From Escherichia phage vB_EcoM_NBG2: DNA of 64,000 nucleotides. Under the pieces are notes generated by a model. The model worked only from the letters and a program-made list of their open reading frames with translations. It was not told the origin of the DNA and ran no database searches. Made by a program: the position numbers and the translations under genes. Numbering within the stretch: the stretch's first letter is position 1; each line of letters begins with the position of its first letter. The stretch lies in the sequence record NC_054925.1; one strand, written 5' to 3'. Positions 1 through 64,000 of the stretch are shown one piece after another.

Positions 1-1
1 T

Positions 2-1488
<1,487 letters not shown>

Positions 1489-1489
<1 letters not shown>

Positions 1490-1743
1490 TGGAAGGTTTA
1501 ATTGAAGCTATTAAATCAAACGACCTCGTAGCCGCTCGTAAATTATTTGCTGAAGCCATGGCTGCAAGAACGATTGATTTAATTAAAGAAGAAAAAATTG
1601 CTATCGCTCGTAATTTCTTAATTGAAGGTGAAGAACCTGAAGACGAGGATGAAGATGAAGATGATGACGAAGATAGCGATGATAAAGACGACAAAAAAGA
1701 CAAAGACTCTGATGAAGATGACGAAGACGAGGATGATGAATAA
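1489..1743 (+). CDS. 67: prohead core protein gp67 (acidic Asp/Glu tail)
   Basis: 84 aa, position after gene 20, ATG overlaps gp20 stop (TAATG), poly-acidic C-terminus typical of gp67. Confidence 0.9.
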
Positions 1744-2168
1744 TGCTTCTGATCCCTGAAACTCATGAATTAGTTCTCGAGAATGTCGAAGCACTTATTC
1801 CTGAAGCACAGGGTCGCTTTGACGAATTGTCTTCTGCTTTAAATAAAGACGATATAAATACAATTGTCGAGAATATGCTTGATGATGAAACTGATTTAGC
1901 GGTTGCATTAGCTTCTATTAATGAAAATATGCCGTTAAATGAATTTATCGTTAAACATGTTTCTGCCCGTGGTGAAATTACTCGCACTAAAGATCGCAAA
2001 ACCCGCGAACGTAATGCATTTCAAACTACCGGGTTGTCTAAAGCAAAACGTAGACAAATTGCTCGTAAAGCTACCAAAACGAAGATTGCCAATCCAGCAG
2101 GTCAATCTCGTGCTCAGCGTAAGCGTAAAAAAGCTCTTAAACGCCGTAAAGCATTAGGATTAAGCTAA
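1743..2168 (+). CDS. 68: prohead core protein gp68
   Basis: 141 aa as in T4, basic C-terminus, synteny 67-68-21. Confidence 0.9.
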
Positions 2169-2806
2169 TGAATGAACCCCAATTACTAATTGAAACTTGG
2201 GGTCAACCTGGCGAAATTATTGATGGCGTACCAATGCTTGAATCTCATGATGGAAAAGACTTAGGTTTAAAACCGGGTTTATACATCGAAGGAATATTCA
2301 TGCAAGCGGAAGTCGTCAATAGAAATAAACGTCTTTATCCAAAACGTATATTAGAAAAAGCGGTAAAAGACTATATTAATGAGCAAGTTTTAACTAAACA
2401 AGCTCTCGGAGAATTAAATCATCCTCCACGCGCTAATGTTGACCCGATGCAAGCCGCTATCATTATAGAAGATATGTGGTGGAAAGGAAATGACGTATAC
2501 GGACGAGCTCGTGTTATTGAAGGTGACCACGGTCCTGGAGATAAATTAGCAGCTAATATTCGTGCCGGATGGATTCCAGGAGTTTCTTCTCGTGGATTAG
2601 GTTCATTGACTGACACAAATAAAGGTTATCGTATCGTAAACGAAGGATTCAAATTAACTGTAGGTGTTGATGCAGTATGGGGTCCAAGTGCTCCAGATGC
2701 ATGGGTAACTCCTAAGGAAATTACCGAATCACAGACGGCGGAAGCCGATACAAGTGCCGATGACGCCTATATGGCTCTCGCAGAGGCCATGAAAAAAGCG
2801 TTATAA
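2168..2806 (+). CDS. 21: prohead core scaffold protein and protease gp21
   Basis: 212 aa, synteny and sequence recognised as T4 prohead protease. Confidence 0.95.
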   Translation: MNEPQLLIETWGQPGEIIDGVPMLESHDGKDLGLKPGLYIEGIFMQAEVVNRNKRLYPKRILEKAVKDYINEQVLTKQALGELNHPPRANVDPMQAAIIIEDMWWKGNDVYGRARVIEGDHGPGDKLAANIRAGWIPGVSSRGLGSLTDTNKGYRIVNEGFKLTVGVDAVWGPSAPDAWVTPKEITESQTAEADTSADDAYMALAEAMKKAL

Positions 2807-2809
2807 ATA
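2802..2809 (+). promoter_or_regulatory. T4-type late promoter (TATAAATA) for gene 22
   Basis: Exact TATAAATA 28 nt upstream of the gene 22 ATG, overlapping the gp21 stop. Confidence 0.65.
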
Positions 2810-2836
2810 TTATTATCTAAACAACAGGACTACAAA

Positions 2837-3646
2837 ATGCTTAAAGAACAACTGATTGCCGAAGCGCAGAAAATTGATGCTTCCGTTGCTCTTGATAGTA
2901 TTTTCGAATCAGTTAATATTTCTCCGGAAGCAAAAGAAACTTTCGGCACTGTATTCGAAGCTACCGTCAAGCAGCACGCCGTTAAATTAGCTGAATCTCA
3001 TATCGCTAAAATTGCTGAAAAAGCAGAAGAAGAAGTAGAAAAAAATAAAGAAGAAGCAGAAGAAAAAGCTGAGAAGAAAATCGCTGAGCAAGCTTCTAAA
3101 TTCCTTGACCATCTTGCAAAAGAATGGCTCACTGAAAATAAATTAGCAGTAGATAAAGGTATCAAAGCCGAACTGTTTGAATCCATGCTTGGTGGATTGA
3201 AAGAGCTCTTCGTTGAACACAACGTTGTTGTTCCAGAAGAATCAGTTGATGTTGTAGCTGAAATGGAAGAAGAACTGCAAGAACATAAAGAAGAATCAGC
3301 TCGTCTGTTCGAAGAACTCAATAAGCGTGACGCATATATCAATTATGTGCAGCGTGAAGTGGCATTGAGCGAAAGTACTAAAGATCTGACTGAGTCTCAA
3401 AAAGAAAAAGTCTCTGCTCTGGTCGAAGGTATGGATTATTCAGATGCATTCTCAAGTAAATTGAGTGCAATCGTAGAAATGGTGAAGAAATCTAATAAAG
3501 ATGAAAGCACTATTACTGAGAGTATAAATACTCCTGATACTGAAGCAGCCGGACTGAATTTCGTCACTGAAGCTGTAGAAGATAAAGCTGCACAGGGTGC
3601 AGAAGATATTGTAAGTGTATATGCGAAAGTCGCATCTCGTTTCTAA
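2837..3646 (+). CDS. 22: prohead core scaffold protein gp22
   Basis: 269 aa, Glu/Lys-rich coiled-coil scaffold, synteny. Confidence 0.95.
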   Translation: MLKEQLIAEAQKIDASVALDSIFESVNISPEAKETFGTVFEATVKQHAVKLAESHIAKIAEKAEEEVEKNKEEAEEKAEKKIAEQASKFLDHLAKEWLTENKLAVDKGIKAELFESMLGGLKELFVEHNVVVPEESVDVVAEMEEELQEHKEESARLFEELNKRDAYINYVQREVALSESTKDLTESQKEKVSALVEGMDYSDAFSSKLSAIVEMVKKSNKDESTITESINTPDTEAAGLNFVTEAVEDKAAQGAEDIVSVYAKVASRF

Positions 3647-3664
3647 TTTTAAAGGTTAACACAA

Positions 3665-5230
3665 ATGACTATCAAAACTAAAGCTGAACTTTTGAACAAA
3701 TGGAAGCCATTACTGGAAGGTGAAGGTTTACCGGAAATTGCTAATAGCAAACAAGCGATTATCGCTAAAATCTTTGAAAACCAGGAAAAAGATTTCCAGA
3801 CAGCTCCGGAATATAAAGACGAAAAAATTGCTCAGGCATTCGGTTCTTTCTTAACAGAAGCTGAAATTGGTGGTGACCACGGTTACAATGCTACCAACAT
3901 CGCTGCAGGTCAGACTTCTGGCGCAGTAACCCAGATTGGCCCGGCTGTTATGGGTATGGTACGTCGTGCTATTCCTAACCTGATTGCTTTCGATATTTGT
4001 GGTGTTCAGCCGATGAACAGCCCAACCGGTCAGGTATTCGCACTCCGCGCGGTATATGGTAAAGATCCGATCGCTGCCGGTGCTAAAGAAGCATTCCACC
4101 CAATGTATGGTCCAGATGCAATGTTCTCTGGTCAGGGTGCTGCTAAGAAATTCGCTGCTTTGAAAGCAAGTGATACTCTTGAAGTTGGAACTATTTACAC
4201 CCACTTCTTCCAGGACACTGGTACAGTATATCTGCAAGCTACAGAAGTTAAGCAAATTGATACTAGTGCATCTGACGCAGACAAATTAGATGCTGAAATT
4301 AAGAAACAAATGGAAGCTGGTGTACTGGTAGAAATCGCTGAAGGTATGGCTACTTCTATCGCTGAACTTCAGGAAGGTTTTAACGGTTCTACCGATAACC
4401 CATGGAATGAAATGGGCTTCCGTATCGATAAGCAAGTTATCGAAGCTAAATCTCGTCAGCTGAAAGCTGCTTACTCTATTGAATTAGCACAAGACCTTCG
4501 CGCTGTTCACGGTATGGATGCTGATGCTGAACTGTCTGGTATTCTGGCTACCGAAATTATGCTGGAAATCAACCGCGAAGTTGTTGATTGGATTAACTAC
4601 TCCGCTCAGGTTGGTAAATCTGGTATGACCCTGACTCCTGGTTCTAAAGCTGGTGTATTTGACTTCCAGGACCCAATCGATATTCGTGGTGCTCGCTGGG
4701 CAGGTGAATCCTTTAAAGCTCTGTTGTTCCAGATTGACAAAGAAGCAGTTGAAATTGCTCGTCAGACCGGTCGTGGTGAAGGTAACTTCATTATCGCTTC
4801 CCGTAACGTAGTTAACGTTCTGGCTTCAGTTGATACCGGCATTTCTTATGCTGCACAAGGTCTGGCTACCGGCTTTAACACTGATACTACCAAGTCAGTA
4901 TTTGCTGGTGTTCTGGGTGGTAAATACCGTGTATATATCGACCAGTATGCTAAACAGGATTATTTCACTGTAGGTTATAAAGGTCCGAACGAAATGGATG
5001 CTGGTATTTACTATGCTCCATATGTAGCTCTGACTCCGCTGCGTGGTTCCGATCCGAAGAACTTCCAACCAGTAATGGGATTCAAAACTCGTTACGGTAT
5101 CGGTATCAACCCATTTGCAGAATCCGCTGCTCAGGCTCCGGCTTCTCGCATCCAGAGCGGTATGCCTTCTATTCTGAATAGCCTTGGTAAAAACGCTTAC
5201 TTCCGCCGTGTATATGTTAAAGGTATCTAA
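3665..5230 (+). CDS. 23: major capsid protein gp23
   Basis: 521 aa; sequence recognised as T4 gp23 (MTIKTKAELLNKWKPLLEGEGLPEIANSKQ...). Confidence 0.98.
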   Translation: MTIKTKAELLNKWKPLLEGEGLPEIANSKQAIIAKIFENQEKDFQTAPEYKDEKIAQAFGSFLTEAEIGGDHGYNATNIAAGQTSGAVTQIGPAVMGMVRRAIPNLIAFDICGVQPMNSPTGQVFALRAVYGKDPIAAGAKEAFHPMYGPDAMFSGQGAAKKFAALKASDTLEVGTIYTHFFQDTGTVYLQATEVKQIDTSASDADKLDAEIKKQMEAGVLVEIAEGMATSIAELQEGFNGSTDNPWNEMGFRIDKQVIEAKSRQLKAAYSIELAQDLRAVHGMDADAELSGILATEIMLEINREVVDWINYSAQVGKSGMTLTPGSKAGVFDFQDPIDIRGARWAGESFKALLFQIDKEAVEIARQTGRGEGNFIIASRNVVNVLASVDTGISYAAQGLATGFNTDTTKSVFAGVLGGKYRVYIDQYAKQDYFTVGYKGPNEMDAGIYYAPYVALTPLRGSDPKNFQPVMGFKTRYGIGINPFAESAAQAPASRIQSGMPSILNSLGKNAYFRRVYVKGI

Positions 5231-5245
5231 TCTTTGACGATTTAA

Positions 5246-5275
5246 GGGACCTTCGGGTCCCTTTAGTTGTTTTTA
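5246..5275 (+). terminator. rho-independent terminator after gene 23
   Basis: GGGACC-UUCG-GGUCCC hairpin (UUCG tetraloop) followed by a T-rich run. Confidence 0.8.
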
Positions 5276-5278
5276 TGG

Positions 5279-5286
5279 TATAAATA
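5279..5286 (+). promoter_or_regulatory. T4-type late promoter (TATAAATA) for gene 24
   Basis: Exact TATAAATA 28 nt upstream of the gene 24 ATG. Confidence 0.7.
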
Positions 5287-5313
5287 AATCATATAAACTG
5301 AAAGGAAAGCGCA

Positions 5314-6597
5314 ATGGCTAAAATCAACGAACTTCTGCGCGAATCAACCACAACGAATAGCAACTCAATCGGTCGCCCAAATCTCGTTGCTTTGACTCGC
5401 GCTACCACTAAATTAATATATTCTGACATTGTAGCAACGCAAAGAACTAATCAACCTGTTGCTGCTTTTTATGGTATCAAATACCTTAACCCAGATAACG
5501 AATTTACATTTAAAACTGGTGCTACTTATGCTGGCGAAGCTGGATATGTAGACCGAGAACAAATCACAGAATTAACAGAAGAGTCTAAATTAACTCTCAA
5601 TAAAGGCGATTTATTCAAATATAATAATATCGTTTATAAAGTATTAGAAGATACACCATTTGCTGATATTGAAGAAAGTGATTTAGAATTAGCTCTTCAG
5701 ATTGCAATTGTTCTTTTAAAGGTTCGTCTATTTTCTGATGCTGCAGTAACAAGCAAATTTGAAAGCTCTGATAGTGAAATTGCGGATGCTAGATTCCAGA
5801 TTAATAAATGGCAAACCGCAGTTAAATCTCGTAAACTTAAAACTGGCATTACAGTTGAATTAGCACAAGATTTAGAAGCAAATGGATTCGATGCTCCTAA
5901 TTTCTTGGAAGATTTGCTTGCAACCGAAATGGCAGATGAAATCAATAAAGATATTCTGCAGTCTTTGATTACAGTGTCAAAACGTTATAAAGTTACAGGA
6001 ATTACTGATACTGGATTCATTGATTTGAGTTATGCATCTGCACCTGAAGCGGGTCGTTCATTATATCGAATGGTATGTGAAATGGTTTCACATATCCAAA
6101 AAGAATCAACTTATACAGCAACGTTCTGTGTTGCTTCAGCTCGTGCTGCTGCGATTCTTGCTGCATCAGGTTGGTTAAAACATAAACCAGAAGATGATAA
6201 ATATCTTTCACAAAATGCCTACGGGTTCTTAGCTAATGGTTTACCGCTTTATTGCGATACTAACAGCCCATTAGATTATGTAATCGTTGGTGTAGTAGAA
6301 AATATCGGTGAAAAAGAAATTGTTGGATCAATTTTCTATGCTCCATATACAGAAGGTCTCGACTTAGATGACCCTGAACATGTAGGTGCATTTAAAGTTG
6401 TTGTTGACCCAGAAAGTTTGCAGCCATCTATCGGTTTATTAGTTAGATATGCTTTATCAGCAAATCCTTACACTGTAGCAAAAGATGAAAAAGAAGCAAG
6501 AGTAATTGATGGTGGAGATATGGATAAAATGGCGGGTCGTTCAGATTTGTCTGTTTTATTAGGTGTTAAGCTACCAAAAATTATCATTGATGAATAA
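5314..6597 (+). CDS. 24: capsid vertex protein gp24
   Basis: 427 aa, paralog of gp23, synteny; no segD-like ORF between 23 and 24. Confidence 0.95.
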   Translation: MAKINELLRESTTTNSNSIGRPNLVALTRATTKLIYSDIVATQRTNQPVAAFYGIKYLNPDNEFTFKTGATYAGEAGYVDREQITELTEESKLTLNKGDLFKYNNIVYKVLEDTPFADIEESDLELALQIAIVLLKVRLFSDAAVTSKFESSDSEIADARFQINKWQTAVKSRKLKTGITVELAQDLEANGFDAPNFLEDLLATEMADEINKDILQSLITVSKRYKVTGITDTGFIDLSYASAPEAGRSLYRMVCEMVSHIQKESTYTATFCVASARAAAILAASGWLKHKPEDDKYLSQNAYGFLANGLPLYCDTNSPLDYVIVGVVENIGEKEIVGSIFYAPYTEGLDLDDPEHVGAFKVVVDPESLQPSIGLLVRYALSANPYTVAKDEKEARVIDGGDMDKMAGRSDLSVLLGVKLPKIIIDE

Positions 6598-6603
6598 AAC
6601 AAA

Positions 6604-6625
6604 GGGACCGAAAGGTCCCTTTTTA
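6604..6625. terminator. bidirectional terminator between gene 24 (+) and rnlB (-)
   Basis: GGGACC-GAAA-GGUCCC hairpin flanked by T-tracts on both strands, between convergent genes. Confidence 0.8.
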
Positions 6626-6626
6626 T

Positions 6627-7631
6627 TTAACTTACCAATTCAATCCAAGCCGGACGAAGTACATCTTGTACCATTTTAACTAATTCCTTTTTAATCAAAG
6701 AAGGATTATCCGCTTGAGTTAGAGTAATACCTTCACGAGAAGTTTCTTCCAAAATATCTTGAACAGTTAGTCCCATCACCTTTCCAAAATCTTTTGGACC
6801 AATTTCGCCAATTTTAGAAATAACGTTATTTACTCGGTTTAGTGTAACGTAACAAGCTAAAATCCCCACCAATTTGTTATCAGCTTCTGACAGTTCAACT
6901 TTAGCTTTAATAGGCTTATCAGACTTTTTCTTTTCACTAAATTTAGAGTTCTTGCATTTGATAGCTACGCGATTGCCATTAGGCATCCAAGAAGGATAAC
7001 AAGGTTTCAATACATATCCTTCAGCGGTAAATACTTCGCCTTTTACTTCAGCATTCCAAACGCATTTATTTGCATCAACTAATCCAGCATGGTCTACCGT
7101 AAAATTATAATCCTGGACGACAGAATCTAAATCATTTGGCAATTTAATAAGTTCTTCAAATTTACCGCGACCTAAAAGTGGAGCCATTTTAAATTTAAAT
7201 GTATTACAAAATGATTCCATCATATAATCATCGACATAAGTCACATCACCACTTTCTGTAGTGACAATAATGTCAAATACATAAAAATCTTTATCGCCAT
7301 AATCGACATTCTTCTGAATGCCAGGTCCAGCGAATTCGCCAAAAACTTGATAAGATACAACCGCTGAAGTTTCCATAATATCTTGTACTGCTTTAATGGA
7401 ATCAGAGTAATTCTTCAAAATAATTTCATACCCAAAGAAATCTTCAGCAGGAAGAATAGGACCAGTGCGTTTAGCGCAAGTTACTTTATCACGCTCAATA
7501 ATCAATGAGAAATTTGTGCCGTGAATCTTTTCACGAGCTACCCACTTCCCACCAGTCAATCCCAAGCTATAAAGTTTTTCAATAAATTTAGAATTGTAAT
7601 GATTTTCAAGACTGCTATACTTTTTAAACAT
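6627..7631 (-). CDS. rnlB: RNA ligase 2 (Rnl2)
   Basis: 334 aa; sequence recognised as T4 Rnl2 ([20 protein letters not shown]..., KIHGTN nucleotidyltransferase motif). Confidence 0.95.
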
Positions 7632-7640
7632 AATTAATCC

Positions 7641-7919
7641 TCAAAATGTAATTTCTAACCAATCACCATCACGCTGATCACTATTGACTTTAAAGCTGAA
7701 TCCTTCTTTTCTCAGCCAATCACCAATTTCTTCAGTAATCAATTTATCACGAGCAGTACAATAATAACTAAAATGTGTTTTACCTTGTTCAGCTGCTTTA
7801 TTAGCAAGTTCCGAAAAATCTTTAATAAAACACTCTAGCTTAAACTGTTTACTTTTGAATGCTTTTTCGCGTAATTGATTAGCAAAAGATTCATTTTCAT
7901 AAAGATCATACTGTTCCAT
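7641..7919 (-). CDS. hypothetical protein (24.2-like by position)
   Basis: 92-aa ORF, tight packing in minus operon. Confidence 0.6.
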   Translation of the reverse strand: MEQYDLYENESFANQLREKAFKSKQFKLECFIKDFSELANKAAEQGKTHFSYYCTARDKLITEEIGDWLRKEGFSFKVNSDQRDGDWLEITF

Positions 7920-8121
7920 TTTTCACCTTTTTATTGATATGTCTTTTTCTATAGACAACTTTTTCTCGAGTTTCAAATTTATTCTTAGCAGTCATAGCTC
8001 GAGCCCATAATACAGCCACCTCTTTTGCCTGTAAGTTCAATTCACGAGCAATTTCAATGAATGACTTTCCAGACTCATGGAGAGTAAACACCACAACCTC
8101 AGTTCTCATAATCAATCTCAT
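7906..8121 (-). CDS. hypothetical protein (24.3-like by position)
   Basis: 71-aa ORF overlapping downstream ORF by 14 nt. Confidence 0.55.
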   Translation of the reverse strand: MRLIMRTEVVVFTLHESGKSFIEIARELNLQAKEVAVLWARAMTAKNKFETREKVVYRKRHINKKVKNGTV

Positions 8122-8187
8122 GTTATCGAGTTGGTGCCATTATATACATCATTTTCTGATTGTGTTTTGCGTGCTTTCAAAATGAAG

Positions 8188-8206
8188 AAAGGGGCCGAAG
8201 CCCCTT
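8188..8206 (-). terminator. terminator-like hairpin downstream of hoc
   Basis: GGGGC-UUCG-GCCCC on the minus transcript followed by a U-rich run (UUUCUUCAUUUU). Confidence 0.6.
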
Positions 8207-8210
8207 ATGA

Positions 8211-9629
8211 TTATGGATAGGTATAGATGATACCAGTTTCTAAAGCAGTTTTATGAATGATGTATCCATTACGCGATTCTTGGACATCAACTTCTGGATA
8301 GTCTTTAATCATCTTCTGAAGAGTGTAACGATGCAGGTAGTATTTACTATCTGGGTCGTCAGTTTTCCAATCTTTACCTTCTTCGGTCATTTTTTGGATT
8401 TCATCCATAACCCACCAACCGCACCAGATATAAGCTGAAGTACGATGTGGAAGAGGATGAACATAAGGTAGTTCACCTTCTGGTTCCGGAGCAACTTTAT
8501 CAGTCACTTGAACTTGACCTGTGGCTTTAACTGTTTTACTATCATAGTCAGTTGCTGTAACGACAGCAGTAACTTCAATAGTTTGACTTCCAATAGATGA
8601 GGTATCAACAGTATATACGTTAGTTGACCCTTCCACAGGAGAAGAATCTTTCTTCCATGAGTAAGTAATTTGTGCTGCTTCAGGTGCGCCATTAACATTA
8701 GCAGTAAATGTAGCCGAAGCATCTTGCTGAACATTAATAGAAGGAGGAGTCAATGTAACCTGTGGATTCATTGTCTTCTTATTAACTGTCAATGATACTT
8801 CATTGGAAGTAACTTCCTTTTCATTATAATTTTCTGCAGTTACTTGGGCTACGCATTTAATTCTTTTTACTCCACTTGTAGTTGGAGTATAGTTAAATGT
8901 AGAGTTAGTTTCTCCACCAACTTGTGAATCATCTACATACCACTGATACGTAGCAGACGCTCCGTCAGGTTGAGAAGCTAATGCAGCAGTAAATTGAACC
9001 GGGGTTCCAATTACTCCAGCAGCAGGACTAGCAGGAGTTACTGCCAAGGTAGTTGTCTGTGTCTTTTTATTAACTGTCAATGATACTTCATTGGAAGTAA
9101 CGCTCAGTGCATCATAATCTGTCGCAGTTACTTGAGCTACACACTTAATTTTTTTAACTCCGCTTGTAGTAGGAGTATAATTGAATGTAGCAGAAGTTGC
9201 TTCGCTCACAGGAGAACCGTCAACGTACCATTGATACGTAGCAGATGCGCCCGATGGCTGTGAAGCTAAGGCAGCAGTAAATTCAACGGCTGTTCCGATT
9301 ACTCCTTCTGGAGGACTATTAGGAGTTACAGCTAAAGTAGTTGTCTGTGTTTTATTTTGAACTGTAATAGTTGTACTAATTTCAGCTGTTTCAGCTTCAG
9401 AATCAGGAATAGTATTTGTTGCAACTACCTTAATAGTCTTTTGACCAGCAGGTCCTTTTAATACATAATTAAAAGTTGCTTCAGCTCCATCTTGTGGAAC
9501 ATCATCTACAGTCCAAGCATATGTAATAGGTCCATCTCCAGTTTGACCACTGGGTGTAGCAGTAAACTGCTTAGTTTCATCAATAACCCCTGTCGGTGTT
9601 TTAGGAGTTATATCAACTGTAAAAGCCAT
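8211..9629 (-). CDS. hoc: head outer capsid protein Hoc, 472 aa, with an extra Ig-like domain
   Basis: Ig-like repeats plus C-terminal capsid-binding region; T4 Hoc recalled as 376 aa; contains an internal near-identical 96-aa duplication. Confidence 0.85.
   Translation of the reverse strand: MAFTVDITPKTPTGVIDETKQFTATPSGQTGDGPITYAWTVDDVPQDGAEATFNYVLKGPAGQKTIKVVATNTIPDSEAETAEISTTITVQNKTQTTTLAVTPNSPPEGVIGTAVEFTAALASQPSGASATYQWYVDGSPVSEATSATFNYTPTTSGVKKIKCVAQVTATDYDALSVTSNEVSLTVNKKTQTTTLAVTPASPAAGVIGTPVQFTAALASQPDGASATYQWYVDDSQVGGETNSTFNYTPTTSGVKRIKCVAQVTAENYNEKEVTSNEVSLTVNKKTMNPQVTLTPPSINVQQDASATFTANVNGAPEAAQITYSWKKDSSPVEGSTNVYTVDTSSIGSQTIEVTAVVTATDYDSKTVKATGQVQVTDKVAPEPEGELPYVHPLPHRTSAYIWCGWWVMDEIQKMTEEGKDWKTDDPDSKYYLHRYTLQKMIKDYPEVDVQESRNGYIIHKTALETGIIYTYP
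8778..9353 (-). repeat. tandem direct duplication (2 x 288 bp) inside hoc encoding two near-identical Ig-like domains
   Basis: Same 35-mer ttattaactgtcaatgatacttcattggaagtaac at about 8780 and 9068; protein residues about 93-188 and 189-284 nearly identical (unit boundaries approximate). Confidence 0.85.
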
Positions 9630-9638
9630 AAGTTATCC

Positions 9639-10319
9639 TTATTTTAATGTTACGAAAGAAGAATTGCGTGTTTCACGAATTAAAACCGATCCATCGCGAT
9701 TAATGTAATAAATTAAGCTAAATAAAGTTTGGTGTGCTGACGCATGCTCAAAACTTGTTGGGTGAGATTTCCAATCTGGAGTTTCAGCAATCCATTGATA
9801 AATCCACCAAGGAACAGTGCAGAATCCTGGATTTTTTCCAATCAGCTGAAGATTTGGGCTAAAGTTTTCTGGAAGAGTAAATACAGACGGCTTTTCAGAT
9901 TCAATAATCTCAGCTACAGCCTGTTCGAATTTTTCTTCAACAAAAGGAGTATCTTCAATTAAAACAGTGGTATTTTCAGGAATTTTATCCGTTTCTACTA
10001 CTTCAATTTTAATGTCAGATTTAACCGGAGAATCAATCAGAAGTGCTGCCTCTGGATTGACTTCTTCATCGTCATATTTTAATCCGTCTGCGGCATCAGC
10101 AGCATCAATTAAGTCTTTAATAGATAACCCATCAGTCTCTGGCATAGGTTCACTAGCGAGCTTCTGGAGAGCTTCTTCAATATCATTAACGATATTATCA
10201 AAAGATTTATTCTTTTTGACCTTTATACCAAACTGTTCAGCATATTCAGCTAATTTAGCTTTAGCTTCTTTATTATCATCAAGAGCCTTCAGCTCTGCAA
10301 TATAATCTTTATCTATCAT
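9639..10319 (-). CDS. inh: Inh, inhibitor of prohead protease
   Basis: 226 aa, synteny downstream of hoc, acidic head-associated protein. Confidence 0.8.
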   Translation of the reverse strand: MIDKDYIAELKALDDNKEAKAKLAEYAEQFGIKVKKNKSFDNIVNDIEEALQKLASEPMPETDGLSIKDLIDAADAADGLKYDDEEVNPEAALLIDSPVKSDIKIEVVETDKIPENTTVLIEDTPFVEEKFEQAVAEIIESEKPSVFTLPENFSPNLQLIGKNPGFCTVPWWIYQWIAETPDWKSHPTSFEHASAHQTLFSLIYYINRDGSVLIRETRNSSFVTLK

Positions 10320-10332
10320 AATATTTCCTCAG

Positions 10333-10340
10333 TATAAATA
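10333..10340 (+). promoter_or_regulatory. candidate late promoter (TATAAATA) upstream of segE
   Basis: Exact TATAAATA 29 nt upstream of the segE ATG in the divergent inh/segE gap. Confidence 0.5.
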
Positions 10341-10368
10341 TAGATATATTTATTACTCGGAAAATAGT

Positions 10369-10986
10369 ATGTACCACTTTGTATATGAAACAACAAATCT
10401 AATAAATGGTAAAAAGTATATAGGAAAGCACTCTACTGATGACTTGAATGATGGTTACCTTGGTTCCGGTAAGGCAATTCAGCAGGCTATAAAGAAATAT
10501 GGTGAAAACAATTTCTCTAGAACAATACTAAAAGAGTTTAAAACTTCCGAAGAAGCGTACATGTATGAAGAAGAAATTATAACTCCTGAACTAATAAAAA
10601 GCAAAAATTATTATAATATGAAACCTGGTGGAATTGGTGGAATTGTTATGACTACAGATGTTATAGCAAAGATGAAAGAATCTTCCGCTAAAAGATTTGA
10701 AAACTCACCGGGCACGGTATTAGGTAAAACTTGTTATACTAATGGAACTAAAAATATTTTTATTAAACCTGGAGAACTTGTTCCAGAAGGATTTGTAAAA
10801 GGGATGGTTCATCCTAATAGAAAGTCCAGAAAAGGATGTAAAGTCAAACCGACTACCACAGGAACTTTTTGGGTCAATAATGGCACAATAAATAAATTAA
10901 TACAACCAGACGGTATTATTCCCGACGGATTTATTAAAGGTCGTCTCATGAAAAGAGATTCTAAAGGCAAATTTAGTAAGGCATAA
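10369..10986 (+). CDS. segE: GIY-YIG homing endonuclease (SegE-like)
   Basis: N-terminal GIY-YIG module (VYETTNLINGKKYIGKHS), 205 aa, location immediately upstream of uvsW as for T4 segE. Confidence 0.8.
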   Translation: MYHFVYETTNLINGKKYIGKHSTDDLNDGYLGSGKAIQQAIKKYGENNFSRTILKEFKTSEEAYMYEEEIITPELIKSKNYYNMKPGGIGGIVMTTDVIAKMKESSAKRFENSPGTVLGKTCYTNGTKNIFIKPGELVPEGFVKGMVHPNRKSRKGCKVKPTTTGTFWVNNGTINKLIQPDGIIPDGFIKGRLMKRDSKGKFSKA

Positions 10987-10988
10987 TT

Positions 10989-12497
10989 ATGGATATTAAA
11001 GTACATTTTCACGACTTCAGTCATGTACGCATCGATTGTGAAGAGAGCACGTTCCACGAATTAAGAGATTTCTTTTCGTTTGAGGCCGATGGATATAGAT
11101 TTAATCCTCGCTTCAGATATGGCAACTGGGATGGACGAATCCGTCTTTTAGATTATAATCGCCTTCTTCCATTCGGTTTAGTCGGGCAAATTAAAAAGTT
11201 CTGTGATAACTTTGGCTATAAAGCCTGGATTGACCCGCAAATTAACGAAAAAGAAGAATTATCAAGAAAAGATTTTGATGAATGGCTTTCTAAATTAGAA
11301 ATCTATTCAGGAAATAAAAGAATTGAACCACACTGGTATCAAAAAGATGCAGTGTTCGAAGGATTAGTTAATCGTCGTAGAATTCTTAATCTTCCAACAT
11401 CCGCTGGTAAATCGTTAATTCAAGCTTTGCTTGCGCGATATTATTTGGAAAATTATGAAGGTAAAATTCTTATCATTGTTCCAACAACTGCTCTGACAAC
11501 TCAGATGGCTGATGACTTCGTCGACTATCGTTTATTCAGTCATGCAATGATAAAGAAAATTGGCGGCGGAGCATCAAAAGATGATAAATATAAAAATGAT
11601 GCACCAGTCGTTGTTGGTACATGGCAAACTGTAGTTAAACAACCGAAAGAATGGTTCTCACAGTTTGGAATGATGATGAATGATGAATGCCATCTTGCTA
11701 CAGGAAAAAGTATTTCATCTATCATATCAGGTTTAAATAACTGCATGTTCAAATTCGGTTTGTCTGGTTCATTACGTGATGGCAAAGCCAATATCATGCA
11801 GTATGTTGGAATGTTTGGTGAAATATTTAAGCCAGTAACGACTTCTAAATTAATGGAAGATGGACAAGTAACTGAGCTAAAAATTAATAGTATTTTTCTT
11901 CGCTATCCCGATGAGTTCACTACTAAATTAAAGGGAAAAACTTATCAAGAAGAAATAAAAATTATTACTGGGCTTAGTAAAAGAAATAAATGGATCGCTA
12001 AATTAGCTATTAAGCTTGCGCAAAAAGATGAAAACGCTTTTGTCATGTTTAAACATGTATCGCATGGTAAAGCTATTTTCGATTTAATTAAAAATGAATA
12101 CGATAAAGTTTATTACGTATCAGGGGAAGTTGATACCGAAACCCGCAATATAATGAAAACCTTAGCTGAAAATGGTAAAGGAATAATTATAGTAGCTAGT
12201 TATGGTGTATTTTCTACTGGTATTTCAGTTAAAAATCTGCATCACGTTGTTTTAGCGCACGGTGTTAAATCAAAAATCATTGTATTACAAACAATCGGTC
12301 GTGTATTACGTAAGCATGGTTCTAAGACAATAGCAACCGTCTGGGACCTCATAGATGATTGTGGCGTTAAGCCAAAATCTGCTAATACGAAAAAGAAATA
12401 CGTTCATTTGAACTATCTTTTAAAACACGGCATTGATCGTATTCAGCGCTACGCAGATGAAAAATTTAATTACGTAATGAAAACAGTTAATTTATAA
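10989..12497 (+). CDS. uvsW: UvsW RNA-DNA/DNA-DNA helicase
   Basis: 502 aa; SF2 helicase motifs (PTSAGKS Walker A, DECH box); sequence recognised as T4 UvsW. Confidence 0.95.
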   Translation: MDIKVHFHDFSHVRIDCEESTFHELRDFFSFEADGYRFNPRFRYGNWDGRIRLLDYNRLLPFGLVGQIKKFCDNFGYKAWIDPQINEKEELSRKDFDEWLSKLEIYSGNKRIEPHWYQKDAVFEGLVNRRRILNLPTSAGKSLIQALLARYYLENYEGKILIIVPTTALTTQMADDFVDYRLFSHAMIKKIGGGASKDDKYKNDAPVVVGTWQTVVKQPKEWFSQFGMMMNDECHLATGKSISSIISGLNNCMFKFGLSGSLRDGKANIMQYVGMFGEIFKPVTTSKLMEDGQVTELKINSIFLRYPDEFTTKLKGKTYQEEIKIITGLSKRNKWIAKLAIKLAQKDENAFVMFKHVSHGKAIFDLIKNEYDKVYYVSGEVDTETRNIMKTLAENGKGIIIVASYGVFSTGISVKNLHHVVLAHGVKSKIIVLQTIGRVLRKHGSKTIATVWDLIDDCGVKPKSANTKKKYVHLNYLLKHGIDRIQRYADEKFNYVMKTVNL

Positions 12498-12510
12498 GGG
12501 CTTCGGCCCT

Positions 12511-12753
12511 TTGGAGAAAAAGATGTTACTAGAATTTAAACAATTTCTTTATGAAGCTTCTATTGATGAATTTATGGGTAAAATTGCCTCTTGTCAAACA
12601 TTAGAAGGTTTAGAAGAACTTGAAGCGTATTATAAGAAAAGAGTTAAAGAAACTGAATTAAAAGATACTGATGACATCTCTGTGAGAGATGCTTTGGCAG
12701 GAAAAAGAGCTGAATTAGAAGATTCAGACGATGAAGTAGAAGAAAGCTTTTAA
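12511..12753 (+). CDS. uvsW.1: UvsW.1 small acidic protein
   Basis: 80-aa ORF directly after uvsW. Confidence 0.7.
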   Translation: MEKKMLLEFKQFLYEASIDEFMGKIASCQTLEGLEELEAYYKKRVKETELKDTDDISVRDALAGKRAELEDSDDEVEESF

Positions 12754-12785
12754 ATTAAAAAAGGCCCAACCAAAAAGGAAGGGCC
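12751..12785 (-). terminator. terminator for the minus-strand uvsY operon
   Basis: GGCCC...GGGCC hairpin followed on the minus transcript by UUUUUUAAUUUA; lies between convergent uvsW.1 and the uvsY.-2-like ORF. Confidence 0.55.
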
Positions 12786-12808
12786 AAAACTATAGACTAA
12801 AGGTCACA

Positions 12809-12976
12809 CTATAGCAAAAGTTGTGTTTCATTTAATTGTTCTTCCGAACTTTCTGAAACTGGTAGTTCTTTGATGTAATTATAGCAAGGCCCAGGATGTA
12901 CAGGACCTTTGTCTGTTTCAACAACCAATGCAGAATCGATTGGAGTTTTACAGACAACACAAATCTTATCTGACAT
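12809..12976 (-). CDS. small Cys-containing protein (uvsY.-2-like), 55 aa, below ORF-track cutoff
   Basis: ATG with GAGGAG Shine-Dalgarno, late promoter upstream; translation MSDKICVVCKTPIDSALVVETDKGPVHPGPCYNY... (CxxC plus a third Cys). Confidence 0.55.
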   Translation of the reverse strand: MSDKICVVCKTPIDSALVVETDKGPVHPGPCYNYIKELPVSESSEEQLNETQLLL

Positions 12977-13001
12977 GATTGTCTCCTCTAAATTATATAT
13001 C

Positions 13002-13009
13002 TATTTATA
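13002..13009 (-). promoter_or_regulatory. late promoter (TATAAATA on minus strand) for the uvsY.-2-like ORF
   Basis: Plus-strand tatttata 26 nt upstream of the minus-strand ATG. Confidence 0.55.
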
Positions 13010-13099
13010 ACGCCATCTTAAAACGCATTTCTTGTACACGCTTTAAACATGCTTCCATTTCTGCTAAAAGTCTAAATACTTCTTTATAATTTGTCATAT

Positions 13100-13327
13100 T
13101 TACCCCATATCTCTCATATGCATATCAATGCCCATATCTTTAGAATAAAAATATTCATCAAGATATCCGGCAAATTTTCCTTTAATATAAAGTACATCTT
13201 CACCACACGGGTGGTCGGCCAGGATACGAATATCCTGACGCTTAAGATTATGCTTTTTCATTAAGAATTGAATTTCCGTTTCAAATTCTTCTTCATAATT
13301 AAAAGCATCATCAATGCTATATTTCAT
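13100..13327 (-). CDS. hypothetical protein (uvsY.-1-like by position)
   Basis: 75-aa ORF directly downstream of uvsY, start overlaps uvsY stop. Confidence 0.6.
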   Translation of the reverse strand: MKYSIDDAFNYEEEFETEIQFLMKKHNLKRQDIRILADHPCGEDVLYIKGKFAGYLDEYFYSKDMGIDMHMRDMG

Positions 13328-13740
13328 TATTTTCCAGCCTCAAATGCTCGCATGTCTTGAATATGCTTAATAGCAAATCCACGTGATTTAATAGCATCAA
13401 GAGCTCCGCTACAGAAATCTAATAAAATTCCCCAATATTGTAATGAAGTATCAACTTTTAAAACGTCCTTATCAGCTGATAGAACTGTCTTCATTTCTGA
13501 TTTTTCATAACGATCCATACTAAATTCATCACCATCTCCTCGTCCCGAGTAGTAGTCTAATTTAGCTTTAAGAGCAACTTTTTTCTGTGCTTCAATTCTA
13601 AGCATTTCCTTTTTAATACTTGAATGCTTATTAAGCCATTTACTGTATAACATCACATTATTAGCTGCTTCATACTGTAATTTAGTCGAATCTATAAACA
13701 CATCTTTCTTCAATTCTTCTTGAAGATCTTCTAATTTCAT
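13327..13740 (-). CDS. uvsY: UvsY recombination mediator
   Basis: 137 aa; sequence recognised as T4 UvsY. Confidence 0.95.
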   Translation of the reverse strand: MKLEDLQEELKKDVFIDSTKLQYEAANNVMLYSKWLNKHSSIKKEMLRIEAQKKVALKAKLDYYSGRGDGDEFSMDRYEKSEMKTVLSADKDVLKVDTSLQYWGILLDFCSGALDAIKSRGFAIKHIQDMRAFEAGK

Positions 13741-13780
13741 ATTGTTCTCTATTCAATTGTTATTGGATGGACTTAGATTC

Positions 13781-13806
13781 ATTATACCACGTTTATACGT
13801 GAAGCA
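13781..13806 (-). promoter_or_regulatory. MotA-dependent middle promoter for uvsY
   Basis: On the minus strand: MotA box TGCTTCA, 13-nt spacer, TATAAT, about 40 nt upstream of the uvsY ATG. Confidence 0.75.
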
Positions 13807-14205
13807 TTATACTCTATTACTGGAAGCCAGTTGCAGTTTTATCTGCTCAATATCATCAGGGTTATCAATGACCGAAAAGCGTATTTCTACTATCAAAGTA
13901 TAATCATCATAAACTGGTATTACATTAACTGCTAATTTATCAATACGTGGCTCGTAGTTTCTTACTGCGCTTTCGATGTTACGCTCAACTGTATCAGCAG
14001 TAAGAGGAGTCATATTCTCAAAAAGCTGATCAGATAAATCGCATCCAAATTCTGGGTCAAACGGTCTCGACCCTTTCCTGGTTGTAATAATTCCCAAAAG
14101 GCTATTTTTAATTGACCTTAATCCAAGAGATCTAGAAACATCTTTGTCCCAATCCATTTTCATTTCTGGGTCAATGTCAGAATAAAGCTTATTAATATTT
14201 GCCAT
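13807..14205 (-). CDS. 25: baseplate wedge protein gp25
   Basis: 132 aa, synteny, sequence recognised. Confidence 0.95.
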   Translation of the reverse strand: MANINKLYSDIDPEMKMDWDKDVSRSLGLRSIKNSLLGIITTRKGSRPFDPEFGCDLSDQLFENMTPLTADTVERNIESAVRNYEPRIDKLAVNVIPVYDDYTLIVEIRFSVIDNPDDIEQIKLQLASSNRV

Positions 14206-14831
14206 TACAATAGCTCAAAGAATTCTTTGAGTCCTCTTATTACATGAGCGTGAGTTTTTCCACACTCTGGACACTTAATTGGAACAGCCAAATAAACAGT
14301 AGGCTTTAAAAGTATATCTTTTATAGCTACAATATCTGACTCTGTGATGATAGAATATAAATCTTCCAACTCTTTTTCATTTAAGTCTTCAATTGGAATG
14401 CTTTCACCGTTAGCATGAATCGTTTCTATACATGATACTATCATGTGGGCTATATTTTTATCATCAAAAATTTTAGGGTAATGGAACTTAATTTTAATGT
14501 CACCCAGTGTATACCAGAGGTCTTCTGGTGCATCTATTTGTGTATGTAATAGATTTATATGGGTTGGTATTTCAGTTCCACAGGTGCACTTCCAGGAGTT
14601 TTCGTGATTAACTTCCCCAAGAGAATGTGCCCATAAATGAATCAACAAGAGTTCTGATTCTTGGCGGTTTAAATCTTTTGCGTTTGTACAGTCTTTAATT
14701 AGCTTTTTAACGATCTCTTCTACTGAACCGTTCTTTTTAGCAGTAATAAGTTCTAGATATTCTTTAAGAGTAAATGCGCGACAGTTGATTATTTTAGAAC
14801 CAACTGTCACGTCAAATTTGTATTCATACAT
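14205..14831 (-). CDS. 26: baseplate hub protein gp26
   Basis: 208 aa, synteny 25-26 divergent from 51. Confidence 0.9.
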
Positions 14832-14852
14832 ATTTAGCTCCTTTATTTATCA

Positions 14853-14864
14853 TATTTATAAATA
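14853..14864. promoter_or_regulatory. overlapping divergent late promoters for gene 26 (-) and gene 51 (+)
   Basis: Plus TATAAATA at 14857..14864 (18 nt before the gene 51 ATG) overlaps minus TATAAATA (plus tatttata 14853..14860, 22 nt before the gene 26 ATG). Confidence 0.7.
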
Positions 14865-14881
14865 GAATAAAAGGAGCATCT

Positions 14882-15631
14882 ATGGCAAACATTATTCGTT
14901 GTAAATTACCAGATGGTGTTCATCGTTTTAAACCATTTACGGTAGAAGATTATCGAGATTTTTTGTTAGTTCGAAACGATATAGAACATCGGTCACCACA
15001 AGAACAAAAAGAAATAATTGCTGATTTAATTGCCGATTATTTTGGAGACTATCCGAAGACTTGGCAACCATTTATATTTTTGCAGGTATTTGTAGGGTCA
15101 ATAGGTAAAACTAAAGTACCGGTCACATTTGTATGTCCAAAATGTAAAAAAGAAAAGACAGTTCCATTTGAAATATATCAAAAAGAATTAAAGGAACCTG
15201 TTTTTGATGTAGCTAATGTTAAAATTAAATTAAAGTTTCCTTCTGAGTTTTATGAAAATAAAGCAAAGATGATTACTGAAAATATTCATTCTGTTCAAGT
15301 AGATGAAACATGGTATGATTGGAAGGAAATTAGTGAATCGAGTCAAATAGAACTTGTTGATGCAATCGAGATAGAAACATTAGAAAAAATTCTCGATGCA
15401 ATGAATCCTATTAATTTAACATTGCATATGTCGTGTTGTAATAAGTATGTAAAAAAATACACTGATATAGTAGATGTGTTTAAGCTATTAGTTAACCCAG
15501 ATGAGATATTTACTTTTTATCAAATTAATCACACACTCGTAAAAAGTAATTATAGCTTAAATTCAATAATGAAAATGATTCCTGCCGAGCGCGGATTCGT
15601 ATTAAAACTGATTGAGAAGGATAAACAATAA
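14882..15631 (+). CDS. 51: baseplate hub assembly catalyst gp51
   Basis: 249 aa, synteny. Confidence 0.9.
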
Positions 15632-16806
15632 TGAGTATGTTGCAACGCCCTGGATATCCAAATCTCAGCGTTAAATTATTTGATAGCTACGACGCTTGGA
15701 GTAATAATAGATTTGTTGAATTAGCTGCTACTATTACCACATTAACTATGCGGGATTCTCTTTATGGCCGAAATGAAGGAATGCTGCAGTTTTATGATTC
15801 TAAAAACATTCATACAAAAATGGATGGAAATGAAATAATTCAGATTTCTGTAGCTAATGCAAACGATATTAATAATGTTAAAACAAGAATTTATGGATGT
15901 AAGCATTTTTCTGTGTCAGTAGATTCAAAGGGTGATAACATCATTGCTATTGAATTGGGAACTATTCATTCTATAGAAAATCTTAAATTTGGCAGACCGT
16001 TTTTCCCTGATGCAGGTGAATCTATAAAGGAAATGCTTGGCGTCATTTATCAAGACCGCACATTATTAACTCCAGCAATAAATGCTATAAATGCTTATGT
16101 TCCTGATATTCCGTGGACTAGTACATTTGAAAACTATTTGTCATATGTCAGAGAAGTTGCTCTAGCTGTAGGAAGTGACAAATTTGTATTTGTATGGCAA
16201 GACATCATGGGAGTTAACATGATGGACTATGATATGATGATAAATCAAGAACCGTATCCAATGATTGTCGGTGAGCCATCTTTAATAGGTCAATTCATCC
16301 AAGAATTAAAATATCCATTGGCATATGATTTCGTTTGGTTGACTAAATCGAATCCTCACAAACGTGACCCAATGAAAAACGCTACTATCTATGCTCATTC
16401 ATTTTTAGATTCTTCATTGCCAATGATTACTACAGGAAAGGGCGAAAACTCTATTGTAGTGTCAAGGTCAGGTGCTTATTCTGAAATGACTTATAGGAAT
16501 GGATATGAAGAAGCTATTCGTCTTCAAACTATGGCGCAATACGATGGCTATGCTAAATGTTCTACTGTCGGTAATTTTAACTTGACACCTGGCGTTAAAA
16601 TTATTTTTAATGATAGTAAAAACCAATTTAAAACAGAATTTTACGTTGATGAAGTCATCCATGAATTATCCAATAATAATTCAGTAACTCATCTATATAT
16701 GTTCACTAATGCAACGAAACTGGAAACAATAGACCCAGTTAAGGTTAAAAATGAATTTAAATCTGATACTACCACTGAAGAAAGTAGTTCTTCCAATAAG
16801 CAATAA
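15631..16806 (+). CDS. 27: baseplate hub protein gp27
   Basis: 391 aa, synteny. Confidence 0.95.
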
Positions 16807-17284
16807 AGAAGTTTCTATTCCTAAAATGGGTCTTAAACATTATAACATTTTAAAAGATGTTAAAGGTCCTGATGAAAATTTAAAACTTCTTATTGATTCT
16901 ATTTGTCCGAATTTATCACCGGCAGAAGTTGATTTCGTTTCTATTCATTTATTGGAATTTAATGGAAAGATTAAATCTCGTAAAGAAATAGATGGTTATA
17001 CTTATGACATTAATGATGTTTATGTATGCCAAAGATTGGAATTTCAATACCAAGGAAATACATTTTATTTTAGACCGCCTGGAAAATTTGAACAATTTTT
17101 AACTGTGAGCGATATGTTATCCAAATGCTTGCTTAAGGTCAATGATGAAGTTAAAGAAATTAATTTTCTTGAGATGCCAGCATTCGTTTTAAAATGGGCA
17201 AATGATATTTTTACAACTTTAGCAATTCCTGGCCCTAATGGTCCAATAACCGGAATTGGCAATATTATTGGATTATTTGAATGA
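16751..17284 (+). CDS. 28: baseplate hub distal subunit gp28
   Basis: 177 aa, ATG overlaps the end of gene 27 by 56 nt. Confidence 0.85.
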
Positions 17285-19053
17285 AAAAGCCACAAGAAAT
17301 GCAAACGATGCGTAGAAAAGTTATTTCAGATAATAAACCAACACAGGAAGCGGCTAAATCCGCTTCTAACACTTTATCTGGACTTAACGATATATCTACG
17401 AAATTGGATGATGCTCAAGCTGCTTCTGAATTAATTGCTCAAACGGTCGAAGAAAAATCAAATGAAATAATTGGAGCAATTGATAATGTAGAAAGCGCAG
17501 TGAGTGATACTACTGCCGGTTCTGAGTTAATTGCTGAAACTGTCGAAATTGGCAACAATATTAATAAAGAAATTGGTGAATCGCTCGGGAGCAAATTAGA
17601 TAAATTAACAAGTTTACTAGAGCAAAAAATTCAGACAGCTGGAATTCAACAGACGGGAACTAGTTTAGCCACGGTTGAAAGCGCTATTCCTGTTAAAGTT
17701 GTTGAGGATGATACAGCTGAATCTGTGGGTCCTTTATTACCGGCTCCTGAAGCAGTTAATAATGATCCTGATGCTGATTTTTTCCCTACCCCTCAGCCAG
17801 TTGAACCCAAACAAGAATCGCCAGAAGAAAAACAGAAAAAAGACGCATTTAACTTAAAATTATCTCAAGCTTTAGATAAATTAACAAAGACTGTTGATTT
17901 TGGATTTAAGAAATCCATTTCAATTACTGATAAAATATCAAGCATGTTATTTAAGTACACCGTCAGTGCTGCTATTGAAGCTGCTAAAATGACTGCAATG
18001 ATATTGGCTGTTGTTGTTGGAATAGACCTGTTGATGGTTCATTTTAAATATTGGTCAGATAAATTTTCACAGGCTTGGGATTTGTTTAGTACAGACTTTA
18101 CTAAATTCTCTAGCGAAACCGGAACATGGGGTCCTTTATTACAGAGCATCTTTGGTTCTATCGATGAAATTAAAAAATTCTGGGAAGCGGGAGATTGGGG
18201 TGGTTTGACGGTAGCTATTGTAGAAGGGCTTGGAAAGGTTCTTTATAATTTAGGTGAACTTATTCAGCTTGGAATGGCTAAATTATCTGCGGCAATTCTT
18301 CGAGTTATTCCTGGTATGAAGGATACCGCTGATGATGTAGAAGGAAGAGCACTAGAAAATTTCCAAAATACTACAAATGCTTCTCTTAGCAAAGAAGACC
18401 AAGAAAAAGTTGCAAATTATCAATATAAAAGAATGAATGGAGAACTTGGTCCGATAGCAAAAGGACTAGACAAAATTGCGAACTGGAAAACTCGCGCATC
18501 TAACTGGATTCGTGGTGTTGATAATAAAGAAGCACTAACGACTGATGAAGAGAGAGAAGAGGAAGAAGAAAAATTAAAGCAACTTTCTCCGGAGGAAGCT
18601 AAAATTGCTTTAATGAAAGCTAATGAAGCTCGTGCTGCTATGAATCGTTTTGATCAATATGCCGATTCAGCTGATATGAGTAAAGACTCAACAGTTAAAT
18701 CAGTTGAAGCTGCCTATGAAGACCTTAAAAAACGGATGGATGACCCGGATTTAAATAATTCACCGGCAGTTAAAAAAGAACTTGCTGCTAGATTTTCTAA
18801 AATTGATGCTACTTATCAAGAACTAAAGAAAAATCAACCTAATGCCAAACCTGAAACTTCTGCTAAATCGCCAGAAGCAAAACAAGTCCAGGTAATAGAA
18901 AAGAACAAAGCACAGCAAGCTCCTGTTCAACAAGCATCTCCTTCGATCAATAATACTAATAATGTTATTAAGAAAAATACTGTCGTTCATAATATGACAC
19001 CTGTTACGAGTACAACTGCTCCCGGTGTATTTGACGCGACTGGAGTTAATTAA
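17281..19053 (+). CDS. 29: baseplate hub / tail length determinator gp29
   Basis: 590 aa, synteny. Confidence 0.9.
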   Translation: MKKPQEMQTMRRKVISDNKPTQEAAKSASNTLSGLNDISTKLDDAQAASELIAQTVEEKSNEIIGAIDNVESAVSDTTAGSELIAETVEIGNNINKEIGESLGSKLDKLTSLLEQKIQTAGIQQTGTSLATVESAIPVKVVEDDTAESVGPLLPAPEAVNNDPDADFFPTPQPVEPKQESPEEKQKKDAFNLKLSQALDKLTKTVDFGFKKSISITDKISSMLFKYTVSAAIEAAKMTAMILAVVVGIDLLMVHFKYWSDKFSQAWDLFSTDFTKFSSETGTWGPLLQSIFGSIDEIKKFWEAGDWGGLTVAIVEGLGKVLYNLGELIQLGMAKLSAAILRVIPGMKDTADDVEGRALENFQNTTNASLSKEDQEKVANYQYKRMNGELGPIAKGLDKIANWKTRASNWIRGVDNKEALTTDEEREEEEEKLKQLSPEEAKIALMKANEARAAMNRFDQYADSADMSKDSTVKSVEAAYEDLKKRMDDPDLNNSPAVKKELAARFSKIDATYQELKKNQPNAKPETSAKSPEAKQVQVIEKNKAQQAPVQQASPSINNTNNVIKKNTVVHNMTPVTSTTAPGVFDATGVN

Positions 19054-19061
19054 GGAATAAT

Positions 19062-20156
19062 ATGGCAATTGTTAAAGAAATAACTGCTGATTTAATTAAA
19101 AAGTCCGGTGAGAAAATTTCAGCCGGACAGAGTACTAAATCAGAAGTAGGAACTAAAACATACACTGCCCAGTTTCCAACTGGGCGTGCTAGTGGTAATG
19201 ACACTACAGGGGACTTCCAGGTAACAGATCTATATAAGAATGGATTATTATTTACTGCATACAATATGTCATCTAGGGATTCTGGAAGTCTTAGATCGAT
19301 GAGATCTAACTACTCTTCTTCATCTTCGAGTATTTTACGTACAGCCAGAAACACTATCAGTAATACAGTATCAAAACTGTCAAATGGATTAATATCAGAT
19401 AATAATTCAGGAACAATAAGTAAAGCTCCTGTGGCAAACATTCTTTTACCGAGATCTAAATCTGACGTTGATACATCATCACATAGATTTAATGATGTTC
19501 AAGAAAGTCTTATCAGTAGAGGCGGAGGAACTGCTACTGGTGTGCTAAGTAATATTGCTTCAACTGCAGTATTTGGAGCACTGGAAAGTATAACACAAGG
19601 TATAATGGCTGATAATAATGAACAGATTTATACTACAGCCAGAAGTATGTATGGTGGTGCTGAGAATAGAACTAAAGTGTTTACATGGGATTTGACTCCA
19701 CGTTCAACAGAAGATTTAATGGCTATTATTAATATCTATCAATATTTTAACTATTTTTCTTATGGTGAAACGGGTAAATCTCAATATGCTGCTGAAATAA
19801 AGGGGTATTTAGATGATTGGTATCGTTCTACGTTAATTGAACCTTTATCTCCGGAAGACGCAGCTAAAAATAAAACACTATTTGAGAAAATGACATCGAG
19901 TTTAACTAACGTCCTAGTAGTTTCAAACCCGACAATTTGGATGGTGAAAAACTTTGGTGCAACATCTAAGTTTGATGGAAAAACTGAAATATTTGGTCCA
20001 TGCCAAATACAAAGCATCAGATTTGATAAAACGCCTAATGGTAACTTTAACGGATTAGCTATTGCTCCAAACCTCCCTAGTACATTTACTCTTGAGATTA
20101 CTATGAGAGAAATTATCACGTTAAACCGTGCTTCTTTATATGCGGGGACTTTTTAA
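19062..20156 (+). CDS. 48: baseplate tail-tube junction protein gp48
   Basis: 364 aa, synteny. Confidence 0.9.
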   Translation: MAIVKEITADLIKKSGEKISAGQSTKSEVGTKTYTAQFPTGRASGNDTTGDFQVTDLYKNGLLFTAYNMSSRDSGSLRSMRSNYSSSSSSILRTARNTISNTVSKLSNGLISDNNSGTISKAPVANILLPRSKSDVDTSSHRFNDVQESLISRGGGTATGVLSNIASTAVFGALESITQGIMADNNEQIYTTARSMYGGAENRTKVFTWDLTPRSTEDLMAIINIYQYFNYFSYGETGKSQYAAEIKGYLDDWYRSTLIEPLSPEDAAKNKTLFEKMTSSLTNVLVVSNPTIWMVKNFGATSKFDGKTEIFGPCQIQSIRFDKTPNGNFNGLAIAPNLPSTFTLEITMREIITLNRASLYAGTF

Positions 20157-21121
20157 TGTATTCTTTAGAGGAATTTAATAATCAAGCAATAAACGCAGAT
20201 TTCCAACGTAATAATATGTTTAGCTGCGTTTTTGCGACAACTCCATCAACTAAAAGCTCTTCGTTGATAAGTTCAATTAGCAACTTTTCTTATAATAACT
20301 TGGGCCTAAATTCAGATTGGTTAGGATTGACTCAAGGTGATATTAATCAGGGAATTACCACGCTAATTACAGCTGGCACACAAAAACTGATAAGAAAATC
20401 AGGGGTTAGTAAATATCTTATTGGTGCCATGAGTCAACGTACAGTTCAAAGTTTATTGGGCTCATTTACAGTTGGTACATATTTAATTGACTTCTTTAAC
20501 ATGGCATATAACTCATCTGGATTGATGATATATTCCGTAAAAATGCCAGAGAATAGATTATCCTATGAAACTGACTGGAACTATAATTCTCCTAATATTC
20601 GTATAACTGGGAGAGAATTAGACCCTTTGGTTATTTCATTTAGAATGGATTCAGAAGCATGTAATTATCGTGCGATGCAAGACTGGGTTAACGCTGTTCA
20701 AGACCCAGTAACTGGATTACGCGCTTTGCCACAAGATGTCGAGGCAGACATTCAGGTTAATCTTCATGCTCGCAATGGATTGCCTCATACTGCAGTGATG
20801 TTCACCGGATGCATTCCAGTGTCAGTGAGCGCTCCTGAGTTATCATATGATGGAGATAACCAAATAACTACATTTGATGTTACTTTTGCGTATAGAGTCA
20901 TGCAGGCTGGAGCAGTTGATAGACAAGCTGCGCTTGAATGGCTTGAATCTGCTGCTATAAACGGTATTCAAAGCGTTCTCGGAAATAGCGGAGGCGTTAC
21001 TGGACTATCTAATTCGCTTTCACGACTTAGTAGATTAGGAGGAACTGCTGGAAGCATTTCAAACATTAATACTATGACGGGAATTGTCAACTCGCAAAGT
21101 AAAATATTAGGAGCAATATAA
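20156..21121 (+). CDS. 54: baseplate tail-tube initiator gp54
   Basis: 321 aa, synteny. Confidence 0.9.
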   Translation: MYSLEEFNNQAINADFQRNNMFSCVFATTPSTKSSSLISSISNFSYNNLGLNSDWLGLTQGDINQGITTLITAGTQKLIRKSGVSKYLIGAMSQRTVQSLLGSFTVGTYLIDFFNMAYNSSGLMIYSVKMPENRLSYETDWNYNSPNIRITGRELDPLVISFRMDSEACNYRAMQDWVNAVQDPVTGLRALPQDVEADIQVNLHARNGLPHTAVMFTGCIPVSVSAPELSYDGDNQITTFDVTFAYRVMQAGAVDRQAALEWLESAAINGIQSVLGNSGGVTGLSNSLSRLSRLGGTAGSISNINTMTGIVNSQSKILGAI

Positions 21122-21125
21122 CAAT

Positions 21126-21152
21126 GGGGACCTTTCGGTCCCCATGTTTTTA
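21126..21152. terminator. bidirectional terminator between gene 54 (+) and the minus-strand alt block
   Basis: GGGGACC-UUUC-GGUCCCC hairpin with flanking T-runs between convergent ORFs. Confidence 0.8.
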
Positions 21153-21440
21153 TTTACGGAATGAAATAAAAGCAGCAACTGAAGCAACTAAACTGTCTTC
21201 AATATAAACTTCAATTTTTACCGGAGCTTCTGACTCAAATTTGCCTGTTACTACACCTTGGAAAATGCTTTCAGTCTGTTCTGGCTTTGAAAAATTTTCA
21301 GAAGGAAAAATTCCGAACTTTTTATCTGTTCCAAAAATTTTGATAAATTCATCATAAACTGCTTCATTAAAAGCGTTATCAGCAGGAATAACGCCTTCAA
21401 CTACAAGTTCTTGACCTAAAAAGCGCAAAGAAGATTTCAT
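21150..21440 (-). CDS. hypothetical protein
   Basis: 96-aa ORF downstream of an early-promoter cassette. Confidence 0.6.
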   Translation of the reverse strand: MKSSLRFLGQELVVEGVIPADNAFNEAVYDEFIKIFGTDKKFGIFPSENFSKPEQTESIFQGVVTGKFESEAPVKIEVYIEDSLVASVAAFISFRK

Positions 21441-21447
21441 TTTGTGT

Positions 21448-21501
21448 TCCTCATGTTATGTCAGTAAGTTTACTATAACACAACACGAGGGACTTGTAAA
21501 C
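21448..21501 (-). promoter_or_regulatory. early promoter with stem-loop (PeSL-like cassette), copy A
   Basis: Minus strand GTTTAC -35, 18-nt spacer, TATAGT; imperfect inverted repeat spanning the -10; 52 of 54 nt identical to 37403..37456. Confidence 0.65.
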
Positions 21502-23558
21502 TACATTTTGAACTTTTTAGACATTCCGTTAATATTAACCAAAGAAGCCAAGATTTGAGAAACTTCGTTTTCCTCTTCTTTTGATTCTTCTACAAGGAAT
21601 TGATTAAATCCAGTCATTGGACGAACTTCACCAGTTTCCATTAGATGGTCGCCATCATATACCGATTCTTCTAATTGTTCAGAAGGAGGAACGATTGTGC
21701 CTTCGATTAGATACTTGTTATAAGCAGTTTCTTTCATCATGTACGTACTCACTTTATTAATCTTCAGCAAAATTCCACGTGGTAAAATAACTTCAGCTTC
21801 TGATGGAAATCCTGATAAATGACCCGGAACGATAACTTTGATTCGCTCAGCTCCTTTAATTACCATACCTACGCTAGTTTCAGCATCTTCATTCGCATAA
21901 GCAGAGTGACTGCCCATATGCATCAAATCTTCTGCGTCAACTGAACCTTCTCCTTCACCAGAAAATACTGCACTGGAATCATCTAGGGCCATATAGTTTT
22001 TACCATACTCACCGAAGATATTTGGTTTAAGCGATGTGGATACGAAGTTCTTGAAATAGAACATTTTATTTTCAATATTATGACGTAAAGTTTTAAAGGT
22101 AACTTCTTGGCCACGGTAAAGCGTAGTTCCTGGAGGAAGAACTGATCCTTTGGCAAAGGCAGAATCCATTGTCTCGATGTGTTTAATAGCTCGTTCCATA
22201 TATTCTTCACGGGTAGAATCCGGTTTACCTAAAAGGAACGAGTTCATTTCAACATATGAATCTGCACAATAATCTTCAATTACATCAGACTCAGCTTGAG
22301 TTAATCCTTTTGGAGTTACTTCAGTACTTGCATATTCATACGCTTGAGAAGCAGACTCATTAATCAATTTATAAACGCCATTCATGACAAATTGAACAAT
22401 AGCTACCTTTTCATCTGGTGTGGCTTTAGAACCTTTAACTAAATCATTGACAATTTTCTTAATAACATCAAAGCTATTAGAAATATTAATGTCAGCAAGA
22501 TCGCTTAAAATTTTATCAGTTTTATAATCAAAAAATTCTTTATTCTTTAAATATTCTTGAGAACCTTGATATGTTATATCGCTCTGTAACTTGATAGATG
22601 GATCACGTAAACGCGCATGAGCCAATGCAATATGATTTCGGAAGCTTTCTAATTCATAATCACTAGATTTAAAACGGGAAGCACTTCTCATACCACCGAT
22701 AGCTCCTTTGCTGAAGTTTGAACCAACCTGAATAACGCCAGAGTTCATTGGTCCTTCTGCTTTATATACCGGAACTTTAGATTCAAACTCTTGATATTTC
22801 TTAGCAGCGAAGCTATCACCCTGAAGTGAAGCATCGACAGTAGAATATTGAGCTTGTGCTGCTAACCGACGACTAATTTTAGTTTTCTGAATAACAGCTT
22901 GATCCGTGCGCTTATCGTTTTCTAAAGCAATAGAAGCAGCAACAGCAACAGCTTTAGGAACAGCATTACCTGTTTTAACATCTATATAAACATCACCAAC
23001 CTTTGATTCAACTTTTGTGAATAACTCAGTTGAAATAGGAGGTACACCTGGAATGTCTTCTAAATTAGCATTTTTACGGTAAACCATAATATATGCGTAC
23101 TTTTTATCGTAATCCCAGATTTCCTTTAAAAGAACATATCGACCTGCTCCTTTAGTACGTACTAAACGGTCGGCAATAACTTGCATTTGACGAGCTGCAC
23201 CATTTGTTTTACTCTTTAGTACGCGGAATAAGCATGCGTCAATTTTGTATTGTTTCATTGTCTGAAGAGCAGTATCAAAAACCGCATTAATGACACCAAT
23301 TGGATTTCCACCCAAGTTTTTAAGTTTAACTAATGATAGTTTTTCATTGACCCCTATCATTACGATATGCATCATTTTATCGCCTGGCTTAACGTTTTTA
23401 TTTGTATCACCGCCAGAGGTGTATGTACAAAATCTAAATCCAGGAAGCACGCTTTCTTCACCGGCTTGAATAGCAAAAATTTGAGGTATTTTATGCTTAG
23501 GATTTAAGTTAACAACCGGCGCCGAAGCGCCGTCAAATAATTCTGTAATAAGTTCCAT
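21501..23558 (-). CDS. Alt-like ADP-ribosyltransferase paralog (685 aa)
   Basis: N-terminus MELITELFD...; R-S-E signature (TLYRGQ, FVSTSL, EAEVILPRG); tandem to a second Alt-like gene. Confidence 0.85.
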   Translation of the reverse strand: MELITELFDGASAPVVNLNPKHKIPQIFAIQAGEESVLPGFRFCTYTSGGDTNKNVKPGDKMMHIVMIGVNEKLSLVKLKNLGGNPIGVINAVFDTALQTMKQYKIDACLFRVLKSKTNGAARQMQVIADRLVRTKGAGRYVLLKEIWDYDKKYAYIMVYRKNANLEDIPGVPPISTELFTKVESKVGDVYIDVKTGNAVPKAVAVAASIALENDKRTDQAVIQKTKISRRLAAQAQYSTVDASLQGDSFAAKKYQEFESKVPVYKAEGPMNSGVIQVGSNFSKGAIGGMRSASRFKSSDYELESFRNHIALAHARLRDPSIKLQSDITYQGSQEYLKNKEFFDYKTDKILSDLADINISNSFDVIKKIVNDLVKGSKATPDEKVAIVQFVMNGVYKLINESASQAYEYASTEVTPKGLTQAESDVIEDYCADSYVEMNSFLLGKPDSTREEYMERAIKHIETMDSAFAKGSVLPPGTTLYRGQEVTFKTLRHNIENKMFYFKNFVSTSLKPNIFGEYGKNYMALDDSSAVFSGEGEGSVDAEDLMHMGSHSAYANEDAETSVGMVIKGAERIKVIVPGHLSGFPSEAEVILPRGILLKINKVSTYMMKETAYNKYLIEGTIVPPSEQLEESVYDGDHLMETGEVRPMTGFNQFLVEESKEEENEVSQILASLVNINGMSKKFKM

Positions 23559-23561
23559 GAT

Positions 23562-25658
23562 TTATCCTTGAACGAACTTGTAAGGCATGTTTGTAATATC
23601 TATGCAAGACGCAATAATTCCAAGAGATGATTCTACTTTCTGTTTAACATTTGATGAAACAAATGATGCAAAGTCAACTCTGTCTTCTATTTCAATATCA
23701 TCTGTCATTGCAACTACTTCACCCGTTTCCATTAGACGGTCACCGTCATAAATTACTGATTCGGTGAGTTCTTCCGTAGTCATAACTTCAGCTTGAATGA
23801 GTTTTGTATTATTAGATGTTGTTCCGTCATTATTAGAAGCATCAGTTATTTTATTAACTTTGACCATCAATCCGCGCGGTAGAATAACTTCAGCTTCAGT
23901 TGCTATTCCGAGACTTCCTGGATATACAACATTAACTTTATGAGCTCCATCAATTGCCCATCCTATTTGAACTTTAACGTATTCAGGATTTTCTTTATAC
24001 GCTCTTATTTCGTTTGGATTAATAGTTATTCCTTCTTCATTTTTATCAACTGTTAATTCATTACGAGCTTCTGGTTCTAAAAGACCGATACCAGCATGTG
24101 TAATTCCAAAACGTCCAAAAATGATAGGAGTTAAAGAAGTAGATACAAAATTTCTGAAATAGAACACTTTATTTTTAACTAGCGCTTCGTATATAGGAGC
24201 AGTCATACTTTGAGCACGATAAACTGTAATGCCCTCTGGTATACGGTCACCATTTTCAAAAGCTGAATCTAAATTATTTATCGCAGATTCAATTTCTTTT
24301 TCACTCATTACATCATATCGTTCTGGATTGTAGCGGCCTAAAAGAAGATTATTGATGTCAGTATATCCTGATCCACAATACTCTCTAATGCCGCGCTTTT
24401 GCGATGGAGTATATTTAGAACCATCACGTGCAATGGTAATATCAATCATTGGACCTGCACCAATTCCAGAAAAGCTATAAATCATTCGTTTGAGGAATTT
24501 AGTTTTTGCTGCGTTCCAGGAATTTTTAGTTATTTCTTCCCAGACTTCATCTGGCTGCCCTTTACGAGTTTTATTATGTTTATCAAGCCAATTATCTTTA
24601 TATTCTTCAAATAATTGATTAACAGCTGCTGCGTATTTCTCTAAACATTTTATTGAAGTAGTTGGTTCATTTTTAATCGCATTAAGAATTACATCTTTAA
24701 TTTTTTCAGAAACTTCATTAACCTCACTTTTTGAAAAGAATTTATAGTCATAGTGAAGTTCATCTGCGGTTCCTTCGGCAATAATTTTTGCTGCCTTAGT
24801 TTTAGAAGCTAATGAATTAATTCCAAGCTTCATTTCTTCTGCTTCGGGAATTAAAGGAGCTGTAGCAGGTTTATTGAAATTAGCTGCGGTAGATTCATAT
24901 TTCTGGAATAATTCGCTTTCAAATCTAGAAGATTCTAATGACTGACTTTGTGCAATTGCTCTACGGGAAATTTTAACTTTAACGATAACAGCTTGGTCAG
25001 AGCGTTTATCATTTTCTTGTGCAATAGATGCTGCAATTGCCTCATTTTTAGTTACTTGAGCTCCAGTATCTTTATTGATATAAACATCGCCGACTTTCGA
25101 TTCAACCTTAGTAAAGAGCTCGGTACTAATTTCAGGAACTCCTGGAATGTCTTCTAGTGATACATTTTTGCGATGTATAAGAATATATGCGTACTTTTTA
25201 TCATAATCCCAGAGTTCCTTAAGAAGGACGTATCTGCCACCTGAACGACTACGGATAAGTCTATCAGCAATAACTTGAATTTGTCGAGCTTGACCAGCAG
25301 TTTTAGACTTAAGAATACGAAGCATACAGGCATCAATTTTATACTGACGCATCGTCTGCATTGCAACAGTAAAAACTGAATTGATGTAATTAATTGGGCT
25401 TGGACCGAGACCTTTTAATTTAGCAATTGAACCTTTAGCAGTTAATGTAAAAGGAACAATATGCATCATTTTATCGCCCATTTTTAAATCGCGATTAGTA
25501 TCACCTCCAGATGTATAGGTACATAAACGAAAGCCTGGTTGTTCAATTGCATCATCAACATGAACTGAAAAAATTTGTGGTATTTTCTTCTTTGGATTTA
25601 AGTTTGTAATCGGAAGAGTAGTATCTTCGTCAAATAATTCTGTAATGAGTTCCATCAT
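23562..25658 (-). CDS. alt: Alt ADP-ribosyltransferase (698 aa), ligase-proximal copy
   Basis: Same architecture and R-S-E motifs (VYRAQ, FVSTSL, EAEVILPRG); position next to gene 30 as for T4 alt; which copy is orthologous to T4 alt is uncertain. Confidence 0.8.
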   Translation of the reverse strand: MMELITELFDEDTTLPITNLNPKKKIPQIFSVHVDDAIEQPGFRLCTYTSGGDTNRDLKMGDKMMHIVPFTLTAKGSIAKLKGLGPSPINYINSVFTVAMQTMRQYKIDACMLRILKSKTAGQARQIQVIADRLIRSRSGGRYVLLKELWDYDKKYAYILIHRKNVSLEDIPGVPEISTELFTKVESKVGDVYINKDTGAQVTKNEAIAASIAQENDKRSDQAVIVKVKISRRAIAQSQSLESSRFESELFQKYESTAANFNKPATAPLIPEAEEMKLGINSLASKTKAAKIIAEGTADELHYDYKFFSKSEVNEVSEKIKDVILNAIKNEPTTSIKCLEKYAAAVNQLFEEYKDNWLDKHNKTRKGQPDEVWEEITKNSWNAAKTKFLKRMIYSFSGIGAGPMIDITIARDGSKYTPSQKRGIREYCGSGYTDINNLLLGRYNPERYDVMSEKEIESAINNLDSAFENGDRIPEGITVYRAQSMTAPIYEALVKNKVFYFRNFVSTSLTPIIFGRFGITHAGIGLLEPEARNELTVDKNEEGITINPNEIRAYKENPEYVKVQIGWAIDGAHKVNVVYPGSLGIATEAEVILPRGLMVKVNKITDASNNDGTTSNNTKLIQAEVMTTEELTESVIYDGDRLMETGEVVAMTDDIEIEDRVDFASFVSSNVKQKVESSLGIIASCIDITNMPYKFVQG

Positions 25659-25678
25659 ATCCTCTCTAGTGTTTATTC

Positions 25679-25686
25679 TATTTATA
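25679..25686 (-). promoter_or_regulatory. late promoter (TATAAATA, minus) for alt
   Basis: Plus tatttata 21 nt upstream of the alt ATG; Alt is a virion-packaged protein. Confidence 0.6.
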
Positions 25687-25691
25687 AAATT

Positions 25692-25709
25692 AAAGGCCCG
25701 AAGGCCTTT
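25692..25709 (-). terminator. stable hairpin / terminator between the ligase operon and alt
   Basis: AAAGGCC-UUCG-GGCCUUU on the minus transcript, overlapping the stop of ORF 25708..25896. Confidence 0.55.
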
Positions 25710-25896
25710 AATAATCTAGTGGTAAGAGAGTACGATATATTTCAAACTTTGGACCTTTTTCGTAGGCATCAAATGTTTCTGTAAATTTATTATAAGCATA
25801 TGCATCTACAAATTCGAGAATGACTTGTGATACCGAAGTAGAAACATCTCCACCTTCTTTTTGAGCAACGACAATTGTTTCTAAGTAAGCTTTCAT
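25708..25896 (-). CDS. hypothetical protein
   Basis: 62-aa ORF, ATGA overlap with the ligase stop. Confidence 0.5.
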   Translation of the reverse strand: MKAYLETIVVAQKEGGDVSTSVSQVILEFVDAYAYNKFTETFDAYEKGPKFEIYRTLLPLDY

Positions 25897-27353
25897 AAAC
25901 CAGTTACCTCATGAAAATCACCAAATACATCCTCGAATGTATTAGCTTTAGTTTTATCTTCACGTAAACGAATCGCAATTGGAAGAAATAATTTAACGTA
26001 ATCAGTGCGACCATCAGATTTTAACCAACCATTGCATTCGCACTCTAGAATTTTTCCAATATAATAATTTTGGTTTTCCATAATGCGAGTACGGTCAAGT
26101 TCATGTGATTTTACACCGGCTTTATCTTTTAAGCCTGAACCAGCATTTACTTTAATTTTTCCACACTCTGATTCAAGAATAAATCCACCCGCTTTAGTAG
26201 GGTCTTTACGGTGAGGATAAATTCCTACAATTTTTAAATCAACATCAATTACTTCTTTAAATTTATAGAGATTTTTTGAACGAGCATTTTCCCACAATCC
26301 ATCGGTATTTTTGAGAATAATACCTTCAAGACCTTGGTCAATATATTTTTTATAAATTACCTTAGCTTCATCTAGGTTATTTACTACTTGGTTTTCAATT
26401 AAAATTACTTTATCATATCCTGATGTCATTTGTTCTAGTTTAGAAAAACGTACATCATATTTTAAACGAAACGCCGGAAGACCGTATATTTCTACCAACG
26501 GAACATAATCCCAGACCTGAAACTTCATACATTGGGCTTCTTTTTCTGAAATAGTTCCCTTTAAAGATTTATTAGCGATTCCATTAGAAGCAGTACGAGA
26601 TTCAGCTACTTCTGTGAAGTCTTTAGCTTTGCTAATTTCAGGAGTGTCAAAAAGAAAATCTAGGCCTTCTGGTTCCTTTTTAACTTGCTCATGGTATACC
26701 AATTCGCCATCAATTAACACACCTTCTGGATGAATCTGGCGGGCTTCAGCGGTCATTTTGATTAACTCTTCCTTAAGAAGATCTAATCCTAGATATTCAT
26801 TACCAGCTCGTGATAAAAGACGAACATCATCTAATTCATCTCCTCTGACTTCAGCAAAACACCGGGCTCCATCTGCTTTTAACTGCGCAAAAGCTGGAAA
26901 TTTGATATTCTTACTAATGCCTTTTTCATCATAAGAACTTGCAAGCATTTGAGGTTGTTCAGGAATTAAACCTGGCCAAACTTTGTTTGCAATAGATACT
27001 GAAGCACCGCATTCAAGGTCTCGCATCATAACTCGGCGCAAAACTTCAACATCATCCTTTTTACCATCGGTGATATATCCAGTTAATTCCTCAATTGCTG
27101 CATTTCCAGTCAATTTCCGAGTAGCTAACGTAAATTCAATAAAGTCAAGCATATCGGTAATGGTCAGCATTCCAAAACTCTGGGTAGCAATACCAGGCTT
27201 AGGCCATTTCTTGATATAATACTGTAACCCACGAGAATAAGTCAGACGATATACTCGTTTAAGCAATTCATTATCTTTATTCTTTTCAAGAATTGCTTGC
27301 TTCTGCTTAGTTGATCCAATAGATGCTATTTCATTCAGAATTTTAAGAATCAT
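25893..27353 (-). CDS. 30: ATP-dependent DNA ligase gp30
   Basis: 486 aa; adenylation motif KADGAR; sequence recognised as T4 DNA ligase. Confidence 0.97.
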   Translation of the reverse strand: MILKILNEIASIGSTKQKQAILEKNKDNELLKRVYRLTYSRGLQYYIKKWPKPGIATQSFGMLTITDMLDFIEFTLATRKLTGNAAIEELTGYITDGKKDDVEVLRRVMMRDLECGASVSIANKVWPGLIPEQPQMLASSYDEKGISKNIKFPAFAQLKADGARCFAEVRGDELDDVRLLSRAGNEYLGLDLLKEELIKMTAEARQIHPEGVLIDGELVYHEQVKKEPEGLDFLFDTPEISKAKDFTEVAESRTASNGIANKSLKGTISEKEAQCMKFQVWDYVPLVEIYGLPAFRLKYDVRFSKLEQMTSGYDKVILIENQVVNNLDEAKVIYKKYIDQGLEGIILKNTDGLWENARSKNLYKFKEVIDVDLKIVGIYPHRKDPTKAGGFILESECGKIKVNAGSGLKDKAGVKSHELDRTRIMENQNYYIGKILECECNGWLKSDGRTDYVKLFLPIAIRLREDKTKANTFEDVFGDFHEVTGL

Positions 27354-27619
27354 TGTTCATCCTTCAGAGTTTGATTTACATCTCTATTATAAATCAATTC
27401 ATCATTAAGCTCAGGCAAAGACTTATGATATGTAGTTCTAACTTTATTTCCTTGCATCCAGTGCTTGACGTAAATGAAACCTTGCTCTACACATTTTTTA
27501 AAAATTCGTTCGTCTTTTTGAGCACGGAATTCTGGATTGCATCTAAAAAATTGATTTACGTGACCGTAATCACGTGTAGTATTACCTTCATTTTCATAAA
27601 TAGTATGAACAACAAACAT
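27350..27619 (-). CDS. hypothetical protein (30.1-like)
   Basis: 89-aa ORF, ATGA-coupled to ligase. Confidence 0.6.
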   Translation of the reverse strand: MFVVHTIYENEGNTTRDYGHVNQFFRCNPEFRAQKDERIFKKCVEQGFIYVKHWMQGNKVRTTYHKSLPELNDELIYNRDVNQTLKDEQ

Positions 27620-28464
27620 TAGAATGCTCCTTGAAAAATATTATCACCACTAGTAGGTCTATTATACAAATACTCTATGCCACCAGGTTTAATATAGTTC
27701 CATGTCTGAAACGGATATGTCTGATATGGATAATATGGATGATATAGATTATAAGGATTAAATCCAGGCGTTCTCCAGGTAGTGTTCCAAGGAAAAGAAT
27801 CGTTTTTAACCATCTTCTCAATTACATCTTTTATAGCTTTTTCACTATCAAAATTTTCTTTATTTTCCTTCGGTGAAAAAAGCTTATTTTCTACATCATT
27901 CCATGTATAAACTCGCTGAGCAGTTTTTGGAATATTGTCACGTTCTCCTCGAGCCATCCAATAAACCGGAACATTTAATATTTCACTCGCGTGGTCGCAG
28001 TGGTGAGCGAGATCGTCAATATAACAAATTACGTTATATTTCTCTTTTGCCTTTTTAAACAACTCTTCTTTTGAAGAATCATGACCACACATCATTACTT
28101 CTGAGAAGGCACCAGGAAAAAGAGCATTCAAATTAAATTGACGATTTAATAGAGCATCAATAGAATCACCCAATGCTGTAACAGCTACAAAATTATAATC
28201 TTCTTTTAATTTGTTAATTACACACAGGGCATCTTTATACGGAGACAAGTAACGAATAAAATCTGAACGATTGTATTTTTCAATTAACTTGACGCCAAGT
28301 TCTTCGTCACAATTAAAGAGTTTACCTGGAGAAATAAATTTCTCATCTTGGATCATTTTTAAAATATGTTCTAATGGAAGATTATATTTCTGAGCAAAAT
28401 AAGGAAGGCCTGATTGCCAGCTTAAACATACTCCATCAATATCAGTCAAAATAGTTGGCTTCAT
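27619..28464 (-). CDS. HAD-superfamily hydrolase-like protein (30.2-like) with aromatic/Pro-rich C-terminal tail
   Basis: N-terminal LTDIDGV (HAD motif I) and later YIDDL (motif IV); C-terminal 55 aa rich in Y/P/W/N. Confidence 0.65.
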   Translation of the reverse strand: MKPTILTDIDGVCLSWQSGLPYFAQKYNLPLEHILKMIQDEKFISPGKLFNCDEELGVKLIEKYNRSDFIRYLSPYKDALCVINKLKEDYNFVAVTALGDSIDALLNRQFNLNALFPGAFSEVMMCGHDSSKEELFKKAKEKYNVICYIDDLAHHCDHASEILNVPVYWMARGERDNIPKTAQRVYTWNDVENKLFSPKENKENFDSEKAIKDVIEKMVKNDSFPWNTTWRTPGFNPYNLYHPYYPYQTYPFQTWNYIKPGGIEYLYNRPTSGDNIFQGAF

Positions 28465-28925
28465 AGAGAGTCTCTTAATAGGTTTAACACATCAATAAAT
28501 TCAGCTTCGGTTAGTATTGTATCATCTTTTGTTAGACCACTAGCCATGCTGTGCTTCAAAACTTTTCCTTTCGAGGCTTGTAATGCATCACGAAAGCCCC
28601 TGTTTTGGATCGCTGCTTCAAAATATGCATTTGTGTATAATTCTTTCCATGCTTCGGAATATCTTGAAAACGGAGTTCCAAGCCAGAACAACGTGCCACG
28701 GTCCTGAGCTCTTGCATAAGCTCGTCCAGCTTTTTGCGCATCCAACCCGGACATCCCAAATATGCGTCTTTGCTGTTCAACATTTTTCACCTTACACCCT
28801 TGGAGGAATCCTTCGAGACCTCCAAATTGGATACCATCCATAACGAAAGGCCATTGGGCGAAATTGCTTAATGCACATGATGGCCATCTAAAATTGCTTC
28901 TTATCTCTAGCTCAGACATTTTCAA
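28461..28925 (-). CDS. NADAR (YbiA/DUF1768-like) domain protein (30.3-like)
   Basis: N-terminal LSNFAQWPF...DG...LEGFLQ motif resembling the NADAR signature; TTG start in ORF track with ATG 2 codons downstream. Confidence 0.6.
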   Translation of the reverse strand: MKMSELEIRSNFRWPSCALSNFAQWPFVMDGIQFGGLEGFLQGCKVKNVEQQRRIFGMSGLDAQKAGRAYARAQDRGTLFWLGTPFSRYSEAWKELYTNAYFEAAIQNRGFRDALQASKGKVLKHSMASGLTKDDTILTEAEFIDVLNLLRDSL

Positions 28926-29118
28926 TACTTATAATTTCAACATCAGCCCAATGACCATAGCAAGGAAGACGAAATTCAACTGGCCAGTTAGGGTCCTTTT
29001 CTAATATAATAGACTTAACTTGTGGTTCTTCATGTTCATCGGTATACGGACCTTTATACGTTACTTTATATGTGACCTTAATGTACTGAATTCCAAAAAT
29101 CTTATTAATTATATTCAT
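28912..29118 (-). CDS. hypothetical protein
   Basis: 68-aa ORF in the 30.x cluster. Confidence 0.5.
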   Translation of the reverse strand: MNIINKIFGIQYIKVTYKVTYKGPYTDEHEEPQVKSIILEKDPNWPVEFRLPCYGHWADVEIISIENV

Positions 29119-29312
29119 ACTAATTCCTTTAATCCATAGATAGGAGATAATTCATCACCCATACGAAGGTCTTCATTTCCATCTACCCAGGAAACAATAT
29201 AAGCCTCTTTTATTTGAACGTCTCTCCATTTAAATGCAGGCAAAACCTTAGAAATTAATCCAGGTATACCGACTCCCTTTAATTCAACAGTTTGACCCAA
29301 AAAGAATTTCAT
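29115..29312 (-). CDS. hypothetical protein
   Basis: 65-aa ORF, ATGA-coupled. Confidence 0.5.
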   Translation of the reverse strand: MKFFLGQTVELKGVGIPGLISKVLPAFKWRDVQIKEAYIVSWVDGNEDLRMGDELSPIYGLKELV

Positions 29313-29602
29313 TAGAACCTCATCTGAAATCCGTGCGATTTAACATTACCACCACCAATGTCAGAAATATTAATTTCACTCGCAATTGAAGGGTCAATGT
29401 CAATTTCACGATTGAGTTTAATGATTGCTAGAGTATCACGTCCATTTACAGTACGGAACTCTAAAGGACATACTACATTAACGTAGTTTTTAATCGATTC
29501 ACTGGTAGGCTGCAAATGAGCAGGAAGGTCTTTAGGCGCCTTAGAGAAAACCACTTCACAGAAATTTTTGCGGGTATCAAAATAAGTAGTCATAAACATA
29601 GT
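29312..29602 (-). CDS. hypothetical protein (start trimmed to ATG with Shine-Dalgarno)
   Basis: ORF track begins at TTG 29650; ATG at 29602 is preceded by GAGGA and leaves the GC hairpin in the intercistronic region. Confidence 0.5.
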   Translation of the reverse strand, partial: TMFMTTYFDTRKNFCEVVFSKAPKDLPAHLQPTSESIKNYVNVVCPLEFRTVNGRDTLAIIKLNREIDIDPSIASEINISDIGGGNVKSHGFQMRF

Positions 29603-29616
29603 ATTTTCCTCAGTAA

Positions 29617-29630
29617 GGGGCCGAAGCCCC
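29617..29630 (-). promoter_or_regulatory. intercistronic GGGGC-UUCG-GCCCC hairpin
   Basis: 14-nt hairpin with UUCG tetraloop on the minus transcript; identical sequence at 8191..8204. Confidence 0.5.
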
Positions 29631-29639
29631 TGTTTTATT

Positions 29640-30005
29640 TTAAATATCAAATTCGTTAAGAACTACATCAAAGATTGCTTCAAGATGCTCAGGTTTAGCT
29701 CTGTTACTCAGAATATGACGAATCCAAGTTTTAACCAGAAGCTTACGATTGACGCCATTCCAACAAGGATGAGTCCCTAAATCACGTTGACGAAAATCAT
29801 CATCCAGAGCGATTTTAAAAGAAGAACCTTCTTTCGTGATTGAAACCGTAATGCCATTTTCAAATCGCATATAAACGTAGTTAGGAGTCATATACTGTTC
29901 AATTTCGCATACTGATCCATTTTGATGTTTCCAAAGGCAAATAGTATCAATAGAACCTGCAATACCGTTAGAAACATATTTACGTTCAAAGTTAATGTAG
30001 TTCAT
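29640..30005 (-). CDS. hypothetical protein (30.7-like), start trimmed to ATG
   Basis: ORF track start is TTG at 30017; ATG at 30005 has GGAGAATAAA Shine-Dalgarno. Confidence 0.6.
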   Translation of the reverse strand: MNYINFERKYVSNGIAGSIDTICLWKHQNGSVCEIEQYMTPNYVYMRFENGITVSITKEGSSFKIALDDDFRQRDLGTHPCWNGVNRKLLVKTWIRHILSNRAKPEHLEAIFDVVLNEFDI

Positions 30006-30030
30006 TTTATTCTCCAAGATGTTTAATTGC

Positions 30031-30070
30031 GGTACAGGTATATAATATCATATCCTGTACCAAAGTAAAC
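30031..30070 (-). promoter_or_regulatory. early promoter with stem-loop (PeSL-like)
   Basis: Minus GTTTAC, 17 nt, TATTAT; 8-bp inverted repeat GGTACAGG/CCTGTACC flanking the -10. Confidence 0.6.
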
Positions 30071-30072
30071 AA

Positions 30073-30405
30073 TTATTTTACTAATTTCCAATGCTTCATG
30101 TCAAGTTTGCCAACTTTTTTCATCTTCTCAATTAAGCGTTCGGCACGCTGGCGAGCTGTAACATAATACCATTCACCCAATTCATTTTGTTCAATTTTTC
30201 CAACGATTACTGTATTCAATTCATAAATCCAACCAGTAAAGAAATTATGAACTTGAATTGTAAAGGTGAAATCTGTTCCCATACCTTCTGTTGTTTCTAC
30301 TTCAACAATATCACCTTCAACTGCCATTAAGAACCACATAGTTTCATCATATTTACCATTGAAGCATTTAGTTTTAACTGCAGCGTTCAGATTAATCGTT
30401 TTCAT
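30073..30405 (-). CDS. hypothetical protein (30.8-like)
   Basis: 110-aa ORF. Confidence 0.6.
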   Translation of the reverse strand: MKTINLNAAVKTKCFNGKYDETMWFLMAVEGDIVEVETTEGMGTDFTFTIQVHNFFTGWIYELNTVIVGKIEQNELGEWYYVTARQRAERLIEKMKKVGKLDMKHWKLVK

Positions 30406-30413
30406 TTTATTCT

Positions 30414-30462
30414 CCTTTGTTTGTGTAAGATAATACTATCACAAAGGAACCATACTGTAAAC
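30414..30462 (-). promoter_or_regulatory. early promoter with stem-loop (PeSL-like)
   Basis: Minus GTTTAC, 18 nt, TAGTAT; 7-bp inverted repeat CCTTTGT/ACAAAGG. Confidence 0.55.
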
Positions 30463-30480
30463 AACTTTGTGCAATCTTTG

Positions 30481-30510
30481 GAAAATAAAAAAGGACTCCC
30501 GAAGGAGTCC
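30481..30510 (-). terminator. rho-independent terminator after the 30.9-like ORF
   Basis: GGACUCC-UUCG-GGAGUCC hairpin followed by UUUUUUAUUUUC on the minus transcript. Confidence 0.8.
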
Positions 30511-30515
30511 TCAAC

Positions 30516-30692
30516 TTATGCTTTCTGCTTACCAAAACGAGAAGCATCATCTCGAAGAACCGCACGTGCTCGGCGCATGATCTTCTCAACAGTTTGATTG
30601 ATACGAGAGTTCGACCCACGCTTGTAACCAGCGCGTTTAGAATCACCAACTTTCTTTTCAACTGCTTTCTTTGCTTTAGCTTGTTTTGCCAT
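30516..30692 (-). CDS. small basic protein (30.9-like), start trimmed to ATG
   Basis: 58 aa MAKQAKAKKAVEKKVGDSKRAGYKRG...; ORF track N-terminal extension judged unlikely. Confidence 0.5.
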   Translation of the reverse strand: MAKQAKAKKAVEKKVGDSKRAGYKRGSNSRINQTVEKIMRRARAVLRDDASRFGKQKA

Positions 30693-30997
30693 TATAAATT
30701 CTCTTTTAAATGAAAATGCAGGACTTATTGGCATTGCCTGCGCAAGCCCTCAAGGGGAACATAGGTTTTGTATATTTACCGACAGGATAACCATAAACCT
30801 CGTCAACATACCTTATAGCTCTTATCTGTTGCACACCGTTAGCTTAAAGGTTCCGGGTTCGATTTCTCGAGGATAAGATATATACTGATGGATATATAGG
30901 CCTTGAGGCGTACTCCCGATTGGCCATCACCTCGGGGTAGCATGCACTTGCCGCTATAAGAATAACATTCAAGAGGTACACCATAAAACTGCCGGGG

Positions 30998-31028
30998 TCT
31001 TAAAACTATAATGATTCGCAAATCATTA
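30998..31028 (-). terminator. terminator-like hairpin downstream of rIII
   Basis: Perfect 8-bp stem UAAUGAUU-UGCG-AAUCAUUA followed by UAGUUUUAAG on the minus transcript, 60 nt after the rIII stop. Confidence 0.55.
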
Positions 31029-31089
31029 ATCAGACAGTTCGATGGCTCCTCGATTTTAGCTCACACTAAGGCAGTGAATCTCCAATAAA

Positions 31090-31338
31090 TTACTTCAGTG
31101 TTACCACAAAGTGACGAACTGCTTTTCGTGCGGCAGAAGCCAGAGGCTTAGCATATTTAAGTTCATCTTTTTCCTGGAGCTCAGCAGCTAATGCAGTTTG
31201 AGCAGGATTCAGATGTTTGAAATAACGCAGGATTTCAAGAGCTTCGGCTTCAACATCAATAGATGCGCCATAGTTTTCGTGACCATTATTCCATGCGTTT
31301 CGTTGCAGTTCAAGAGCGTGTTGTAATTGTTTAATCAT
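31090..31338 (-). CDS. rIII: RIII lysis-inhibition accessory protein
   Basis: 82 aa, position between the 30.x genes and gene 31, sequence recognised. Confidence 0.85.
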   Translation of the reverse strand: MIKQLQHALELQRNAWNNGHENYGASIDVEAEALEILRYFKHLNPAQTALAAELQEKDELKYAKPLASAARKAVRHFVVTLK

Positions 31339-31485
31339 TTAAAAATTCTCGTTAGAGATTAAAACTCGGTAGTCACGTTCTTCTGAATTTCATCTTCTTT
31401 CGACAGATCTCTCAGTTGTAGACTACCACGTAGAATTGTTCGGTTAACTTATTATTCCGACACCCAATTCATATTATTATTTATA

Positions 31486-31821
31486 TCACTTATAAAGACA
31501 CGGAATAGCTTTATAATGACATGTTACGAATTTTTGTTTAATTTCTTTTGGCTGCTTAAGACCCAGAGCTACAAAAGGATGCGGAACGTTTCGAATTTGA
31601 CCAACTGGAAGAGAAGTCAAATCACCAACTTCGCAGAAACCTTCAGGAACATCAGGACCAACAGAGTGAACTACACACAGTTCAGGAACTTCACCTTGAA
31701 CACGTTTACCGATAATAAGTCCTGATTCTGTAACTTCTTCATCACCGGCTTGCGCAGGTTCAGAAACTAAAATAACATATTCACCGACAGCACGAATTGG
31801 TAGCTGTTGTACTTCAGACAT
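31486..31821 (-). CDS. 31: co-chaperonin gp31 (GroES analogue)
   Basis: 111 aa; sequence recognised as T4 gp31. Confidence 0.95.
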
Positions 31822-31851
31822 CGTTTTTCCTTTTTGTTAACAGATGAATTA

Positions 31852-31876
31852 ATAATAACAAATAATTCTTAAAGCA
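31852..31876 (-). promoter_or_regulatory. MotA-dependent middle promoter for gene 31
   Basis: Minus strand MotA box AATGCTTTA, 12-nt spacer, TATTAT, about 30 nt upstream of the gene 31 ATG. Confidence 0.65.
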
Positions 31877-31877
31877 T

Positions 31878-32186
31878 TTATTTACCAATAAATTGAAGCA
31901 AATGCTCAACTTTCATACCATTAACGGAAATCAATTTGTCAATAGAAAAACCTCGCCATGCACCAAGCTCAACATCAAATACTGGAATCATATCAGTAGA
32001 TTCTTTCCGAGTAGATTCAGTCAATTTACCAGTTTGCATGGTTGGCATAAAGTCAGCATCACGAGTACCTTTCATAGTACGAATAGTACCGTCAGACTTT
32101 TCAAAAACCACGTTTGAAATACCCATAGACAATTTAGTTTTCAAAATTTCACGAATTGCTACTTTTTGTTCAGTCGTCAGTTTCAT
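31878..32186 (-). CDS. hypothetical protein (31.1-like)
   Basis: 102-aa ORF. Confidence 0.6.
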   Translation of the reverse strand: MKLTTEQKVAIREILKTKLSMGISNVVFEKSDGTIRTMKGTRDADFMPTMQTGKLTESTRKESTDMIPVFDVELGAWRGFSIDKLISVNGMKVEHLLQFIGK

Positions 32187-32423
32187 TTATTTACCTATCA
32201 CAGTTTTAATATGAGTTGTTCCACGTTCTTTAAGAGTGGAAAGCAATTTTTGGCATTTTTCTAAATCAGATTTCCAACTATACGGTCTATCAATACAAAC
32301 CCAGTTTGACTTATAATACTGCTTCCATTTAGAGAAAAAATACTTCTTATACTCTACAGCAAATGAAATGTTCTCGTTGGAATAAGAACTAATTGCTGTG
32401 AGTTGTACCAAACGAAATTTCAT
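32187..32423 (-). CDS. hypothetical protein (31.2-like)
   Basis: 78-aa ORF. Confidence 0.55.
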   Translation of the reverse strand: MKFRLVQLTAISSYSNENISFAVEYKKYFFSKWKQYYKSNWVCIDRPYSWKSDLEKCQKLLSTLKERGTTHIKTVIGK

Positions 32424-33004
32424 TATTCACCACAGAATTCGTTGATATTTTCCCAGTTTAACTTATTCAAGTTTTTCTTAGGAACATTGAACACTTCAAT
32501 ACCCGCATTTCGCAGAATATCATCCCAACCAGGTTTATTTTTATCGTATGTTTCGCAATAAACCAGCTTTTTAATTCCAGATTGAGCTATCGCTTTTGCA
32601 CAATCTGGACAAGGAGAAAGTGTTACATACATAGTAGCACCTTCAATTGAAGAACCATTTCGTGCAGCAAACAAAATTGCATTTAGTTCAGCATGAATTT
32701 CATTTTTAGACGACCATTCAGAATGAGCGCTGCGGTGTTCTTTCGCCAAAACAAAACGATCAGTTGAACCAAATGATACGCATTCAGGCTTATGACCTTG
32801 AATGATAGTATGTTTAGGCTTATTCAGCAACCAACCTTGCTCAGCAGCATAATCACAACAGTTCACACCACCTGCCGGAGAACCGTTATATCCAGTAGAA
32901 ATAATACGTCCATTCTTTTCAATTACTGCTCCTACCTTCCAGGAGCAACATTTTGATTCTTGTGATACTAAATATGCAATTTGAAGTACTGTACTCGCTT
33001 TCAT
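32423..33004 (-). CDS. cd: dCMP deaminase
   Basis: 193 aa; zinc-binding deaminase motifs HAELNAI and PCPDCAKAI. Confidence 0.95.
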   Translation of the reverse strand: MKASTVLQIAYLVSQESKCCSWKVGAVIEKNGRIISTGYNGSPAGGVNCCDYAAEQGWLLNKPKHTIIQGHKPECVSFGSTDRFVLAKEHRSAHSEWSSKNEIHAELNAILFAARNGSSIEGATMYVTLSPCPDCAKAIAQSGIKKLVYCETYDKNKPGWDDILRNAGIEVFNVPKKNLNKLNWENINEFCGE

Positions 33005-33339
33005 TTCATAATCACCAGATAAGCAGATTTAGCAGTTTCAACACGATAAATTTCGTGACGAAGTTTAGTTATACTTTTAATAACAGAACTAATTATATTC
33101 TGCCCGTCTTTAAAGCGGTTTTTCTTATCAATAAAAATTGCACCAGCCATCTTTTTGTGAAGCTCAACTGGATACTTCGTCACAATAATAGCATCATACA
33201 CAGAAGGATGAATACTGTTCACCAGAGTATCATTCATTAAAGTTATTCTAATGAACTGTGCTGTTTCAGAATCAAGCGCTCTATGATCGCCAGTATCATT
33301 TTCAAGACAATTATCAATTATATCAGTTAAATTCATCAT
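33001..33339 (-). CDS. hypothetical protein (cd.1-like)
   Basis: 112-aa ORF, ATGA-coupled. Confidence 0.55.
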   Translation of the reverse strand: MMNLTDIIDNCLENDTGDHRALDSETAQFIRITLMNDTLVNSIHPSVYDAIIVTKYPVELHKKMAGAIFIDKKNRFKDGQNIISSVIKSITKLRHEIYRVETAKSAYLVIMK

Positions 33340-33572
33340 AGTACGCCATACACCCTTTGTGCTTCAACTAATCCATCAAAATCCAGTTTAAGATGCGTTA
33401 TTTGGTCACCATCACCTGGATTCACAATTACTAATACTGAACGAGGAGTTTCGGTAATAACACGAACCGACGTTTCAGGAAATCGTTCAGAAACCTTATT
33501 TACCAATTCTTGAGCAAATAGTTTAACTTTTTCTTGGAATTCTTTAACAGTAATTGGTTTTTCGCTTAGCAT
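33336..33572 (-). CDS. hypothetical protein (cd.2-like)
   Basis: 78-aa ORF. Confidence 0.55.
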   Translation of the reverse strand: MLSEKPITVKEFQEKVKLFAQELVNKVSERFPETSVRVITETPRSVLVIVNPGDGDQITHLKLDFDGLVEAQRVYGVL

Positions 33573-34093
33573 GTTGATCCCAGCTCCTTACTTTCAACGT
33601 TTTTAACTAATTTGACAGAAACTAATTCAGCATCTTGAGTAATCATTACCGGACCTTCTTCATACTCTTCAAGATATTCTAGAGCTTTCTTTTTAGCTTC
33701 TTCCTTCGTATCAGTTTGAGCATAGATATAAAACATACAACCAGTAATACCTACTACTTTCCACTTAATTTCTTTATCAGCTTTAATTTCAAATTTACTG
33801 ACAGAATCATCTTTTTTAACTTCTTCGAAAAAAGAATATTCTAGCATATAAGCAATTGAAAATAACGGACTAACTTTATAGGATTCACCCATTACATCAA
33901 CAGCTTTATACCAGCAATCGTCAATTTCGCGTTTAATGCTAATAACATTTTTCGCAGGATCTATTTTTACTTTAAATGAATTTTCCCCAATAAACTGAGC
34001 AATTCGTTTATTAGCCCCACAAGTTTCATTAAAAATATCTTTATATCCAGCTTTAAAGCGATAAACCTTATCTTCTTCAAACCATTCGCTCAT
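33566..34093 (-). CDS. hypothetical protein (cd.3-like)
   Basis: 175-aa ORF downstream of an early-promoter cassette. Confidence 0.6.
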   Translation of the reverse strand: MSEWFEEDKVYRFKAGYKDIFNETCGANKRIAQFIGENSFKVKIDPAKNVISIKREIDDCWYKAVDVMGESYKVSPLFSIAYMLEYSFFEEVKKDDSVSKFEIKADKEIKWKVVGITGCMFYIYAQTDTKEEAKKKALEYLEEYEEGPVMITQDAELVSVKLVKNVESKELGSTC

Positions 34094-34114
34094 TTCAATT
34101 TCCTCATTTGTTTT

Positions 34115-34153
34115 GGTAGAGCTATAATATCACAACTCTACCGTAAAGTAAAC
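34115..34153 (-). promoter_or_regulatory. early promoter with stem-loop (PeSL-like)
   Basis: Minus GTTTAC, 18 nt, TATTAT; 7-bp inverted repeat GGTAGAG/CTCTACC flanking the -10. Confidence 0.6.
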
Positions 34154-34155
34154 TA

Positions 34156-34431
34156 TTAAATTGCTTTGAATTCTGATGTCTGTGATTCAAAGCGAATATC
34201 GCCTTTGATGACTAGCTCAGCATCAAGACCGAATACGACAATGATATGCGCGGAACCTGGATACAGCGTAATTGCAATAGAATCCACTTGGTCTGGAAGC
34301 AAAGCGTTCAATACATGAGTCACTTGAGCGTGGATTCGAAGTTCAGCTGCATTATCAAGCTTTTCAAACATATTATTAGCGATAATTTGGCTAAACACTA
34401 CTTCTACGATTTTAGAATAAGTCGGAAACAT
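34156..34431 (-). CDS. hypothetical protein (cd.4-like)
   Basis: 91-aa ORF. Confidence 0.55.
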   Translation of the reverse strand: MFPTYSKIVEVVFSQIIANNMFEKLDNAAELRIHAQVTHVLNALLPDQVDSIAITLYPGSAHIIVVFGLDAELVIKGDIRFESQTSEFKAI

Positions 34432-34433
34432 AT

Positions 34434-34634
34434 TTACCTCACATAATTTTCTTCAAGCCAATCAATAACATCCAAAGCGTTATCAAAAATTGAACCATCT
34501 ACTTTGTCTTCTGTTTCATAATCAAGAACATCTAAGCCTACTCTTCCATCAACAATAGGCCATAAACAAAATAGATATTTCTTTTCTTTTTCAATTTCAT
34601 CACAAAGTCGATAAATCTTTTCTATGTTATTCAT
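34434..34634 (-). CDS. hypothetical protein (cd.5-like)
   Basis: 66-aa ORF. Confidence 0.5.
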   Translation of the reverse strand: MNNIEKIYRLCDEIEKEKKYLFCLWPIVDGRVGLDVLDYETEDKVDGSIFDNALDVIDWLEENYVR

Positions 34635-34823
34635 AAGTTTTCCATGGTAAAGGCAGTTTAGTTTTCTTTACTGTTAGTTCAACATCAGGATTCTTTTCTC
34701 TTAATTTAAGGCATTCCTCCCAAGCCCTAATTTCACTAGTGAATATACAAAATTGCCCATTACTAGTACCAACTAAACCACTGTTTACAATAACAATAGC
34801 CCAAGTTTCATGATGCCAAGCCA

Positions 34824-34824
<1 letters not shown>
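34627..34824 (-). CDS. hypothetical protein
   Basis: 65-aa ORF, overlaps neighbours by a few nt. Confidence 0.5.
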
Positions 34825-36024
<1,200 letters not shown>

Positions 36025-36028
<4 letters not shown>

Positions 36029-36255
36029 TTATTTTTCTCAACCAATGATTGAATATAATCATGCAGGTCTTTAGATGCTTTGCCCCACTTATTTTGGTAT
36101 TCATTTTTGAGATTAGCACGTGATTGAGCTAATAAAACATCATTAGTTGGAGGTAAAGATTCTAATCGTTGAATCTGGCGTCCATAAATCATTGCAGCCA
36201 TCTCGGATTCATAAATCAATCCTTTGAGATGTTCAAATTGATGCCATGAAATCAT
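36025..36255 (-). CDS. hypothetical protein
   Basis: 76-aa ORF. Confidence 0.5.
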
Positions 36256-36551
36256 TTACACTTATCCTCTTTTAACTCTTGACGATAATAACATATCATA
36301 GTTTTTTGGTCATGTACATATCGTTTTACATCATTAAGCCAAATACGAAATTCCTGGGAATCTTCAAATGGCATACCGACCCAAGCTTTACCATCAATAA
36401 CTTTAACTTGCCAAGATAGTTTAGCTTCATCATATGACTTTATTTGTACAGGCCAATTAGGATGAACTGTTTCTTTCTTTACTTCTAGAGGCTTTGTCGA
36501 ACAACCAACTAGAAGACCAATAGATAATATTACTGCTGATAGTTTAATCAT
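36252..36551 (-). CDS. outer-membrane spanin lipoprotein (Rz1 equivalent, pseT.2-like)
   Basis: Signal peptide with lipobox LLVGC, 99 aa, directly downstream of a TM/coiled-coil partner. Confidence 0.7.
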   Translation of the reverse strand: MIKLSAVILSIGLLVGCSTKPLEVKKETVHPNWPVQIKSYDEAKLSWQVKVIDGKAWVGMPFEDSQEFRIWLNDVKRYVHDQKTMICYYRQELKEDKCK

Positions 36552-36901
36552 TTAGAAAGGTCCTGGATGTCTTCTGCGAACTTGTTGAAGGAGTTGTTGA
36601 TTTGTTTTTCAACCAATCCTGGCTTATGAGCCACCACATCCGCCTTCTTTGCATCTTTGCGCAGTTTTTCATTTTCACGCTCAATAGCAGCAATTGCCTC
36701 ACGATTTTTATTATTCATCGCATCAATATAATTATACTGAATTCGCAAATTATCTAATGCTAAAGCGTTTTCATTGGCTGTTTTTGTAATTTCAGTAACC
36801 GATGTTTCTAATCTTTCTACCTTATTTTTTAAAATAATAGATGTTCCGCCAAATGCTATTACAAGTAATAGCAATCCAGCTGTAAAATTACTTACATGCA
36901 T
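36548..36901 (-). CDS. inner-membrane spanin (Rz equivalent, pseT.3-like)
   Basis: N-terminal TM helix (FTAGLLLLVIAFGGTSIIL) followed by coiled-coil, 117 aa. Confidence 0.7.
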   Translation of the reverse strand: MHVSNFTAGLLLLVIAFGGTSIILKNKVERLETSVTEITKTANENALALDNLRIQYNYIDAMNNKNREAIAAIERENEKLRKDAKKADVVAHKPGLVEKQINNSFNKFAEDIQDLSK

Positions 36902-37398
36902 AAAGTTTTAATAACCTCTACAATATCGTCTTGAGAAAGACCGTTAATTAAAATATGATGTTCAGCTGGAGATTTAGAAATTTTAAAGCATGCCTCAACA
37001 TCTTCTGCCATATCCGATGCGCTACGATTTGGATTACTAATTCCAAGACGATGTTTTCCCGTCAAAGGATTAACGATGATGTAGCATTTACAGCTATTAA
37101 TGTGAACATTAGGTTGAGTCTGATTAATGAACACATCACAATCGTATTTCGCAAGCTGATTTTCTAAAAAGACTTTCATCTCCTCAACCGCATCAGGAAG
37201 CATATCACGGGCTTGCTCAAGACGACGATTTCGATATTCTTTAATGGTCGTTTTCCGTTTGACTTGCTTAGCTAAATCTTTCTTAAGATCGGTGATATAT
37301 CCAACTCGACGATTTCCTTTAAATACAGAAATCCCATCTGTAGTATCACCGTATGCTTCAACGACCATCTCAGTAGTAATAAGCTGCAAATCCATCAT
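36892..37398 (-). CDS. alc: Alc, host transcription shutoff protein
   Basis: 168 aa, position between the spanins and rnlA as in T4. Confidence 0.75.
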   Translation of the reverse strand: MMDLQLITTEMVVEAYGDTTDGISVFKGNRRVGYITDLKKDLAKQVKRKTTIKEYRNRRLEQARDMLPDAVEEMKVFLENQLAKYDCDVFINQTQPNVHINSCKCYIIVNPLTGKHRLGISNPNRSASDMAEDVEACFKISKSPAEHHILINGLSQDDIVEVIKTLCM

Positions 37399-37402
37399 AA
37401 AG

Positions 37403-37456
37403 TCCTCATGTTATGTCAGTAAGACTACTATAACACAACACGAGGGACTTGTAAAC
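37403..37456 (-). promoter_or_regulatory. early promoter with stem-loop (PeSL-like cassette), copy B
   Basis: Minus GTTTAC, 18 nt, TATAGT; 52 of 54 nt identical to copy A at 21448..21501. Confidence 0.65.
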
Positions 37457-37459
37457 AGC

Positions 37460-39047
<1,588 letters not shown>

Positions 39048-39055
39048 AATAAAAT

Positions 39056-39069
39056 GGGCCTTGCGGCCC
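39056..39069 (-). terminator. hairpin / terminator between nrdB and denA
   Basis: GGGCC-GCAA-GGCCC (GNRA loop) on the minus transcript followed by AUUUUAUU. Confidence 0.6.
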
Positions 39070-39074
39070 ACTCC

Positions 39075-40253
39075 TTAAAAGTATTTTTTAAAACTCATCA
39101 TAACTTTATCATCAACATCATTATCAATCTGTGCTACAAGGTAAGATGACAGTTCTACTTCTTGCGGCGCGGATTGAACATTATCAGAATTAAGGTATTC
39201 ACGAATCCAAGGATATGGATGTTTAACCGGAGCATCGGTAATTGGGCATGGAAGACCACACTGTTTCATACGAGATACAGTTAAGTAATCAATAAAGCTC
39301 CACATGCTATTTGTATTTAATCCAGGAACATCGCCATCTTTAAATAAATGAACTGCCCAATCTTTTTCTTGGCGGTTAACTTCCATGAAAATATCAACTG
39401 CTTCTTGTTCACACTCTTGAGCAATTTTAACCCATTCATCGCCATCAGTGCCAAGTTGAAGTTGACGAATAATATATTGAGTGCCTTTAAGGTGAAGCTG
39501 CTCATCACGTGCAATAAACTTCATAATCTTGGCATTACCTTCCATGATTTCCATGTTCTTATGGAAGTTAAAGGTACATGCAAAAGATACATAAAAACGA
39601 ATAGCTTCTAAGGCATTAATAACGTGTAAACAGAGGTAAAGAGACTTCATTAAAGCACGTTTAGCTTCGGCCTCTTGTTTAATAGCTCGGTTTAAACGAA
39701 AGTCGGCATCAGGAGATTCTTTAGCTAGTTCTACAAATTCTTTAGCATTTTCCCATTCACGGGTTTTAATCAGAACATCATCATAATAGCGACCGATAGA
39801 TTCAGCACGTTTCATGATAGCTTCATCTAATACAATCTCATCAAATACCTTTGATGGGTCAGTATAAAGATTTCGCATGATATGAGTATATGAACGGCTG
39901 TGAATAGTTTCACTAAAAGTCCATGTAGCAACCCATGTATCAAGGCTTGGGTCTGAAATTAATGACATAAGTACAGCAGACGGCGCACGACCCTGAATGC
40001 TATCCAAAAGTGATTGATACTTCAGGTTGTTAGTAAAAATATTTTGCTGATACTGAGGAAGCTTATTAAACTGCGCAGCATCCATCATTAAGTTTACTTC
40101 TTCAGGACGCCAGAAAAATGACAACTGCTTTTCGGTTAAATCTTCAAAAACTTTATGACGTTGAATATCATAACGCGCAATACCAAGACCTGAACCGAAG
40201 AACATAGGTTCTTTTAAAACATCAACTGGATTTGTATTAAAAACTGTGCTCAT
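39075..40253 (-). CDS. nrdB: ribonucleotide reductase small subunit; uninterrupted (no intron)
   Basis: 392-aa continuous ORF with the di-iron/tyrosyl-radical R2 fold. Confidence 0.97.
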   Translation of the reverse strand: MSTVFNTNPVDVLKEPMFFGSGLGIARYDIQRHKVFEDLTEKQLSFFWRPEEVNLMMDAAQFNKLPQYQQNIFTNNLKYQSLLDSIQGRAPSAVLMSLISDPSLDTWVATWTFSETIHSRSYTHIMRNLYTDPSKVFDEIVLDEAIMKRAESIGRYYDDVLIKTREWENAKEFVELAKESPDADFRLNRAIKQEAEAKRALMKSLYLCLHVINALEAIRFYVSFACTFNFHKNMEIMEGNAKIMKFIARDEQLHLKGTQYIIRQLQLGTDGDEWVKIAQECEQEAVDIFMEVNRQEKDWAVHLFKDGDVPGLNTNSMWSFIDYLTVSRMKQCGLPCPITDAPVKHPYPWIREYLNSDNVQSAPQEVELSSYLVAQIDNDVDDKVMMSFKKYF

Positions 40254-40304
40254 AAATTTTCCGCTTAGTTAATAGATAGTGACTCGTCCGTGAGTCAAAT
40301 TATA

Positions 40305-42569
40305 TCATAATTTACAGGATGAACAATCTTCAGCTTTTGGAGTTTCTATTTCATAATCATCAGTACCGGAACCATCACGGGTATTATGATAATAGAAATT
40401 TTTTCCGCCAAAATACCAAAAGTACAAAAGGTCATCAATCATTATTGACATTGGAACCTTTCCTTTTGGAAAAATCTGCGGGTCATAATATGTATTCGCT
40501 GAAGCTGATTGACACACCCATTTCAGCATAATAGCTACCTGCGTAAGATAAGGTTTATTACCTTTCTTAGCTAATTTCCACGTATAATCATATAGGTCTA
40601 TGTTATGCTCAATATTGGGCACGACTTGATTAAAGGAACCCTCTTTTGATTCTTTAACAGAGACTGGTCCACGTGGAGGCTCGATACCGTTTGTACTGTT
40701 AGAAACTTGGGAAGATGACTCACATGGCATAAGTGCTGATAATGTGCTATTACGGATGCCAAAGAGCTTAAGGTCTTCCCGCAGCGCCGACCAGTCACAA
40801 ACGTATTTTGGAGCTGCGATTTGGTCAATCTTTTTATTGTACCAGTCGATAGGTAATTCGCCTCGAGACCAACGAGTGTCTGAATAATATTCGCAAGGTC
40901 CTTTTTCTTTGGCGAGCTTAATGGATGCTTTAATGAGTCCATACTGTAATCTCTCAAATAGTTCATGTGTTAAATCGTTAGCATCTTCATAAGAAGCAAA
41001 GTTACTTGCCAGCCAAGCTGCATAGTTGGTAACACCTACGCCAAGATTACGACGCTTTTTAGCTTTTTCTGCTTCAGGAACTGGATATCCTTGGTAATCC
41101 AAAAGATTATCAAGAGCGCGAACTTGAACTTCTGCTAATTCATTAATTTTATCTTGGTCTTGCCAATCGAAGTTATCCAACACAAATGCAGATAACGTAC
41201 ACAATCCAATTTCAGCATCAGGACTATTCACATCATTTGTTGGAATAGCAATTTCACAACACAAGTTACTCTGGCGAATAGGTGCCTTTTCACGAATAAA
41301 CGGAGTATAGTTATTCGTATTATCAATGAACTGCACATAAATCCTTGCTGTTCCTGAGCGTTCAGTCATGAGCAATTCAAATAGTTCACGGGCTTTAATA
41401 CGCTTTTTACGAATATTAGGATCTTTTTCTGCTGCTTCGTATAATTCACGGAAACGGTCTTGGTCTTTAAAATAAGAATAATAAAGTTCGCCACCCATTT
41501 CATGTGGACTAAACAAAGTAATGTAATCGTTCTTTCCAAAACGTTCCATCATCAAATCATTCAGCTGGACACCATAATCCATATGACGGATACGGTTTTC
41601 TTCTACGCCTTTGTTATTTTTCAAAACGAGAAGATTTTCAACTTCCAAATGCCAAATAGGATAATAAGCAGTAGCAGCGCCGCCACGAATTCCGCCCTGT
41701 GAACATGATTTAACAGCAGTCTGAACATGTTTCCAAAAAGGAATAACACCAGTATGACGCACTTCACCTGTGCCAATCTTAGAACCTTCGGCACGAATCA
41801 TACCAACGTTAATGCCGATTCCAGCTCGCTTGGAGATATATTCAACAATTGAAGCAGAAGCTTTGTTGATAGACTTCAGCGAATCACCTGCCTCAATAAC
41901 AACGCATGAACTAAACTGTCGAGTTGGAGTACGACATCCAGCCATAATAGGAGTTGGCAGTGAAATCTGTCGAGTAGATACTGCTTCATAAAAACGAATA
42001 ACATGTTTTAATCTGTCAACAGGTTCATCTTGATGCAATGCCATTCCAATAGTCATAAATGCAAACTGCGGAGTTTCATAAATTTGACCAGTGGTTTTAT
42101 CTTTAACGAGATATTTTTCTTTTAATTGCATCGCTCCGGAATAAGTAAATTCCATATCCCGCTCGTGCTTAATTTTTGATTCTAAAAATGTAATTTCTTC
42201 TGCAGAATATTTTGACAACAATTCAGGGTCGTATTTACCTTCATTTACACAGTAAGAAATATGGTCAATAAATGAACGTGGTTCATACTGCCCATAAACA
42301 TGCTTACGAAGAGCAAACATTAAACAGCGTGCAGCTACATATTGATAATCAGGTTCTTCAACCGAAATAGAATTCGCAGCAGCCTTAATGACAATAGTCT
42401 GAATATCATCAGTTGTCATTCCATCACGGAGATAAGATTTAATATTTTCATATAATTCATAAGGATCTACTGATGTTCCCTCAGCTGCCCAAGATAAAAC
42501 TTTAATAATTTTTTGTGGGTCAAAGCTCTGAGAAACACCACTACTTTTGATAACATTAATTAATTGCAT
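40305..42569 (-). CDS. nrdA: ribonucleotide reductase large subunit
   Basis: 754 aa, class Ia RNR alpha. Confidence 0.97.
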   Translation of the reverse strand: MQLINVIKSSGVSQSFDPQKIIKVLSWAAEGTSVDPYELYENIKSYLRDGMTTDDIQTIVIKAAANSISVEEPDYQYVAARCLMFALRKHVYGQYEPRSFIDHISYCVNEGKYDPELLSKYSAEEITFLESKIKHERDMEFTYSGAMQLKEKYLVKDKTTGQIYETPQFAFMTIGMALHQDEPVDRLKHVIRFYEAVSTRQISLPTPIMAGCRTPTRQFSSCVVIEAGDSLKSINKASASIVEYISKRAGIGINVGMIRAEGSKIGTGEVRHTGVIPFWKHVQTAVKSCSQGGIRGGAATAYYPIWHLEVENLLVLKNNKGVEENRIRHMDYGVQLNDLMMERFGKNDYITLFSPHEMGGELYYSYFKDQDRFRELYEAAEKDPNIRKKRIKARELFELLMTERSGTARIYVQFIDNTNNYTPFIREKAPIRQSNLCCEIAIPTNDVNSPDAEIGLCTLSAFVLDNFDWQDQDKINELAEVQVRALDNLLDYQGYPVPEAEKAKKRRNLGVGVTNYAAWLASNFASYEDANDLTHELFERLQYGLIKASIKLAKEKGPCEYYSDTRWSRGELPIDWYNKKIDQIAAPKYVCDWSALREDLKLFGIRNSTLSALMPCESSSQVSNSTNGIEPPRGPVSVKESKEGSFNQVVPNIEHNIDLYDYTWKLAKKGNKPYLTQVAIMLKWVCQSASANTYYDPQIFPKGKVPMSIMIDDLLYFWYFGGKNFYYHNTRDGSGTDDYEIETPKAEDCSSCKL

Positions 42570-42886
42570 AAGTCCTCAACTTGAAAATCGTCTTTAAACA
42601 ATCGGTTAACTATATGAGCTATTATATCACCATGACACGGCTTTGGTTTACATGTGCATCCTAGCCTCATTCCACGTAAAGGCTCTAAATGTGCTTTAGT
42701 TATTTCTCCGGATTTAATTCGACGTATAAAATCTTTTTTGAATAATTCAATGGCAGCCTCCCGGCTGCCAGCATCTTTACCGACGTAATTTCCCCAAAAT
42801 GTACCACGGTGAATATTAACATCAAAGTCGGATTTGTATTTATTCACTACCCGGCATAGACGGCCCGCGCGGTTGTAGGTGTTCAT
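42560..42886 (-). CDS. hypothetical Cys/His-motif protein (nrdA.1-like)
   Basis: 108-aa ORF with C-terminal [11 protein letters not shown] motif. Confidence 0.55.
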
Positions 42887-43115
42887 ATTGTTCTTCCGTT
42901 AAAACAGTAATATCGTAGTAACAGTCAGAAGAAGTTTTAACTGTAGAAATTTTATTATCAAAATACTCACGAGTCATTTTATGAGTATAATATTTTTTGC
43001 CATAAATGATAATAGGCTGATTTGGTCCTGGAACTTCTAACTCACTTGGATTAGGAAGTGTAAAAAGAACTACACCAGAAGTATCTTTAAATCGTAAAAT
43101 CATATATCCTCGCAA
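42840..43115 (-). CDS. hypothetical protein
   Basis: 91-aa ORF, overlaps the downstream ORF by 47 nt in another frame. Confidence 0.5.
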
Positions 43116-43126
43116 TTAAATTAAAA

Positions 43127-43438
43127 TTACACCGCCATCTTTCCTTTAATAGGAGGGTGTGATTCATAGTTGTTAAGAACAAAATTATGCGGCTTTGCGA
43201 ATTGACTCAACCAAAATACCTGCGATTCTGTGTCCCATTCATCAAATTCATCTGGAAATTTTAATTGCAATTCGCATAAATCCATAGGTTCACGACGCAA
43301 AATTTCTTTACATTGTTCTACGTGATTCATATAGATATGAGTATTACCACCGGAAAATATCAAATCTCCCGGAATAAGATTACACATCTTAGCTACAATA
43401 TGAACTAACGTAGCATATGATGCAATGTTGAATGGAAG
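43127..43438 (-). CDS. td: thymidylate synthase, exon 2
   Basis: Encodes [15 protein letters not shown]...PPIKGKMAV, continuing exon 1 across a 1016-nt group I intron. Confidence 0.93.
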
Positions 43439-44454
43439 CATTATGTTCAGATAAGGTCGTTAATCTTACCCCGGAATTATATCCAGCTGCATGTCACCAT
43501 GCAGATCAGACTATATCTCCAACTTGTTAAAGCAAGTTGTCTATCGTTTCGAGTCACTTGACCCTACTCCCCAAAGGGATAGTCGTTAGGCATTTATGTA
43601 GAACCAATTCCATTTATCAGATTTTACACGATAAGTAACTAATCCAGACGAAATTTTAAAATGTCTAGCTGCATCTGCTGCACAATCAAAAATAACCCCA
43701 TCACATGAAATCTTTTTAATATTACTAGGCTTTTTACCTTTCATCTTTTCTGATATTTTAGATTTAGTTATGTCTGAATGCTTATGATTAAAGAATGAAT
43801 TATTTTCACCTGAACGATTTCTGCATTTACTACAAGTATAAGCAGAAGTTTGTATGCGAACACCGCACTTACAAAACTTATGGGTTTCTGGATTCCAACG
43901 CCCGTTTTTACTTCCGGGTTTACTGTAAAGAGCTTTCCGACCATCAGGTCCAAGTTTAAGCATCTTAGCTTTAACAGTTTCAGAACGTTTCTTAATAATT
44001 TCTTCTTTTAATGGATGCGTAGAACATGTATCACCAAACGTTGCATCAGCAATATTGTATCCATTAATTTTAGAATTAAGCTCTTTAATCCAAAAATTTT
44101 CTCGTTCAATAATCAAATCTTTCTCATATGGAATTTCTTCCAAAATAGAACATTCAAACACATTACCATGTTTGTTAAAAGACCTCTGAAGTTTTATAGA
44201 AGAATGGCATCCTTTTTCTAAATCTTTAAAATGCCTCTTCCATCTCTTTTCAAAATCTTTAGCACTTCCTACATATACTTTATTGTTTAAAGTATTTTTA
44301 ATCTGATAAATTCCGCTTTTCATAAATACCTCTTTAAATATAGAAGTATTTATTAAAGGGCAGTCCTACAATTTAGCACGGGATTGTCTACTAGAGAGGT
44401 TCCCCGTTTAGATAGATTACAAGTATAAGTCACCTTATACTCAGGCCTCAATTA
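43439..44454 (-). mobile_element. td group I intron (1016 nt) carrying the I-TevI gene
   Basis: 5' splice site after ...TTGGGT with in-frame TAA at intron start; intron begins UAAUUGAGGCCUGAGUAUAAGGUGACUUAUACUUG; ends ...CAUAAUG before exon 2. Confidence 0.93.
43586..44323 (-). CDS. I-TevI: intron-encoded GIY-YIG homing endonuclease I-TevI
   Basis: 245 aa; GIY-YIG module (GIYQIKNTLNNKVYVGSA) plus zinc finger and DNA-binding C-terminus. Confidence 0.95.
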   Translation of the reverse strand: MKSGIYQIKNTLNNKVYVGSAKDFEKRWKRHFKDLEKGCHSSIKLQRSFNKHGNVFECSILEEIPYEKDLIIERENFWIKELNSKINGYNIADATFGDTCSTHPLKEEIIKKRSETVKAKMLKLGPDGRKALYSKPGSKNGRWNPETHKFCKCGVRIQTSAYTCSKCRNRSGENNSFFNHKHSDITKSKISEKMKGKKPSNIKKISCDGVIFDCAADAARHFKISSGLVTYRVKSDKWNWFYINA

Positions 44455-45003
44455 ACCCAAGAAAACATCTACTGATCGTTGATACCACTGCAAATCCAAA
44501 TAGCCATTACGCACATTAAATTGATAGAACATATGACAAGGCGGTAATGCCATATATTTAAGTTCAGCTGGATTCCATGCAGAAACAATTTGACGCCTAT
44601 CATTTGGCAGTTTTTTAATACGATCAATAACTTCTATAATTTGGTCTACACCGCCAAAATCACGCCACTGTTTTCCATAAATTGGACCAAGTTCACCGCT
44701 ATGGTATCCTAAATCTTTTGCTTGATTTTCGTAATTTTCATCCCAGACTGTTTTGCCTTGAATTAATGAATCATGCTGAATTAATCGTAAATCATTTACG
44801 TTAGTGCTTCCTGATAAAAACCAAAGCAGCTCAGCAATGCAAGCTTTCCAGGCGAGCTTCTTAGTTGTTACTGCAGGAAAACCTTTAGTTAAATCCCAGC
44901 GTAATTTAGTACCGAACAAAGCAATTGTTCCTGTGCCTGTTCGGTCATCGGTTTCGTAGCCATTTTCAAAAATGTCTTTAATTAAATCTTGGTATTGTTT
45001 CAT
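44455..45003 (-). CDS. td: thymidylate synthase, exon 1
   Basis: 183 codons, TS active-site region (…LPPCHMFYQF…). Confidence 0.95.
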
Positions 45004-45048
45004 TTAGTACCTTATATAAATTATAATACATTTTATGAAGCTAAATAA

Positions 45049-45408
45049 TCAATACGGTTTAGCATCAAATTTTCTCTCAATTTCAGGTGTGAAATATAAT
45101 TCTTTACCACGTTTGGAAAAGCGACCAATAATATGATAATTATTCTCATCAAACGTGATATTACCAATATCCATAGCTTTCAACCAAATATCGATATTTC
45201 TATCCAGCTTTATGTCAAAATTCCAATACGGAGAACTATTACCAAAAATACTACAAGCGGATTCAGTGAAACAACTGCTATAAATCTTGTCTTTAGGAAC
45301 TACTAATTGATAGACACCTTTAATAAACTGAGGACCTTGCCACTTTGGCTGTTTCGCGTCTTCTTCTAATAGAATAGGGTAATAATTAAAATTCATATTT
45401 TCCGCCAC
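45049..45408 (-). CDS. hypothetical protein located between frd and td
   Basis: 119-aa ORF; in T4 frd and td are recalled as directly adjacent. Confidence 0.55.
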   Translation of the reverse strand: MAENMNFNYYPILLEEDAKQPKWQGPQFIKGVYQLVVPKDKIYSSCFTESACSIFGNSSPYWNFDIKLDRNIDIWLKAMDIGNITFDENNYHIIGRFSKRGKELYFTPEIERKFDAKPY

Positions 45409-45416
45409 GCGTTATT

Positions 45417-46243
<827 letters not shown>

Positions 46244-46253
46244 ATTATTTTCC

Positions 46254-46496
46254 TTAAACAGACTTTTTCACAATTTTCCAATCAGCTTTAAACTGCTCGA
46301 CGTCAGAATGGTAAATCCAGAATCCTGCGCTTTCTCCGTCTTCATAAAGAGGACATCCATCGCATTCATCTTCCCATCCCATGTCACGTAAAAGATGTTC
46401 AGCTTTTTCAACAAGTTCAGAATCTTTACCGATGATATTAAAATACCATTTACCTCTAACTTCTGAATCTTTGATGCTCTGGCGTTGTAATCTCAT
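46254..46496 (-). CDS. hypothetical protein (frd.2-like)
   Basis: 80-aa ORF downstream of a promoter cassette. Confidence 0.5.
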   Translation of the reverse strand: MRLQRQSIKDSEVRGKWYFNIIGKDSELVEKAEHLLRDMGWEDECDGCPLYEDGESAGFWIYHSDVEQFKADWKIVKKSV

Positions 46497-46515
46497 TTTA
46501 TTCTCCTTAGTTGAT

Positions 46516-46551
46516 AGGGTAATAGTATCACACTACTACCCTGTTGTAAAC
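46516..46551 (-). promoter_or_regulatory. early promoter with stem-loop (PeSL-like)
   Basis: Minus GTTTAC, 18 nt, TACTAT; 11-bp inverted repeat AGGGTAATAGT/ACTACTACCCT (one mismatch) with 5-nt loop. Confidence 0.6.
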
Positions 46552-46937
46552 TACTTTTTGAAAGTTTTTCGCAAAAGTTCAATGATTTCATCTACATTAT
46601 TTTCGTCAACAATGCAGTGAATTTTTGTTACGCCATAAACCTTGTCTTTGACTTCATCTTCTTCAAAAGTTGGTTCTTTATACTCGCGAAAACAATAAAA
46701 CTCTTCTTCACTAAGTTCAAAATAATCATCACCCATACCATCATCATTATAGATTTCACCATTGGCGCAAATGATTTCGGTTACATAATCAAATCCATCT
46801 AAACTTGATATTGATTTAACTTCAAACCAACCGCCATTTTCTTGAATGATGCCGACCATACTAGCATTTGATGAACTAATATCAATGAAAGATTTAATAC
46901 GGTGTGGATTTAACTCATATTTTTTGCCGATTTCCAT
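46551..46937 (-). CDS. hypothetical protein (frd.3-like)
   Basis: 128-aa ORF. Confidence 0.55.
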   Translation of the reverse strand: MEIGKKYELNPHRIKSFIDISSSNASMVGIIQENGGWFEVKSISSLDGFDYVTEIICANGEIYNDDGMGDDYFELSEEEFYCFREYKEPTFEEDEVKDKVYGVTKIHCIVDENNVDEIIELLRKTFKK

Positions 46938-46959
46938 TTTTGATTTTCCTCATTTTAAT

Positions 46960-46977
46960 AGGGGCTTGATAGCCCCT
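46960..46977 (-). terminator. terminator-like hairpin
   Basis: AGGGGCU-loop-AGCCCCU followed by a moderately U-rich tail on the minus transcript. Confidence 0.45.
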
Positions 46978-46983
46978 TGATAA

Positions 46984-47211
46984 TTATTGTTCAATCAATC
47001 CCATGTAAAATTCTGCGTCTTCAGAATCCATGCCATCACAATATTCATTAGCCATAAAGAGGGTGAGGTCTTCAAGAGGACCTTTAATAACGATTTGAAT
47101 ACTCCAAAACTTAGAATCTTGCACGCTTGTGATACTAAGTTCAGGATAACGATTACGAATAGTCTCTTCAATATATTCAAAATCAACGATGTCAATATCA
47201 ACTTTAGCCAT
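46984..47211 (-). CDS. hypothetical protein, start trimmed to ATG
   Basis: 75 aa from ATG with AAGAGGAAA Shine-Dalgarno; ORF-track TTG start at 47274 discarded. Confidence 0.5.
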
Positions 47212-47254
47212 ATTATTTTCCTCTTTAATCATCAGCAGTATTGCCGATAGTTGT

Positions 47255-47284
47255 ATAGTACCATGGAAGGACAAGGATGTAAAC
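47255..47284 (-). promoter_or_regulatory. early promoter (GTTTAC -35 type)
   Basis: Minus GTTTAC, 18 nt, TACTAT upstream of ORF 46984..47211. Confidence 0.5.
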
Positions 47285-47295
47285 GGCTTTGTGAA

Positions 47296-47334
47296 AAAAT
47301 TTTTGAAATAAAAAAGGGGACCTCTAGGGTCCCC
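47296..47334 (-). terminator. rho-independent terminator after gene 32
   Basis: GGGGACC-loop-GGUCCCC hairpin followed by UUUUUUAUUUC on the minus transcript. Confidence 0.8.
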
Positions 47335-47356
47335 AATTAATTAGTAATATAATCTG

Positions 47357-48265
47357 TTAAAGGTCATTCAAAAGGTCATCCAGGTCCGTGTCATCAGCAC
47401 TAGATGAACTGCCAGAGCTTGAGCTCATAAAATCATCTTCAGTTTTTGTTTTGAAGTCATCAACATTGAATGCATCCAAATCATCAGCAACTTTATCAGC
47501 TTTCTTAGCGGCAGTTGCTGCGGCACCACCCATAGCAGCAGTTCCCATAACTTGACTGAACTTAGTGCTCAGTTCTTCAAACGATTTGAATTTATCTTTA
47601 GAAGTCATTTCAGAAAGGTCAACCATTTGTTCGAACAGTTCTTTCTGGAAAGATTCATCGTCAATGTTTGGAATCGCAGATTGATTCAGGAATTTAGATT
47701 CATCGTAGTTACTAAAACCAGAAACTTGTTTAACTTTCAGTACAAAGTTAGCACCTTCCCACGGACAAGTTACATCAACCGGAGTTTCACCCATTTCAAC
47801 ATCAACCGCAATCATTGCATTGATTTTATCCCAGATTTTCTTACCGAAACGGTATTTAAATACTTTACCTTCGTTTTCTGGAGCAGCTGGGTCTTTTACA
47901 ACAAGAATGTTAGCCCAGTAAGAAGTTTTACGTTTAACAAGACTGTACTCTTTATTGTCAGTGTTGTACAGATCATTTTTACTGATGTACTGACATACTG
48001 GGCAAGAATCGTAATCACCGTGGGTAGATGAACAGTTTTCAATATACCATTTACCATTTTTCTTGAAACCGTGATTTACAAGAATTGCGAATGGTGCCTG
48101 TTCATCATTTTTAGACGGAAGAAAACGAATTACTGCTTGACCGTTACCCGCATTGTCGAGTTTCAGTTTCCACTCGCCTTTATCTTCAGAAGAAAAACCA
48201 CCTTTATTTCCAGCCAGTTTAGCCATTTGTGCAGCGAGTTCAGCAGTAGATTTACGTTTAAACAT
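47357..48265 (-). CDS. 32: single-stranded DNA-binding protein gp32
   Basis: 302 aa; sequence recognised as T4 gp32 incl. acidic C-terminal tail. Confidence 0.97.
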
Positions 48266-48340
48266 TTTTATTTCCTTTTTAATTTAATTAACAGTTGGTG
48301 CTATGACGATGTATGACCTCATAGCTGGTCAGTGAGATAA
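48266..48340 (-). promoter_or_regulatory. gene 32 mRNA leader: translational operator (pseudoknot plus A/U-rich gp32 binding region)
   Basis: Leader ...GCUAUGAGGUCAUACAUCGUCAUAGCAC...UUAAUUAAAUUAAAAAGGAAAUAAAAAUG matches the T4 gene 32 autoregulatory element as recalled. Confidence 0.7.
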
Positions 48341-48348
48341 TTATAATC

Positions 48349-48356
48349 TATTTATA
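48349..48356 (-). promoter_or_regulatory. late promoter (TATAAATA, minus) for gene 32
   Basis: Plus tatttata about 84 nt upstream of the gene 32 ATG, consistent with a long structured leader. Confidence 0.55.
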
Positions 48357-48364
48357 ATAAGCAA

Positions 48365-49018
48365 TTAATACTTACAAGATTTCACAGTTTCAATGAAAAC
48401 ATTTTTAGCTTTCTGTGAATCAATATTTAAAATTTTTCTATAAGCCTTTAACTTTATAGAATAATTATTCCAGACTAAATTATCAGTCTGTTCATCATGT
48501 TTATCAATTATATTTAAAAACGAATCAAGCAAGATAAACGTCTCAAACGAAATTATATTCGATTGAAGTAGTTTAAAAATATAACTTGATTGAACTTTTG
48601 GATTATATTCAAAAATTTCTTTAAAAGCAGAAACTTCAACTTTTTTACTAAAATAATAAATGTTGCGAATATCTTCTTCAAACTTAAACTTAATTTGCTT
48701 TAAGCGTCCGATATATTCACGATAAAACACAAGTGCATCAGCGTCAGAGATGTCACCAATCCAAGCATCTTGGTTAGCAACCAGATTGCTTATAAAAATT
48801 AAAGCAAGTTCCTTTAATTTATATTTTTCTGATAGCTTTTGGAAAAAATACTTATCCCTTCGCTTTTGATAAGCGGCATCAGACACCCGCATGCACCAAT
48901 TATACTTAATAACATCATACTTTCCATTCATATGTTGTTTTATCATTAAGTATAATTTATAAACTGATTTACCATCAATGTATCTTTCACCACCAGCAGG
49001 CATGCGGAGTTTAATCAT
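48365..49018 (-). CDS. 59: helicase loader gp59
   Basis: 217 aa; sequence recognised. Confidence 0.95.
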   Translation of the reverse strand: MIKLRMPAGGERYIDGKSVYKLYLMIKQHMNGKYDVIKYNWCMRVSDAAYQKRRDKYFFQKLSEKYKLKELALIFISNLVANQDAWIGDISDADALVFYREYIGRLKQIKFKFEEDIRNIYYFSKKVEVSAFKEIFEYNPKVQSSYIFKLLQSNIISFETFILLDSFLNIIDKHDEQTDNLVWNNYSIKLKAYRKILNIDSQKAKNVFIETVKSCKY

Positions 49019-49353
49019 AGTAGAAAATCTAATGTATTAGTTTTTTCACAACGAACAACAGAAGGACGTAAAAGATTTTCGTCGATAGCTTCTGATTGAA
49101 TTTTTTCAATTATACCAGAAGGAATAAATTTAGCAAATTGAGTTTCAGGAATAGAGTTTTCTTCCAAGAATGCTGTCGTAGCTTCAAGATAACTCATTCC
49201 AAACTCTTCTACCATTTTTTCAATAATAAATCCATTTTCTTGACGATCAAGAAGCTTTGCTATTTCATCCTTTTCTTTCTTGATTGAAAGTTCTTTTTCT
49301 GAAAGACCGGTCTCATCGACCGGACGAATATCATTTAGAGAAAACTGTGTCAT
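49015..49353 (-). CDS. 33: late transcription co-activator gp33
   Basis: 112 aa from ATG (MTQFSLNDIRPVDETG...); ORF-track extension discarded. Confidence 0.9.
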   Translation of the reverse strand: MTQFSLNDIRPVDETGLSEKELSIKKEKDEIAKLLDRQENGFIIEKMVEEFGMSYLEATTAFLEENSIPETQFAKFIPSGIIEKIQSEAIDENLLRPSVVRCEKTNTLDFLL

Positions 49354-49600
49354 AAAGTTCAACTACCTCTTCAGTTTCAGCTTCAAACACATCACGATTA
49401 TCTTTATGATACAAAGCTAATAGACGATTAAACATCTTACCATCAACGCCAAGTTCATCTTTGGCACGAATTCGAATATCTTTAATCAGTTCATTATAAC
49501 CGGAAATTTTCAGTTTATGATCAGATGCTTCTTTAATAAATTTAGCCAAGTCTTCGCCATGGATAGCTTCATCAAATTCAACCATTTCTTTTTTAGCCAT
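49331..49600 (-). CDS. dsbA: double-stranded DNA-binding protein DsbA
   Basis: 89 aa; sequence recognised; 23-nt overlap with the gene 33 start. Confidence 0.9.
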   Translation of the reverse strand: MAKKEMVEFDEAIHGEDLAKFIKEASDHKLKISGYNELIKDIRIRAKDELGVDGKMFNRLLALYHKDNRDVFEAETEEVVELYDTVFSK

Positions 49601-49608
49601 TATTCACC

Positions 49609-50526
49609 TCAAAATTCATTAATGCTATTAGTTAATTTAGAAAGACCCGCTTTTACAAAATATGAATAAATTTTGCCACGCGGTGGTAATTTGTATGAAT
49701 TATAGTAATTCACAATGTTTGAAGCAATATTATCAGGAATATAATCAAAATCAATTAGAACTAAATTTTCTTTATAACGATTATATTCAGATTCTGTGAG
49801 AAGCACCTTAGCTTGCTCACGGTCATTAGCAATAGCTTCAACGATTGAAGTTTTCATTGAAGGAGTTCGTTCACCTTCAACTCTGGTAAACCAAAAGTCA
49901 GATCGTACTTTAACTGAAGCAACGTTATCCTTTTTGTCGCCTTTAAGGATTTTAGTCATACAGTCAATTTCAGCAGAACCGCTTTTAATTTTAACCCATT
50001 TCTTATGCATCGGTGACCATTGCTTAACATTTGGATATTTGTGAAGTTGAGTAAAGTCACCATCCGATGAAATGATCAAAATCTTATGTCCTTCTAAAGA
50101 GAACTTTTTAACAAGAACAGCAATATGGTCATCTGCTTCATACTTATCAATATCCATAACGATGTATGGCATATAAGCTTTTAATTCATCTATAACTTTA
50201 TGACTGGATTCAAAATAACCTTCCCAGTCCCAAGTAGATTCTTCTCGTGCTTTTCCACGGTTTTTCTTGTAATAATACGCGAAATCACGACGCCAATATC
50301 CAGATTTCGCGTTATCAATACACAGTACAATTTTAGTGTATCCGAGCGTTTTTGCTTTTTTGACATTAAACTTAATTGAGTTCAATATCAAATGACGAAC
50401 CATTGATAAATTAATTTTTTCTTTATCTGGGAAGTTTACCAAAGCAGTTGAAAGCGCAATTTGACTAAAGTCAATTAAGCAGATTCCTTCTTTGTAATCT
50501 TCATCCAGCATCATTTCTAAATCCAT
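49609..50526 (-). CDS. rnh: RNase H (5'-3' exonuclease, FEN family)
   Basis: 305 aa from ATG (MDLEMMLDEDYKEG...); ORF-track TTG extension discarded. Confidence 0.95.
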   Translation of the reverse strand: MDLEMMLDEDYKEGICLIDFSQIALSTALVNFPDKEKINLSMVRHLILNSIKFNVKKAKTLGYTKIVLCIDNAKSGYWRRDFAYYYKKNRGKAREESTWDWEGYFESSHKVIDELKAYMPYIVMDIDKYEADDHIAVLVKKFSLEGHKILIISSDGDFTQLHKYPNVKQWSPMHKKWVKIKSGSAEIDCMTKILKGDKKDNVASVKVRSDFWFTRVEGERTPSMKTSIVEAIANDREQAKVLLTESEYNRYKENLVLIDFDYIPDNIASNIVNYYNSYKLPPRGKIYSYFVKAGLSKLTNSINEF

Positions 50527-50547
50527 ATGAACCTCGTTCAATTAGTG

Positions 50548-50585
50548 AGATTTCTATTATATACCATCCAAATCTTAAAGTAAAC
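50548..50585 (-). promoter_or_regulatory. early promoter with stem-loop (PeSL-like) for rnh
   Basis: Minus GTTTAC, 18 nt, TATAAT; 6-bp inverted repeat AGATTT/AAATCT flanking the -10. Confidence 0.6.
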
Positions 50586-50588
50586 AAG

Positions 50589-50596
50589 TATAAATA
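50589..50596 (+). promoter_or_regulatory. late promoter (TATAAATA) for gene 34
   Basis: Exact TATAAATA 35 nt upstream of the gene 34 ATG. Confidence 0.7.
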
Positions 50597-50630
50597 CTTA
50601 TTATTGAAAACACAATAGGAGCCCGGGAGA

Positions 50631-53600
50631 ATGGCCGAGATTAAAAGAAAGTTCAGAGCAGAAGATGGTCTGGACGCAGGTGGTGATAAAATAATCAACG
50701 TAGCTTTAGCTGATCGTACCGTAGGAACTGACGGTGTTAACGTTGATTACTTAATTCAAGAAAACACAGTTCAACAATATGATCCAACTCGTGGATATTT
50801 AAAAGATTTTGTAATCATTTATGATAACCGCTTTTGGGCTGCTATAAATGATATTCCAAAACCAGCAGGAGCTTTTAATAGCGTACGCTGGAGAGCATTA
50901 CGTACTGATGCAAACTGGACAACTGTTTCATCAGGACCTTATCAATTAAAATCGGGCGAATCAATTTCAGTTGATACTGCAGCTGGTAATGACATTACAT
51001 TTACTTTACCATCTTCTCCAATTGACGGTGATACTATCGTTCTCCAAGATATTGGAGGAAAACCTGGAGTTAATCAAGTTTTAATTACAGCTCCGGTACA
51101 AAGCATTGTAAATTTTAGAGGTCAGCAAGTACGTTCAGTACTAATGACTCATCCAAAATCACAGATAGTTTTAATTTTTAGTAATCGTCTGTGGCAAATG
51201 TATGTTGCTGATTATAGCAGAGAAGCTGCAATTGTAACACCGGCAAGTCTTTATCAGGCGCAATCTAACGATTTTATCGTGCGTAGATTTACTTCCGCTG
51301 CGCCGATTAATATTAAACTTCCAAGATTTGCTAATCATGGCGATATTATTAATTTCGTTGATTTAGATAAATTAAATCCTCTTTATCACACAATTGTTAC
51401 TACATATGATGAAACAACTTCAGTACAAGAAGTTGGAACTCATTCCATTGAAGGTCGTACATCGATTGACGGTTTCTTGATGTTTGATGATAATGAGAAA
51501 TTGTGGAGATTGTTTGACGGGGATAGTAAAGCACGTTTACGCATTATAACGACTAATTCTAATATTCGTCCAAATGAAGAAGTTATGGTATTTGGTGCGA
51601 ATAATGGAACAACCCAAACAATTGAACTTCAGCTTCCGACTGATATTTCTGTTGGTGATACTGTCAAAATTTCCATGAATTACATGAGAAAAGGACAAAC
51701 AGTTAAAATCAAAGCTGCCGGTGAAGATAAAATTGCTTCTTCAGTTCAATTGCTGCAATTCCCAAAACGCTCAGAATATCCGCCTGAAGCTGAATGGGTT
51801 ACAGTCCAAGAATTAGTTTTTAATGGTGAAACTAATTATGTTCCGGTTTTACAACTTGCTTATATAGAAGATTCTGACGGAAAATACTGGGTAGTACAGC
51901 AAAACGTTCCAACTGTAGAAAGAGTAGATTCTTTAAATGATTCTACTAGAGCAAGATTAGGCGTAATTGCTTTAGCTACACAAGCTCAAGCTAACGTCGA
52001 TTTAGAAAATTCTCCACAAAAAGAATTAGCAATTACTCCAGAAACGTTAGCTAATCGTACTGCTACAGAAACTCGTAGAGGTATCGCAAGAATAGCAACT
52101 ACTGCTCAAGTTAACCAGGATACTACATTCTCTTTTGCTGATGATATTATCATCACTCCTAAAAAGCTGAATGAAAGAACAGCTACTGAAACTCGCAGAG
52201 GTGTTGCTGAAATTGCTACACAGCAAGAAACTAATGCAGGAACCGATGATACTACAATCATCACTCCTAAAAAGCTTCAAGCTCGCCAAGGTTCTGAATC
52301 ATTATCTGGTATTGTAACTTTTGTATCTACTGCAGGAGCTACTCCAGCTTCTAGCCGTGAATTAAATGGTACGAATGTTTATAATAAAAACACTAATAAT
52401 TTAGTTGTTTCACCTAAAGCTTTGGATCAGTATAAAGCTACTCCAACACAACAAGGTGCGGTAATTTTAGCAGTTGAAAGTGAAGTAATTGCTGGACAAA
52501 GTCAGGAAGGATGGGCAAATGCGGTTGTAACGCCAGAAACGTTACATAAAAAGACATCAACTGATGGAAGAATTGGTTTAATTGAAATTGCTACGCAAAG
52601 TGAAGTTAATACAGGAACTGATTATACTCGTGCAGTCACTCCTAAAACTTTAAATGACCGTAGAGCAACTGAAAGTTTAAGCGGTATAGCTGAAATTGCT
52701 ACGCAGGTTGAATTCGACGCAGGCGTCGACGATACTCGTATCTCTACACCATTAAAAATTAAAACCAGATTTAATAGTACTGATCGTACTTCTGTTGTTG
52801 CTCTATCTGGATTAGTTGAATCAGGAACTCTCTGGGACCATTATACCCTTAATATTCTTGAAGCAAATGAGACACAGCGTGGTACACTTCGTGTAGCTAC
52901 ACAAGTCGAAGCTGCTGCAGGAACATTAGATAATGTTTTAATAACTCCTAAAAAGCTTTTAGGTACTAAATCTACTGAAGCACAAGAAGGTGTTATTAAA
53001 GTTGCAACTCAGTCTGAAACTGTGACTGGAACATCAGCAAATACTGCTGTATCTCCAAAAAATTTAAAATGGATTGTGCAGAGTGAACCTACCTGGGCAG
53101 CTACTACTGCGATAAGGGGATTTGTTAAAACTTCATCTGGTTCAATTACGTTCGTTGGTAATGATACAGTTGGTTCAACACAGTCATTAGAATTGTACGA
53201 GAAAAATAGTTATGCAGTATCGCCATACGAATTAAACCGTGTATTAGCAAATTATTTGCCGTTAAAAGCAAAAGCTGTAGATAGTAATTTACTGGATGGT
53301 CTAGATTCATCTCAGTTCATTCGTAGGGATATTGCACAAACGGTTAATGGTTCACTAACCTTAACCCAACAAACGAATCTGAGTGCCCCTCTTGTATCAT
53401 CTAGTACTGCTACGTTCGGTGGATCAGTTTCAGCAAATAGTACACTAACCATTTCTAATACTGGAACAGCAACTCGTCTGATTTTTGAGAAAGGACCTCA
53501 AACTGGAACGAACCCGGCTCAAACGATGACAGTCAAAGTGTGGGGAAATCAATTTAGTGGTGAATCAGACACAACGCGTTCTACTGTATTTGAAGTTAGT

Positions 53601-54500
53601 GATGAAACGTCTAGTCACTTTTATTCTCAGCGCAATAAAGCTGGTAATATAACATTTAATATCAATGGTACAGTAACACCGATAAATGTGAATGCTTCAG
53701 GAACATTGAATGCGAATGGCGTTGCAACATTCGGTAGTTCAGTTACTGCTAATGGCGAATTTATCAGTAAATCGTCGAATGCTTTTAGAGCAATAAATGG
53801 TGATTACGGATTCTTTATTCGTAATGATGGTGCTAACACCTATTTTATGCTTACTGCATCTGGTGATCAGACTGGTGGGTTTAATGGATTACGTCCATTA
53901 TCAATTAATAATCAATCTGGTCAGGTTACAATTGGTGAAAGCTTAATCATTGCCAAAGGTGCTACTATAACTTCAGGTGGTTTAACTGTTAACTCGAGAA
54001 TTCGTTCTCAGGGTACTAAAACCTCTGATTTATATACCCGTGCGCCAACATCTGATACTGTAGGATTCTGGTCAATCGATATTAATGATTCAGCCACTTA
54101 TAACCAGTTCCCGGGTTATTTTAAAATGGTTGAAAAAACTAATGAAGTGACTGGGCTTCCATACTTAGAACGCGGTGAAGAGGTTAAATCTCCTGGTACG
54201 CTGACTCAATTTGGTAACACACTCGATTCGCTTTACCAAGATTGGATTACTTATCCAACGACCCCAGAAGCGCGCACCACTCGCTGGACGCGTACATGGC
54301 AGAAAACCAAAAATTCTTGGTCAAGCTTTGTTCAGGTATTTGATGGAGGTAACCCTCCTCAGCCATCTGATATCGGTGCTTTACCATCTGATAATGCTAT
54401 AATGGGGAATCTTACTATTCGTGATTTCTTACGAATTGGTAATGTTCGCATTATTCCTGACCCAGTGAATAAAACGGTTAAATTTGAATGGGTTGAATAA
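50631..54500 (+). CDS. 34: long tail fibre proximal subunit gp34
   Basis: 1289 aa as in T4, internal repeat motifs, synteny 34-35-36-37. Confidence 0.95.
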   Translation: MAEIKRKFRAEDGLDAGGDKIINVALADRTVGTDGVNVDYLIQENTVQQYDPTRGYLKDFVIIYDNRFWAAINDIPKPAGAFNSVRWRALRTDANWTTVSSGPYQLKSGESISVDTAAGNDITFTLPSSPIDGDTIVLQDIGGKPGVNQVLITAPVQSIVNFRGQQVRSVLMTHPKSQIVLIFSNRLWQMYVADYSREAAIVTPASLYQAQSNDFIVRRFTSAAPINIKLPRFANHGDIINFVDLDKLNPLYHTIVTTYDETTSVQEVGTHSIEGRTSIDGFLMFDDNEKLWRLFDGDSKARLRIITTNSNIRPNEEVMVFGANNGTTQTIELQLPTDISVGDTVKISMNYMRKGQTVKIKAAGEDKIASSVQLLQFPKRSEYPPEAEWVTVQELVFNGETNYVPVLQLAYIEDSDGKYWVVQQNVPTVERVDSLNDSTRARLGVIALATQAQANVDLENSPQKELAITPETLANRTATETRRGIARIATTAQVNQDTTFSFADDIIITPKKLNERTATETRRGVAEIATQQETNAGTDDTTIITPKKLQARQGSESLSGIVTFVSTAGATPASSRELNGTNVYNKNTNNLVVSPKALDQYKATPTQQGAVILAVESEVIAGQSQEGWANAVVTPETLHKKTSTDGRIGLIEIATQSEVNTGTDYTRAVTPKTLNDRRATESLSGIAEIATQVEFDAGVDDTRISTPLKIKTRFNSTDRTSVVALSGLVESGTLWDHYTLNILEANETQRGTLRVATQVEAAAGTLDNVLITPKKLLGTKSTEAQEGVIKVATQSETVTGTSANTAVSPKNLKWIVQSEPTWAATTAIRGFVKTSSGSITFVGNDTVGSTQSLELYEKNSYAVSPYELNRVLANYLPLKAKAVDSNLLDGLDSSQFIRRDIAQTVNGSLTLTQQTNLSAPLVSSSTATFGGSVSANSTLTISNTGTATRLIFEKGPQTGTNPAQTMTVKVWGNQFSGESDTTRSTVFEVSDETSSHFYSQRNKAGNITFNINGTVTPINVNASGTLNANGVATFGSSVTANGEFISKSSNAFRAINGDYGFFIRNDGANTYFMLTASGDQTGGFNGLRPLSINNQSGQVTIGESLIIAKGATITSGGLTVNSRIRSQGTKTSDLYTRAPTSDTVGFWSIDINDSATYNQFPGYFKMVEKTNEVTGLPYLERGEEVKSPGTLTQFGNTLDSLYQDWITYPTTPEARTTRWTRTWQKTKNSWSSFVQVFDGGNPPQPSDIGALPSDNAIMGNLTIRDFLRIGNVRIIPDPVNKTVKFEWVE

Positions 54501-54508
54501 GAGGTATT

Positions 54509-55627
54509 ATGGAAAAATTTATGGCAGAGTTTGGACAAGGATATGTCCAAACGCCATTTTTATCGGAAAGCAATTCAGTAAGATATAAAATAAGTATAGC
54601 GGGTTCTTGCCCGCTTTCTACTGCAGAAGGACCATACGTTAAATTTCAGGATAATCCTGTTGGAAGTCAAACATTTAGCGCAGGACTTCATTTAAGAGTT
54701 TTTGACCCTTCTACAGGAGCATTAGTTGATAGTAAGTCATATGCTTTTTCGGCTTCAAATGATACTACATCAGCTGCTTTTGTTGGTTTCATGAACTCTT
54801 TGACGAATAATAGACTTGTTGCTATATTAACTAACGGAAAAGTTAATTTTCCTCCTGAGGTAGTATCTTGGATAAGAACCGCAGGAACGTCTGCTTTTCC
54901 ATCTGATTCTGTATTGTCAAGATTTGACGTATCATATGCTGCCTTTTATACTTCTTCTAAAAGAGCTATTGCATTGGAACATGTTAAACTAAGTAATAGA
55001 AAAAGCACAGATGACTATCAAACTATTTTAGATGTTGTATTTGATAGTTTAGAAGACGTCGGAGCTACAGGATTTCCTAAAAGAACATATGAAAGTGTCG
55101 AGCAATTCATGTCAGCAGTTGGTGGAACTAATAACGAAATTGCGCGATTACCAACTTCAGCTGCTATAAGTAAACTATCTGATTATAATTTAATTCCTGG
55201 TGATGTTCTTTATCTTAAAGCACAGTTATATGCTGATGCTGATTTACTTGATCTTGGAACTACAAATATATCCATTCGTTTTTATGATGCATCAAATGGA
55301 TATATTTCTTCAACACATGCTGAGTTTACTGGACAAGCTGGGTCATGGGAATTAAAGGAAGATTATGTAGTTATTCCAGAAAATGCAGTAGGATTTACGA
55401 TATATGCACAAAGAACTGCTCAAGCTGGTCAAGGTGGCATGAGGAATTTAAGCTTTTCGGAAGTGTCAAGAAATGGAAGTATTTCGAAACCTGCTGAATT
55501 TGGTATCAACGGCATTCGTGTTAATTATATCTGTGAATCTGCTTCACCTCCGGATATAATGGTACTTCCTACGCAAGCATCGTCTAAAGCTGGTAAAGTA
55601 TTTGGGCAAGAATTTAGAGAAGTATAA
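54509..55627 (+). CDS. 35: long tail fibre hinge protein gp35
   Basis: 372 aa, synteny. Confidence 0.9.
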   Translation: MEKFMAEFGQGYVQTPFLSESNSVRYKISIAGSCPLSTAEGPYVKFQDNPVGSQTFSAGLHLRVFDPSTGALVDSKSYAFSASNDTTSAAFVGFMNSLTNNRLVAILTNGKVNFPPEVVSWIRTAGTSAFPSDSVLSRFDVSYAAFYTSSKRAIALEHVKLSNRKSTDDYQTILDVVFDSLEDVGATGFPKRTYESVEQFMSAVGGTNNEIARLPTSAAISKLSDYNLIPGDVLYLKAQLYADADLLDLGTTNISIRFYDASNGYISSTHAEFTGQAGSWELKEDYVVIPENAVGFTIYAQRTAQAGQGGMRNLSFSEVSRNGSISKPAEFGINGIRVNYICESASPPDIMVLPTQASSKAGKVFGQEFREV

Positions 55628-55632
55628 ATTGA

Positions 55633-55658
55633 GGGAGCCTTCGGGTTCCCTTTTTCTT
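55633..55658 (+). terminator. terminator after gene 35
   Basis: GGGAGCC-UUCG-GGUUCCC hairpin followed by TTTTTCTTT. Confidence 0.7.
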
Positions 55659-55666
55659 TATAAATA
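55659..55666 (+). promoter_or_regulatory. late promoter (TATAAATA) for gene 36
   Basis: Exact TATAAATA 24 nt upstream of the gene 36 ATG. Confidence 0.7.
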
Positions 55667-55689
55667 CTATTAAAATAAAGGGGCATACA

Positions 55690-56346
55690 ATGGCTGATTT
55701 AAAAGTAGGTTCAACAACTGGAGGCTCTGTCATTTGGCATCAAGGAAATTTTCCATTGAATCCAGCCGGTGACGATGTACTCTATAAATCATTTAAAATA
55801 TATTCAGAATATAATAAGCCACAAGCTGCTGATAACGATTTCGTTTCTAAAGCTAACGGTGGTACGTATTTAAATAAAGTAATTTTTAATAAAGGAATGA
55901 CTGTTCCTGGTGCAGGGTCAGGTGACAACGGTATTTTTGCTGGTCCTGGTGATAATGCCACATATGATACTACAAATATGGATATTGTTTCGTGGTATGG
56001 TATTGGTTTTAAATCATCACAGGGTTCAGCGGGTAGAACTGTAGTAATTAACACGCGAAATGGAGATATTAGCTCAAAGGGTGTAATTGAAGCATCACAA
56101 ATACGCGCAACTTCATTATCTCCAGTAAATAATTATGACCTTACACGGAAAGATTATGTTGATGGAGCAATAAATATTGTTACAGCAAACGCAAACTCTA
56201 GGGTATTACGCTCTGGAGATACTATGACAGGAAATTTAACTGCGCCAAACCTTTTTTCGCAGAATCCTGCATCTCAACCTTCACATGTTCCACGATTTGA
56301 TCAAATTGTTATTAAGGATTCTGTTCAAGATTTCGGCTATTATTAA
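55690..56346 (+). CDS. 36: long tail fibre distal connector gp36
   Basis: 218 aa, synteny. Confidence 0.9.
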   Translation: MADLKVGSTTGGSVIWHQGNFPLNPAGDDVLYKSFKIYSEYNKPQAADNDFVSKANGGTYLNKVIFNKGMTVPGAGSGDNGIFAGPGDNATYDTTNMDIVSWYGIGFKSSQGSAGRTVVINTRNGDISSKGVIEASQIRATSLSPVNNYDLTRKDYVDGAINIVTANANSRVLRSGDTMTGNLTAPNLFSQNPASQPSHVPRFDQIVIKDSVQDFGYY

Positions 56347-56354
56347 GAGGACTT

Positions 56355-59300
56355 ATGGCTACTTTAAAACAAATACAATTTAAAAGAAGCAAAACTGCAG
56401 GAGCACGTCCTGCCGCTTCAGTATTAGCCGAAGGTGAATTGGCTATAAACTTAAAAGACCGCGTACTTTTTACTAAAGACGACCAAGGAAATATCATTGA
56501 TCTTGGTTTTGCTAAGGGCGGTAGCATTGACGGGAATGTTATTCATATAGGAAACTATAATCAAACTGGTGATTATACTTTAAATGGCGCTTTCACTCAG
56601 ACAGGTAATTTTAATTTAACTGGTATTGCTCGAGTAACTCGCGATATTATTGCCGCCGGGCAGATTATGACTGAGGGCGGAGAACTTATTACAAAAAGTT
56701 CAGGTACAGCGCATGTTCGTTTTTTCGATGGCAATAACCGCGAACGCGGAATAATTTATGCCCCGGCTAATGATGGATTAACTACACAAGTACTTAATAT
56801 CAGGGTTCAAGACTACGCCGCTGGTGATGAAAGCACCTATGCATTTTCAGGCAGTGGCCTATTTACTTCACCTGAAGTATCAGCATGGAAATCTATTTCG
56901 TCTCCACAAATTCTGACCGATAAAGTTATTACAGATGGGAAGAAGACGGGCGATTATGATATATCTTCATTAGCAAATAATAATTCTGACACAGATAAAA
57001 ACTATTTGCGCATTGTACGTACCGACCCAGCGGCCGCAATGCTCCATGAAATTTGTGAAAATAACGGCATCAGTTGGTATTCTGGTTCAACCCCTACTGA
57101 TTACATGTTGTCATTTTCTTATTCCGGTGGGCTTCAAGCAGGCCATTCAATTGCAGTAGGTATGGAATCAAGTCCTATGACATATTCAGCCTTAGGTAAA
57201 GGTTCTATTGCTATTGGCGATAATGATACCGGATTTAAATGGCATCAGGACGGATATTTTCATGCAGTAAACAACGGAACAAGAACTTTCATTTACGGTC
57301 CTGCGGAAACACAAAGCCTTAGAAAAATGGTTATGGGTTATTCTCCGGATGGGATTCTTATGACAACGCCACCGACAGAAAACTATGCATTAGCCACTGT
57401 TGTTACTTACCATGATAATAACGCGTATGGTGACGGTCAAACTCTTTTAGGATATTATCAAGGCGGTAACTATCATCACTATTTCCGCGGTAAGGGTACC
57501 ACAAACATTAATACTCATGGCGGTTTGTTAGTTACTCCAGGCAATATTGACGTTATTGGTGGTTCGGTTAATATTGATGGTAGAAATAATAATTCAATTT
57601 TAATGTTTAAAGGCTATACCATGGGTCAAAGCTCCGTTGATAACATGTATATAGCTGTTTGGGGAAATACTTTTACTAATCCAAGTGAAGGCACCCGTAA
57701 AAATGTCATGGAAATTTCTGATGATATTGGATGGATGCATTATATTCAACGAACAACTGCGGGTAAAATCGAATCGGTTATAAATGGCACCCAGATTGTT
57801 AATGAAAACTTTACAGTAGTAAAAAATGCTACATTTGACGGTACAATCAGCGCAGCCGGTGAAATCGCGACAAATGCTGTAAATGGTCTTCGCATTTGGA
57901 ACGCAGATTATGGAGCTATTTTTAGACGTTCAGAAGGCAGTCTTCATATTATTCCAACTGCTTATGGTGAAGGTAAACATGGCGATATCGGTCCACTTCG
58001 CCCGTTTAGTATGGCTTTAGATACCGGTAAAGTTACTATTCCAGATTTACAATCAAGTTACAATACGTTCGCTGCGAACGGCTATATTAAATTTGTTGGT
58101 CATGGCGCTGGCGCTGGTGGTTATGATATTCAATATGTTCAAGCGGCTCCTATTTTCCAGGAAATCGATGATGATGCTGTAAACAAATATTATCCGATTG
58201 TTAAGCAAAAATACCTTCAAGGTAAAGCAGTTTGGTCTTTAGGTACTGAAATTAATTCAGGTACATTCGTGATACACCATATCAAAGAAGATGGAACACA
58301 GGGCCATACATCAAGATTTAATGCTGATGGTACAGTTAACTTCCCGGATAACGTTCTGGTCGGCGGTGATATTAACATGAAAGGCTTGATGACTTTTGAC
58401 GCCGGACGTTTAGGATCACGAGATTATTTTAAATTTAACCATTGGGGTGATAGCAATAACGCTCGTGATAACATCATCCAGTTAGAAGATAGTCAAGGCG
58501 CCCATTTTTCCACTGAACGTACTTTAGCGACAGGTGCAATTAAAACTCGTTTCTTTGGCGAAACATTCACTGATGGTACATTATACTTAAATCAGATGAA
58601 TAATAGCTCTGAACGATTCTCTATCAACAATTGGGGAAATTCAGAAGTTGGTCGCGCGGCAGTATTGGAAGTCGGCGATTCAAAAGGTTATCACTTCTAT
58701 GCTGAACGCAGGACAGATAACAGTTTGATGTTTGATGTTGCTGGTTCTTTGACCGTGCATGGACCTAGCGGAATAACCATCAAAAACTCAACTGGTGCTC
58801 GCCATATCTGGTTTAGAGATGATAGCGATGCAGAAAAGGCTGTTATCTGGGCTACAGATGAGGGTATTTTACATATACGAAATAATCATGGGGGTTCATT
58901 TAGTCATCACTTCCAGGGTGCAATGATTAAAGCGGGAGAGCAAGTTCCTTATAATAGTGAATACGCTCTTATCCGTGGTGATGTTTTTGGTGGTGCTTGG
59001 GATGACTGGCGCAACCGTCCTGCTGGTATTCTCTTAGATTGTCAGGATTCACATACCCGAGCATATTCAATTTGGAAAGCAACTCATTGGGGTGTTGATC
59101 ATCTTGCGGCAATGGGTGTTCATGCTGTCGGTGGTCAAGCTACCGTAATGATGCATATGAACAAAGGCGGCTGGTATTCATGGACTGCAAATGGTGATTT
59201 CATATCTAGTGCGTCGGTTTACTGTAACGATGTTTATATTCGTTCCGACCGTCGTCTGAAAATTAACGTTGAAGACTACGAAGAAAATGCGGTAGATAAG

Positions 59301-59597
59301 GTAAATAAACTAAAAGTTAAAACCTACGATAAAGTTAAGTCTCTTTCTGACCGAGAAGTCATCGCACATGAGATTGGTATTATCGCGCAGGATTTACAAG
59401 AAATTTTACCGGAAGCTGTTAGCACTTCTAATGTCGGATCTCTTGATAACCCAGAAGAGATTTTAACAATTTCTAACTCTACAGTGAATGCTCTTTTAAT
59501 TAAGGCTATTCAGGAAATGAGTGAAGAAATTAAAGAATTGAAAACGCCTCTCTTTACTAAAATTGCTCGCAAAATTAGTAAATATTTTAAATTCTAA
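56355..59597 (+). CDS. 37: long tail fibre distal subunit gp37 with C-terminal intramolecular chaperone-like domain
   Basis: 1080 aa; C-terminal about 117 aa begins ...YIRSDRRLKINVEDYEENAV..., resembling self-cleaving chaperone domains of other phage fibres. Confidence 0.9.
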   Translation: MATLKQIQFKRSKTAGARPAASVLAEGELAINLKDRVLFTKDDQGNIIDLGFAKGGSIDGNVIHIGNYNQTGDYTLNGAFTQTGNFNLTGIARVTRDIIAAGQIMTEGGELITKSSGTAHVRFFDGNNRERGIIYAPANDGLTTQVLNIRVQDYAAGDESTYAFSGSGLFTSPEVSAWKSISSPQILTDKVITDGKKTGDYDISSLANNNSDTDKNYLRIVRTDPAAAMLHEICENNGISWYSGSTPTDYMLSFSYSGGLQAGHSIAVGMESSPMTYSALGKGSIAIGDNDTGFKWHQDGYFHAVNNGTRTFIYGPAETQSLRKMVMGYSPDGILMTTPPTENYALATVVTYHDNNAYGDGQTLLGYYQGGNYHHYFRGKGTTNINTHGGLLVTPGNIDVIGGSVNIDGRNNNSILMFKGYTMGQSSVDNMYIAVWGNTFTNPSEGTRKNVMEISDDIGWMHYIQRTTAGKIESVINGTQIVNENFTVVKNATFDGTISAAGEIATNAVNGLRIWNADYGAIFRRSEGSLHIIPTAYGEGKHGDIGPLRPFSMALDTGKVTIPDLQSSYNTFAANGYIKFVGHGAGAGGYDIQYVQAAPIFQEIDDDAVNKYYPIVKQKYLQGKAVWSLGTEINSGTFVIHHIKEDGTQGHTSRFNADGTVNFPDNVLVGGDINMKGLMTFDAGRLGSRDYFKFNHWGDSNNARDNIIQLEDSQGAHFSTERTLATGAIKTRFFGETFTDGTLYLNQMNNSSERFSINNWGNSEVGRAAVLEVGDSKGYHFYAERRTDNSLMFDVAGSLTVHGPSGITIKNSTGARHIWFRDDSDAEKAVIWATDEGILHIRNNHGGSFSHHFQGAMIKAGEQVPYNSEYALIRGDVFGGAWDDWRNRPAGILLDCQDSHTRAYSIWKATHWGVDHLAAMGVHAVGGQATVMMHMNKGGWYSWTANGDFISSASVYCNDVYIRSDRRLKINVEDYEENAVDKVNKLKVKTYDKVKSLSDREVIAHEIGIIAQDLQEILPEAVSTSNVGSLDNPEEILTISNSTVNALLIKAIQEMSEEIKELKTPLFTKIARKISKYFKF

Positions 59598-59603
59598 CAA
59601 CAA

Positions 59604-59621
59604 GGGGGAAATGCCCCCTTT
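59604..59621 (+). terminator. weak hairpin after gene 37
   Basis: GGGGG-AAAUG-CCCCC followed by only UUU. Confidence 0.4.
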
Positions 59622-59633
59622 GGAGTATAAATT

Positions 59634-60413
59634 ATGGCAGTAGTTGGAGTTCCTGGCTGGATTGGAAGTTCAGCCGTAAATGAAACGGGTCAGCGCTGGA
59701 TGAGTCAAGCAGCTGGTCAATTAAGATTGGGTGTTCCTTGCTGGATGAGTCAATTTGCAGGTCGCTCAAGAGAAATTATTCATACACTTGGAGCAGACCA
59801 TAACTTCAATGGTCAATGGTTCCGAGATAGATGTTTTGAGGCAGGTAGTACACCTATAGTGTTTAATATCACTGGAGATTTAGTATCATATTCTAAAGAT
59901 GTTCCTTTATTCTTCATGTACGGAGATACACCGAATGAATATGTTCAGTTGAATATACACGGCGTAACGATGTATGGACGTGGCGGTAATGGCGGTAGCA
60001 ATAGTCCTGGTTCAGCTGGAGGTCATTGTATTCAAAACGATATTGGTGGGAGACTAAGAATTAATAATGGCGGAGCTATTGCTGGAGGCGGCGGTGGCGG
60101 CGGCGGCGGCAACAGGGGTAGACTATCCTTTGGCGGCGGAGGCGGTCGTCCATTTGGCGCTGGTGGGTCTTCCTCTCATATGAGTGCTGGTGCAACCAGC
60201 GGCACTATTTACGCTCCGGGTGCAGGATCTGTCGGTGAGGGGTCTCTTAGTGCATATACAGGCGGGAATGGCGGTGAAGTTGGCTCCGCAGGAGGTAGAT
60301 GTAATACTCACGGTACCGGTACAGAATATGACGGCGGTGCTGCTGGTTATGCCGTCATAGGGTCTACACCGACATGGCAAAATGTTGGAGCAATATATGG
60401 TCCAAGAGTATAA
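59634..60413 (+). CDS. 38: tail fibre tip adhesin gp38 (T2/T6-type, glycine-rich motifs)
   Basis: 259 aa with several poly-Gly motifs separated by short variable segments; unlike the 183-aa T4 gp38 chaperone. Confidence 0.85.
60084..60110 (+). repeat. (GGN)9 codon tract inside gene 38
   Basis: ggaggcggcggtggcggcggcggcggc encoding nine consecutive Gly. Confidence 0.9.
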
Positions 60414-60443
60414 TTTGAATAAATATCCTTAAAAGGAGGGTCT

Positions 60444-61100
60444 ATGGCAGCACCTAGAATATCATTTTCGCCCTCTGATATTCTATTTGGTGTTCTAGAT
60501 CGCTTGTTCAAAGATAATGCTACCGGGAAAGTTCTTGCTTCCCGGGTAGCTGTCGTAATTCTTTTGTTTATAATGGCGATTGTTTGGTATAGGGGAGATA
60601 GTTTCTTTGAGTACTATAAGCAATCAAAGTATGAAACATACAGTGAAATTATTGAAAAGGAAAGAACTGCACGCTTTGAATCTGTCGCCCTGGAACAACT
60701 CCAGATAGTTCATATATCATCTGAGGCAGACTTTAGTGCGGTGTATTCTTTCCGCCCTAAAAACTTAAACTATTTTGTTGATATTATAGCATATGAAGGA
60801 AAATTACCTTCAACAATAAGTGAAAAATCACTTGGAGGATATCCTGTTGATAAAACTATGGATGAATATACAGTTCATTTAAATGGACGTCATTATTATT
60901 CCAACTCAAAATTTGCTTTTTTACCAACTAAAAAGCCTACTCCCGAAATAAACTACATGTACAGTTGTCCATATTTTAATTTGGATAATATCTATGCTGG
61001 AACGATAACCATGTACTGGTATAGAAATGATCATATAAGTAATGACCGCCTTGAATCAATATGTGCTCAGGCGGCCAGAATATTAGGAAGGGCTAAATAA
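60444..61100 (+). CDS. t: holin T
   Basis: 218 aa; single N-terminal TM and large periplasmic domain; sequence recognised as T4 T. Confidence 0.95.
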   Translation: MAAPRISFSPSDILFGVLDRLFKDNATGKVLASRVAVVILLFIMAIVWYRGDSFFEYYKQSKYETYSEIIEKERTARFESVALEQLQIVHISSEADFSAVYSFRPKNLNYFVDIIAYEGKLPSTISEKSLGGYPVDKTMDEYTVHLNGRHYYSNSKFAFLPTKKPTPEINYMYSCPYFNLDNIYAGTITMYWYRNDHISNDRLESICAQAARILGRAK

Positions 61101-61373
61101 TTATTTGTTCGTATACATCTCTAGATATCGATATACACTCTCAAAACCCTCGTTGAATTCGTCGATGAGGGTTTTCTTATCTTCTTGAGTTAATTCAGAA
61201 ACAATTTTACGGAATGAATTCTGATTTAACTTTCTACCTTCATGCGTTACTCCAATCTCATTCAGAAATGCAATAAAATTAGCACGATTTTCAACAATAT
61301 CTTCTCTGGAAAATTTAATCAAAATAGACGCAACAGTAATAATTTCACGAACTGTATCAATGTTTTTATTCAT
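61101..61373 (-). CDS. asiA: anti-sigma70 factor AsiA
   Basis: 90 aa; sequence recognised (MNKNIDTVREIITVASILIKFSREDIVENRANFIAF...). Confidence 0.95.
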   Translation of the reverse strand: MNKNIDTVREIITVASILIKFSREDIVENRANFIAFLNEIGVTHEGRKLNQNSFRKIVSELTQEDKKTLIDEFNEGFESVYRYLEMYTNK

Positions 61374-61382
61374 TAACTATAC

Positions 61383-61538
61383 CACTCAATTAGTTGACTT
61401 TGTTATAATATCATCAGACACTTGATTTGTAAACTGGTCTGTGTTATTTTCTTCAAAAATTTTTTCTACGAATTCCTTGAACGACTCGCGTTCCTGAGCT
61501 ACATTATGCTCGATTACCTTTTCAAGATTATGACTCAT
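61383..61538 (-). CDS. small ORF (51 aa), ATGA-coupled to arn
   Basis: ATG overlaps the arn stop (ATGA); below ORF-track size cutoff. Confidence 0.4.
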
Positions 61539-61813
61539 TCGAAATAATCTTCAATTTCGTAATCATGGACATAAATCATTATAGTTTTTAATACATCATC
61601 AATACTTTTTCCTGGAGCTGGAATTACGTAAAAATATCCTGCTTTTGAGAGGTCTTTATAAGTTCCAATCAAGAAATCATTATTCTCAAGATGTAACTCT
61701 TCAACTAATTCATTGACAATTGAATGGTATAGGTTTGGTAGAAACTTATATAGCTTTTCTAGAATATCAATTTTGATTGTGTATTGAACCACGGACTGAG
61801 AATCAATAATCAT
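61535..61813 (-). CDS. arn: Arn, anti-restriction nuclease (McrBC inhibitor)
   Basis: 92 aa, acidic, position between asiA and motA as in T4. Confidence 0.7.
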   Translation of the reverse strand: MIIDSQSVVQYTIKIDILEKLYKFLPNLYHSIVNELVEELHLENNDFLIGTYKDLSKAGYFYVIPAPGKSIDDVLKTIMIYVHDYEIEDYFE

Positions 61814-61896
61814 AGACCTTCCCCTTATGTTTCTGTTTGCGATTAGATTCTTTAAACGCTTTCTTCTTATCCTTATGAACAGAAGCTTTATTAAAA

Positions 61897-62115
61897 TTAT
61901 GCTTTGCGACTAAATTGTTCATAGTGCTGAATTACCTCTCTTAAACATTTGCATGTGAATGAAAACTTTTTAGCTACACCACATTCAAATATATGTTCTC
62001 TTAAATCGTGTGTATCGGTATATCCCATCTCAACAATAAAATGTCGTATTAGATTTTTATCTTTATCATTGAGAGAATTAAAATAATCAGATTTTGAATT
62101 AATTTCCCTGGCCAA
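61897..62115 (-). CDS. hypothetical protein
   Basis: 72-aa ORF. Confidence 0.5.
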   Translation of the reverse strand: MAREINSKSDYFNSLNDKDKNLIRHFIVEMGYTDTHDLREHIFECGVAKKFSFTCKCLREVIQHYEQFSRKA

Positions 62116-62395
62116 ATTGAATCACCTTCAGTTGACGTTTTAACTCTTTTATCATCTCTTCGTTCATTGCAATATAAAGATCGCGTAGAGCAGGTTTTAG
62201 CATTCCATTTACCGGAGAACTAAATGGACATACATAATCTTTTCCTACGAGCTTTTTGGCGAATTCCATATCGCAGAACTTAAATCCCGGCTCATTGGTA
62301 TAAATTCCCCAATTAGTTGACATCATTTTATTGGCATATTCCAATGCCTGGATTTGATTAGTAATTCCATCAATTTGAAACTTTTTAATATTCAT
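62099..62395 (-). CDS. hypothetical protein
   Basis: 98-aa ORF. Confidence 0.5.
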   Translation of the reverse strand: MNIKKFQIDGITNQIQALEYANKMMSTNWGIYTNEPGFKFCDMEFAKKLVGKDYVCPFSSPVNGMLKPALRDLYIAMNEEMIKELKRQLKVIQFGQGN

Positions 62396-62862
62396 TAGTA
62401 AAGGTCCTCAGAGTAAAGTTCTTTTTCACTACCACCACGTTCAATACGCACTTGTCCAGCGTAAGTTGCAATAATCATTGCTTCTTCACGTGTCCAATAA
62501 TTACTATATTGGTCAATAAATCCTTGGTCTTCACCACAAACATGGTCTGATACAAGTTTATCACTTACCTGGTCAAGAACTTCAGCCATATCTTTAGAAT
62601 AATGACGAGCACCAGGAATAACCAGAGTCCCACCATCTTTTAACTTAAAGCGGTTGGCTGCACACACAATTCGACGTTGATATTTTTCATTATTGTTCCA
62701 ATGAGCTACTTGCCAACAGATTTCAGGAACCTCTTCTAAAACATCCTCTTCCGTATATTCGGTGTAGTCGCCATAGGCCTGTAATTTAGCTGCTAGACTT
62801 TCTGGAGTTTCACGTAATAAAGCCAGGTCTAATAATTCAAGACGCTCTTTGAAGGTTTTCAT
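62395..62862 (-). CDS. hypothetical protein
   Basis: 155-aa ORF, ATGA-coupled on both sides. Confidence 0.55.
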
Positions 62863-63014
62863 TTGGTTTCCTCAACACTTTTAATTTTTATAGCTTGTTT
62901 AGAACTTTCAAAGCATTGACAATATACTCTTACCGCATCAAACTGGTTGGCCGCTTTAAGATGGACTACACCTTCGCCGTTATAAAATTCTACAACAATT
63001 TTAAATGTTTTCAT
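62859..63014 (-). CDS. small ORF (51 aa), ATGA-coupled on both sides
   Basis: [35 protein letters not shown]...; below ORF-track cutoff. Confidence 0.4.
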
Positions 63015-63340
63015 TTAAACCATCCTTTAATACGTTGCCATAAAGTTTTCTGTTGAGCTTTGTTAACACCAATTGAGCGAATAACTGGTTGAGATTCATG
63101 GAATTCTTTATAATCAGCAAGGTAAATTTCGTAAGCTGAATCCATAAAGGAACTTATAGCTGCCATGAAATTATTGCGAATACCTACTGGAGCATCTTTA
63201 CTTTCACGAATAATCATGTATTTACCAGTCTTAATCTTTACAATAGTTCCAAGATAAGCCCCATGGTACCAGATGTCCCATCCCTCTTGAGTGGGTTCTG
63301 CACAACGACGAAGTTCATTGATAATTTCTAACTTGTTCAT
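63011..63340 (-). CDS. hypothetical protein (motA.1-like)
   Basis: 109-aa ORF directly downstream of motA. Confidence 0.55.
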   Translation of the reverse strand: MNKLEIINELRRCAEPTQEGWDIWYHGAYLGTIVKIKTGKYMIIRESKDAPVGIRNNFMAAISSFMDSAYEIYLADYKEFHESQPVIRSIGVNKAQQKTLWQRIKGWFK

Positions 63341-63350
63341 TATTTATTCC

Positions 63351-63986
63351 TCACAGTTCAGATGCTACGGTGATTACTGCTTCAATGTTTTCTGCCGAGC
63401 GTTTAATGTCAAGATACACATTACCGTTTTTAGCGATTTTACATGACATTCCGATATCAGTAAATTTCTGAATATGATGTTCCATCATTTTGTATCCAAA
63501 AATTCGCATATTTCCATTGTTATTAATTTCAAAATTACGAATTCCGTGAGTGCGTTTTTCTAAAATAGCAAGATAGTTACTGCGGTAAGTTTCAACCTTT
63601 TTAAGAACAAATCCATTTTCATCTAAAAGTTTTAACATGAAGTCTTTATCTTCTTCCATATCAGAAGTAATCTCACGAGCTTTACGAGTTGCTCGTTTTT
63701 TCAACAGTTCAGGAGCATTTTCCTGTGCGTATAAAGTTGCTGCATTTGAAATAATATCCTGAGCTTCGCCTGTAATGATTAATCCATCACCAGATTTCTC
63801 CACCAGGCCTTTTTTAATCAATACCCCAATATTACTATTAACTACTGCGTTACCTAAATCTGGATGCACCTCACGAACTTCTGCAGCTGTAATGAAATCT
63901 TTCTTAGCAACAGTAATTAAAATCGCAGCAGTTTTTTCATTCAGAACATCGTTAGAAGCTTTGATGATGTAAGTTACTTTAGACAT
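63351..63986 (-). CDS. motA: MotA, middle-promoter transcription activator
   Basis: 211 aa; sequence recognised as T4 MotA. Confidence 0.95.
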   Translation of the reverse strand: MSKVTYIIKASNDVLNEKTAAILITVAKKDFITAAEVREVHPDLGNAVVNSNIGVLIKKGLVEKSGDGLIITGEAQDIISNAATLYAQENAPELLKKRATRKAREITSDMEEDKDFMLKLLDENGFVLKKVETYRSNYLAILEKRTHGIRNFEINNNGNMRIFGYKMMEHHIQKFTDIGMSCKIAKNGNVYLDIKRSAENIEAVITVASEL

Positions 63987-64000
63987 TTTAATCTCCGTTT

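Follow-up and report, generated by a model that had tools for sequence, protein, structure and literature searches.

Why two unrelated genes should start from almost the same 54 bp of DNA, 16 kb apart, is the question raised by the alc locus of Escherichia phage vB_EcoM_NBG2 (NC_054925.1), from which a stretch of 64,000 nucleotides (the window) was analysed here. The window comes from a Tequatrovirus, that is, a T4-like phage, and the region around alc (36900–38000) shares 98–99% identity with many T4-like phages of Escherichia, Shigella and Yersinia. Comparison of the window with itself aligns positions 37403–37456, upstream of alc (copy A), with 21448–21501, upstream of alt.-3 (copy B), without gaps and with 52 of the 54 positions identical. 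The two mismatches are neighbours and fall in the apical loop of the hairpin described below, where copy A reads GAC and copy B GTT on the plus strand. No match to the 54-mer with up to 3 mismatches appeared in 100 dinucleotide-preserving shuffles, and the chance expectation is 0. A sequence-only reading of the window had reported this near-identical pair between unrelated genes and had taken it for an example of the promoter-early stem-loop (PeSL) elements of T4-type phages, seen as portable regulatory cassettes and recombination sites. The pair and the unrelatedness of its neighbours are both borne out: BLASTP does not align Alc (Pfam ALC) with Alt.-3 (DUF5498), and the genes upstream encode RNA ligase 1 and an ADP-ribosyltransferase, respectively. 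Repeats of other kinds are present elsewhere in the window, namely a 288-nt direct tandem repeat of two copies with 79% identity (8772–9347) and GAAGAT/GAAGAA-type repeats of 9-nt period (1628–1746 and 3010–3067), which would give acidic, Asp/Glu-rich stretches if translated. The two cassettes and the genes around them are as follows.

37403..37456, minus strand: cassette copy A, from the −35 through the Shine–Dalgarno (SD) sequence, within the 61 bp that separate the rnlA stop from the alc start
21448..21501, minus strand: cassette copy B, between the stop of an Alt-like ORF and alt.-3
36892..37398, minus strand: alc, host-transcription inhibitor (Pfam ALC, E = 1.4e-92)
37460..38620 (ORF limits), minus strand: rnlA (gene 63, RNA ligase 1), upstream of copy A, with RNA_lig_T4_1 and T4_Rnl1_C domains
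21150..21440, minus strand: alt.-3 homolog of 96 aa, DUF5498, from a profile match and comparison with T4
21501..23558, minus strand: second Alt-like ADP-ribosyltransferase paralog of 685 aa, upstream of copy B

The alc start annotated in T4 is the second ATG here, at 37395, and by comparison with T4 the true rnlA start probably lies near 38584. Upstream of copy B two full-length Alt-like ADP-ribosyltransferase paralogs stand in tandem on the minus strand (21501–23558, 685 aa, and 23562–25658, 698 aa), with ~72–83% identity in patches and a period of 2.09 kb. T4 (NC_000866) is without window positions 21521–23210, a 1.69-kb deletion that takes away most of the second paralog and of which alt.-1 and alt.-2 are the remnants; the alignment blocks flanking the deletion junction overlap by 8–9 nt. 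Both copies of the cassette are present in T4. The one upstream of alc is identical to copy A of the window, and the one upstream of alt.-3, the ortholog of copy B, is one base off the T4 alc copy. On the other side of alt.-3, between it and the convergent gene 54, there is a perfect 9-bp GC-rich hairpin at 21124–21145 (ATGGGGACC ttcg GGTCCCCAT) with T-rich tails on both strands, likely a bidirectional terminator. In phage GEP001 the gene adjoining alt.-3 is annotated as ‘DNA ligase’, probably an annotation quirk.

The limits of the repeat say what has been repeated. Identity between the copies begins sharply at the G of GTTTAC, by the stop codon of the upstream gene: the rnlA TAA lies 3 nt upstream of this G in copy A, and in copy B it belongs to the TAG of the Alt-like ORF. 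It ends at the final base of the SD, GAGGA, and the flanks outside the 54-mer show background identity. The repeated unit is therefore exactly promoter, leader and SD. On the minus strand both copies carry TTTACA, 17 nt and TATAGT with a TG extended −10 (TGtTATAGT), a match to σ70 at 10 of 12 positions; the GTTTAC, 18-nt spacer and TATAGT of the sequence-only reading are literally there and are the same sequence, shifted by a base from the σ70 register. The SD at the end of the cassette lies 4–8 nt before the ATG. From the spacing we infer that transcription starts ~7 nt past TATAGT.

37450..37455, minus strand: copy A −35, TTTACA; the preceding G at 37456 gives the T4-type GTTTAC
37427..37435, minus strand: copy A extended −10, TGtTATAGT; predicted start near 37420
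21495..21500, minus strand: copy B −35, TTTACA
21472..21480, minus strand: copy B extended −10, TGtTATAGT; predicted start near 21465

From the PST/T4 PeSL consensus, TTTACW-17-TAYWAT, the cassette departs once, with G at position 5 of the −10; a TATAAT variant of the cassette is found in G28 and ZN18. Time-resolved omics of T4 place alc and alt.-3 alike in the early RNA and early protein classes (PMC9697503, supplementary file 4), and by RNA class both genes thus belong with early promoters (Pe). In the same data rnlA has early RNA and late protein, alt and denA have middle RNA and late protein, and alt.-1 and alt.-2 have middle RNA, their protein class not being available. Since the RNA of alt.-3 is early and that of alt, alt.-1 and alt.-2 upstream of it is middle, an early promoter is needed at the site of copy B, which supports the promoter indirectly. 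No mapped T4 starts, transcript ends or translation data for the alc/alt.-3 element were found in the papers searched.

The imperfect inverted repeat that had been noticed around the promoter is real by fold and by repeat analysis. On the sense strand it gives a hairpin of 14 + 4 bp, to which longer folds add 2 to 6 outer pairs, with a free energy of −22 kcal/mol (z −5.4 to −5.6; 0 of 200 shuffles as stable). The antisense strand folds at −12.8 kcal/mol (z −2.3), worse because several of the pairs are G·U. The difference between the strands, together with the G·U pairs, favours a structure in the mRNA-sense RNA over a DNA cruciform. The predicted arms are these.

37432..37450, minus strand: copy A 5′ arm (spacer and first −10 base), anti-SD
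37400..37417, minus strand: copy A 3′ arm (leader and SD, GAGGA at 37403–37407)
21477..21493, minus strand: copy B 5′ arm
21446..21462, minus strand: copy B 3′ arm, including the SD, GAGGA at 21448–21452

In each copy, then, the spacer of the promoter complements the leader and SD. The −10 lies within the hairpin, at the top of the 5′ arm and in the inner stem; its bases after the first are in the apical part together with the predicted start, which falls in the 3′ half. With the start inside the hairpin only the 3′ arm would be transcribed from the cassette's own promoter, and the SD of that RNA is therefore predicted to be free. For alc the SD is predicted to be unpaired with a probability of 0.76 in RNA from the cassette's own promoter and of 0.03 in read-through RNA. 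For alt.-3 the own-promoter RNA has a value of 0.18, from a weak pairing with the coding region of −4.2 kcal/mol as against −23 kcal/mol for the hairpin. There is no U-tract after the stem in either copy, the tails being A-rich, as they are in other genera, and a scan for the terminator consensus called the element at neither copy. The stem-loop does not resemble a terminator, and the pairing of spacer with SD points to translation control. An Rfam scan of 37300–37560 returned a chance miRNA match as its sole hit (E 0.68; 16.8 bits versus a gathering threshold of 135) and no known family.

The sequence-only reading had suggested a search for further GTTTAC promoters with flanking inverted repeats, and this succeeded in part: hairpins occur at other promoters of the window, and strong pairing with the SD is confined to the two cassette copies among the 8 early-promoter candidates. 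At the promoter at 30461 there is a weak spacer–SD pairing, TCCTTTGT with ACAAAGGA. A permutation test of spacer–SD pairing over the 8 promoters gave p = 0.025, a value driven largely by the two cassette copies. We considered SD pairing as a general trait of the early promoters of the window and discarded it, the others having hairpins round the −10 only. Minus-strand GTTTAC-type early promoters with hairpins have their −35 at 30069, 30461, 34152, 46550 and 47283. At 30069, 34152 and 46550 the −10 and the start lie between the arms (for example GGTAGAG...CTCTACC), and the stem would be present in read-through RNA only. Hairpins round these other early promoters form a general PeSL-like pattern.

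We followed the element at alc through the Tevenvirinae, using loci from RB69, VR5 and Melville, from 19 IMG/VR contigs and from eight further genera; an exact 24-mer scan of IMG/VR gave 7 stretches only, not enough for statistics on populations, and gene-anchored loci were used in its place. Nearly all alc loci have GTTTACA, 16–18 nt and TAnnnT, beginning at or just past the rnlA stop. The spacer is the reverse complement of leader plus SD in Tequatrovirus, EcS1, Gelderlandvirus, Dhakavirus (VR5 and JS98 types), Jiaodavirus, Kanagawavirus CIP9, Winklervirus, Karamvirus, Bragavirus and one more uncultivated viral genome. Four versions of the pair are seen.

SD side GAGGA, spacer side TCCTC
SD side GGAGA, spacer side TCTCC
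SD side GGGGA, spacer side TCCCC
SD side GAGAGG, spacer side CCTCTC

The sequence of the arms thus varies by genus, yet the arms are complementary within each, and the leader-proximal pairs vary too. Across genera the alc cassettes fold at −15.6 to −25.4 kcal/mol with z between −3.2 and −7.1. In the MAFFT alignment of the cassettes, made in promoter register, the arms are offset by 1–2 nt between genera; covariation was assessed from per-sequence folds, from a table of the pairs rung by rung anchored on the invariant G of the SD, and from a cross-genome duplex control. The table leans toward structure, because its pairs are read from each sequence's own minimum free energy fold. In the duplex control the spacer pairs with its own leader at a mean of −15.9 kcal/mol versus −9.7 kcal/mol with the leader of another genome. 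Within Tequatrovirus, variants in the 5′ arm keep the pairing, with G·U becoming A–U and C–G becoming U·G. Occlusion of the SD is not universal at alc: Mosigvirus (RB69 type) lacks the SD pairing and has a small hairpin within the spacer (ACACC AAGGAA GGTGT), and the stem of the Tegunavirus type and of Kanagawavirus KLB31 takes in the −10 but ends 3–4 nt short of the SD. The hairpin of Biquartavirus lies downstream of the −10, and in Acinetobacter phage 133 alc has another upstream gene and no promoter.

When 50,697 phage records were searched by blastn, the 54-mer turned up at 995 places in 498 records, all of Tequatrovirus type and about two per genome; nearly every listed record has two, at the same two syntenic positions. 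With about two copies per genome the cassette is therefore a fixed pair and not a dispersed mobile family, so that the portability supposed at the outset is contradicted, and the proposed scan for further copies yielded no additional locus in these records apart from a tandem duplication in G28 (MG867727). This duplication, of 351 bp, runs from the 3′ end of rnlA through the cassette to nucleotide 141 of alc. It creates a truncated alc ORF and a third copy of the cassette, and its junction lies inside alc and rnlA, not in the cassette. The junction of the T4 alt-paralog deletion likewise lies outside, 19 nt upstream of copy B. Alignment of the flanks with related phages, which had been suggested as a way to look for module boundaries at the element, showed rnlA–alc and alt–alt.-3 both syntenic in RB69, VR5 and Melville, with rnlA–alc adjacency kept in 7 of the 8 further genera checked, and among the genomes compared no rearrangement junction was found within the cassette. 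The idea of a recombination site for module shuffling survives only in its first half: the two copies have exchanged sequence, but gene order is conserved and the indel junctions are outside the cassette. Judging from these genomes, what is exchanged is the cassette itself and not the surrounding genes.

The direction of the exchange can be read from the alt.-3 locus of other genera. Outside Tequatrovirus the alt.-3 promoters always have a small hairpin within the spacer, with CACC...GGTG stems and a GGAA-type loop, and an unpaired SD. SD pairing is accordingly ancestral at alc and foreign at alt.-3, and the best reading of the Tequatrovirus alt.-3 cassette is that it was copied from alc by short-tract gene conversion. 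In VR5 a separate conversion in the reverse direction, from alt.-3 to alc, is visible: over 32 nt, through ATGAA, its alc leader has exactly the sequence of the alt.-3 leader in every Dhakavirus sampled, and the alc leaders of JS98-like Dhakaviruses differ from it. The resemblance of the RB69-type alc cassette to the alt.-3 type suggests a further cassette replacement in the Mosigvirus lineage. Within Tequatrovirus, G28 has the two-base variant TATAATAATC at both loci, in all three copies; in GBLB0003 the variants A16 and C27 are common to both loci; and A16, C27 and A29/A32 occur at either locus in different genomes, the sample for variant sharing being small (~ten genomes). From this pattern, occasional conversion between the alc and alt.-3 cassettes is evidently still continuing in Tequatrovirus. 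Only conversion tracts, and no crossover products between the copies, were seen among the genomes examined. Unequal crossover of the direct copies would lose or duplicate ~16 kb including the DNA ligase gene and gene 31, and the products would probably be inviable or unpackageable, so that conversion alone would be seen.

The account that we prefer, with a probability of about 0.6 overall, is that the spacer of an early promoter acts as an anti-SD and so ties alc translation to early initiation, and that this arrangement was duplicated onto alt.-3 by conversion; we are more confident than this of the promoter and the copying, and less so of the effect on translation. The cassette would be an immediate-early, σ70-type T4 promoter with its leader and SD, in which the bases that follow the −35 in the spacer are the reverse complement of leader plus SD. 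Initiation at this promoter, ~7 nt past TATAGT and inside the hairpin, would give an RNA with the 3′ arm only and a free SD. RNA reading through from rnlA or the alt genes would have both arms, and a hairpin of ~−22 kcal/mol would bury the SD. We infer that such read-through RNAs exist and that in the infected cell the hairpin prevents their translation. Synthesis of Alc, and in Tequatrovirus that of Alt.-3, would then be tied to early initiation and limited to the first minutes of infection, even though longer middle and late RNAs go on crossing the gene. The arrangement would be ancestral for alc, and in the Tequatrovirus lineage the alc cassette would have overwritten the original alt.-3 promoter. 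What benefit might follow from excluding Alc or Alt.-3 from later infection is conjecture.

The same elements could be arranged otherwise. In a classical PeSL the stem-loop would terminate or attenuate upstream transcription, the promoter would restart it and the cassette would recombine so as to move flanking genes. Most of the formal features given in the defining papers (PMC2839356, PMC4122927) can be recognised here, including the stop–start gap, the σ70-like promoter, the stable stem-loop and recombination between copies, which in this case took the form of conversion; further early promoters of the window have hairpins round the −10, and the 1.69-kb deletion of T4 ends 19 nt from copy B. 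Even so we think this reading unlikely. The many copies in hyperplastic regions and the boundaries coinciding with insertions, deletions or replacements of ORFs are not found: the 498 genomes have about two copies each, gene order is kept in RB69, VR5 and Melville and that of rnlA–alc in most further genera, and the nearby indel junctions in T4 and G28 lie outside the element. The A-rich tails without a U-tract, in both copies and in other genera, and the negative terminator scan speak against termination, and from genus to genus the 3′ arm changes with the SD sequence, which a terminator would not need. Somewhat less likely again is that the hairpin is an element of RNA stability or processing, either a stem protecting the 3′ end of processed rnlA or alt mRNA or a site for RNase III or RNase E, with the pairing of the SD incidental. 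The position of a strong, conserved stem just past the stop of the upstream gene would suit such a role, and T4 early mRNAs are heavily processed (PMC3014915), but a protective stem need not reach an SD 40 nt downstream or co-vary with SD variants, and in other genera the alt.-3 site is without this hairpin though the upstream gene is the same.

Two further alternatives place the signal in the DNA or dispense with copying. The inverted repeat has its centre at the −10 and the transcription start, and the identical sequence is found at two promoters, as might be expected of an operator for a dimeric regulator shared by both genes, or of a cruciform that modulates the promoter. In DNA, however, arms of 14–18 nt would contain G·T mismatches, the sense RNA folds at −22 against −12.8 kcal/mol for the antisense, and there is no conserved binding motif, the arms being wholly different between genera yet complementary; we regard a DNA-level element as very improbable. 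Independent convergence of the two loci on an optimal T4 early promoter is scarcely credible. T4 early promoters have an extended consensus in common (PMC2988021), and, as in the cassette, their −35 is of the GTTTAC type, their −10 is extended by TGn and the region upstream is rich in A/T. Ordinary members are nevertheless alike in the consensus only, whereas the cassette pair is 96–100% identical over 54 nt, spacer and leader included. The other early promoters of the window have only the hexamers and TG in common, spacer and leader are free to vary between genera, and no unrelated T4 promoter more than 90% identical to the 54-mer was found by blastn among the 50,697 phage records; an identity of 52–54 of 54, together with rare variants common to both loci within a genome, cannot come from convergence.

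If the promoter spacer does serve as an anti-SD, the element may stand for something wider. We advance tentatively, at a little under even odds, the idea of a switch of ‘promoter-gated translation’ in T-even phages, by which a gene within a long transcription unit would be translated from RNAs of its own immediate-early promoter only. The switch would be ancient at alc, maintained in ~ten genera by compensatory change, and transplanted to alt.-3 in the T4 genus, with a candidate host-takeover function for Alt.-3. T4 is the textbook case of expression timed by a late promoter nested in an SD-hiding hairpin. The cassette would be the same T4 device in reverse, with translation shut off after the first minutes, and would explain why the Alc and Alt.-3 proteins are early only despite middle and late RNAs running through their genes. 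The conserved protein Alt.-3 (DUF5498) would moreover be restricted to early infection in the same way as the host-shutoff factor Alc, a hint of its role. PeSL-like recombination can, on the evidence of the two loci, exchange the regulatory cassette itself, re-wiring the control of a resident gene and not shuffling genes. For phage engineering it would follow that insertions or deletions upstream of such promoters can alter translation downstream.

Two known systems bear comparison with the cassette. A PeSL is described as an intergenic early promoter with a stem-loop, for which there are five positions, and an SD, with termination suggested as the role of the loop and shuffling as that of the cassette (PMC2839356, PMC4122927). 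With the PeSLs of these papers (Arbiol 2010, Comeau 2014) the likeness lies in the intergenic stop-to-start location, the σ70-like promoter with 17-nt spacing, the SD at the end, a stem-loop over the −10, a position that is among the five described, and copies similar enough for recombination. Unlike the PeSLs of the same accounts, the cassette is present in two copies at fixed syntenic positions, not in many copies in hyperplastic regions; no gene is gained or lost at its boundaries, the cassette being exchanged and not the flanking genes; and its stem takes in the SD and is followed by no terminator tail. The identification as a PeSL made in the sequence-only reading is therefore apt for the architecture, an early promoter with a stem-loop over the −10 in a unit running from stop to SD, and fails for copy number and module boundaries.

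The closer parallel is with T4 e, soc, 49 and I-TevI, in which the SD is buried on RNAs started upstream and the short RNA of a nested promoter is translated (PMC3014915, section 29). The nested promoters of these genes are late (TATAAATA), and translation is delayed until late (PMC3014915). Neither alc nor alt.-3 is among the SD-sequestering cases in that review, and an earlier mention of the alc hairpin or of the pair is possible; the cassette is predicted to work like this family without being a described member of it. As in e, soc, 49 and I-TevI, the SD of the cassette is predicted to lie in a helix on RNA started upstream, the promoter is so placed that its own RNA, from the start that we deduce, would be without the 5′ arm, and the window of translation would be set by which promoter had fired. 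Unlike them, the cassette has its anti-SD within the −35 to −10 spacer, and its nested promoter is an early σ70 one and not the late TATAAATA. With an early promoter in the nested position the logic is therefore reversed, and the gene would be translated early and silent afterwards.

Follow-up and report, generated by a model that had tools for sequence, protein, structure and literature searches.

The td gene of Escherichia phage vB_EcoM_NBG2 lies on the minus strand of the stretch of DNA analysed here (64,000 nucleotides of NC_054925.1, hereafter the window) and is split by a group I intron of 1016 nt (44454..43439, minus strand), which in turn carries the gene of the homing endonuclease I-TevI. 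Exon 1 (44455..45003, minus strand; 549 nt, 183 codons) ends in ...TTCTTGGGT (with more context, ...GTTTTCTTGGGT), its last base being 44455 on the minus strand, and the intron starts at 44454, directly after the terminal U of the exon, with TAATTGAGGCC... (also given as TAATTGAGG and TAATTGAGGCCTGAG). The 3' end of the intron, ...CTGAACATAATG, reaches 43439 with G as its last base, upon which exon 2 (43127..43438, minus strand; 312 nt including the stop codon) opens at 43438 with CTTCCATTC (longer, CTTCCATTCAAC). Reading the junctions from the sequence as ...TTGGGT|TAATTGAGGCC... and ...CATAATG|CTTCC, we thus find both hallmarks of a group I intron, namely an exon-1 U for the U.G pair of P1 and an intron-final G. 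The intron opens with an in-frame TAA as its first codon, which is why exon 1 appears on its own as a 183-aa open reading frame. Once joined, the two exons yield an 861-nt coding sequence for a 286-aa thymidylate synthase that equals T4 Td in length and is colinear both with it and with the intronless td of T2H and RB32, such that excision of the intron restores the host gene. The preliminary description of this DNA had already placed a 1016-nt group I intron at 43439-44454, coordinates that proved exact.

The ribozyme consists of a 5' part (44362..44454, minus strand; intron positions 1-93, from P1 to the 5' side of P6) and a 3' part (43439..43607, minus strand; intron positions 848-1016, from P6' to P9.2), the latter overlapping the final 22 nt of the I-TevI reading frame when the stop codon is counted. 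At the gathering threshold, an Rfam scan of the whole window returned no match. We dismissed the conclusion that no intron is present, as a relaxed scan placed RF00028 at 43487..43717 (42.5 bits, E = 3.5e-9, against a gathering score of 50) and the scan of an ORF-less homologue, the 262-nt td intron of phage 215Ecol030PP (L007), gave 65.5 bits for the same family, over the gathering score. The L007 intron corresponds to the window intron minus positions 94-847 (258/262 identical, 4 mismatches), with nt 1-93 identical in the two phages, and the window copy falls under the gathering score because its 754-nt ORF insert splits the model. Judging from its 100% identity to the T6 intron and its 99.8% identity to that of T4, the window intron is expected to self-splice, and in our own reading of the P1/P10 pairing the CUU at +1..+3 would keep or slightly extend P10.

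The I-TevI gene (43586..44323, minus strand; 245 aa), a GIY-YIG homing endonuclease gene, resides within the P6 loop of the intron. As described before, it is intact, and it is 100% identical to T4 I-TevI at both the amino acid and the nucleotide level. Three Pfam domains score over their curated cut-offs, i.e., PF01541 GIY-YIG (2.1e-18), PF22635 I-TevI zinc finger (1.3e-20), and PF20987 I-TevI DNA-binding domain (3.3e-32). Given that it does not differ from the T4 enzyme, which has been characterised (PMC2988022), the protein would be expected to cleave intronless td and to promote homing of the intron. We suggest that td be annotated as a joined coding sequence, not as two thymidylate synthase fragments. 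In several GenBank/RefSeq records of intron-containing phages, td is given as two separate 'thymidylate synthase' coding sequences, and one such record mislabels I-TevI as a sigma factor.

Next to td, an optional ORF of the td.1/RB32ORF229c family (45049..45396, minus strand; ~115 aa) sits between frd and td, two genes that overlap in T4. The insert measures 417 nt and is flanked by a 12-nt direct repeat, TAAATGAAA(T/C)AA, at 44995-45006 and 45412-45423, which duplicates the junction of the frd stop and the td start; the annotation of the RB32 record describes the ORF as 'flanked by 9 bp repeat'.

A free-standing segE gene between inh and uvsW

The second mobile gene in the window is segE (10369..10986, plus strand; 205 aa), a free-standing GIY-YIG endonuclease gene that follows inh (9639..10319), as in T4, and precedes the uvsW helicase gene (10989..12497, plus strand; 502 aa), which keeps its T4 synteny and begins 2 nt after segE. 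We assign it to segE on the basis of both its location between inh and uvsW and its SegE-type GIY-YIG domain (PF19835 SegE_GIY-YIG, 36.5 bits against a cut-off of 25, 6.4e-9), two features that it shares with T4 SegE. Of its residues, 204/205 (99.5%) equal those of T4 SegE, the sole change being A173T, which lies outside the catalytic domain, and at the nucleotide level 1/618 positions is mismatched. Hence, the earlier report of a SegE-like GIY-YIG gene before uvsW is borne out.

Upon counting mismatches to T4 per 100 nt, we found segE to be embedded in an island of near-identity (10300..11160, plus strand) with 1 mismatch in ~860 nt, while the flanks carry 2-5 per 100 nt. The island reaches ~175 nt into uvsW, the gene that SegE targets in segE-less phages (PMC2988022, Table 1).

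On the other side of inh, Hoc (8211..9629, minus strand) has 472 aa versus 376 aa in T4, and overlapping blastn pieces within it suggest an extra internal repeat (Ig-like domain).

Four further T4 loci appear as empty alleles

Within the span of the window, T4 has six homing-endonuclease loci, two of which are occupied here (td intron/I-TevI and segE) and four of which are empty (the nrdB intron with I-TevIII, segD, mobE together with nrdB.1, and segG). The elements listed in the preliminary description hold up, while its inventory was incomplete in that it missed the absences of mobE (with nrdB.1) and segG.

As stated there, nrdB (39075..40253, minus strand; Pfam PF00268) is a single uninterrupted ORF of 392 aa. 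In a global alignment it shows a single clean 598-nt gap to T4, exactly at the T4 intron, which in T4 is inserted after ...TTTGCGT. Positions 39578 and 39577 border the intronless insertion site, which reads GCAT|GTACC (longer, TCTTTTGCAT|GTACCTTTAAC), with no cryptic intron remnant at the junction in the alignment to T4, and I-TevIII gave no tblastn match below E = 0.3 anywhere in the window. The protein is 4 residues longer than that of T4, the difference falling in a divergent patch at ~aa 170-200. The corresponding nt ~480-645 (window ~39650..39780, minus strand) diverge from both T4 and T2H and contain the indels that underlie 392 aa as opposed to 388 aa. Further towards the start of the gene, nt 100-160 are identical to T2H, and this includes the polymorphic nick-site region of MobE (40123..40140, minus strand; nrdB nt 114-131) and codon 42 (AAG), to which MobE-dependent nicks have been mapped (PMC2790892). 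The spacer between nrdA and nrdB (40254..40304, minus strand), where T4 has mobE and nrdB.1 (701 nt), is only 51 nt long and matches the T2H spacer at 49/51 positions.

Gene 24 (5314..6597; 99% amino acid identity to T4) directly follows gene 23 (3665..5230; 96%), in agreement with the earlier claim. The 83-nt spacer between them (5231..5313, plus strand), at the place where T4 has segD (about 790 nt, on the opposite strand), holds a terminator hairpin (GGGACCTTCGGGTCCC then Ts) homologous to the terminator after T4 gene 23, a late promoter TATAAATA, and a Shine-Dalgarno sequence. We looked for a degenerate segD fragment by tblastn and by blastn-short against the T4 23-24 interval, and the spacer contains none, the matches of the latter search being limited to the terminator stem that both phages have after gene 23 and to 7-9-mers expected by chance. 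The spacer between genes 59 and 32 (48266..48364, minus strand), where T4 has segG (633 nt), is 99 nt long and includes a late-promoter match, TATAAATA, along with a 3' part, CCAGCTATGAGGT...CATAGCACCAACTGTTAATTAAA..., that is nearly identical to the T4 sequence upstream of gene 32.

Searching the window by tblastn with T4 SegD, I-TevIII, nrdB.1, MobE, and SegG at E<=10 returned paralogous GIY-YIG matches on segE and I-TevI, the only two matches obtained with SegD, plus one MobE match. We rejected the latter (54250-54582, E = 5e-4) as spurious, as it spans the boundary of genes 34 and 35 out of frame and with stop codons. At the T4 positions of segD, mobE, and segG there is neither an ORF nor a remnant, the spacers of 83, 51, and 99 nt being devoid of homologous sequence. 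We thus read the sites of the nrdB intron, segD, mobE, and segG as empty alleles with intact intergenic signals.

How these four sites came to be empty is a matter of history that the sequence fits in each of three ways, i.e., never having been invaded, loss of the element, or replacement by an empty allele. The group recombines at a fine scale, with several haplotype switches inside td alone (see below), and a site overwritten by an empty allele would be scarless, as the clean junctions are; both points speak for secondary loss, whether through precise deletion or through recombinational replacement with an empty allele. We nevertheless hold secondary loss, as opposed to never having been invaded, to be a credible but unlikely history for the four sites, because no remnant of any kind was found in the window and because the empty state is the majority state for all four elements in the phage collection. 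The optional mobile elements of the window do form a mosaic, and the preliminary reading of the pattern as past homing or loss is supported by the footprints of movement (intron versus exon identity and the segE island), the four empty sites being compatible with either direction of change, gain or loss.

Other ORFs that differ from T4

Several ORFs set the window apart from T4 elsewhere. Between cd.2 and cd.3, the window has an ORF of 175 aa (33566..34093, minus strand; phrog_3710, no Pfam domain) that T4 lacks and IME340 shares, and two ORFs of 100 aa and 81 aa (35726..36028 and 45998..46243, both minus strand; phrog_2364 and phrog_3183) are absent from T4. We considered the T4-absent ORFs at 33566-34093, 35726-36028, 45049-45408, and 45998-46243 as endonuclease genes and rejected them, as they show no Pfam nuclease domain and belong to PHROGs of unknown function. 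In addition, two full-length alt-like ADP-ribosyltransferase genes lie in tandem (21501..23558 and 23562..25658, minus strand), where T4 has one alt and the short remnants alt.-1 and alt.-2. Gene 37 cannot be aligned to T4 in its distal part, and gene 38 encodes 259 aa as compared to 183 aa in T4 (56541..60419, plus strand). This module presumably resembles a T2-type adhesin, which would make it a receptor-binding module unlike that of T4.

Relatives of the window and population frequencies

Three parts of the window, compared by megablast with 50,697 phage records, yielded hundreds of Tequatrovirus matches at 95-99% identity. The closest records in this collection are ~97% identical over 25 kb, and none reaches at least 99% over that length. 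In a blastn map, the window is colinear with T4 (NC_000866) from gene 20 to motA. Colinearity with T4 and the lack of a record at 99% or more together identify the window as a segment of a T4-like phage that matches no record of the collection fully.

Comparison with individual phages points to the td-nrd region of the T6/T2H type, with td.1 present and with neither mobE nor an nrdB intron, as the closest known arrangement. T6, PST, and IME340 share with the window the gene order frd - td.1 - td - nrdA.2 - nrdA.1 - nrdA - nrdB, the intron at every base, its insertion site, and the exon-1 flank, and they likewise lack the nrdB intron and mobE; T6 differs in having segD, which is absent from the window. 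T2H (AY262132) has the same gene order in this region, the same empty nrdA-nrdB spacer, and the same nrdB length of 392 aa, with 108/1179 nt of nrdB differing from the window, ~70 of them between nt 481 and 645. Its td is intronless, unlike that of T6 and that of the window. T4 shares the I-TevI protein, the splice junctions, and the 286-aa length of Td, whereas its intron differs at 2 positions, its Td differs in the segment of aa 235-268, and it lacks td.1. Furthermore, T4 has in this span the nrdB intron with I-TevIII, mobE, nrdB.1, segD, and segG, all of which are missing from the window.

To place the combination within the group, we counted the records of the phage collection that hold at least 80% of a query in one place, on a scale set by the 480-505 records that are at least 95% identical to 25-kb backbone queries. 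The full td intron occurs in 195 records and td without a full-length intron in 447, while segE was found in 157 records, segG in 142, the nrdB intron in 118, segD in 53, and the T4-type nrdB.1+mobE arrangement in 20 (143 with any mobE-region match). Each element is hence optional and present in a minority of the ~500 relatives, which makes the combination in the window unremarkable.

Haplotype boundaries around the td intron

Within the last 40 nt of exon 1 lies the I-TevI cleavage motif CAACG (-27..-23). The window, T6, PST, and IME340 have these 40 nt in common, and T4 deviates from them by 1 nt. Against the intronless RB32, the same 40 nt show 9 differences, all of them synonymous, with RB32 having C for T at -1. 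On the other side of the intron the affinities are reversed. Exon 2 differs from T4 at +3, +6, +9, +12, and +18, all synonymously, and from T6 and PST at positions including +3, +9, and +12 (for T6 also at +24, +28, and further downstream), yet from RB32 at only 5/312 nt, two of them in the first codon, such that the window carries the haplotype of intronless RB32 from +4 on. The intron-associated haplotype block thus starts between -67 and -37 and ends between +1 and +3. A second mosaic breakpoint lies within exon 2, where Td aa 235-268 (43127..43300, minus strand) are wholly unlike T4 and PST and match T6, IME340, and RB32.

The block fits homing by double-strand-break repair, in which the tract between cut and insertion site is obligatorily co-converted and the crossover would fall immediately 3' of the intron; it also fits later recombination of the exons. 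A stretch of 120 nt across the intron/exon-2 junction has no 100% match in the phage collection, the nearest haplotypes being those of HY03 and Manna with 1 mismatch, followed by at least 37 records with 2 mismatches among the matches listed (ECO4 included). The many junctions at 1-2 mismatches indicate that the arrangement is a common one, and the lack of an exact match means that the breakpoint may reflect later exon recombination and not the original homing event. A more specific scenario, in which the intron homed into a diverged RB32/T2-like td allele and the event was resolved with essentially no 3' co-conversion, would agree with a tract that covers no more than about 40-65 nt of exon 1 and passes just beyond the I-TevI cut at -23/-25; we regard it as doubtful. 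If it were true, a few bases of exon homology would suffice to resolve natural td homing, and minimal-tract events would dominate the spread of the intron between diverged wild phages.

Recent arrival of the intron and segE as the favoured origin

The window intron equals the td introns of T6, Yersinia phage PST, and IME340 at 1016/1016 positions and differs from that of T4 (NC_000866.4) at 2, namely a T run at 44363 that lacks one base and a C to A change at 43506. Exon 1, by comparison, differs from T4 at 21/549 positions, a rate at which ~39 differences would be expected in the intron (P(<=2) ~1e-14). Near-identity also characterises the intron in the collection at large, where any match to it occurs in 288 records, at least 80% of it in 195, and a match of at least 99% identity in 192. 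In the literature, such a pattern marks a td intron that has recently spread horizontally among the T-even phages (PMC2988022), and the copies of both the intron and segE are identical or nearly so to those of T4 or T6 while the surrounding genes have diverged by several percent. We therefore propose that the intron and segE most likely reached this lineage fairly recently, by homing or recombination.

Vertical inheritance would account for the same facts differently, with an ancestral intron and segE, a patchy distribution that arose from repeated precise loss, and an identity to T4 and T6 that was kept by purifying selection. The single exon-1 flank haplotype common to the intron-plus phages could indeed reflect common descent, and constraint acts on both the ribozyme core and the endonuclease as functional sequences. 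Such constraint does not by itself account for the identity, since td introns with only 90% (AV115, G2469) and 79% (Melville) identity exist. Moreover, the 0/1016 nt differences from T6, PST, and IME340 extend to the synonymous sites of I-TevI, although T6 and IME340 are 2-4% away in the adjacent td exons and PST and T4 up to ~25% away in exon 2, and the segE island of identity is sharp-edged. Under vertical inheritance, the presence of the elements should follow the backbone tree and the intron should diverge in step with the backbone, and the data point the opposite way. Ancestral inheritance of the two elements hence strikes us as very improbable, and recent arrival is retained.

That the intron is present yet functionally decayed, by failing to splice or by an endonuclease that is inactive or mis-regulated, is scarcely credible, for while the T run upstream of the I-TevI start is 1 nt shorter than in the T4 reference (44363), the C-to-A change at 43506 lies just 3' of the conserved GAUAUAGUC core motif, and relatives with ORF-deleted td introns exist, both variants are common to the identical introns of T6, PST, and IME340, T6 is a viable laboratory phage, 1016 nt is the length in nearly all records, the A at 43506 agrees with the Rfam consensus, and the I-TevI protein equals the active T4 enzyme. 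As a side observation, the td intron of T4 RefSeq NC_000866.4 measures 1017 nt with an extra T upstream of I-TevI, in contrast to 1016 nt in the resequenced T4 MT984581.1 and nearly all others, and the extra T is probably an error of the reference sequence or a stock variant.

Discussion

Overall, we conclude with a probability of roughly 0.93 that the window represents an unexceptional piece of a Tequatrovirus genome, with optional mobile elements that make up part of the T4 set and act by the mechanisms known from T4. We came across nothing that contradicts this reading. The anatomy, the identities, the haplotype breakpoints, and the population frequencies are direct observations on the sequences. 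With matches to characterised T4/T6 genes at 95-100% nucleotide identity, the pattern of elements is not a product of chance. Reportedly, the survey of Sandegren and Sjöberg from 2004 is among the publications on patchy distribution, near-identity, and flank co-conversion. All three features have been published for this group (PMC2988022, PMC2790892).

As for how the elements behave, we rely on published work on identical proteins for splicing, cleavage, and conversion alike. After transcription, the td intron RNA would fold and excise itself to leave a td mRNA of 286 codons. In a mixed infection, I-TevI would bind the intronless td allele of a co-infecting phage and cut it 23/25 nt upstream of the insertion site, upon which the break would be repaired by recombination with the intron-bearing genome, the recipient thereby gaining the intron along with part of the flanking exon. 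SegE would act likewise as a free-standing gene on the uvsW of segE-less phages, and the resulting gene conversion would cause marker exclusion (PMC2988022, PMC2790892). The preliminary description had predicted which loci would be converted in mixed infection, and this prediction is supported for I-TevI, SegE, MobE, and SegG, for which conversion is established (PMC2988022, PMC2790892), and is not established for SegD, whose mobility was listed as not determined in a 2010 review (PMC2988022), the one source that a literature search on this point turned up. With T4 as the partner, the phage would be the donor at td and uvsW, and it would probably be the recipient at nrdB/mobE and gene 32/segG, as the nick region of nrdB, which equals that of T2H, would predict for mobE. 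Reportedly, a study later than that review observed no homing of segD driven by SegD itself.

Intron homing and marker exclusion have their founding model in the td intron, its I-TevI gene, and the seg and mob genes of the T-even phages, and by our reading the present finding is biology already known from the T-even literature. The window contributes one further combination of presence and absence, with small import beyond correct annotation, and its inventory indicates which markers of this phage a cross with T4-like phages would enrich or deplete.

Follow-up and report, generated by a model that had tools for sequence, protein, structure and literature searches.

The Peptidase_S74 family, or "chaperone of endosialidase", has the K1F endosialidase as its founding member, and its fold consists of a trimeric central coiled-coil, a mixed alpha/beta body and beta-hairpin tentacles. 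In tail fibres with a T4-type tip, the gp37 tip is itself the adhesin and gp38 is a non-structural chaperone. A second, T2-type arrangement has been published, in which gp37 is processed and a gp38 adhesin is encoded downstream (PMC3157838, PMC7917993). The C-terminal processing of T2 gp37 goes back to Drexler et al. 1986, in the form in which PMC3157838 cites it. The closest solved relative of the module treated here is gp37 of Salmonella phage S16, whose structure (PDB 6F45; Dunne et al. 2018) is reported on in PMC7917993 and PMC7289586. The S16 chaperone, 113 residues long, is autocleaved, which exposes the docking site for gp38, according to PMC7917993. For the fPS phages a cut was predicted in 2021 at DVYIR^SDGRLKI, and their DVYIR strand was proposed as the gp38 docking surface (PMC7917993).

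Here we describe the corresponding locus of Escherichia phage vB_EcoM_NBG2 (NC_054925.1), using a window of 64,000 nucleotides, the whole stretch of DNA that was analysed. We consider it very probable that residues 964-1080 of gp37 form an S74 chaperone, that the Ser964/Lys969 pair cuts the Arg963-Ser964 bond, and that the tip so exposed is capped by gp38. The features are collected in Table 1.

Table 1. Features of gene 37, its C-terminal module and gene 38, in window coordinates
Feature	Position	Strand	Basis
Gene 37, long tail fibre distal subunit precursor (1080 aa, 118.1 kDa)	56355..59597	+	ORF translation
Predicted mature gp37, residues 1-963 (104.9 kDa)	56355..59243	+	Homologous cut sites in S16, T5, MYRF
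N958-D-V-Y-I-R963, final strand of mature gp37, where gp38 presumably docks once cleavage has occurred	59226..59243	+	Homologue conservation
Ser964 codon TCC, predicted catalytic nucleophile	59244..59246	+	Pfam S74 profile position 1; homologue conservation
Lys969 codon AAA, predicted general base of the Ser-Lys dyad	59259..59261	+	Conservation, +5 spacing
Peptidase_S74 core, residues 964-1022, including the G1008-I-I-A-Q-D-L...L-P-E-A-V motif	59244..59420	+	Pfam PF13884
Predicted beta-hairpin (~1022-1039) followed by long helix (~1041-1061)	59418..59537	+	Low-confidence AF2 monomer
Basic C-terminal tail T1064-PLFTKIARKISKYFKF1080, subtype-specific, beyond the coiled-coil	59544..59594	+	Homologue comparison
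Gene 38, T2/S16-type tail-fibre adhesin (259 aa)	59634..60413	+	Pfam, PDB matches
gp38 N-terminal attachment domain, residues 1-42, with Trp9, Trp22, Trp37	59634..59759	+	Trp positions from translation

gp37 ends in a Peptidase_S74 module

The translated gene 37 product has an N-terminus typical of gp37, and megablast matches to the gene underlie features annotated as "long tail fiber distal subunit" in Tequatrovirus genomes. The best of these matches is IME340 (98.1% at the nucleotide level), whose chaperone module is 100% identical to that of gp37 here. Pfam model PF13884, Peptidase_S74, matches gp37 with an E-value of 2.9e-14 and 53.5 bits (curated cutoff 22), over positions 1-57 of the 58 in the profile, and profile position 1 falls on Ser964. 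On the K1F endosialidase the same profile places position 1 at S911 and position 6 at K916; it picks up T2 gp37 and a Tequintavirus fibre too, in each case from the SD.R.K motif on. No NCBIfam model was found for gp37 or gp38. BLASTP and narrow-profile hhalign comparisons of the gp37 module with the K1F chaperone were both without significance, so that the link to K1F is through the shared Pfam model only.

Searches with the single gp37 sequence pointed the same way. Against the PDB, phmmer recovered S16 gp37 (6f45_A) at E 3e-11, in an alignment that pairs YCNDVYIRSDRRLK with YCRDLNVSSDRRIK, and the MYRF ICA domain (7dc3) at E 0.008; a narrow family profile run against the PDB reached nothing beyond these. 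A scan of 1.84 billion representative proteins returned 6611 relatives of the module at E<=0.001. Among homologues is the Tequintavirus fibre, otherwise unrelated, in which the similarity (41% identity, E 1e-16) starts exactly at Ser964. The homologues vary widely in length, yet in 161 of the 165 the module ends 30 residues or less from the protein C-terminus. One protein of 5473 aa, seen in the alignment that included it, carries repeated modules.

Taken together, sequence comparisons support the core reading that residues 964-1080 constitute a Peptidase_S74 intramolecular chaperone module. An earlier note, made from the letters of this DNA, had marked off roughly the last 117 residues of gp37, with the Ser964 codon at the position listed in Table 1, and had compared them to self-cleaving chaperone domains. 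ORF translation bears out the extent and the codon, and the two strings that the note quoted, YIRSDRRLKINVEDYEENAVDKVNKLKV and IAQDLQEILPEAV, are both present in gp37. Its figure of about 13 kDa agrees with the computed mass of residues 964-1080 (117 aa, 13,292 Da), and the proposed likeness, which greatly exceeds what chance would produce, is upheld by the PF13884 match and by the intact Ser/Lys dyad.

Catalytic dyad and predicted cut site

The translation around Ser964 reads NDVYIR-S964-D965-R966-R967-L968-K969. The Ser is present in 159 of 161 aligned homologues and the Lys in all 161, with S964, D965 and K969 together conserved in 159-161 of the 161. Their spacing of +5 is that of S911/K916 in K1F, S1264/K1269 in T5 pb1 and S587/K592 in MYRF. 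Further into the module, G1008 and A1011 are invariant (166/166 sequences), while Q1012 is found in 159 and P1019 in 162. The NDVYIR stretch before Ser964 is invariant in 12 close homologues. Additionally, alignment with the S16 chain identifies R963 as the only Arg within about 50 residues before the predicted gp37 cut; the S16 chain has an additional Arg at -6 (YCRDLNVS). In T5, Arg1250 of the neighbouring chain acts as folding sensor and oxyanion stabiliser, and an arginine with such a role has also been described for K1F.

We place the probable cut of gp37 at Arg963|Ser964 (59243|59244), before Ser964 and not after it, because the bond that is cut precedes the conserved Ser in T5 pb1 (Thr1263-Ser1264; PMC4690869), in MYRF (P586-S587, by mass spectrometry; PMC8326128) and in S16 gp37, for which PMC7917993 gives DLNVS^SDRRIKK. 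Such a cut would be expected to free a 117-residue fragment of 13.3 kDa starting SDRRLK. The earlier note had put the cut on the other side, after Ser964, and this is probably off by one residue. Self-cleavage by an S74 chaperone C-terminal to Ser964, with Ser964 as the last residue of mature gp37, has a precedent in phi29 gp12, which alone was modelled with the Ser kept on the mature protein; the density there is weak, however, and was termed less convincing in that same paper (PMC4690869). In both T5 and K1F the conserved Ser departs with the chaperone (PMC4690869), and with the MYRF bond and the VS^SD site of S16 also against it, we regard a cut after Ser964 as unlikely.

A different question is what performs the cleavage. 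The published account of T2 and T6 states that the C-terminus of gp37 is proteolytically cleaved but leaves the agent unnamed (PMC3157838), wording with which a separate host or phage protease would be compatible. For gp37 here we assign next to no probability to such an enzyme replacing autoproteolysis, since recombinant T5 pb1 (PMC4690869) and recombinant MYRF (PMC8326128), each expressed alone, are no longer cleaved when the equivalent Ser or Lys is changed to Ala, and the dyad is conserved in gp37.

Predicted fold, gp38 and the fibre tip

An AF2 monomer of gp37 residues 931-1080, built from an alignment of 13 sequences, was of low confidence (pLDDT 53, pTM 0.35). It nevertheless shows a helix, a hairpin and a long helix in that order, the hairpin being the best block (pLDDT 74-76), and this order of elements agrees with the description of the T5 chaperone (PMC4690869). 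From this we infer that the hairpin and the long helix likely represent the chaperone "tentacle" and the trimeric coiled-coil. Foldseek with the low-confidence model returned no match in the PDB at E<=0.001; the second entry in its ranking was the MYRF ICA domain, with an E-value of 0.13.

Gene 38 starts 37 nt past the stop codon of gene 37. Its product is a tail-fibre adhesin by Pfam (PF05268, GP38, E 5.7e-70; PF21721, Gp38_N, E 9.4e-21) and by its PDB matches, to S16 gp38 (6f45_D, E 1.3e-53 over residues 5-256) and to 9v85 (E 2.2e-78). The strand before the predicted catalytic Ser is conserved alongside it, as NDVYIR here, NVYIR in T2 and DVYIR in the fPS phages. A T4-type tip was rejected for this phage, in that an S74 module closes gp37 and its gp38 is of the adhesin family. 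The suggestion made previously of a T2-type pathway is thus well matched by the locus, with an S74 module in gp37 and a T2/S16-type gp38 adhesin encoded downstream.

A rival reading, with which the low-confidence fold prediction is compatible, is that of a degenerate S74 domain, kept uncleaved for trimerisation, with gp38 binding elsewhere or, like its T4 counterpart, having no role beyond that of a chaperone in assembly. This we judge highly improbable: every family-invariant residue, the Ser-Lys dyad included, is intact, and gp38 belongs to adhesin family PF05268, carries Gp38_N and matches S16 gp38. Moreover, the tip would be masked if the chaperone stayed on, which is what happens in T5, where the uncleaved form does not block adsorption (PMC4690869).

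We therefore keep to the self-cleaving module capped by gp38; for cleavage as such, the precise bond cut, the role as a chaperone and the docking of gp38, we infer from the homologues what gp37 would do. Three copies of the module would nucleate the trimeric distal fibre and set its register. After correct folding of the tip, each chain would use its Ser964/Lys969 dyad to cut its own Arg963-Ser964 bond, and the 13.3 kDa fragment beginning SDRRLK would depart. The freshly exposed tip, ending ...NDVYIR, would then be capped by the gp38 adhesin, the presumed carrier of receptor specificity.

The module also has a distinctive end. Its basic tail is shared at 21 of 22 positions with two homologues (P0006 and P0008), in modules otherwise only about 66% identical, and is absent from another homologue (P0001), from T2 and from others; the last 25 residues of gp37 have a pI of 9.9. 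It is very unlikely, in our estimate, that this tail gives the freed 13 kDa chaperone trimer a second job, such as membrane or nucleic acid binding or release timing, and the tail may instead be a plain recombination remnant.

The main value of these results is for annotation. The mature virion protein should be recorded as gp37(1-963), and the host range of this phage should be ascribed to gp38, not gp37. In fibre expression or engineering, the chaperone must stay in the construct and its loss is to be expected, and Ser964 or Lys969 are the residues to mutate in designing a non-cleaving control.

Comparison with described systems

The gp37 module is an ordinary member of an already described type of self-cleaving folding module, with nothing new in it. 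T2 gp37 processing has been in print since 1986; the S16 structure followed in 2018 and, in 2021, the prediction of the same cut for the fPS phages. Because the mechanism, structures and cut-site motif are already in the literature, the locus brings no gain in understanding of the S74 family.

The nearest counterpart is S16, where gp37 is likewise the distal long-tail-fibre subunit of a T-even-like myovirus, with the gp38 adhesin gene next to it and an S74 module bearing the SDRR(L/I)K motif at its extreme C-terminus. The phmmer homology between the two gp37 proteins spans tip and chaperone, and homology of the two gp38 proteins extends along almost the whole of both. The module here is 117 residues, four more than the 113 of S16, the predicted cut is preceded by NDVYIR instead of DLNVS, and the basic tail PLFTKIARKISKYFKF is unaligned with the S16 chain in the phmmer comparison. 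T2 offers the same gene and the same pathway, with NVYIR-SDIRLK, a Pfam S74 match beginning at that Ser and a gp38 adhesin downstream. Its module, however, is only 43% identical to the one here and is shorter, at 99 residues and without the basic tail, and T2 gp37 also differs in the mosaic make-up of its distal shaft and tip domains.

The fPS phages have a nearly identical site, DVYIR^SDGRLKI against DVYIR SDRRLKI here, and a published prediction for them (PMC7917993) already has both this cleavage and the docking of gp38. Upstream of the last strand, the distal shaft is of a different mosaic type: of the 263 residues before the predicted cut in gp37 here, fPS-65 matches no more than the first 51.

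More distant members of the family share the Ser/Lys dyad but serve other proteins. T5 pb1 has the S74 assignment and the Ser/Lys dyad at +5, and its cleavage unmasks a functional tip, as we propose for gp37 (PMC4690869). T5 pb1 nevertheless comes from a siphovirus, and its mature tip binds the receptor directly, without the gp38 cap envisaged here; its chaperone has 133 residues, and the domain upstream is unrelated to gp37. The K1F endosialidase and the eukaryotic MYRF ICA domain fall in the same Pfam family and have the Ser-Lys dyads S911/K916 and S587/K592, and in both, trimer-dependent self-cleavage is coupled to folding of a triple beta-helix. K1F has no detectable pairwise similarity to the gp37 module, and the cargo of these chaperones differs from a gp37 fibre, being a tailspike enzyme in K1F and a membrane-bound transcription factor in MYRF.

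Tail-fibre cluster and the gp37 C-terminal module

In its 3' part the window carries the gene cluster for the long tail fibres of a Tequatrovirus-type T-even phage, all on the plus strand.

Genes of the long-tail-fibre cluster and the reading frame downstream
Feature	Coordinates	Strand	Remarks
gp34	50631..54500	+	
gp35	54509..55627	+	
gp36	55690..56346	+	
gp37	56355..59597	+	1080 aa
gp38	59634..60413	+	
218-aa ORF	60444..61100	+	position under holin-annotated features in related genomes

An earlier note had proposed that gp37 ends in a self-cleaving-chaperone-like module, and the profile check bears this out: residues 964-1022 hit Pfam PF13884 (Peptidase_S74, "chaperone of endosialidase") at E 2.9e-14; the score of 53.5 bits compares with a cutoff of 22, and the match spans positions 1-57 of the 58 in the profile. 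The sequence contains all the gp37 strings quoted in the note. Position 964 is a Ser (codon TCC at 59244..59246), in the context YCNDVYIR-S964-D-R-R-L-K969-INVEDYEENAVDKVNKLKV, and IAQDLQEILPEAV occupies residues 1010-1022. Profile position 1 thus falls precisely on Ser964. K1F gp17 (1064 aa), the founding member, reads PIVT910-S911-NGER-K916, and its match starts with profile position 5 at residue 915; its catalytic residues Ser911 and Lys916 therefore occupy positions 1 and 6, which in gp37 are Ser964 and Lys969. The matches in T2 gp37 (NVYIR-SDIRLK) and in a Tequintavirus fibre likewise start from position 1 at their Ser. Direct comparison of the gp37 module with the K1F chaperone gave no significant similarity.

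Among solved structures, the S16 distal fibre chain 6f45_A is nearest in sequence (E 3e-11); its alignment spans tip and chaperone and pairs YCNDVYIRSDRRLK with YCRDLNVSSDRRIK. The MYRF ICA domain (7dc3) and a tail fibre in 8jov come next in the PDB. An AF2 monomer model built on a shallow alignment reached a pLDDT of only 53; at that low confidence, its order of elements (two helices, a hairpin at ~1022-1039, a long helix at ~1041-1061 and a tail helix) is plausibly compatible with the S74 family. A Foldseek search with this model returned no significant match, the MYRF ICA domain standing second at E 0.13. The S74 fold is thus predicted for gp37 on the basis of sequence homology to solved members. 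No gp37 residue was assigned as the arginine folding sensor of the family; over the ~50 residues ahead of the predicted cut its sole Arg is R963.

When 1.84 billion representative proteins were scanned exhaustively with HMMER, 6611 relatives came up at E<=0.001. We analysed 165 homologues, drawn from the best 150 of the 6611, one of which another search had also returned, and the 16 other proteins of that search. Within this sample the module ends no more than 30 residues from the C-terminus in 161 of 165, in proteins from ~90 to >2500 residues long. Lys969 is kept in all 161 aligned homologues, Asp965 in 160 and Ser964 in 159; Gly1008 and Ala1011 are present in 166/166 aligned sequences, Pro1019 in 162 and Gln1012 in 159. 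One giant fibre-like protein from the scan (P0166, 5473 aa, outside the window) has four S74 modules (SD.RLK ... GVIAQ; seen in the alignment, with four matched stretches in the scan), at least three of them internal, with long repeat regions between, and might represent a poly-fibre whose self-cleavage yields several pieces.

Predicted position of the cleaved bond

The residue preceding the catalytic Ser varies among homologues (R, T, A or S), as expected where modules join. By BLASTP, the Tequintavirus fibre C-terminus is 41% identical to gp37 (E 1e-16) from exactly Ser964, with nothing upstream, which places the module boundary at the predicted cut position.

The earlier note had the cut fall after Ser964, and here it departs from the characterised members. 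The bond cut is Thr1263-Ser1264 in T5, where the Ser is lost together with the chaperone, as is also reported for K1F (PMC4690869); it is P586-S587 in MYRF, by mass spectrometry (PMC8326128), and DLNVS^SDRRIKK in S16 (PMC7917993). In fPS phages a cut between Arg and Ser has been predicted, DVYIR^SDGRLKI (PMC7917993), in a motif nearly identical to that of gp37. Cleavage on the C-terminal side of Ser964 is very improbable: phi29 gp12, alone among members, was modelled with its Ser retained, but the density for that residue is weak (PMC4690869), and in T5, K1F, MYRF and S16 the cut lies ahead of the Ser or the Ser leaves with the chaperone. From these cuts and the fPS prediction, the bond expected to be cut in gp37 is Arg963/Ser964 (59243|59244). 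The interval 59244..59597 given in the earlier note is exactly the fragment from this predicted cut plus the stop codon; computed masses are 13,292 Da for residues 964-1080 (117 aa) and 104,854 Da for residues 1-963.

Fibre tip and gp38

By analogy with homologues, from which all four steps are drawn, three C-terminal modules would come together and template the trimeric tip; correct folding would bring Ser964 beside Lys969, whereupon every chain would cut itself; the chaperone trimer would depart; and the exposed NDVYIR end would be bound by gp38. In S16, autocleavage of the last 113 residues bares the gp38 docking surface (PMC7917993; PMC7289586). In T5, S1264A stops cleavage and the uncleaved protein loses receptor competition (PMC4690869), and MYRF cleavage is stopped by S587A and by K592A (PMC8326128).

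The T2-type pathway suggested earlier finds its partner in the adhesin-type gp38 encoded here. Its Pfam hits are GP38 (E 5.7e-70) and Gp38_N (E 9.4e-21); in the PDB it matches the S16 adhesin 6f45_D (E 1.3e-53, residues 5-256) and a GFP-gp38 fusion in 9v85. The fibre tip is of T2 type; a T4-type tip was rejected, as gp37 ends in an S74 module and gp38 falls in the adhesin family. Trp9, Trp22 and Trp37 in the gp38 N-terminus are counterparts of the tryptophan "prongs" by which S16 gp38 docks on the processed gp37 tip (PMC7917993). The glycine-rich motifs of gp38 include ten consecutive glycines, a run that exceeds the one in the 9v85 gp38 by one or two residues.

The gene 37-38 spacer (59604..59636) has a hairpin, GGGGG-AAATG-CCCCC (59604..59618), followed by TTT only and flagged by the consensus scan on the minus strand alone. 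Downstream lie GGAG (59622..59625) and TATAAATT (59626..59633), which adjoins the gene 38 ATG at 59634 and resembles the T4 late-promoter consensus TATAAATA.

Mosaicism and comparison with known systems

Residues 446-552 of gp37 (57690..58010) score 33.8 bits (E 5.4e-08; cutoff 27) against Pfam PF21446, the domain that trimerises the C-terminus of gp34, so the distal and proximal half-fibres have a domain in common. The distal shaft and tip (residues 701-963; 58455..59243) are of a mosaic type other than the chaperone's, with 70-88% identity in the listed MX01, phiC120 and RB5-type phages; T6 and fPS-65 match just the first 51 residues, and the fPS phages have the near-identical cut-site motif despite the fPS-65 match ending there.

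The chaperone module itself looks mosaic. Residues 964-1058 resemble modules of the type seen in the homologue P0001, and the last 22 residues (1059-1080; 59529..59594), IKELKTPLFTKIARKISKYFKF, match two other homologues, P0006 and P0008, at 21/22, although their modules upstream of the tail are just ~66% identical to that of gp37. With a pI of 9.9 over its final 25 residues, gp37 has a basic tail; in T2 and most others the end is instead a coiled-coil of acidic or neutral character. The tail either marks a recombination joint or is an element under constraint of its own, and its basic stretch (1064-1080) is kept across otherwise diverged modules.

The predicted self-cleaving module is a correct yet ordinary annotation. 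Publications already cover the S74 family with its mechanism and structures, T2 gp37 processing has been known since 1986, the S16 gp37-gp38 complex is solved, and the same cut in a near-identical motif is a published prediction for fPS phages. The identical module is present in a deposited genome: phage vB_EcoM_IME340 is 98.1% identical in nucleotides to 58600..60450, and the last 117 residues of its gp37, a gene its record labels merely "long tail fiber distal subunit", are 100% identical to those in the window.

Follow-up and report, generated by a model that had tools for sequence, protein, structure and literature searches.

Gene 38 of Escherichia phage vB_EcoM_NBG2 encodes a predicted OmpA-type adhesin with a glycine tract of probably constrained length

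Here we analysed a stretch of 64,000 nucleotides from the genome of Escherichia phage vB_EcoM_NBG2 (NC_054925.1), hereafter called the window, in which gene 38 carries a run of nine consecutive glycine codons, (GGN)9. Taking the results together, we consider it highly probable that this is the gene 38 of a Tequatrovirus coding for an OmpA-type adhesin, in which a polyglycine-II (PGII) tract of constrained length doubles as a crossover patch and changes its length through rare contractions only. As a gene it is an ordinary, already sequenced gp38 gene and already known, the protein having been deposited and the allele of its specificity domain having been characterised experimentally.

In the mechanism that we propose, gp38 would be a monomeric adhesin whose N-terminal domain caps the gp37 trimer and whose hypervariable segments (HVS1-4) would be displayed as loops from a beta-helix and a PGII 'sandwich' made of glycine-rich motifs (GRM), this set of loops leading most probably to binding of the outer-membrane protein OmpA. 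The (GGN)9 tract would encode the long central PGII helix (Gly151-158) and the residue that opens loop B (Gly159), and because it does so its length would be kept constant by purifying selection, while its third codon positions would drift freely or become homogenised towards GGC. A conserved G-rich tract amid variable sequence would also provide a homology patch, at which crossovers may swap the distal specificity cassette HVS2-4. Slippage or short-repeat deletion would take place at low frequency and yield contractions only, with the variants staying rare and offering no regular route to new host ranges.

Gene 38 product and layout of its specificity domain

Gene 38 lies between the gene for the distal fibre subunit and that for the holin, all of them on the same strand:

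56355..59597, + strand: gene 37, distal long-tail-fibre subunit of 1080 aa (Pfam Peptidase_S74 at aa 964-1022, and Gp34_trimer)
59634..60413 (stop codon included), + strand: gene 38, receptor-recognising adhesin gp38 of 259 aa (ORF from ATG to TAA, Pfam and PDB matches)
59634..59759, + strand: N-terminal attachment domain of gp38, aa 1-42 (Pfam Gp38_N; Trp9, Trp22 and Trp37 present)
60444..61100, + strand: gene t, holin (Pfam Phage_holin_T, 1.5e-118), the canonical neighbour 3' of gene 38

The order gp35, gp36, gp37 (with S74), gp38 and holin t, with asiA-side genes coming next on the opposite strand, is the canonical T2/T6 arrangement, the C-terminus of gp37 being the S74 intramolecular chaperone and gp37 being the fibre that gp38 caps. 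With a Pfam cut-off of 25 bits for both families, gp38 matched GP38 (PF05268; 5.7e-70, 236 bits) and Gp38_N (PF21721; 9.4e-21, 74 bits), and in the PDB it matched the receptor-binding domain of PP01 gp38 (9v85, E = 2.2e-78) and S16 gp38 (6f45, E = 1.3e-53). Residues W9, W22 and W37 line up in the alignment with the Trp residues of the N-terminal domain through which S16 gp38 docks onto gp37 (PMC6851490). All the defining features of the T2/T6-type adhesin family that can be tested in a sequence are present, and the identification of gp38 as a receptor-recognising adhesin of this type, made in the original prediction, is borne out by the agreement of Pfam, PDB matches, alignments and Foldseek.

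The GC content amounts to 0.55-0.60 over the specificity domain vs about 0.30-0.40 in the surrounding region of the genome. Neither an antisense open reading frame at 60123..60380 (85 aa) nor another in the +2 frame at 60184..60360 (58 aa) matched any Pfam family, and we took both as by-products of the GC-rich glycine-coding stretch. The spacer between genes 37 and 38 (59604..59633) contains a GGGGG-AAATG-CCCCC hairpin (59604..59618) followed by GGAG (59622..59625), and a TATAAATT motif, similar to T4 late promoters, stands immediately 5' of the gene 38 ATG; a scan for promoters and terminators around gene 38 gave nothing exceeding the expectation from shuffled sequence, the spacer hairpin being called on the minus strand only. 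Far from this locus, a gene at 8211..9629 on the minus strand encodes a Hoc-like capsid decoration protein of 472 aa with PKD/Ig domains and contains a repeat at 8772..9365 (288-bp unit, 2.1 tandem copies, 79% matches, Tandem Repeats Finder score 743). We take T4 Hoc to be 376 aa long, and the Hoc-like protein encoded here presumably has one Ig-like domain more.

Alignments of 115 and of 44 homologues revealed five blocks of invariant glycine columns with variable, indel-bearing segments in between, and we named them following the scheme of five GRM and four HVS that Trojet et al. 2011 (PMC3157838) gave for the C-terminal half of gp38:

59976..59993, + strand: GRM1, aa 115-120, GRGGNG (G115, R116, G117, G118 and G120 invariant in 44 sequences)
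59994..60017, + strand: HVS1, aa 121-128, GSNSPGSA (variable, indel-bearing columns; boundaries inferred from conservation)
60018..60107, + strand: GRM2, aa 129-158, ending in the putative central PGII helix (many invariant columns; aligns to S16 151-158)
60084..60110, + strand: (GGN)9 tract, Gly151-Gly159, GGA GGC GGC GGT (GGC)5
60108..60131, + strand: HVS2 / loop B, aa 159-166, GNRGRLSF (sequence and length vary between allele classes)
60132..60167, + strand: GRM3, aa 167-178, second oligo-glycine tract (G167-G171, P173, G175 and G178 invariant)
60168..60260, + strand: HVS3, aa 179-209 (variable columns; same as in T4_ev240)
60261..60296, + strand: GRM4, aa 210-221 (G211, G213, G214 and G220 invariant)
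60297..60332, + strand: HVS4, aa 222-233 (variable columns; same as in T4_ev240)
60333..60410, + strand: GRM5 and conserved C-terminus, aa 234-259 (G238, A240, V241, P246, W248, G252, Y255 and G256 invariant)

The alternation of glycine-rich motifs and variable segments that had been claimed for this half of the protein is thus upheld by the homologues, and the four motifs quoted in support of it were found at aa 115-130 (59976..60023), 151-159 (60084..60110), 166-178 (60129..60167) and 208-221 (60255..60296). The first of them is genuine, but its start had been set at 59979, which is the Arg codon; the motif begins 3 nt earlier, at 59976.

The AF2 model of gp38, built with 44 homologues as input, had a mean pLDDT of 86. 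Foldseek related it to 9v85 (E = 2.6e-25, TM 0.87) and 6f45 (E = 7e-21, TM 0.78; both TM values normalised to the target), and no other significant neighbour was found in the PDB; the predicted fold is that of an attachment domain, a beta-helix and a PGII sandwich. The glycine-rich motifs of S16 gp38 form ten PGII helices in a three-layer sandwich, and its 'helix 3; 151-GGGGGGGG-158' is the long helix at the centre, in which the network of backbone hydrogen bonds is saturated (PMC6851490). Residues G151-G158 of the window match this S16 segment residue for residue, and G159 aligns with F159 of S16 and Y159 of PP01, the first residue of loop B / HVS2. Since the counterpart of its first eight glycines in S16 is the central PGII helix, the nine-glycine tract is best read as a piece of the structural core and not as an adjustable loop spacer. 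DSSP left residues 151-158 of the model without assignment, between strands 148-150 and 159-161, with residues 159-167 forming a short hairpin (strands 159-161 and 164-167 in HVS2), and homology with S16 suggests a PGII conformation for 151-158. Among 44 diverse gp38 proteins G152-G156 never vary and G157 hardly does. The glycine run ranges between 6 and 9 residues in the different allele classes, the shorter runs aligning without gaps (for example, eight glycines followed by Y, I or F), and the differences between classes are therefore substitutions at the ends of a scaffold of fixed length rather than indels.

Length and codon content of the nine-glycine tract

In the original prediction the (GGN)9 tract was a candidate for slippage that would alter loop spacing and host range. 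We compared an allele class comprising the window, one run assembly with the same protein and 11 named phage genomes (G2540-3, T4_ev240, IME340, JE01, Pu-Krd-SF1, HMD-9, RPN226, FL12, BF15, kvi and FL20). Exactly nine glycine codons were present in 12/12 compared genomes of this class. The third positions of the tract differed in almost every genome, and the longest perfect period-3 run measured only 5 nt in kvi and as much as 24-26 nt in G2540-3 and FL12, with (GGC)8 in the closest relatives vs (GGC)5 in the window. Every one of the best 15 full-length database matches was exactly 780 nt long, and the T6-like loci from IMG/VR and metagenomes had nine glycines in all those examined, the order of GGC and GGT varying among them. 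A repeat number that varies between close isolates, by which a contingency locus would be recognised, was thus observed neither in the 12/12 genomes of the class nor in any T6-like locus examined. A scan of genome contigs with the gp38 protein returned no confirmed relative, the viral contigs searched with the same protein yielded only 13 loci, and a degenerate DNA pattern covering both glycine tracts yielded only 5 metagenome and 2 viral loci with canonical lengths throughout, a sample well below population scale.

We also scored 235 distinct gp38 sequences for changes in length, including the members of 90% protein clusters so as to catch hidden +/-1 variants. Ten of the 235 were changed: six by contraction of the tract, namely by one glycine (P0156), two (P0198, P0200), three (P0106, P0165) or five (P0079), and four by deletion from the first to the second glycine tract with loss of HVS2 (P0023, P0027, P0031, P0118), GRM3 being the partner tract in these rare events. 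Tract expansions were found in none of the 235. In the DNA of the deletion variants GGN units had been lost in-frame. Most of these ten variants stem from assemblies of runs or metagenomes, and none of them from a named phage isolate, P0156 and P0118 being also found in NCBI records from E. coli assemblies; four of the changed sequences represent 90% clusters, all with one member. Cluster members of 257 or 258 aa were considered as further tract variants, and the ones inspected, except for P0156, had instead an N-terminus shorter by 2 aa or a Leu insertion in HVS3. It is unlikely that the deletion variants are collapses produced during assembly, the shared repeats being at most 26 nt long and below the assembler k-mers (k119 for the ENA contig; the k-mer of Logan assemblies is 31).

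Two of the contracted alleles lie on long phage contigs: the -1 allele, with eight glycines encoded by (GGC)7GGT, on one of 94.5 kb (L030 3001..3777; Logan ERR10879143), and the -5 allele, with four glycines, on one of 60.7 kb (L001 318..1079; Logan ERR689735). Given these contigs, part of the contracted alleles may belong to viable phages. In T6, deletions of GRM2, GRM3, GRM4, HVS1, HVS2 or HVS3 were not recoverable (Trojet et al. 2011, PMC3157838), and the gp38 variants with tract-to-tract deletions are therefore probably defective. The contig with the HVS2-deleted P0027 (Logan SRR30543803) carries a gp37 homologue of only 477 aa (L003 33..1466), the genome or its assembly thus having several internal deletions at the tail-fibre locus.

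At the DNA level, the tract (60084..60110) reads GGA GGC GGC GGT GGC GGC GGC GGC GGC. Tandem Repeats Finder reported it at 60087..60110 (period 3, 8 copies, 90% matches, score 41), as one of only two period-3 arrays within the 64-kb window, and the GenBank record of phage kvi annotates the same GGN tract as a repeat_region. GGC accounts for 7/9 codons in the tract vs 14/55 among the other glycine codons of the gene (binomial P = 0.0015), a uniformity of the DNA repeat beyond what the protein sequence demands. Over 12 genomes the third positions of the tract were C in 69%, T in 27%, A in 4% and G in 0%, vs T 46%, A 21%, C 21% and G 11% in the gene's other glycine codons; GGT and GGC predominate in the second glycine tract too. 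Diversity at four-fold sites was 0.39 in the tract against 0.21 at other four-fold sites (P = 0.012) and 0.24 at other glycine codons (P = 0.043; permutation), synonymous diversity being hence about 1.9 times that of the other four-fold sites. The closest genomes tended to differ from the window within glycine tracts: G2540-3 at nt 462 of the gene, inside the (GGN)9 tract, and at nt 500, inside the second glycine tract, these being its only 2 differences; run assembly SRR11808715 at nt 462 alone; and T4_ev240 inside the (GGN)9 tract with 3/11 differences, these three being synonymous. As a separate observation, the 5' edge of the tract (60080..60087) is GCTGGAGG, with one mismatch to the E. 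coli Chi octamer, and in RPN226 it is exactly GCTGGTGG; to our knowledge T-even recombination is independent of RecBCD and Chi, and this resemblance is probably irrelevant to it.

Judged from the sequences, the codon patterns fit slippage or gene conversion without a net change in length, translational selection, or both. In the latter case the abundant host tRNA-Gly(GCC) would decode both GGC and GGU, and runs of G prone to frameshifting would be avoided. Under this argument the GGC-rich and GGG-free codons of the tract would stem from translational selection and not from homogenisation by slippage or gene conversion, and the third-position frequencies in the tract as well as the prevalence of GGT and GGC in the second tract speak for it. 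Translational selection leaves unexplained, however, the raised synonymous turnover and the GGT positions, which change in nearly every genome, and we regard it as a real possibility that we nonetheless slightly doubt; the two processes are not mutually exclusive. A more elaborate model would make of the tract a length-locked coding microsatellite, in which slippage or gene conversion within the tract reshuffles and homogenises GGC and GGT, the resulting patch of high DNA identity channels crossovers to the border of GRM2 and HVS2, and occasional viable contractions, such as the alleles with eight and four glycines, re-shape loop B as a minor route to altered recognition of receptor loops. The higher synonymous turnover and the GGC excess would both follow from the reshuffling or homogenisation, but we think the model as a whole unlikely.

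Whether the tract works as a contingency-type microsatellite, slippage changing the number of glycines, the spacing of the loops and hence producing host-range variants, can be judged by placing these results side by side. The near-perfect trinucleotide repeat, with its five GGC in a row here and eight in the closest relatives, agrees with such a role, as do the in-frame losses of 1, 2, 3 and 5 glycine codons in public assemblies, the nearly doubled synonymous diversity of the tract and the excess of GGC, which homogenisation of the repeat by slippage or gene conversion would produce. Nevertheless, the count of nine persists throughout the class even with a perfect repeat of 24-26 nt, the set of 235 sequences contains no expansion and only rare contractions, for the most part in assemblies of runs or metagenomes, and the tract corresponds to the core PGII helix, with the differences between classes being substitutions in gap-free columns. 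Moreover, deletion of GRM2 is not viable in T6 (PMC3157838), and the documented changes of host range through gp38 are point mutations in HVS or exchanges of cassettes (PMC3157838; 10.64898/2026.04.02.716166). We found no link between length change and host range in the comparative data, and a contingency role of the tract appears to us very unlikely. The comparison of sequences favours instead that slippage or short-repeat deletion occurs at the tract at low frequency and that selection holds the count at nine. The proposal that slippage alters loop spacing and host range finds no support in these comparisons, given the constant count in 12/12 genomes, the core helix, the substitutions between classes, the rare contractions and the lack of expansions among the sequences scored. 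One of two observations named beforehand as speaking against it, constant length and variable segments that are already characterised, is also what we found: the variable segments are the same as those of the characterised OmpA allele of T4_ev240. The tract may stand as a small cautionary case, in that a trinucleotide repeat that catches the eye in a gene for host range would be a strictly length-constrained structural element and not a variation switch.

Recombination at the glycine tract

Gene 38 of IME340 differs from that of the window at a single position within nt 1-435 and at 33 positions within nt 436-780 (Fisher 1.7e-11). The maximum-chi-square breakpoint fell at nt 435-465 for IME340, JE01, Pu-Krd-SF1, RPN226, kvi and FL20, the tract being at nt 451-477 of the gene. 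In FL12 and BF15, whose breakpoint lay near nt 117-138, the mosaic was the reverse one: the 5' end diverges from the window and the 3' part resembles it. Such a jump in divergence could in principle be due to positive selection that accelerates evolution in the specificity domain 3' of GRM2, in the absence of recombination, and the position of the hypervariable segments and of all 9 amino acid differences from IME340 in the distal half would agree with selection of this kind. Synonymous differences from IME340 jump as well, however, from 3/150 codons upstream to 15/100 downstream (P = 2e-4), whereas the synonymous changes between the window and T4_ev240 are spread evenly (3 upstream, 3 in the tract and 3 downstream). 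The opposite mosaic of FL12 and BF15 is likewise at odds with selection alone, as is the fact that laboratory crosses resolve in the same region (PMC3157838; 10.64898/2026.04.02.716166), and we attach hardly any probability to this explanation. Because close relatives show no downstream excess of synonymous differences, the jump is attributable to recombination and not to local hypermutation or selection. A single acquisition of the distal half in the lineage of the window could explain several of these breakpoint comparisons, from which independent events are not countable.

Crossovers in the conserved GRMs were described by Tetart et al. 1998, as cited in PMC3157838, and were put to experimental use by Trojet et al. 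[quoted passage not shown] The role of recombination point that the original prediction also gave to the tract agrees with the breakpoints at nt 435-465, and it had already been proposed and used in experiments. Recombination at glycine motifs is thus a long-known idea, which the sequences support here, and the breakpoints add support from natural populations to the old model of exchange of specificity cassettes at conserved glycine motifs.

Two further observations concern exchange around gene 38. The gp37 coding sequence of G2540-3 has 2949 nt (L019 1516..4464) vs 1080 aa in the window, though their gp38 genes are 99.7% identical, which suggests independent exchange of fibre shaft and adhesin. 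The gene 38 of the Krischvirus phages kvi and FL20 (L028 and L029) has about 89% DNA identity to that of the window with only 2 amino acid differences in the first 150 codons, and this amounts to a cross-genus transfer of the adhesin gene between Krischvirus and Tequatrovirus.

Receptor prediction and comparison with known gp38 proteins

An exact look-up identified gp38 as AWM12019.1 / YP_010072261.1 of phage vB_EcoM_NBG2, a T4-like Tequatrovirus of 166,083 bp (MH243439) whose genome announcement contains no receptor data (Costa et al. 2018, PMC6025944). Its best DNA matches in the phage collection were vB_EcoM_G2540-3 (99.7%, 2 nt), T4_ev240 (98.6%) and IME340 (95.8%). The gp38 of T4_ev240 (LR597657.1, VUF56049.1), with 11 nt differences in the gene, differs by one amino acid only (T112A), being identical over aa 115-259 and having nine glycines too. 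The receptors of this phage, Escherichia phage T4_ev240 or EV240, are OmpA and LPS HepI according to RB-TnSeq, and its gp38 placed in the Tsx phage CM8 produced a complete switch to OmpA (2026 preprint, 10.64898/2026.04.02.716166). The genome length given there for EV240, 166,954 bp, agrees with that of LR597657.1. Owing to the identity with EV240 gp38 at aa 115-259 and to the closeness of FL12, which is OmpA-dependent, the gp38 of the window most probably binds OmpA. A single HVS substitution, Q206L in RB68, was able to switch the receptor (10.64898/2026.04.02.716166), although the window shares all its HVSs with EV240, and gp37, which differs between phages with the same gp38, could modulate host range. 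Annotating gene 38 as a gp38 adhesin and predicted OmpA binder would help in choosing or engineering phages for cocktails.

The gp38 proteins of FL12, FL20, FL18 and Ac3 belong to the same allele class as that of the window, with 259 aa and nine glycines, and FL12, FL20 and FL18 form an OmpA-dependent group of narrower host range (Lutz et al. 2025, PMC12032242). The differences from the window are distributed unequally along these proteins: FL12 has 5 at aa 115 or beyond and 15 before aa 115, where its N-terminal attachment domain is divergent, while FL20 and kvi are near-identical in the N-terminal part and have 16 differences in the distal part, and IME340 has its 9 differences in the distal half. 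T6 gp38, with 82% identity, shares the layout of GRMs and HVSs and the run of nine glycines, but its HVS2 is YYSPFPQMRLTF vs NRGRLSF in the window, HVS3 and HVS4 differ as well, and its receptor is Tsx and not OmpA (Trojet et al. 2011, PMC3157838). At a greater distance, the gp38 proteins of S16 (6F45) and PP01 (9V85) have the same three-domain architecture with a PGII sandwich. Their loops differ from those of the window and both bind OmpC, and in these two proteins the run of eight glycines gives way to an aromatic side chain at 159 (F159 in S16, Y159 in PP01), whereas the gp38 of the window carries at position 159 its ninth glycine.

Follow-up and report, generated by a model that had tools for sequence, protein, structure and literature searches.

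The chain of small ORFs between motA and asiA is very probably the known, annotated early "arn" gene cluster of T4-like phages. The window is the whole stretch of DNA that was analysed, 64,000 nucleotides of Escherichia phage vB_EcoM_NBG2 (NC_054925.1). Its minus strand is filled from 63340 to 61386 by eight back-to-back ORFs in the order arn.4, a 51-aa ORF (ORF51), arn.3, arn.2, arn.1, a 39-aa ORF (ORF39), arn and asiA.1. All eight lie head to tail on one strand, and their stops and starts overlap or nearly touch. An earlier sequence-only reading had described the chain at 61383..63014 as ORFs without an assignable function. The chain is real, is on the minus strand and lies near that interval, although some details of the description are wrong. 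The gene arn.4 (63011..63340) is part of the chain yet falls outside the interval. A chain of this kind is textbook T-even genome content, already known and not new, so the observation as first made changes nothing.

The order motA, arn.4, arn.3, arn.2, arn.1, arn, asiA.1, asiA on one strand is that of the T4-type cluster, which is next to the holin gene t, with holin t and gp38 upstream. The upstream flank, motA (63351..63986, minus strand), encodes the activator of middle transcription (Pfam MotA_activ, E=1e-60; MotCF, E=9e-67) and its product is 99% identical to that of PP01/RB32. The downstream flank, asiA (61101..61373, minus strand), encodes the anti-sigma-70 factor (Pfam AsiA, E=1.1e-42). 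Both flanks, and the presence of arn between them, had been recognised correctly from the letters of the DNA. From motA to asiA the window has 98% nucleotide identity to the PP01/RB32 type, and the source is of the T2/RB32/PP01-like Tequatrovirus type. A nucleotide search with the motA-asiA region returns 830 related records, and 1,051 records match the region in another count. Every ORF of the cluster is annotated in RB32/PP01 and most are annotated in T4, so that none is unrecognised. All eight have a PHROG family (E<=2e-23), and orthologues of the cluster are found throughout the Straboviridae. In a 2026 preprint on T2, the segment from arn.4 to arn is named the 'arn operon'.

The arn operon region of T4 and T2 has the same genes as the window in the same order and on the same strand, with 94-98% nucleotide identity. 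It also has the same Arn protein (PDB 3WX4) and the same pairing site for the host sRNA ArcZ at arn.2 +285..+294. The two differ at several points. In the window, arn.4 and arn.3 are separated by an extra ORF, ORF51, that is absent from T4. The Arn.3 proteins of the window and T4 are only 74% identical and have different N-terminal alleles. The start codon of arn.4 is ATG in the window but ATA in the T4 reference, where the gene is annotated with 68 aa only. The T4 reference annotation also lacks ORF39 and gives arn.1 as 43 aa.

There are nine junctions from motA to asiA, and seven of these overlap. Three are ATGA overlaps (arn.4/ORF51, ORF51/arn.3 and arn/asiA.1), one is a TAATG overlap (arn.3/arn.2) and three are longer, with 17 nt shared by arn.2 and arn.1, 26 nt by arn.1 and ORF39 and 11 nt by ORF39 and arn. 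The two remaining junctions are short gaps of 10 nt (motA/arn.4) and 12 nt. The statement that most of the ORFs are joined by ATGA was thus too strong, since only three of nine junctions are of this form. The range of 51-155 aa given for the ORFs does not cover ORF39, which is shorter. One of the two 51-aa ORFs that had been listed, 62859..63014, is right; the second, listed as 61383..61538, begins one codon too far at 61383 and corresponds to 61386..61538, with 50 aa and a TGA stop. Stops overlap or abut the next starts, which is the geometry of a translationally coupled chain. From this geometry, ribosomes would pass from gene to gene via the overlaps.

All genes of the chain would be read from a single polycistronic transcript, with its start upstream of either motA or arn.4. 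In T2, RNA-seq in the 2026 preprint identifies one abundant transcript from arn.4 to arn. No terminator-like site occurs on the minus strand inside the chain, and no strict MotA-box middle promoter is matched in 61000..64000. Only 14 nt of the window lie upstream of motA, so the promoters that drive the chain are out of view. The Rfam search gives a sub-threshold REN-SRE match only, inside motA (24 bits against a threshold of 41), which is taken as chance. In T4 proteomics, Arn, Arn.1-4 and AsiA.1 are all detected as proteins, with early RNA. The supplementary tables for T4 list arn, arn.2, arn.3 and arn.4 with early RNA and early protein, arn.1 with early RNA and middle protein, and asiA.1 with early RNA and late protein. 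The single-transcript reading reported for T2 is consistent with these early RNA classes. An absence of translation from the micro-ORFs had been named as one of the grounds for rejecting the earlier reading; for asiA.1, the detection of its product in T4 runs counter to this.

Relative to related phages, dN/dS is approximately 0.02-0.3 for all cluster ORFs except asiA.1, with values of about 0.05-0.25 for arn.2, arn.3 and arn.4. These ratios indicate that purifying selection acts on seven of the eight ORFs. Together with the PHROG families, they show by sequence comparison that the ORFs of the chain did not arise by chance. The gene content of the cluster differs between phages, as seen from presence and absence over 14 loci and 12 phages of the BASEL collection. 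The conserved backbone would consist of arn.4, the arn.3 core, arn.2 and ORF39. The exchangeable parts would be ORF51, arn.1, the arn/asiA.1 pair or its analogues, and the N-terminal module of Arn.3. Other genera have analogues of Arn and AsiA.1. Proteins facing variable host targets typically show such a mixture of backbone and exchangeable parts, which makes small host-takeover or counter-defence factors the most likely identity of the products other than Arn. The variable gene content also fits the host-interaction setting suggested by the sequence-only reading, and anti-defence activity beyond Arn is inferred only.

Arn is the only protein of the cluster with an established function. The gene (61535..61813, minus strand) encodes a 92-aa DNA-mimic inhibitor of McrBC and is a clear member of the Arn family, with matches to Pfam DM_Arn (PF22134, E=4.4e-54, 181 bits against a cut-off of 26) and, over residues 1-92, to PDB 3WX4 chain A (E=1.1e-55). 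Inhibition of McrBC, which cleaves hydroxymethylcytosine DNA, is described in the literature for T4 Arn, and by analogy the Arn of the window, which is 98% identical, would act in the same way. No function is assigned to the non-Arn ORFs by standard libraries, as had been stated before. For arn.1, arn.2, arn.3 and arn.4, searches of Pfam, NCBIfam, PDB sequence profiles and PDB structures (Foldseek) yielded no significant function.

The best-surviving alternative, although a rather unlikely one, is that the non-Arn proteins are accessory takeover factors that act on RNA polymerase, ribosomes or mRNA and not on host defences. The cluster is placed between MotA and AsiA, which act jointly on sigma-70, and its RNAs and proteins are early. 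The conservation of arn.4 is compatible with this alternative. In several genera, arn.4 (109 aa, minus strand, starting 10 nt past the end of motA and preceded by a GAGGA ribosome-binding site) is better conserved than motA, and it is 70-96% identical across genera where MotA drops to 51%, which suggests a conserved host partner. By sequence, an arms-race protein fits this pattern less well than one that serves a conserved host machine as a housekeeping partner, which is a point against the preferred reading of the cluster. The gene is found in 14 of the first 14 loci with 35-99% identity, and its dN/dS is 0.04-0.25 with one exception, 0.48 against the 35%-identical JD18. Arn.4 belongs to phrog_1594 (E=6.5e-54), and its homologues carry PF26821. 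Its AlphaFold2 (AF2) model has a pLDDT of 81, and no PDB relative is found by fold (Foldseek, none below E=0.1) or by sequence profile. The YkuJ-like fold match of Arn.4 is weak, with a TM-score of only about 0.3, and counts against the alternative, as does the failure to find similarity to known polymerase- or ribosome-binding proteins. PADLOC also links Arn.4 with a model for a type II restriction enzyme (E=0.0012, 16.7 bits), a hit that is treated as noise.

ORF39 (61803..61922, minus strand; RB32ORF249c) is Lys/Arg-rich and corresponds to Pfam DUF7230 (PF23876; 44.9 bits, above the cut-off of 27), and its homologues carry PF23876.2. It shares with DUF7230 the motif N-x-V-A-K-H..F-N-K-A-x-V-H-K-D-[KR]-K-K..R-K-Q-K-H-K-G and, as a typical short member of this family of small basic phage proteins, does not differ from it. 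It is present in 14 of the first 14 loci and in 1,195 phage records, with dN/dS of 0.04-0.12 and 49 representative clusters at E<=1e-3. A strongly basic protein of 39 residues that is kept in 1,195 T4-like genomes is as expected of a nucleic-acid or ribosome binder under the takeover alternative. A proposed relationship to the ribosome-rescue peptide ArfA fails, with an hhalign probability of 0.5% against E. coli ArfA, and this weighs against the alternative. The ORF39 profile retrieves only eS31 (E=1.5) and not ArfA from PDB sequences that include ArfA, and ORF39 has no PF03889 match at E<=1. Few genes of the cluster are retained as widely as ORF39, but it is absent from the T4 reference annotation, and proteomic and genetic screens that rely on this annotation therefore overlook it.

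The reading of the non-Arn products as small host-takeover or counter-defence factors extends to arn.2 and arn.1. The 98-aa arn.2 (62099..62395, minus strand), which follows arn.3 at the TAATG junction, belongs to phrog_1844 (E=2.3e-51), is 37-48% identical in other genera and has a dN/dS of 0.05-0.2. A PDB profile search gives nothing significant for either Arn.2 or Arn.1. On comparative grounds, arn.1 (61897..62115, minus strand) is conserved as a 72-aa gene that starts at UUG (TTG), overlaps arn.2 by 17 nt and spans the "70-nt intergenic region" of the T4/T2 annotation. The UUG lies 5 nt downstream of the end of the ribosome-binding site AAGGUGAU. No ribosome-binding site at a suitable spacing precedes the internal ATG at 62028, which would give a short form of 43 aa. 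An arn.1 ORF of 66-75 aa is conserved in Tequatrovirus (TTG), Mosigvirus and AugustSocin (ATG), Jiaodavirus (GTG) and Kanagawavirus (TTG). JD18 and CIP9 have Leu in place of the internal Met30, the first 29 aa contain 11 of the 27 invariant residues, phrog_4452 covers residues 1-71, and the dN/dS of the long form is 0.02-0.27.

The ArcZ-complementary site (62102..62111, minus strand; 10 nt, mRNA CCAGGGAAAU) at arn.2 +285..+294 coincides with codons 2-5 of the long arn.1. The plus strand at these positions, ATTTCCCTGG, is identical to ArcZ; the ArcZ sequence used matches 5,417 of 5,426 E. coli genomes with 95-100% identity. The pairing position is reported in the 2026 preprint. If arn.1 is initiated at the UUG, the '70-nt intergenic region' of that study of operon control by ArcZ and RNase E is coding sequence, and the ArcZ site would fall on the arn.1 initiation region. 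If T2 shares the sequence of the window, the RNase E-site mutation of the study would also alter two conserved Arn.1 residues.

The most specific lead in the cluster is arn.3 (62395..62862, minus strand; 155 aa), whose product appears to join a variable two-helix module, similar to the N-terminal end of the antitoxin CmdA, to a conserved, enzyme-like, phage-only domain. The module comprises residues 1-33 (62764..62862), which match positions 1-33 of 77 of the PADLOC profile PD-T4-9_B (CmdA) with E=3.3e-6. The same profile is matched by 12 of 40 Arn.3 homologues (best E=2.5e-10). AF2 predicts helices at residues 4-16 and 20-29; profile and model together give Arn.3 a two-helix module like the toxin-binding one of CmdA. 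The core comprises residues 48-155 (62395..62721 with the stop codon; PF26092). Among 40 homologues, its invariant residues are R63, A68, A69, R71, R86, H87, Y88, Q113, G114, F115, D117, Y122, R125 and the C-terminal SEDLY. The AF2 model has a pLDDT of 87, with values above 90 over the core. No PDB fold below E=0.1 (Foldseek) and no PDB sequence is matched by the core, and its fold is seen in approximately 20 stand-alone phage proteins at E<1e-3 (BFVD).

Two helices are predicted at the N-terminus of Arn.3, as at that of CmdA, and the proteins differ thereafter. CmdA has a disordered C-terminal chaperone-addiction region with an Ala-Ala ClpXP degron, whereas in Arn.3 positions 34-77 of PD-T4-9_B are unmatched and the chain continues after the module into a folded, conserved domain of 108 residues that ends in SEDLY. 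The cmdA gene lies between those of an ADP-ribosyltransferase toxin and a SecB-like chaperone; arn.3 adjoins ORF51/arn.4 and arn.2 with no CmdT or SecB-like gene nearby. There is no A or C component of PD-T4-9 among the eight ORFs according to PADLOC. CmdTAC is found in a P2-like prophage, unlike arn.3, which is in a lytic phage. In BFVD, the Arn.3 core model also has segment matches to three entries named 'large polyvalent protein associated domain-containing protein' (E=7e-4 to 2.5e-2), with TM-scores of only about 0.35. Polyvalent proteins occur in phages and conjugative elements, and comparative genomics links them to counter-defence. They are large and multi-domain, whereas Arn.3 is small and stand-alone, and no Pfam LPD family matches it.

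A role for Arn.3, perhaps together with ORF51, in countering toxin-antitoxin-chaperone defences of the CmdTAC type is improbable. Under this alternative, the CmdA-like module would bind CmdT, the mRNA ADP-ribosyltransferase toxin, once the true antitoxin is degraded, and the conserved core would serve as an effector or stabilising body. CmdTAC is PD-T4-9, an anti-T-even defence in which CmdA is encoded by the second gene and places its N-terminal helices on CmdT. The Arn.3 module matches the profile of these toxin-contacting helices. The likeness is a profile match, and Arn.3 lacks the addiction tail and degron. A scan of bacterial genome contigs with ETPESL[AG][AI][KH] gives no CmdA relative, and neither does tblastn of the module against plasmids and against phages outside the T4-likes.

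All Tevenvirinae of the BASEL collection are restricted by CmdTAC except Bas35 and Bas38. The unrestricted Bas35 has the Arn.3 allele of the window, apart from one residue, and alone among the 12 phages carries ORF51; Bas38 has a private N-terminal allele. The T4-type allele is found in eight other BASEL Tequatrovirus phages and T4, all of which are sensitive. However, the probability that both resistant phages are by chance among the four without the T4-type allele is approximately 6/66 = 0.09, in a comparison of the motA-asiA cluster only, and published escape mutants are in alt.-3, not arn.3. The Arn.3 N-termini of Bas36 and Bas46 are as CmdA-like as that of the window, yet both phages are restricted, and CmdA-likeness alone is therefore rejected as a rule for resistance. 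That Arn.3 is a modular counter-defence protein whose N-terminal alleles, perhaps with ORF51, decide the escape of T-even phages from a CmdTAC-like, mRNA ADP-ribosylating defence would be a long shot. The CmdA-like module may still give a direct experimental handle on the CmdTAC escape of some T-even phages.

Proteins that act on the host remain the preferred reading for the chain, and an unlikely alternative concerns asiA.1 (61386..61538, minus strand) alone. Under this alternative, asiA.1 is not a functional protein gene, and the ORF is kept for the asiA promoter and ribosome-binding region and the arn end in its DNA. A sigma-70-type promoter-like site (61405..61433, minus strand; TTTACA, 17 nt, TATTAT, with TG) is within asiA.1 and upstream of asiA. 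It has 10 of 12 consensus matches and is a consensus match only, because the regional count of such sites is not above that in shuffled sequence. Substitutions are too few to show codon-level selection: relatives share 97-99.5% identity over the region, third codon positions account for only 5 of 12 variable sites, which is no clear positional bias, and dN/dS is 0.07-0.88. The frame is broken in phage a15 by a one-base insertion in an A-run, and the gene is confined to the T4/T2-type Tequatrovirus group. Against these points, AsiA.1 is listed as detected in the T4 proteome, and the ORF is intact in 483 records (phrog_3762, E=2e-37). In addition, the same-position ORFs of four other genera (Mosigvirus, Gaprivervirus, Jiaodavirus and Shigella phage A2) all begin with MSHNLE and then diverge, which is the pattern of a fast-evolving protein.

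ORF51 (62859..63014, minus strand; RB32ORF252c) has an ATGA overlap at both ends and belongs to phrog_15636 (E=1.9e-40). It is present in 84 phage records, compared with the 1,051 that match the region, and from this distribution it is a sporadic cassette gene. It occurs in four genera at differing positions. In Dhakavirus QL01 it is 90% identical, with 9 synonymous and 4 non-synonymous changes (dN/dS 0.08), and homologues at 53% identity in both Marfavirus and Gelderlandvirus STP4-a are at other positions of the same cluster. A fusion of an ORF51-like domain to the Arn.3 core in the homologue P0040 or in EK29 ORF59 is unsupported (E=9.7 and 0.12). Two direct repeat copies, identical at 15 of 17 positions with a spacing of 152 nt (repeat search, family D3), border ORF51. 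The first (63000..63016, TTTAAATGTTTTCATTT) spans the ORF51 start and the arn.4 stop, and the second (62848..62864, TTTGAAGGTTTTCATTT) spans the arn.3 start and the ORF51 stop. ORF51 and Arn.3 both start with MKTFK. Recombination between the copies would excise ORF51 exactly and leave arn.4-ATGA-arn.3. The junction sequences of phages that lack ORF51 are part of the evidence for this arrangement.

The minus-strand block between motA and asiA, the arn gene cluster, holds eight small ORFs. In transcription order, motA (63986..63351) is followed by arn.4 (63340..63011, 109 aa), ORF51 (63014..62859, 51 aa), arn.3 (62862..62395, 155 aa), arn.2 (62395..62099, 98 aa), arn.1 (62115..61897, 72 aa from TTG), ORF39 (61922..61803, 39 aa), arn (61813..61535, 92 aa), asiA.1 (61538..61386 including TGA, 50 aa) and finally asiA (61373..61101), all on the minus strand. 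The region is 98.3% identical to PP01 and 97.7% identical to RB32, and megablast and blastn give 830 and 1,051 matching phage records, respectively. Annotations for all eight ORFs exist in RB32 and/or PP01, and for most of them in T4. The sequence-only reading, which described a chain of ATGA-coupled small ORFs at 61383-63014, is essentially right about their existence and approximate position, and the cluster is already known, annotated and partly characterised. The by-products of the analysis are annotation-level corrections and one testable hypothesis. The first micro-ORF had been given as 51 aa at 61383..61538, which runs one codon too far, and ORF39 falls below the 51-155 aa range assigned to the six further ORFs. 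The ATGA overlaps said to join most genes occur at three of the nine junctions from motA to asiA (arn.4/ORF51, ORF51/arn.3 and arn/asiA.1). One further junction is TAATG, three overlap by more (17, 26 and 11 nt) and the remaining two leave gaps of 10 and 12 nt. Most cluster genes are preceded by a Shine-Dalgarno-like sequence, which is GAGGA for arn.4, arn.3 and arn.2, AAGGGGAAGG for arn and AAGGTGAT for arn.1, the last ending 5 nt before the TTG. The proposed host-interaction setting is reasonable, but it is proven for Arn alone.

Each of the eight ORFs matches a PHROG family (E<=2e-23). Nei-Gojobori dN/dS values, calculated for the window against 24 related loci, are 0.05-0.25 for arn.2, arn.3 and arn.4, 0.02-0.27 for the long arn.1, 0.04-0.12 for ORF39 (against Mosigvirus and Dhakavirus) and 0.08 for ORF51 against Dhakavirus QL01 (nine synonymous and four non-synonymous changes). 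In published T4 time-course omics, Arn, Arn.2, Arn.3 and Arn.4 are early as both RNA and protein, and Arn.1 is early as RNA and middle as protein. Neither ORF51, which T4 lacks, nor ORF39, which is unannotated there, could be scored in these data.

Absence of micro-ORF translation, named in the sequence-only reading as what would refute it, is already contradicted for asiA.1, as AsiA.1 is among the proteins detected in the supplementary tables of the T4 omics study. Selection on asiA.1 cannot be judged because its relatives differ at just 12 sites, five of them third codon positions. In four other genera, the ORFs that occupy this position have the N-terminus MSHNLE in common and differ beyond it; this and the detection in T4 are in favour of asiA.1 as a gene. 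Within asiA.1, at 61405-61433 (-), there is a sigma-70-type promoter-like site (TTTACA-17 nt-TATTAT with TG) placed to drive asiA, and overlap with it may be the source of the low synonymous divergence. In phage a15 (compared locus L024, about 2500-2610), one additional A in a homopolymer run shifts the asiA.1 frame, which is either a sequencing error or a sign that the gene is dispensable.

ORF39 scores above the Pfam DUF7230 threshold (44.9 bits vs 27) and is present in all 14 of the first loci compared, with ATG, GTG or TTG starts. Its tblastn matches span 1,195 phage records, RB43-, KP27-, CC31- and Aeromonas-type phages among them, which places it with the cluster's most broadly retained genes. 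The T4 copy is 100% identical and unannotated (NC_000866 161580..161699, minus strand; L003 2081-2200), and screens that rely on the T4 reference annotation miss it. Among 1.84 billion representative proteins, a profile search recovers 49 clusters with the motif N-[FL]-V-A-K-H..F-N-[KR]-A-x-V-H-x-D-[KR]-K-K...R-K-x-K-H-K-G. The charge of the protein suggests that it may bind nucleic acids or ribosomes. A proposed relationship to the ribosome-rescue factor ArfA failed when tested.

Judged from sequence conservation, arn.1 is longer than its T4/T2 annotation, being a conserved gene of 72 aa that starts at UUG. Its frame stays open from the TTG at 62115, and the same ORF, 66-75 aa long, is found in T4 (TTG), Mosigvirus and AugustSocin (ATG), Jiaodavirus JD18 (GTG) and Kanagawavirus CIP9 (TTG). 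JD18 and CIP9 have Leu in place of the internal Met that starts the 43-aa annotation, and no spaced ribosome-binding site was found in the window sequence for that ATG at 62028. An alignment of five genera has 27 invariant residues, 11 of which, including the motif YFNS-N, lie within the first 29, and the phrog_4452 match spans residues 1-71. According to a 2026 preprint on T2, the host sRNA ArcZ base-pairs at arn.2 +285..+294, and an RNase E site, located in a 70-nt intergenic region, lies 11 nt before the arn.1 ATG. The window has the 10-nt ArcZ site at 62111..62102 (minus strand; mRNA CCAGGGAAAU), the complement of ArcZ AUUUCCCUGG; of 5,426 E. coli genomes, 5,417 matched the ArcZ sequence used, with 95-100% identity. 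This site corresponds to codons 2-5 of the long arn.1, immediately past the UUG, and the T4/T2 intergenic region corresponds to codons 6-29. The RNase E motif lies on the conserved Arn.1 R24-H25-F26 codons (CGA CAU UUU). If the T2 sequence equals that of the window, the AUU-to-AGG RNase E-site mutation of the preprint would alter His25 and Phe26.

Arn.4 homologues match PF26821 and are 70-96% identical across genera where MotA falls to 51%. A search of the PDB with the Arn.4 model (pLDDT 81) found no relative. In the T4 reference, the arn.4 start is ATA, not ATG (L003 3455-3457; window 63338-63340), and the gene is annotated as 68 aa from an internal ATG. The 41 upstream codons are intact and differ from the window mostly synonymously; the explanation is either non-canonical initiation in T4 or a mutated start codon in the laboratory strain. 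For Arn.2, neither relatives outside T4-like phages nor a PDB match were detected. In genera without a recognisable arn, acidic proteins of 86-104 aa occupy its position (L005 771-1070, L007 1200-1478, L012 941-1207 and L022 4093-4353). They end in a [DE]-Y-x-[IL]-x-D-Y motif, as T4 Arn does (...HDYEIEDYFE), and may be divergent Arn-like DNA mimics.

ORF51 is found in just 84 records. Its position in RB32/PP01-type Tequatrovirus is between arn.4 and arn.3, as it is in Dhakavirus QL01, where it is 90% identical and the flanking genes are 82-95% identical. A homologue lies directly 3' of motA in Marfavirus (53% identity) and in Gelderlandvirus STP4-a. ORF51 is bracketed by a 17-nt direct repeat (62848-62864 and 63000-63016; 15/17 identical, 152 nt apart) because ORF51 and arn.3 share the start MKTFK. 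Recombination between the repeats would delete ORF51 exactly, which is consistent with its patchy distribution, and the repeat could plausibly allow the cassette to be gained or lost precisely. In Dhakavirus and Gaprivervirus, the arn.4-arn.3 slot holds a 112-115 aa ORF that begins MIPMEL[DN]WDGEG (L009 2060-2407, L010 2060-2398 and L011 2513-2851). By eye, the same stretch opens the N-terminal extension of several Arn.3 homologues (P0021, P0023 and P0108), which suggests possible module fusion and fission upstream of the Arn.3 core.

Across 40 Arn.3 homologues, the core has invariant R63, A68, A69, R71, R86-H87-Y88, Q113-G114-F115, D117, Y122, R125 and a C-terminal SEDLY. The homologues carry PF26092. 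The AF2 model is confident (pLDDT 87); in the PDB it has no fold match below E=0.1 and no sequence match, and within BFVD about 20 unrelated phage proteins (E<1e-3) and three 'large polyvalent protein' entries share the fold. Arn.3 has a variable N-terminus, of which residues 1-33 in the window are two predicted helices that match positions 1-33 of the 77 in the PADLOC profile PD-T4-9_B (E=3.3e-6). This profile matches 12 of the 40 homologues, from 2.5e-10 at best to 0.009 for the T4 allele. PD-T4-9 is the toxin-antitoxin-chaperone defence CmdTAC, and its second gene encodes the antitoxin CmdA. Arn.3 has the N-terminal module in common with CmdA but is not a CmdA, having neither the disordered tail and degron nor toxin and chaperone genes as neighbours.

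According to a 2024 Nature paper, Bas35 and Bas38 are the only two of the 12 BASEL Tevenvirinae that CmdTAC does not restrict. In a comparison of the motA-asiA cluster across Bas35 to Bas46, Bas35 (WilhelmHis, L025 4377-4996) has the Arn.3 of the window with one residue different and is the sole one of the 12 with ORF51. Bas38 (AugustSocin, L004 1637-2101) has a private Arn.3 allele, with the stretch YTxYTEEDVL in common with Bas35. In this small sample, then, each escaper carries a private Arn.3 N-terminus, and the T4-type allele is confined to restricted phages (Bas37, Bas39-45 and T4). It is nevertheless unlikely that the Arn.3 allele underlies the escape of Bas35 and Bas38. Bas36 and Bas46 are restricted despite other MK[TS]FKERL-type alleles that are equally CmdA-like, and the published CmdTAC escape mutations are located in alt.-3. 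By chance, both escapers would fall among the four phages lacking the T4-type allele with a probability of about 0.09, in a comparison that covers the cluster only. The association is a long-shot lead, not a result.

On the plus strand, the last 4 kb of the window carries gp37, gp38 and the holin gene t ahead of the minus-strand block. The gp38 gene (59634-60413) encodes a 259-aa glycine-rich adhesin of the T2 type (Pfam GP38, E=5.7e-70), not a T4-type chaperone, and the window therefore derives from a T2/T6/RB32-like phage. A 14-bp hairpin followed by a T-rich tract (61143-61175, plus strand) lies 43 nt past the t stop codon; it resembles a terminator for t and falls within the asiA coding sequence, at the 3' end of that convergent gene.
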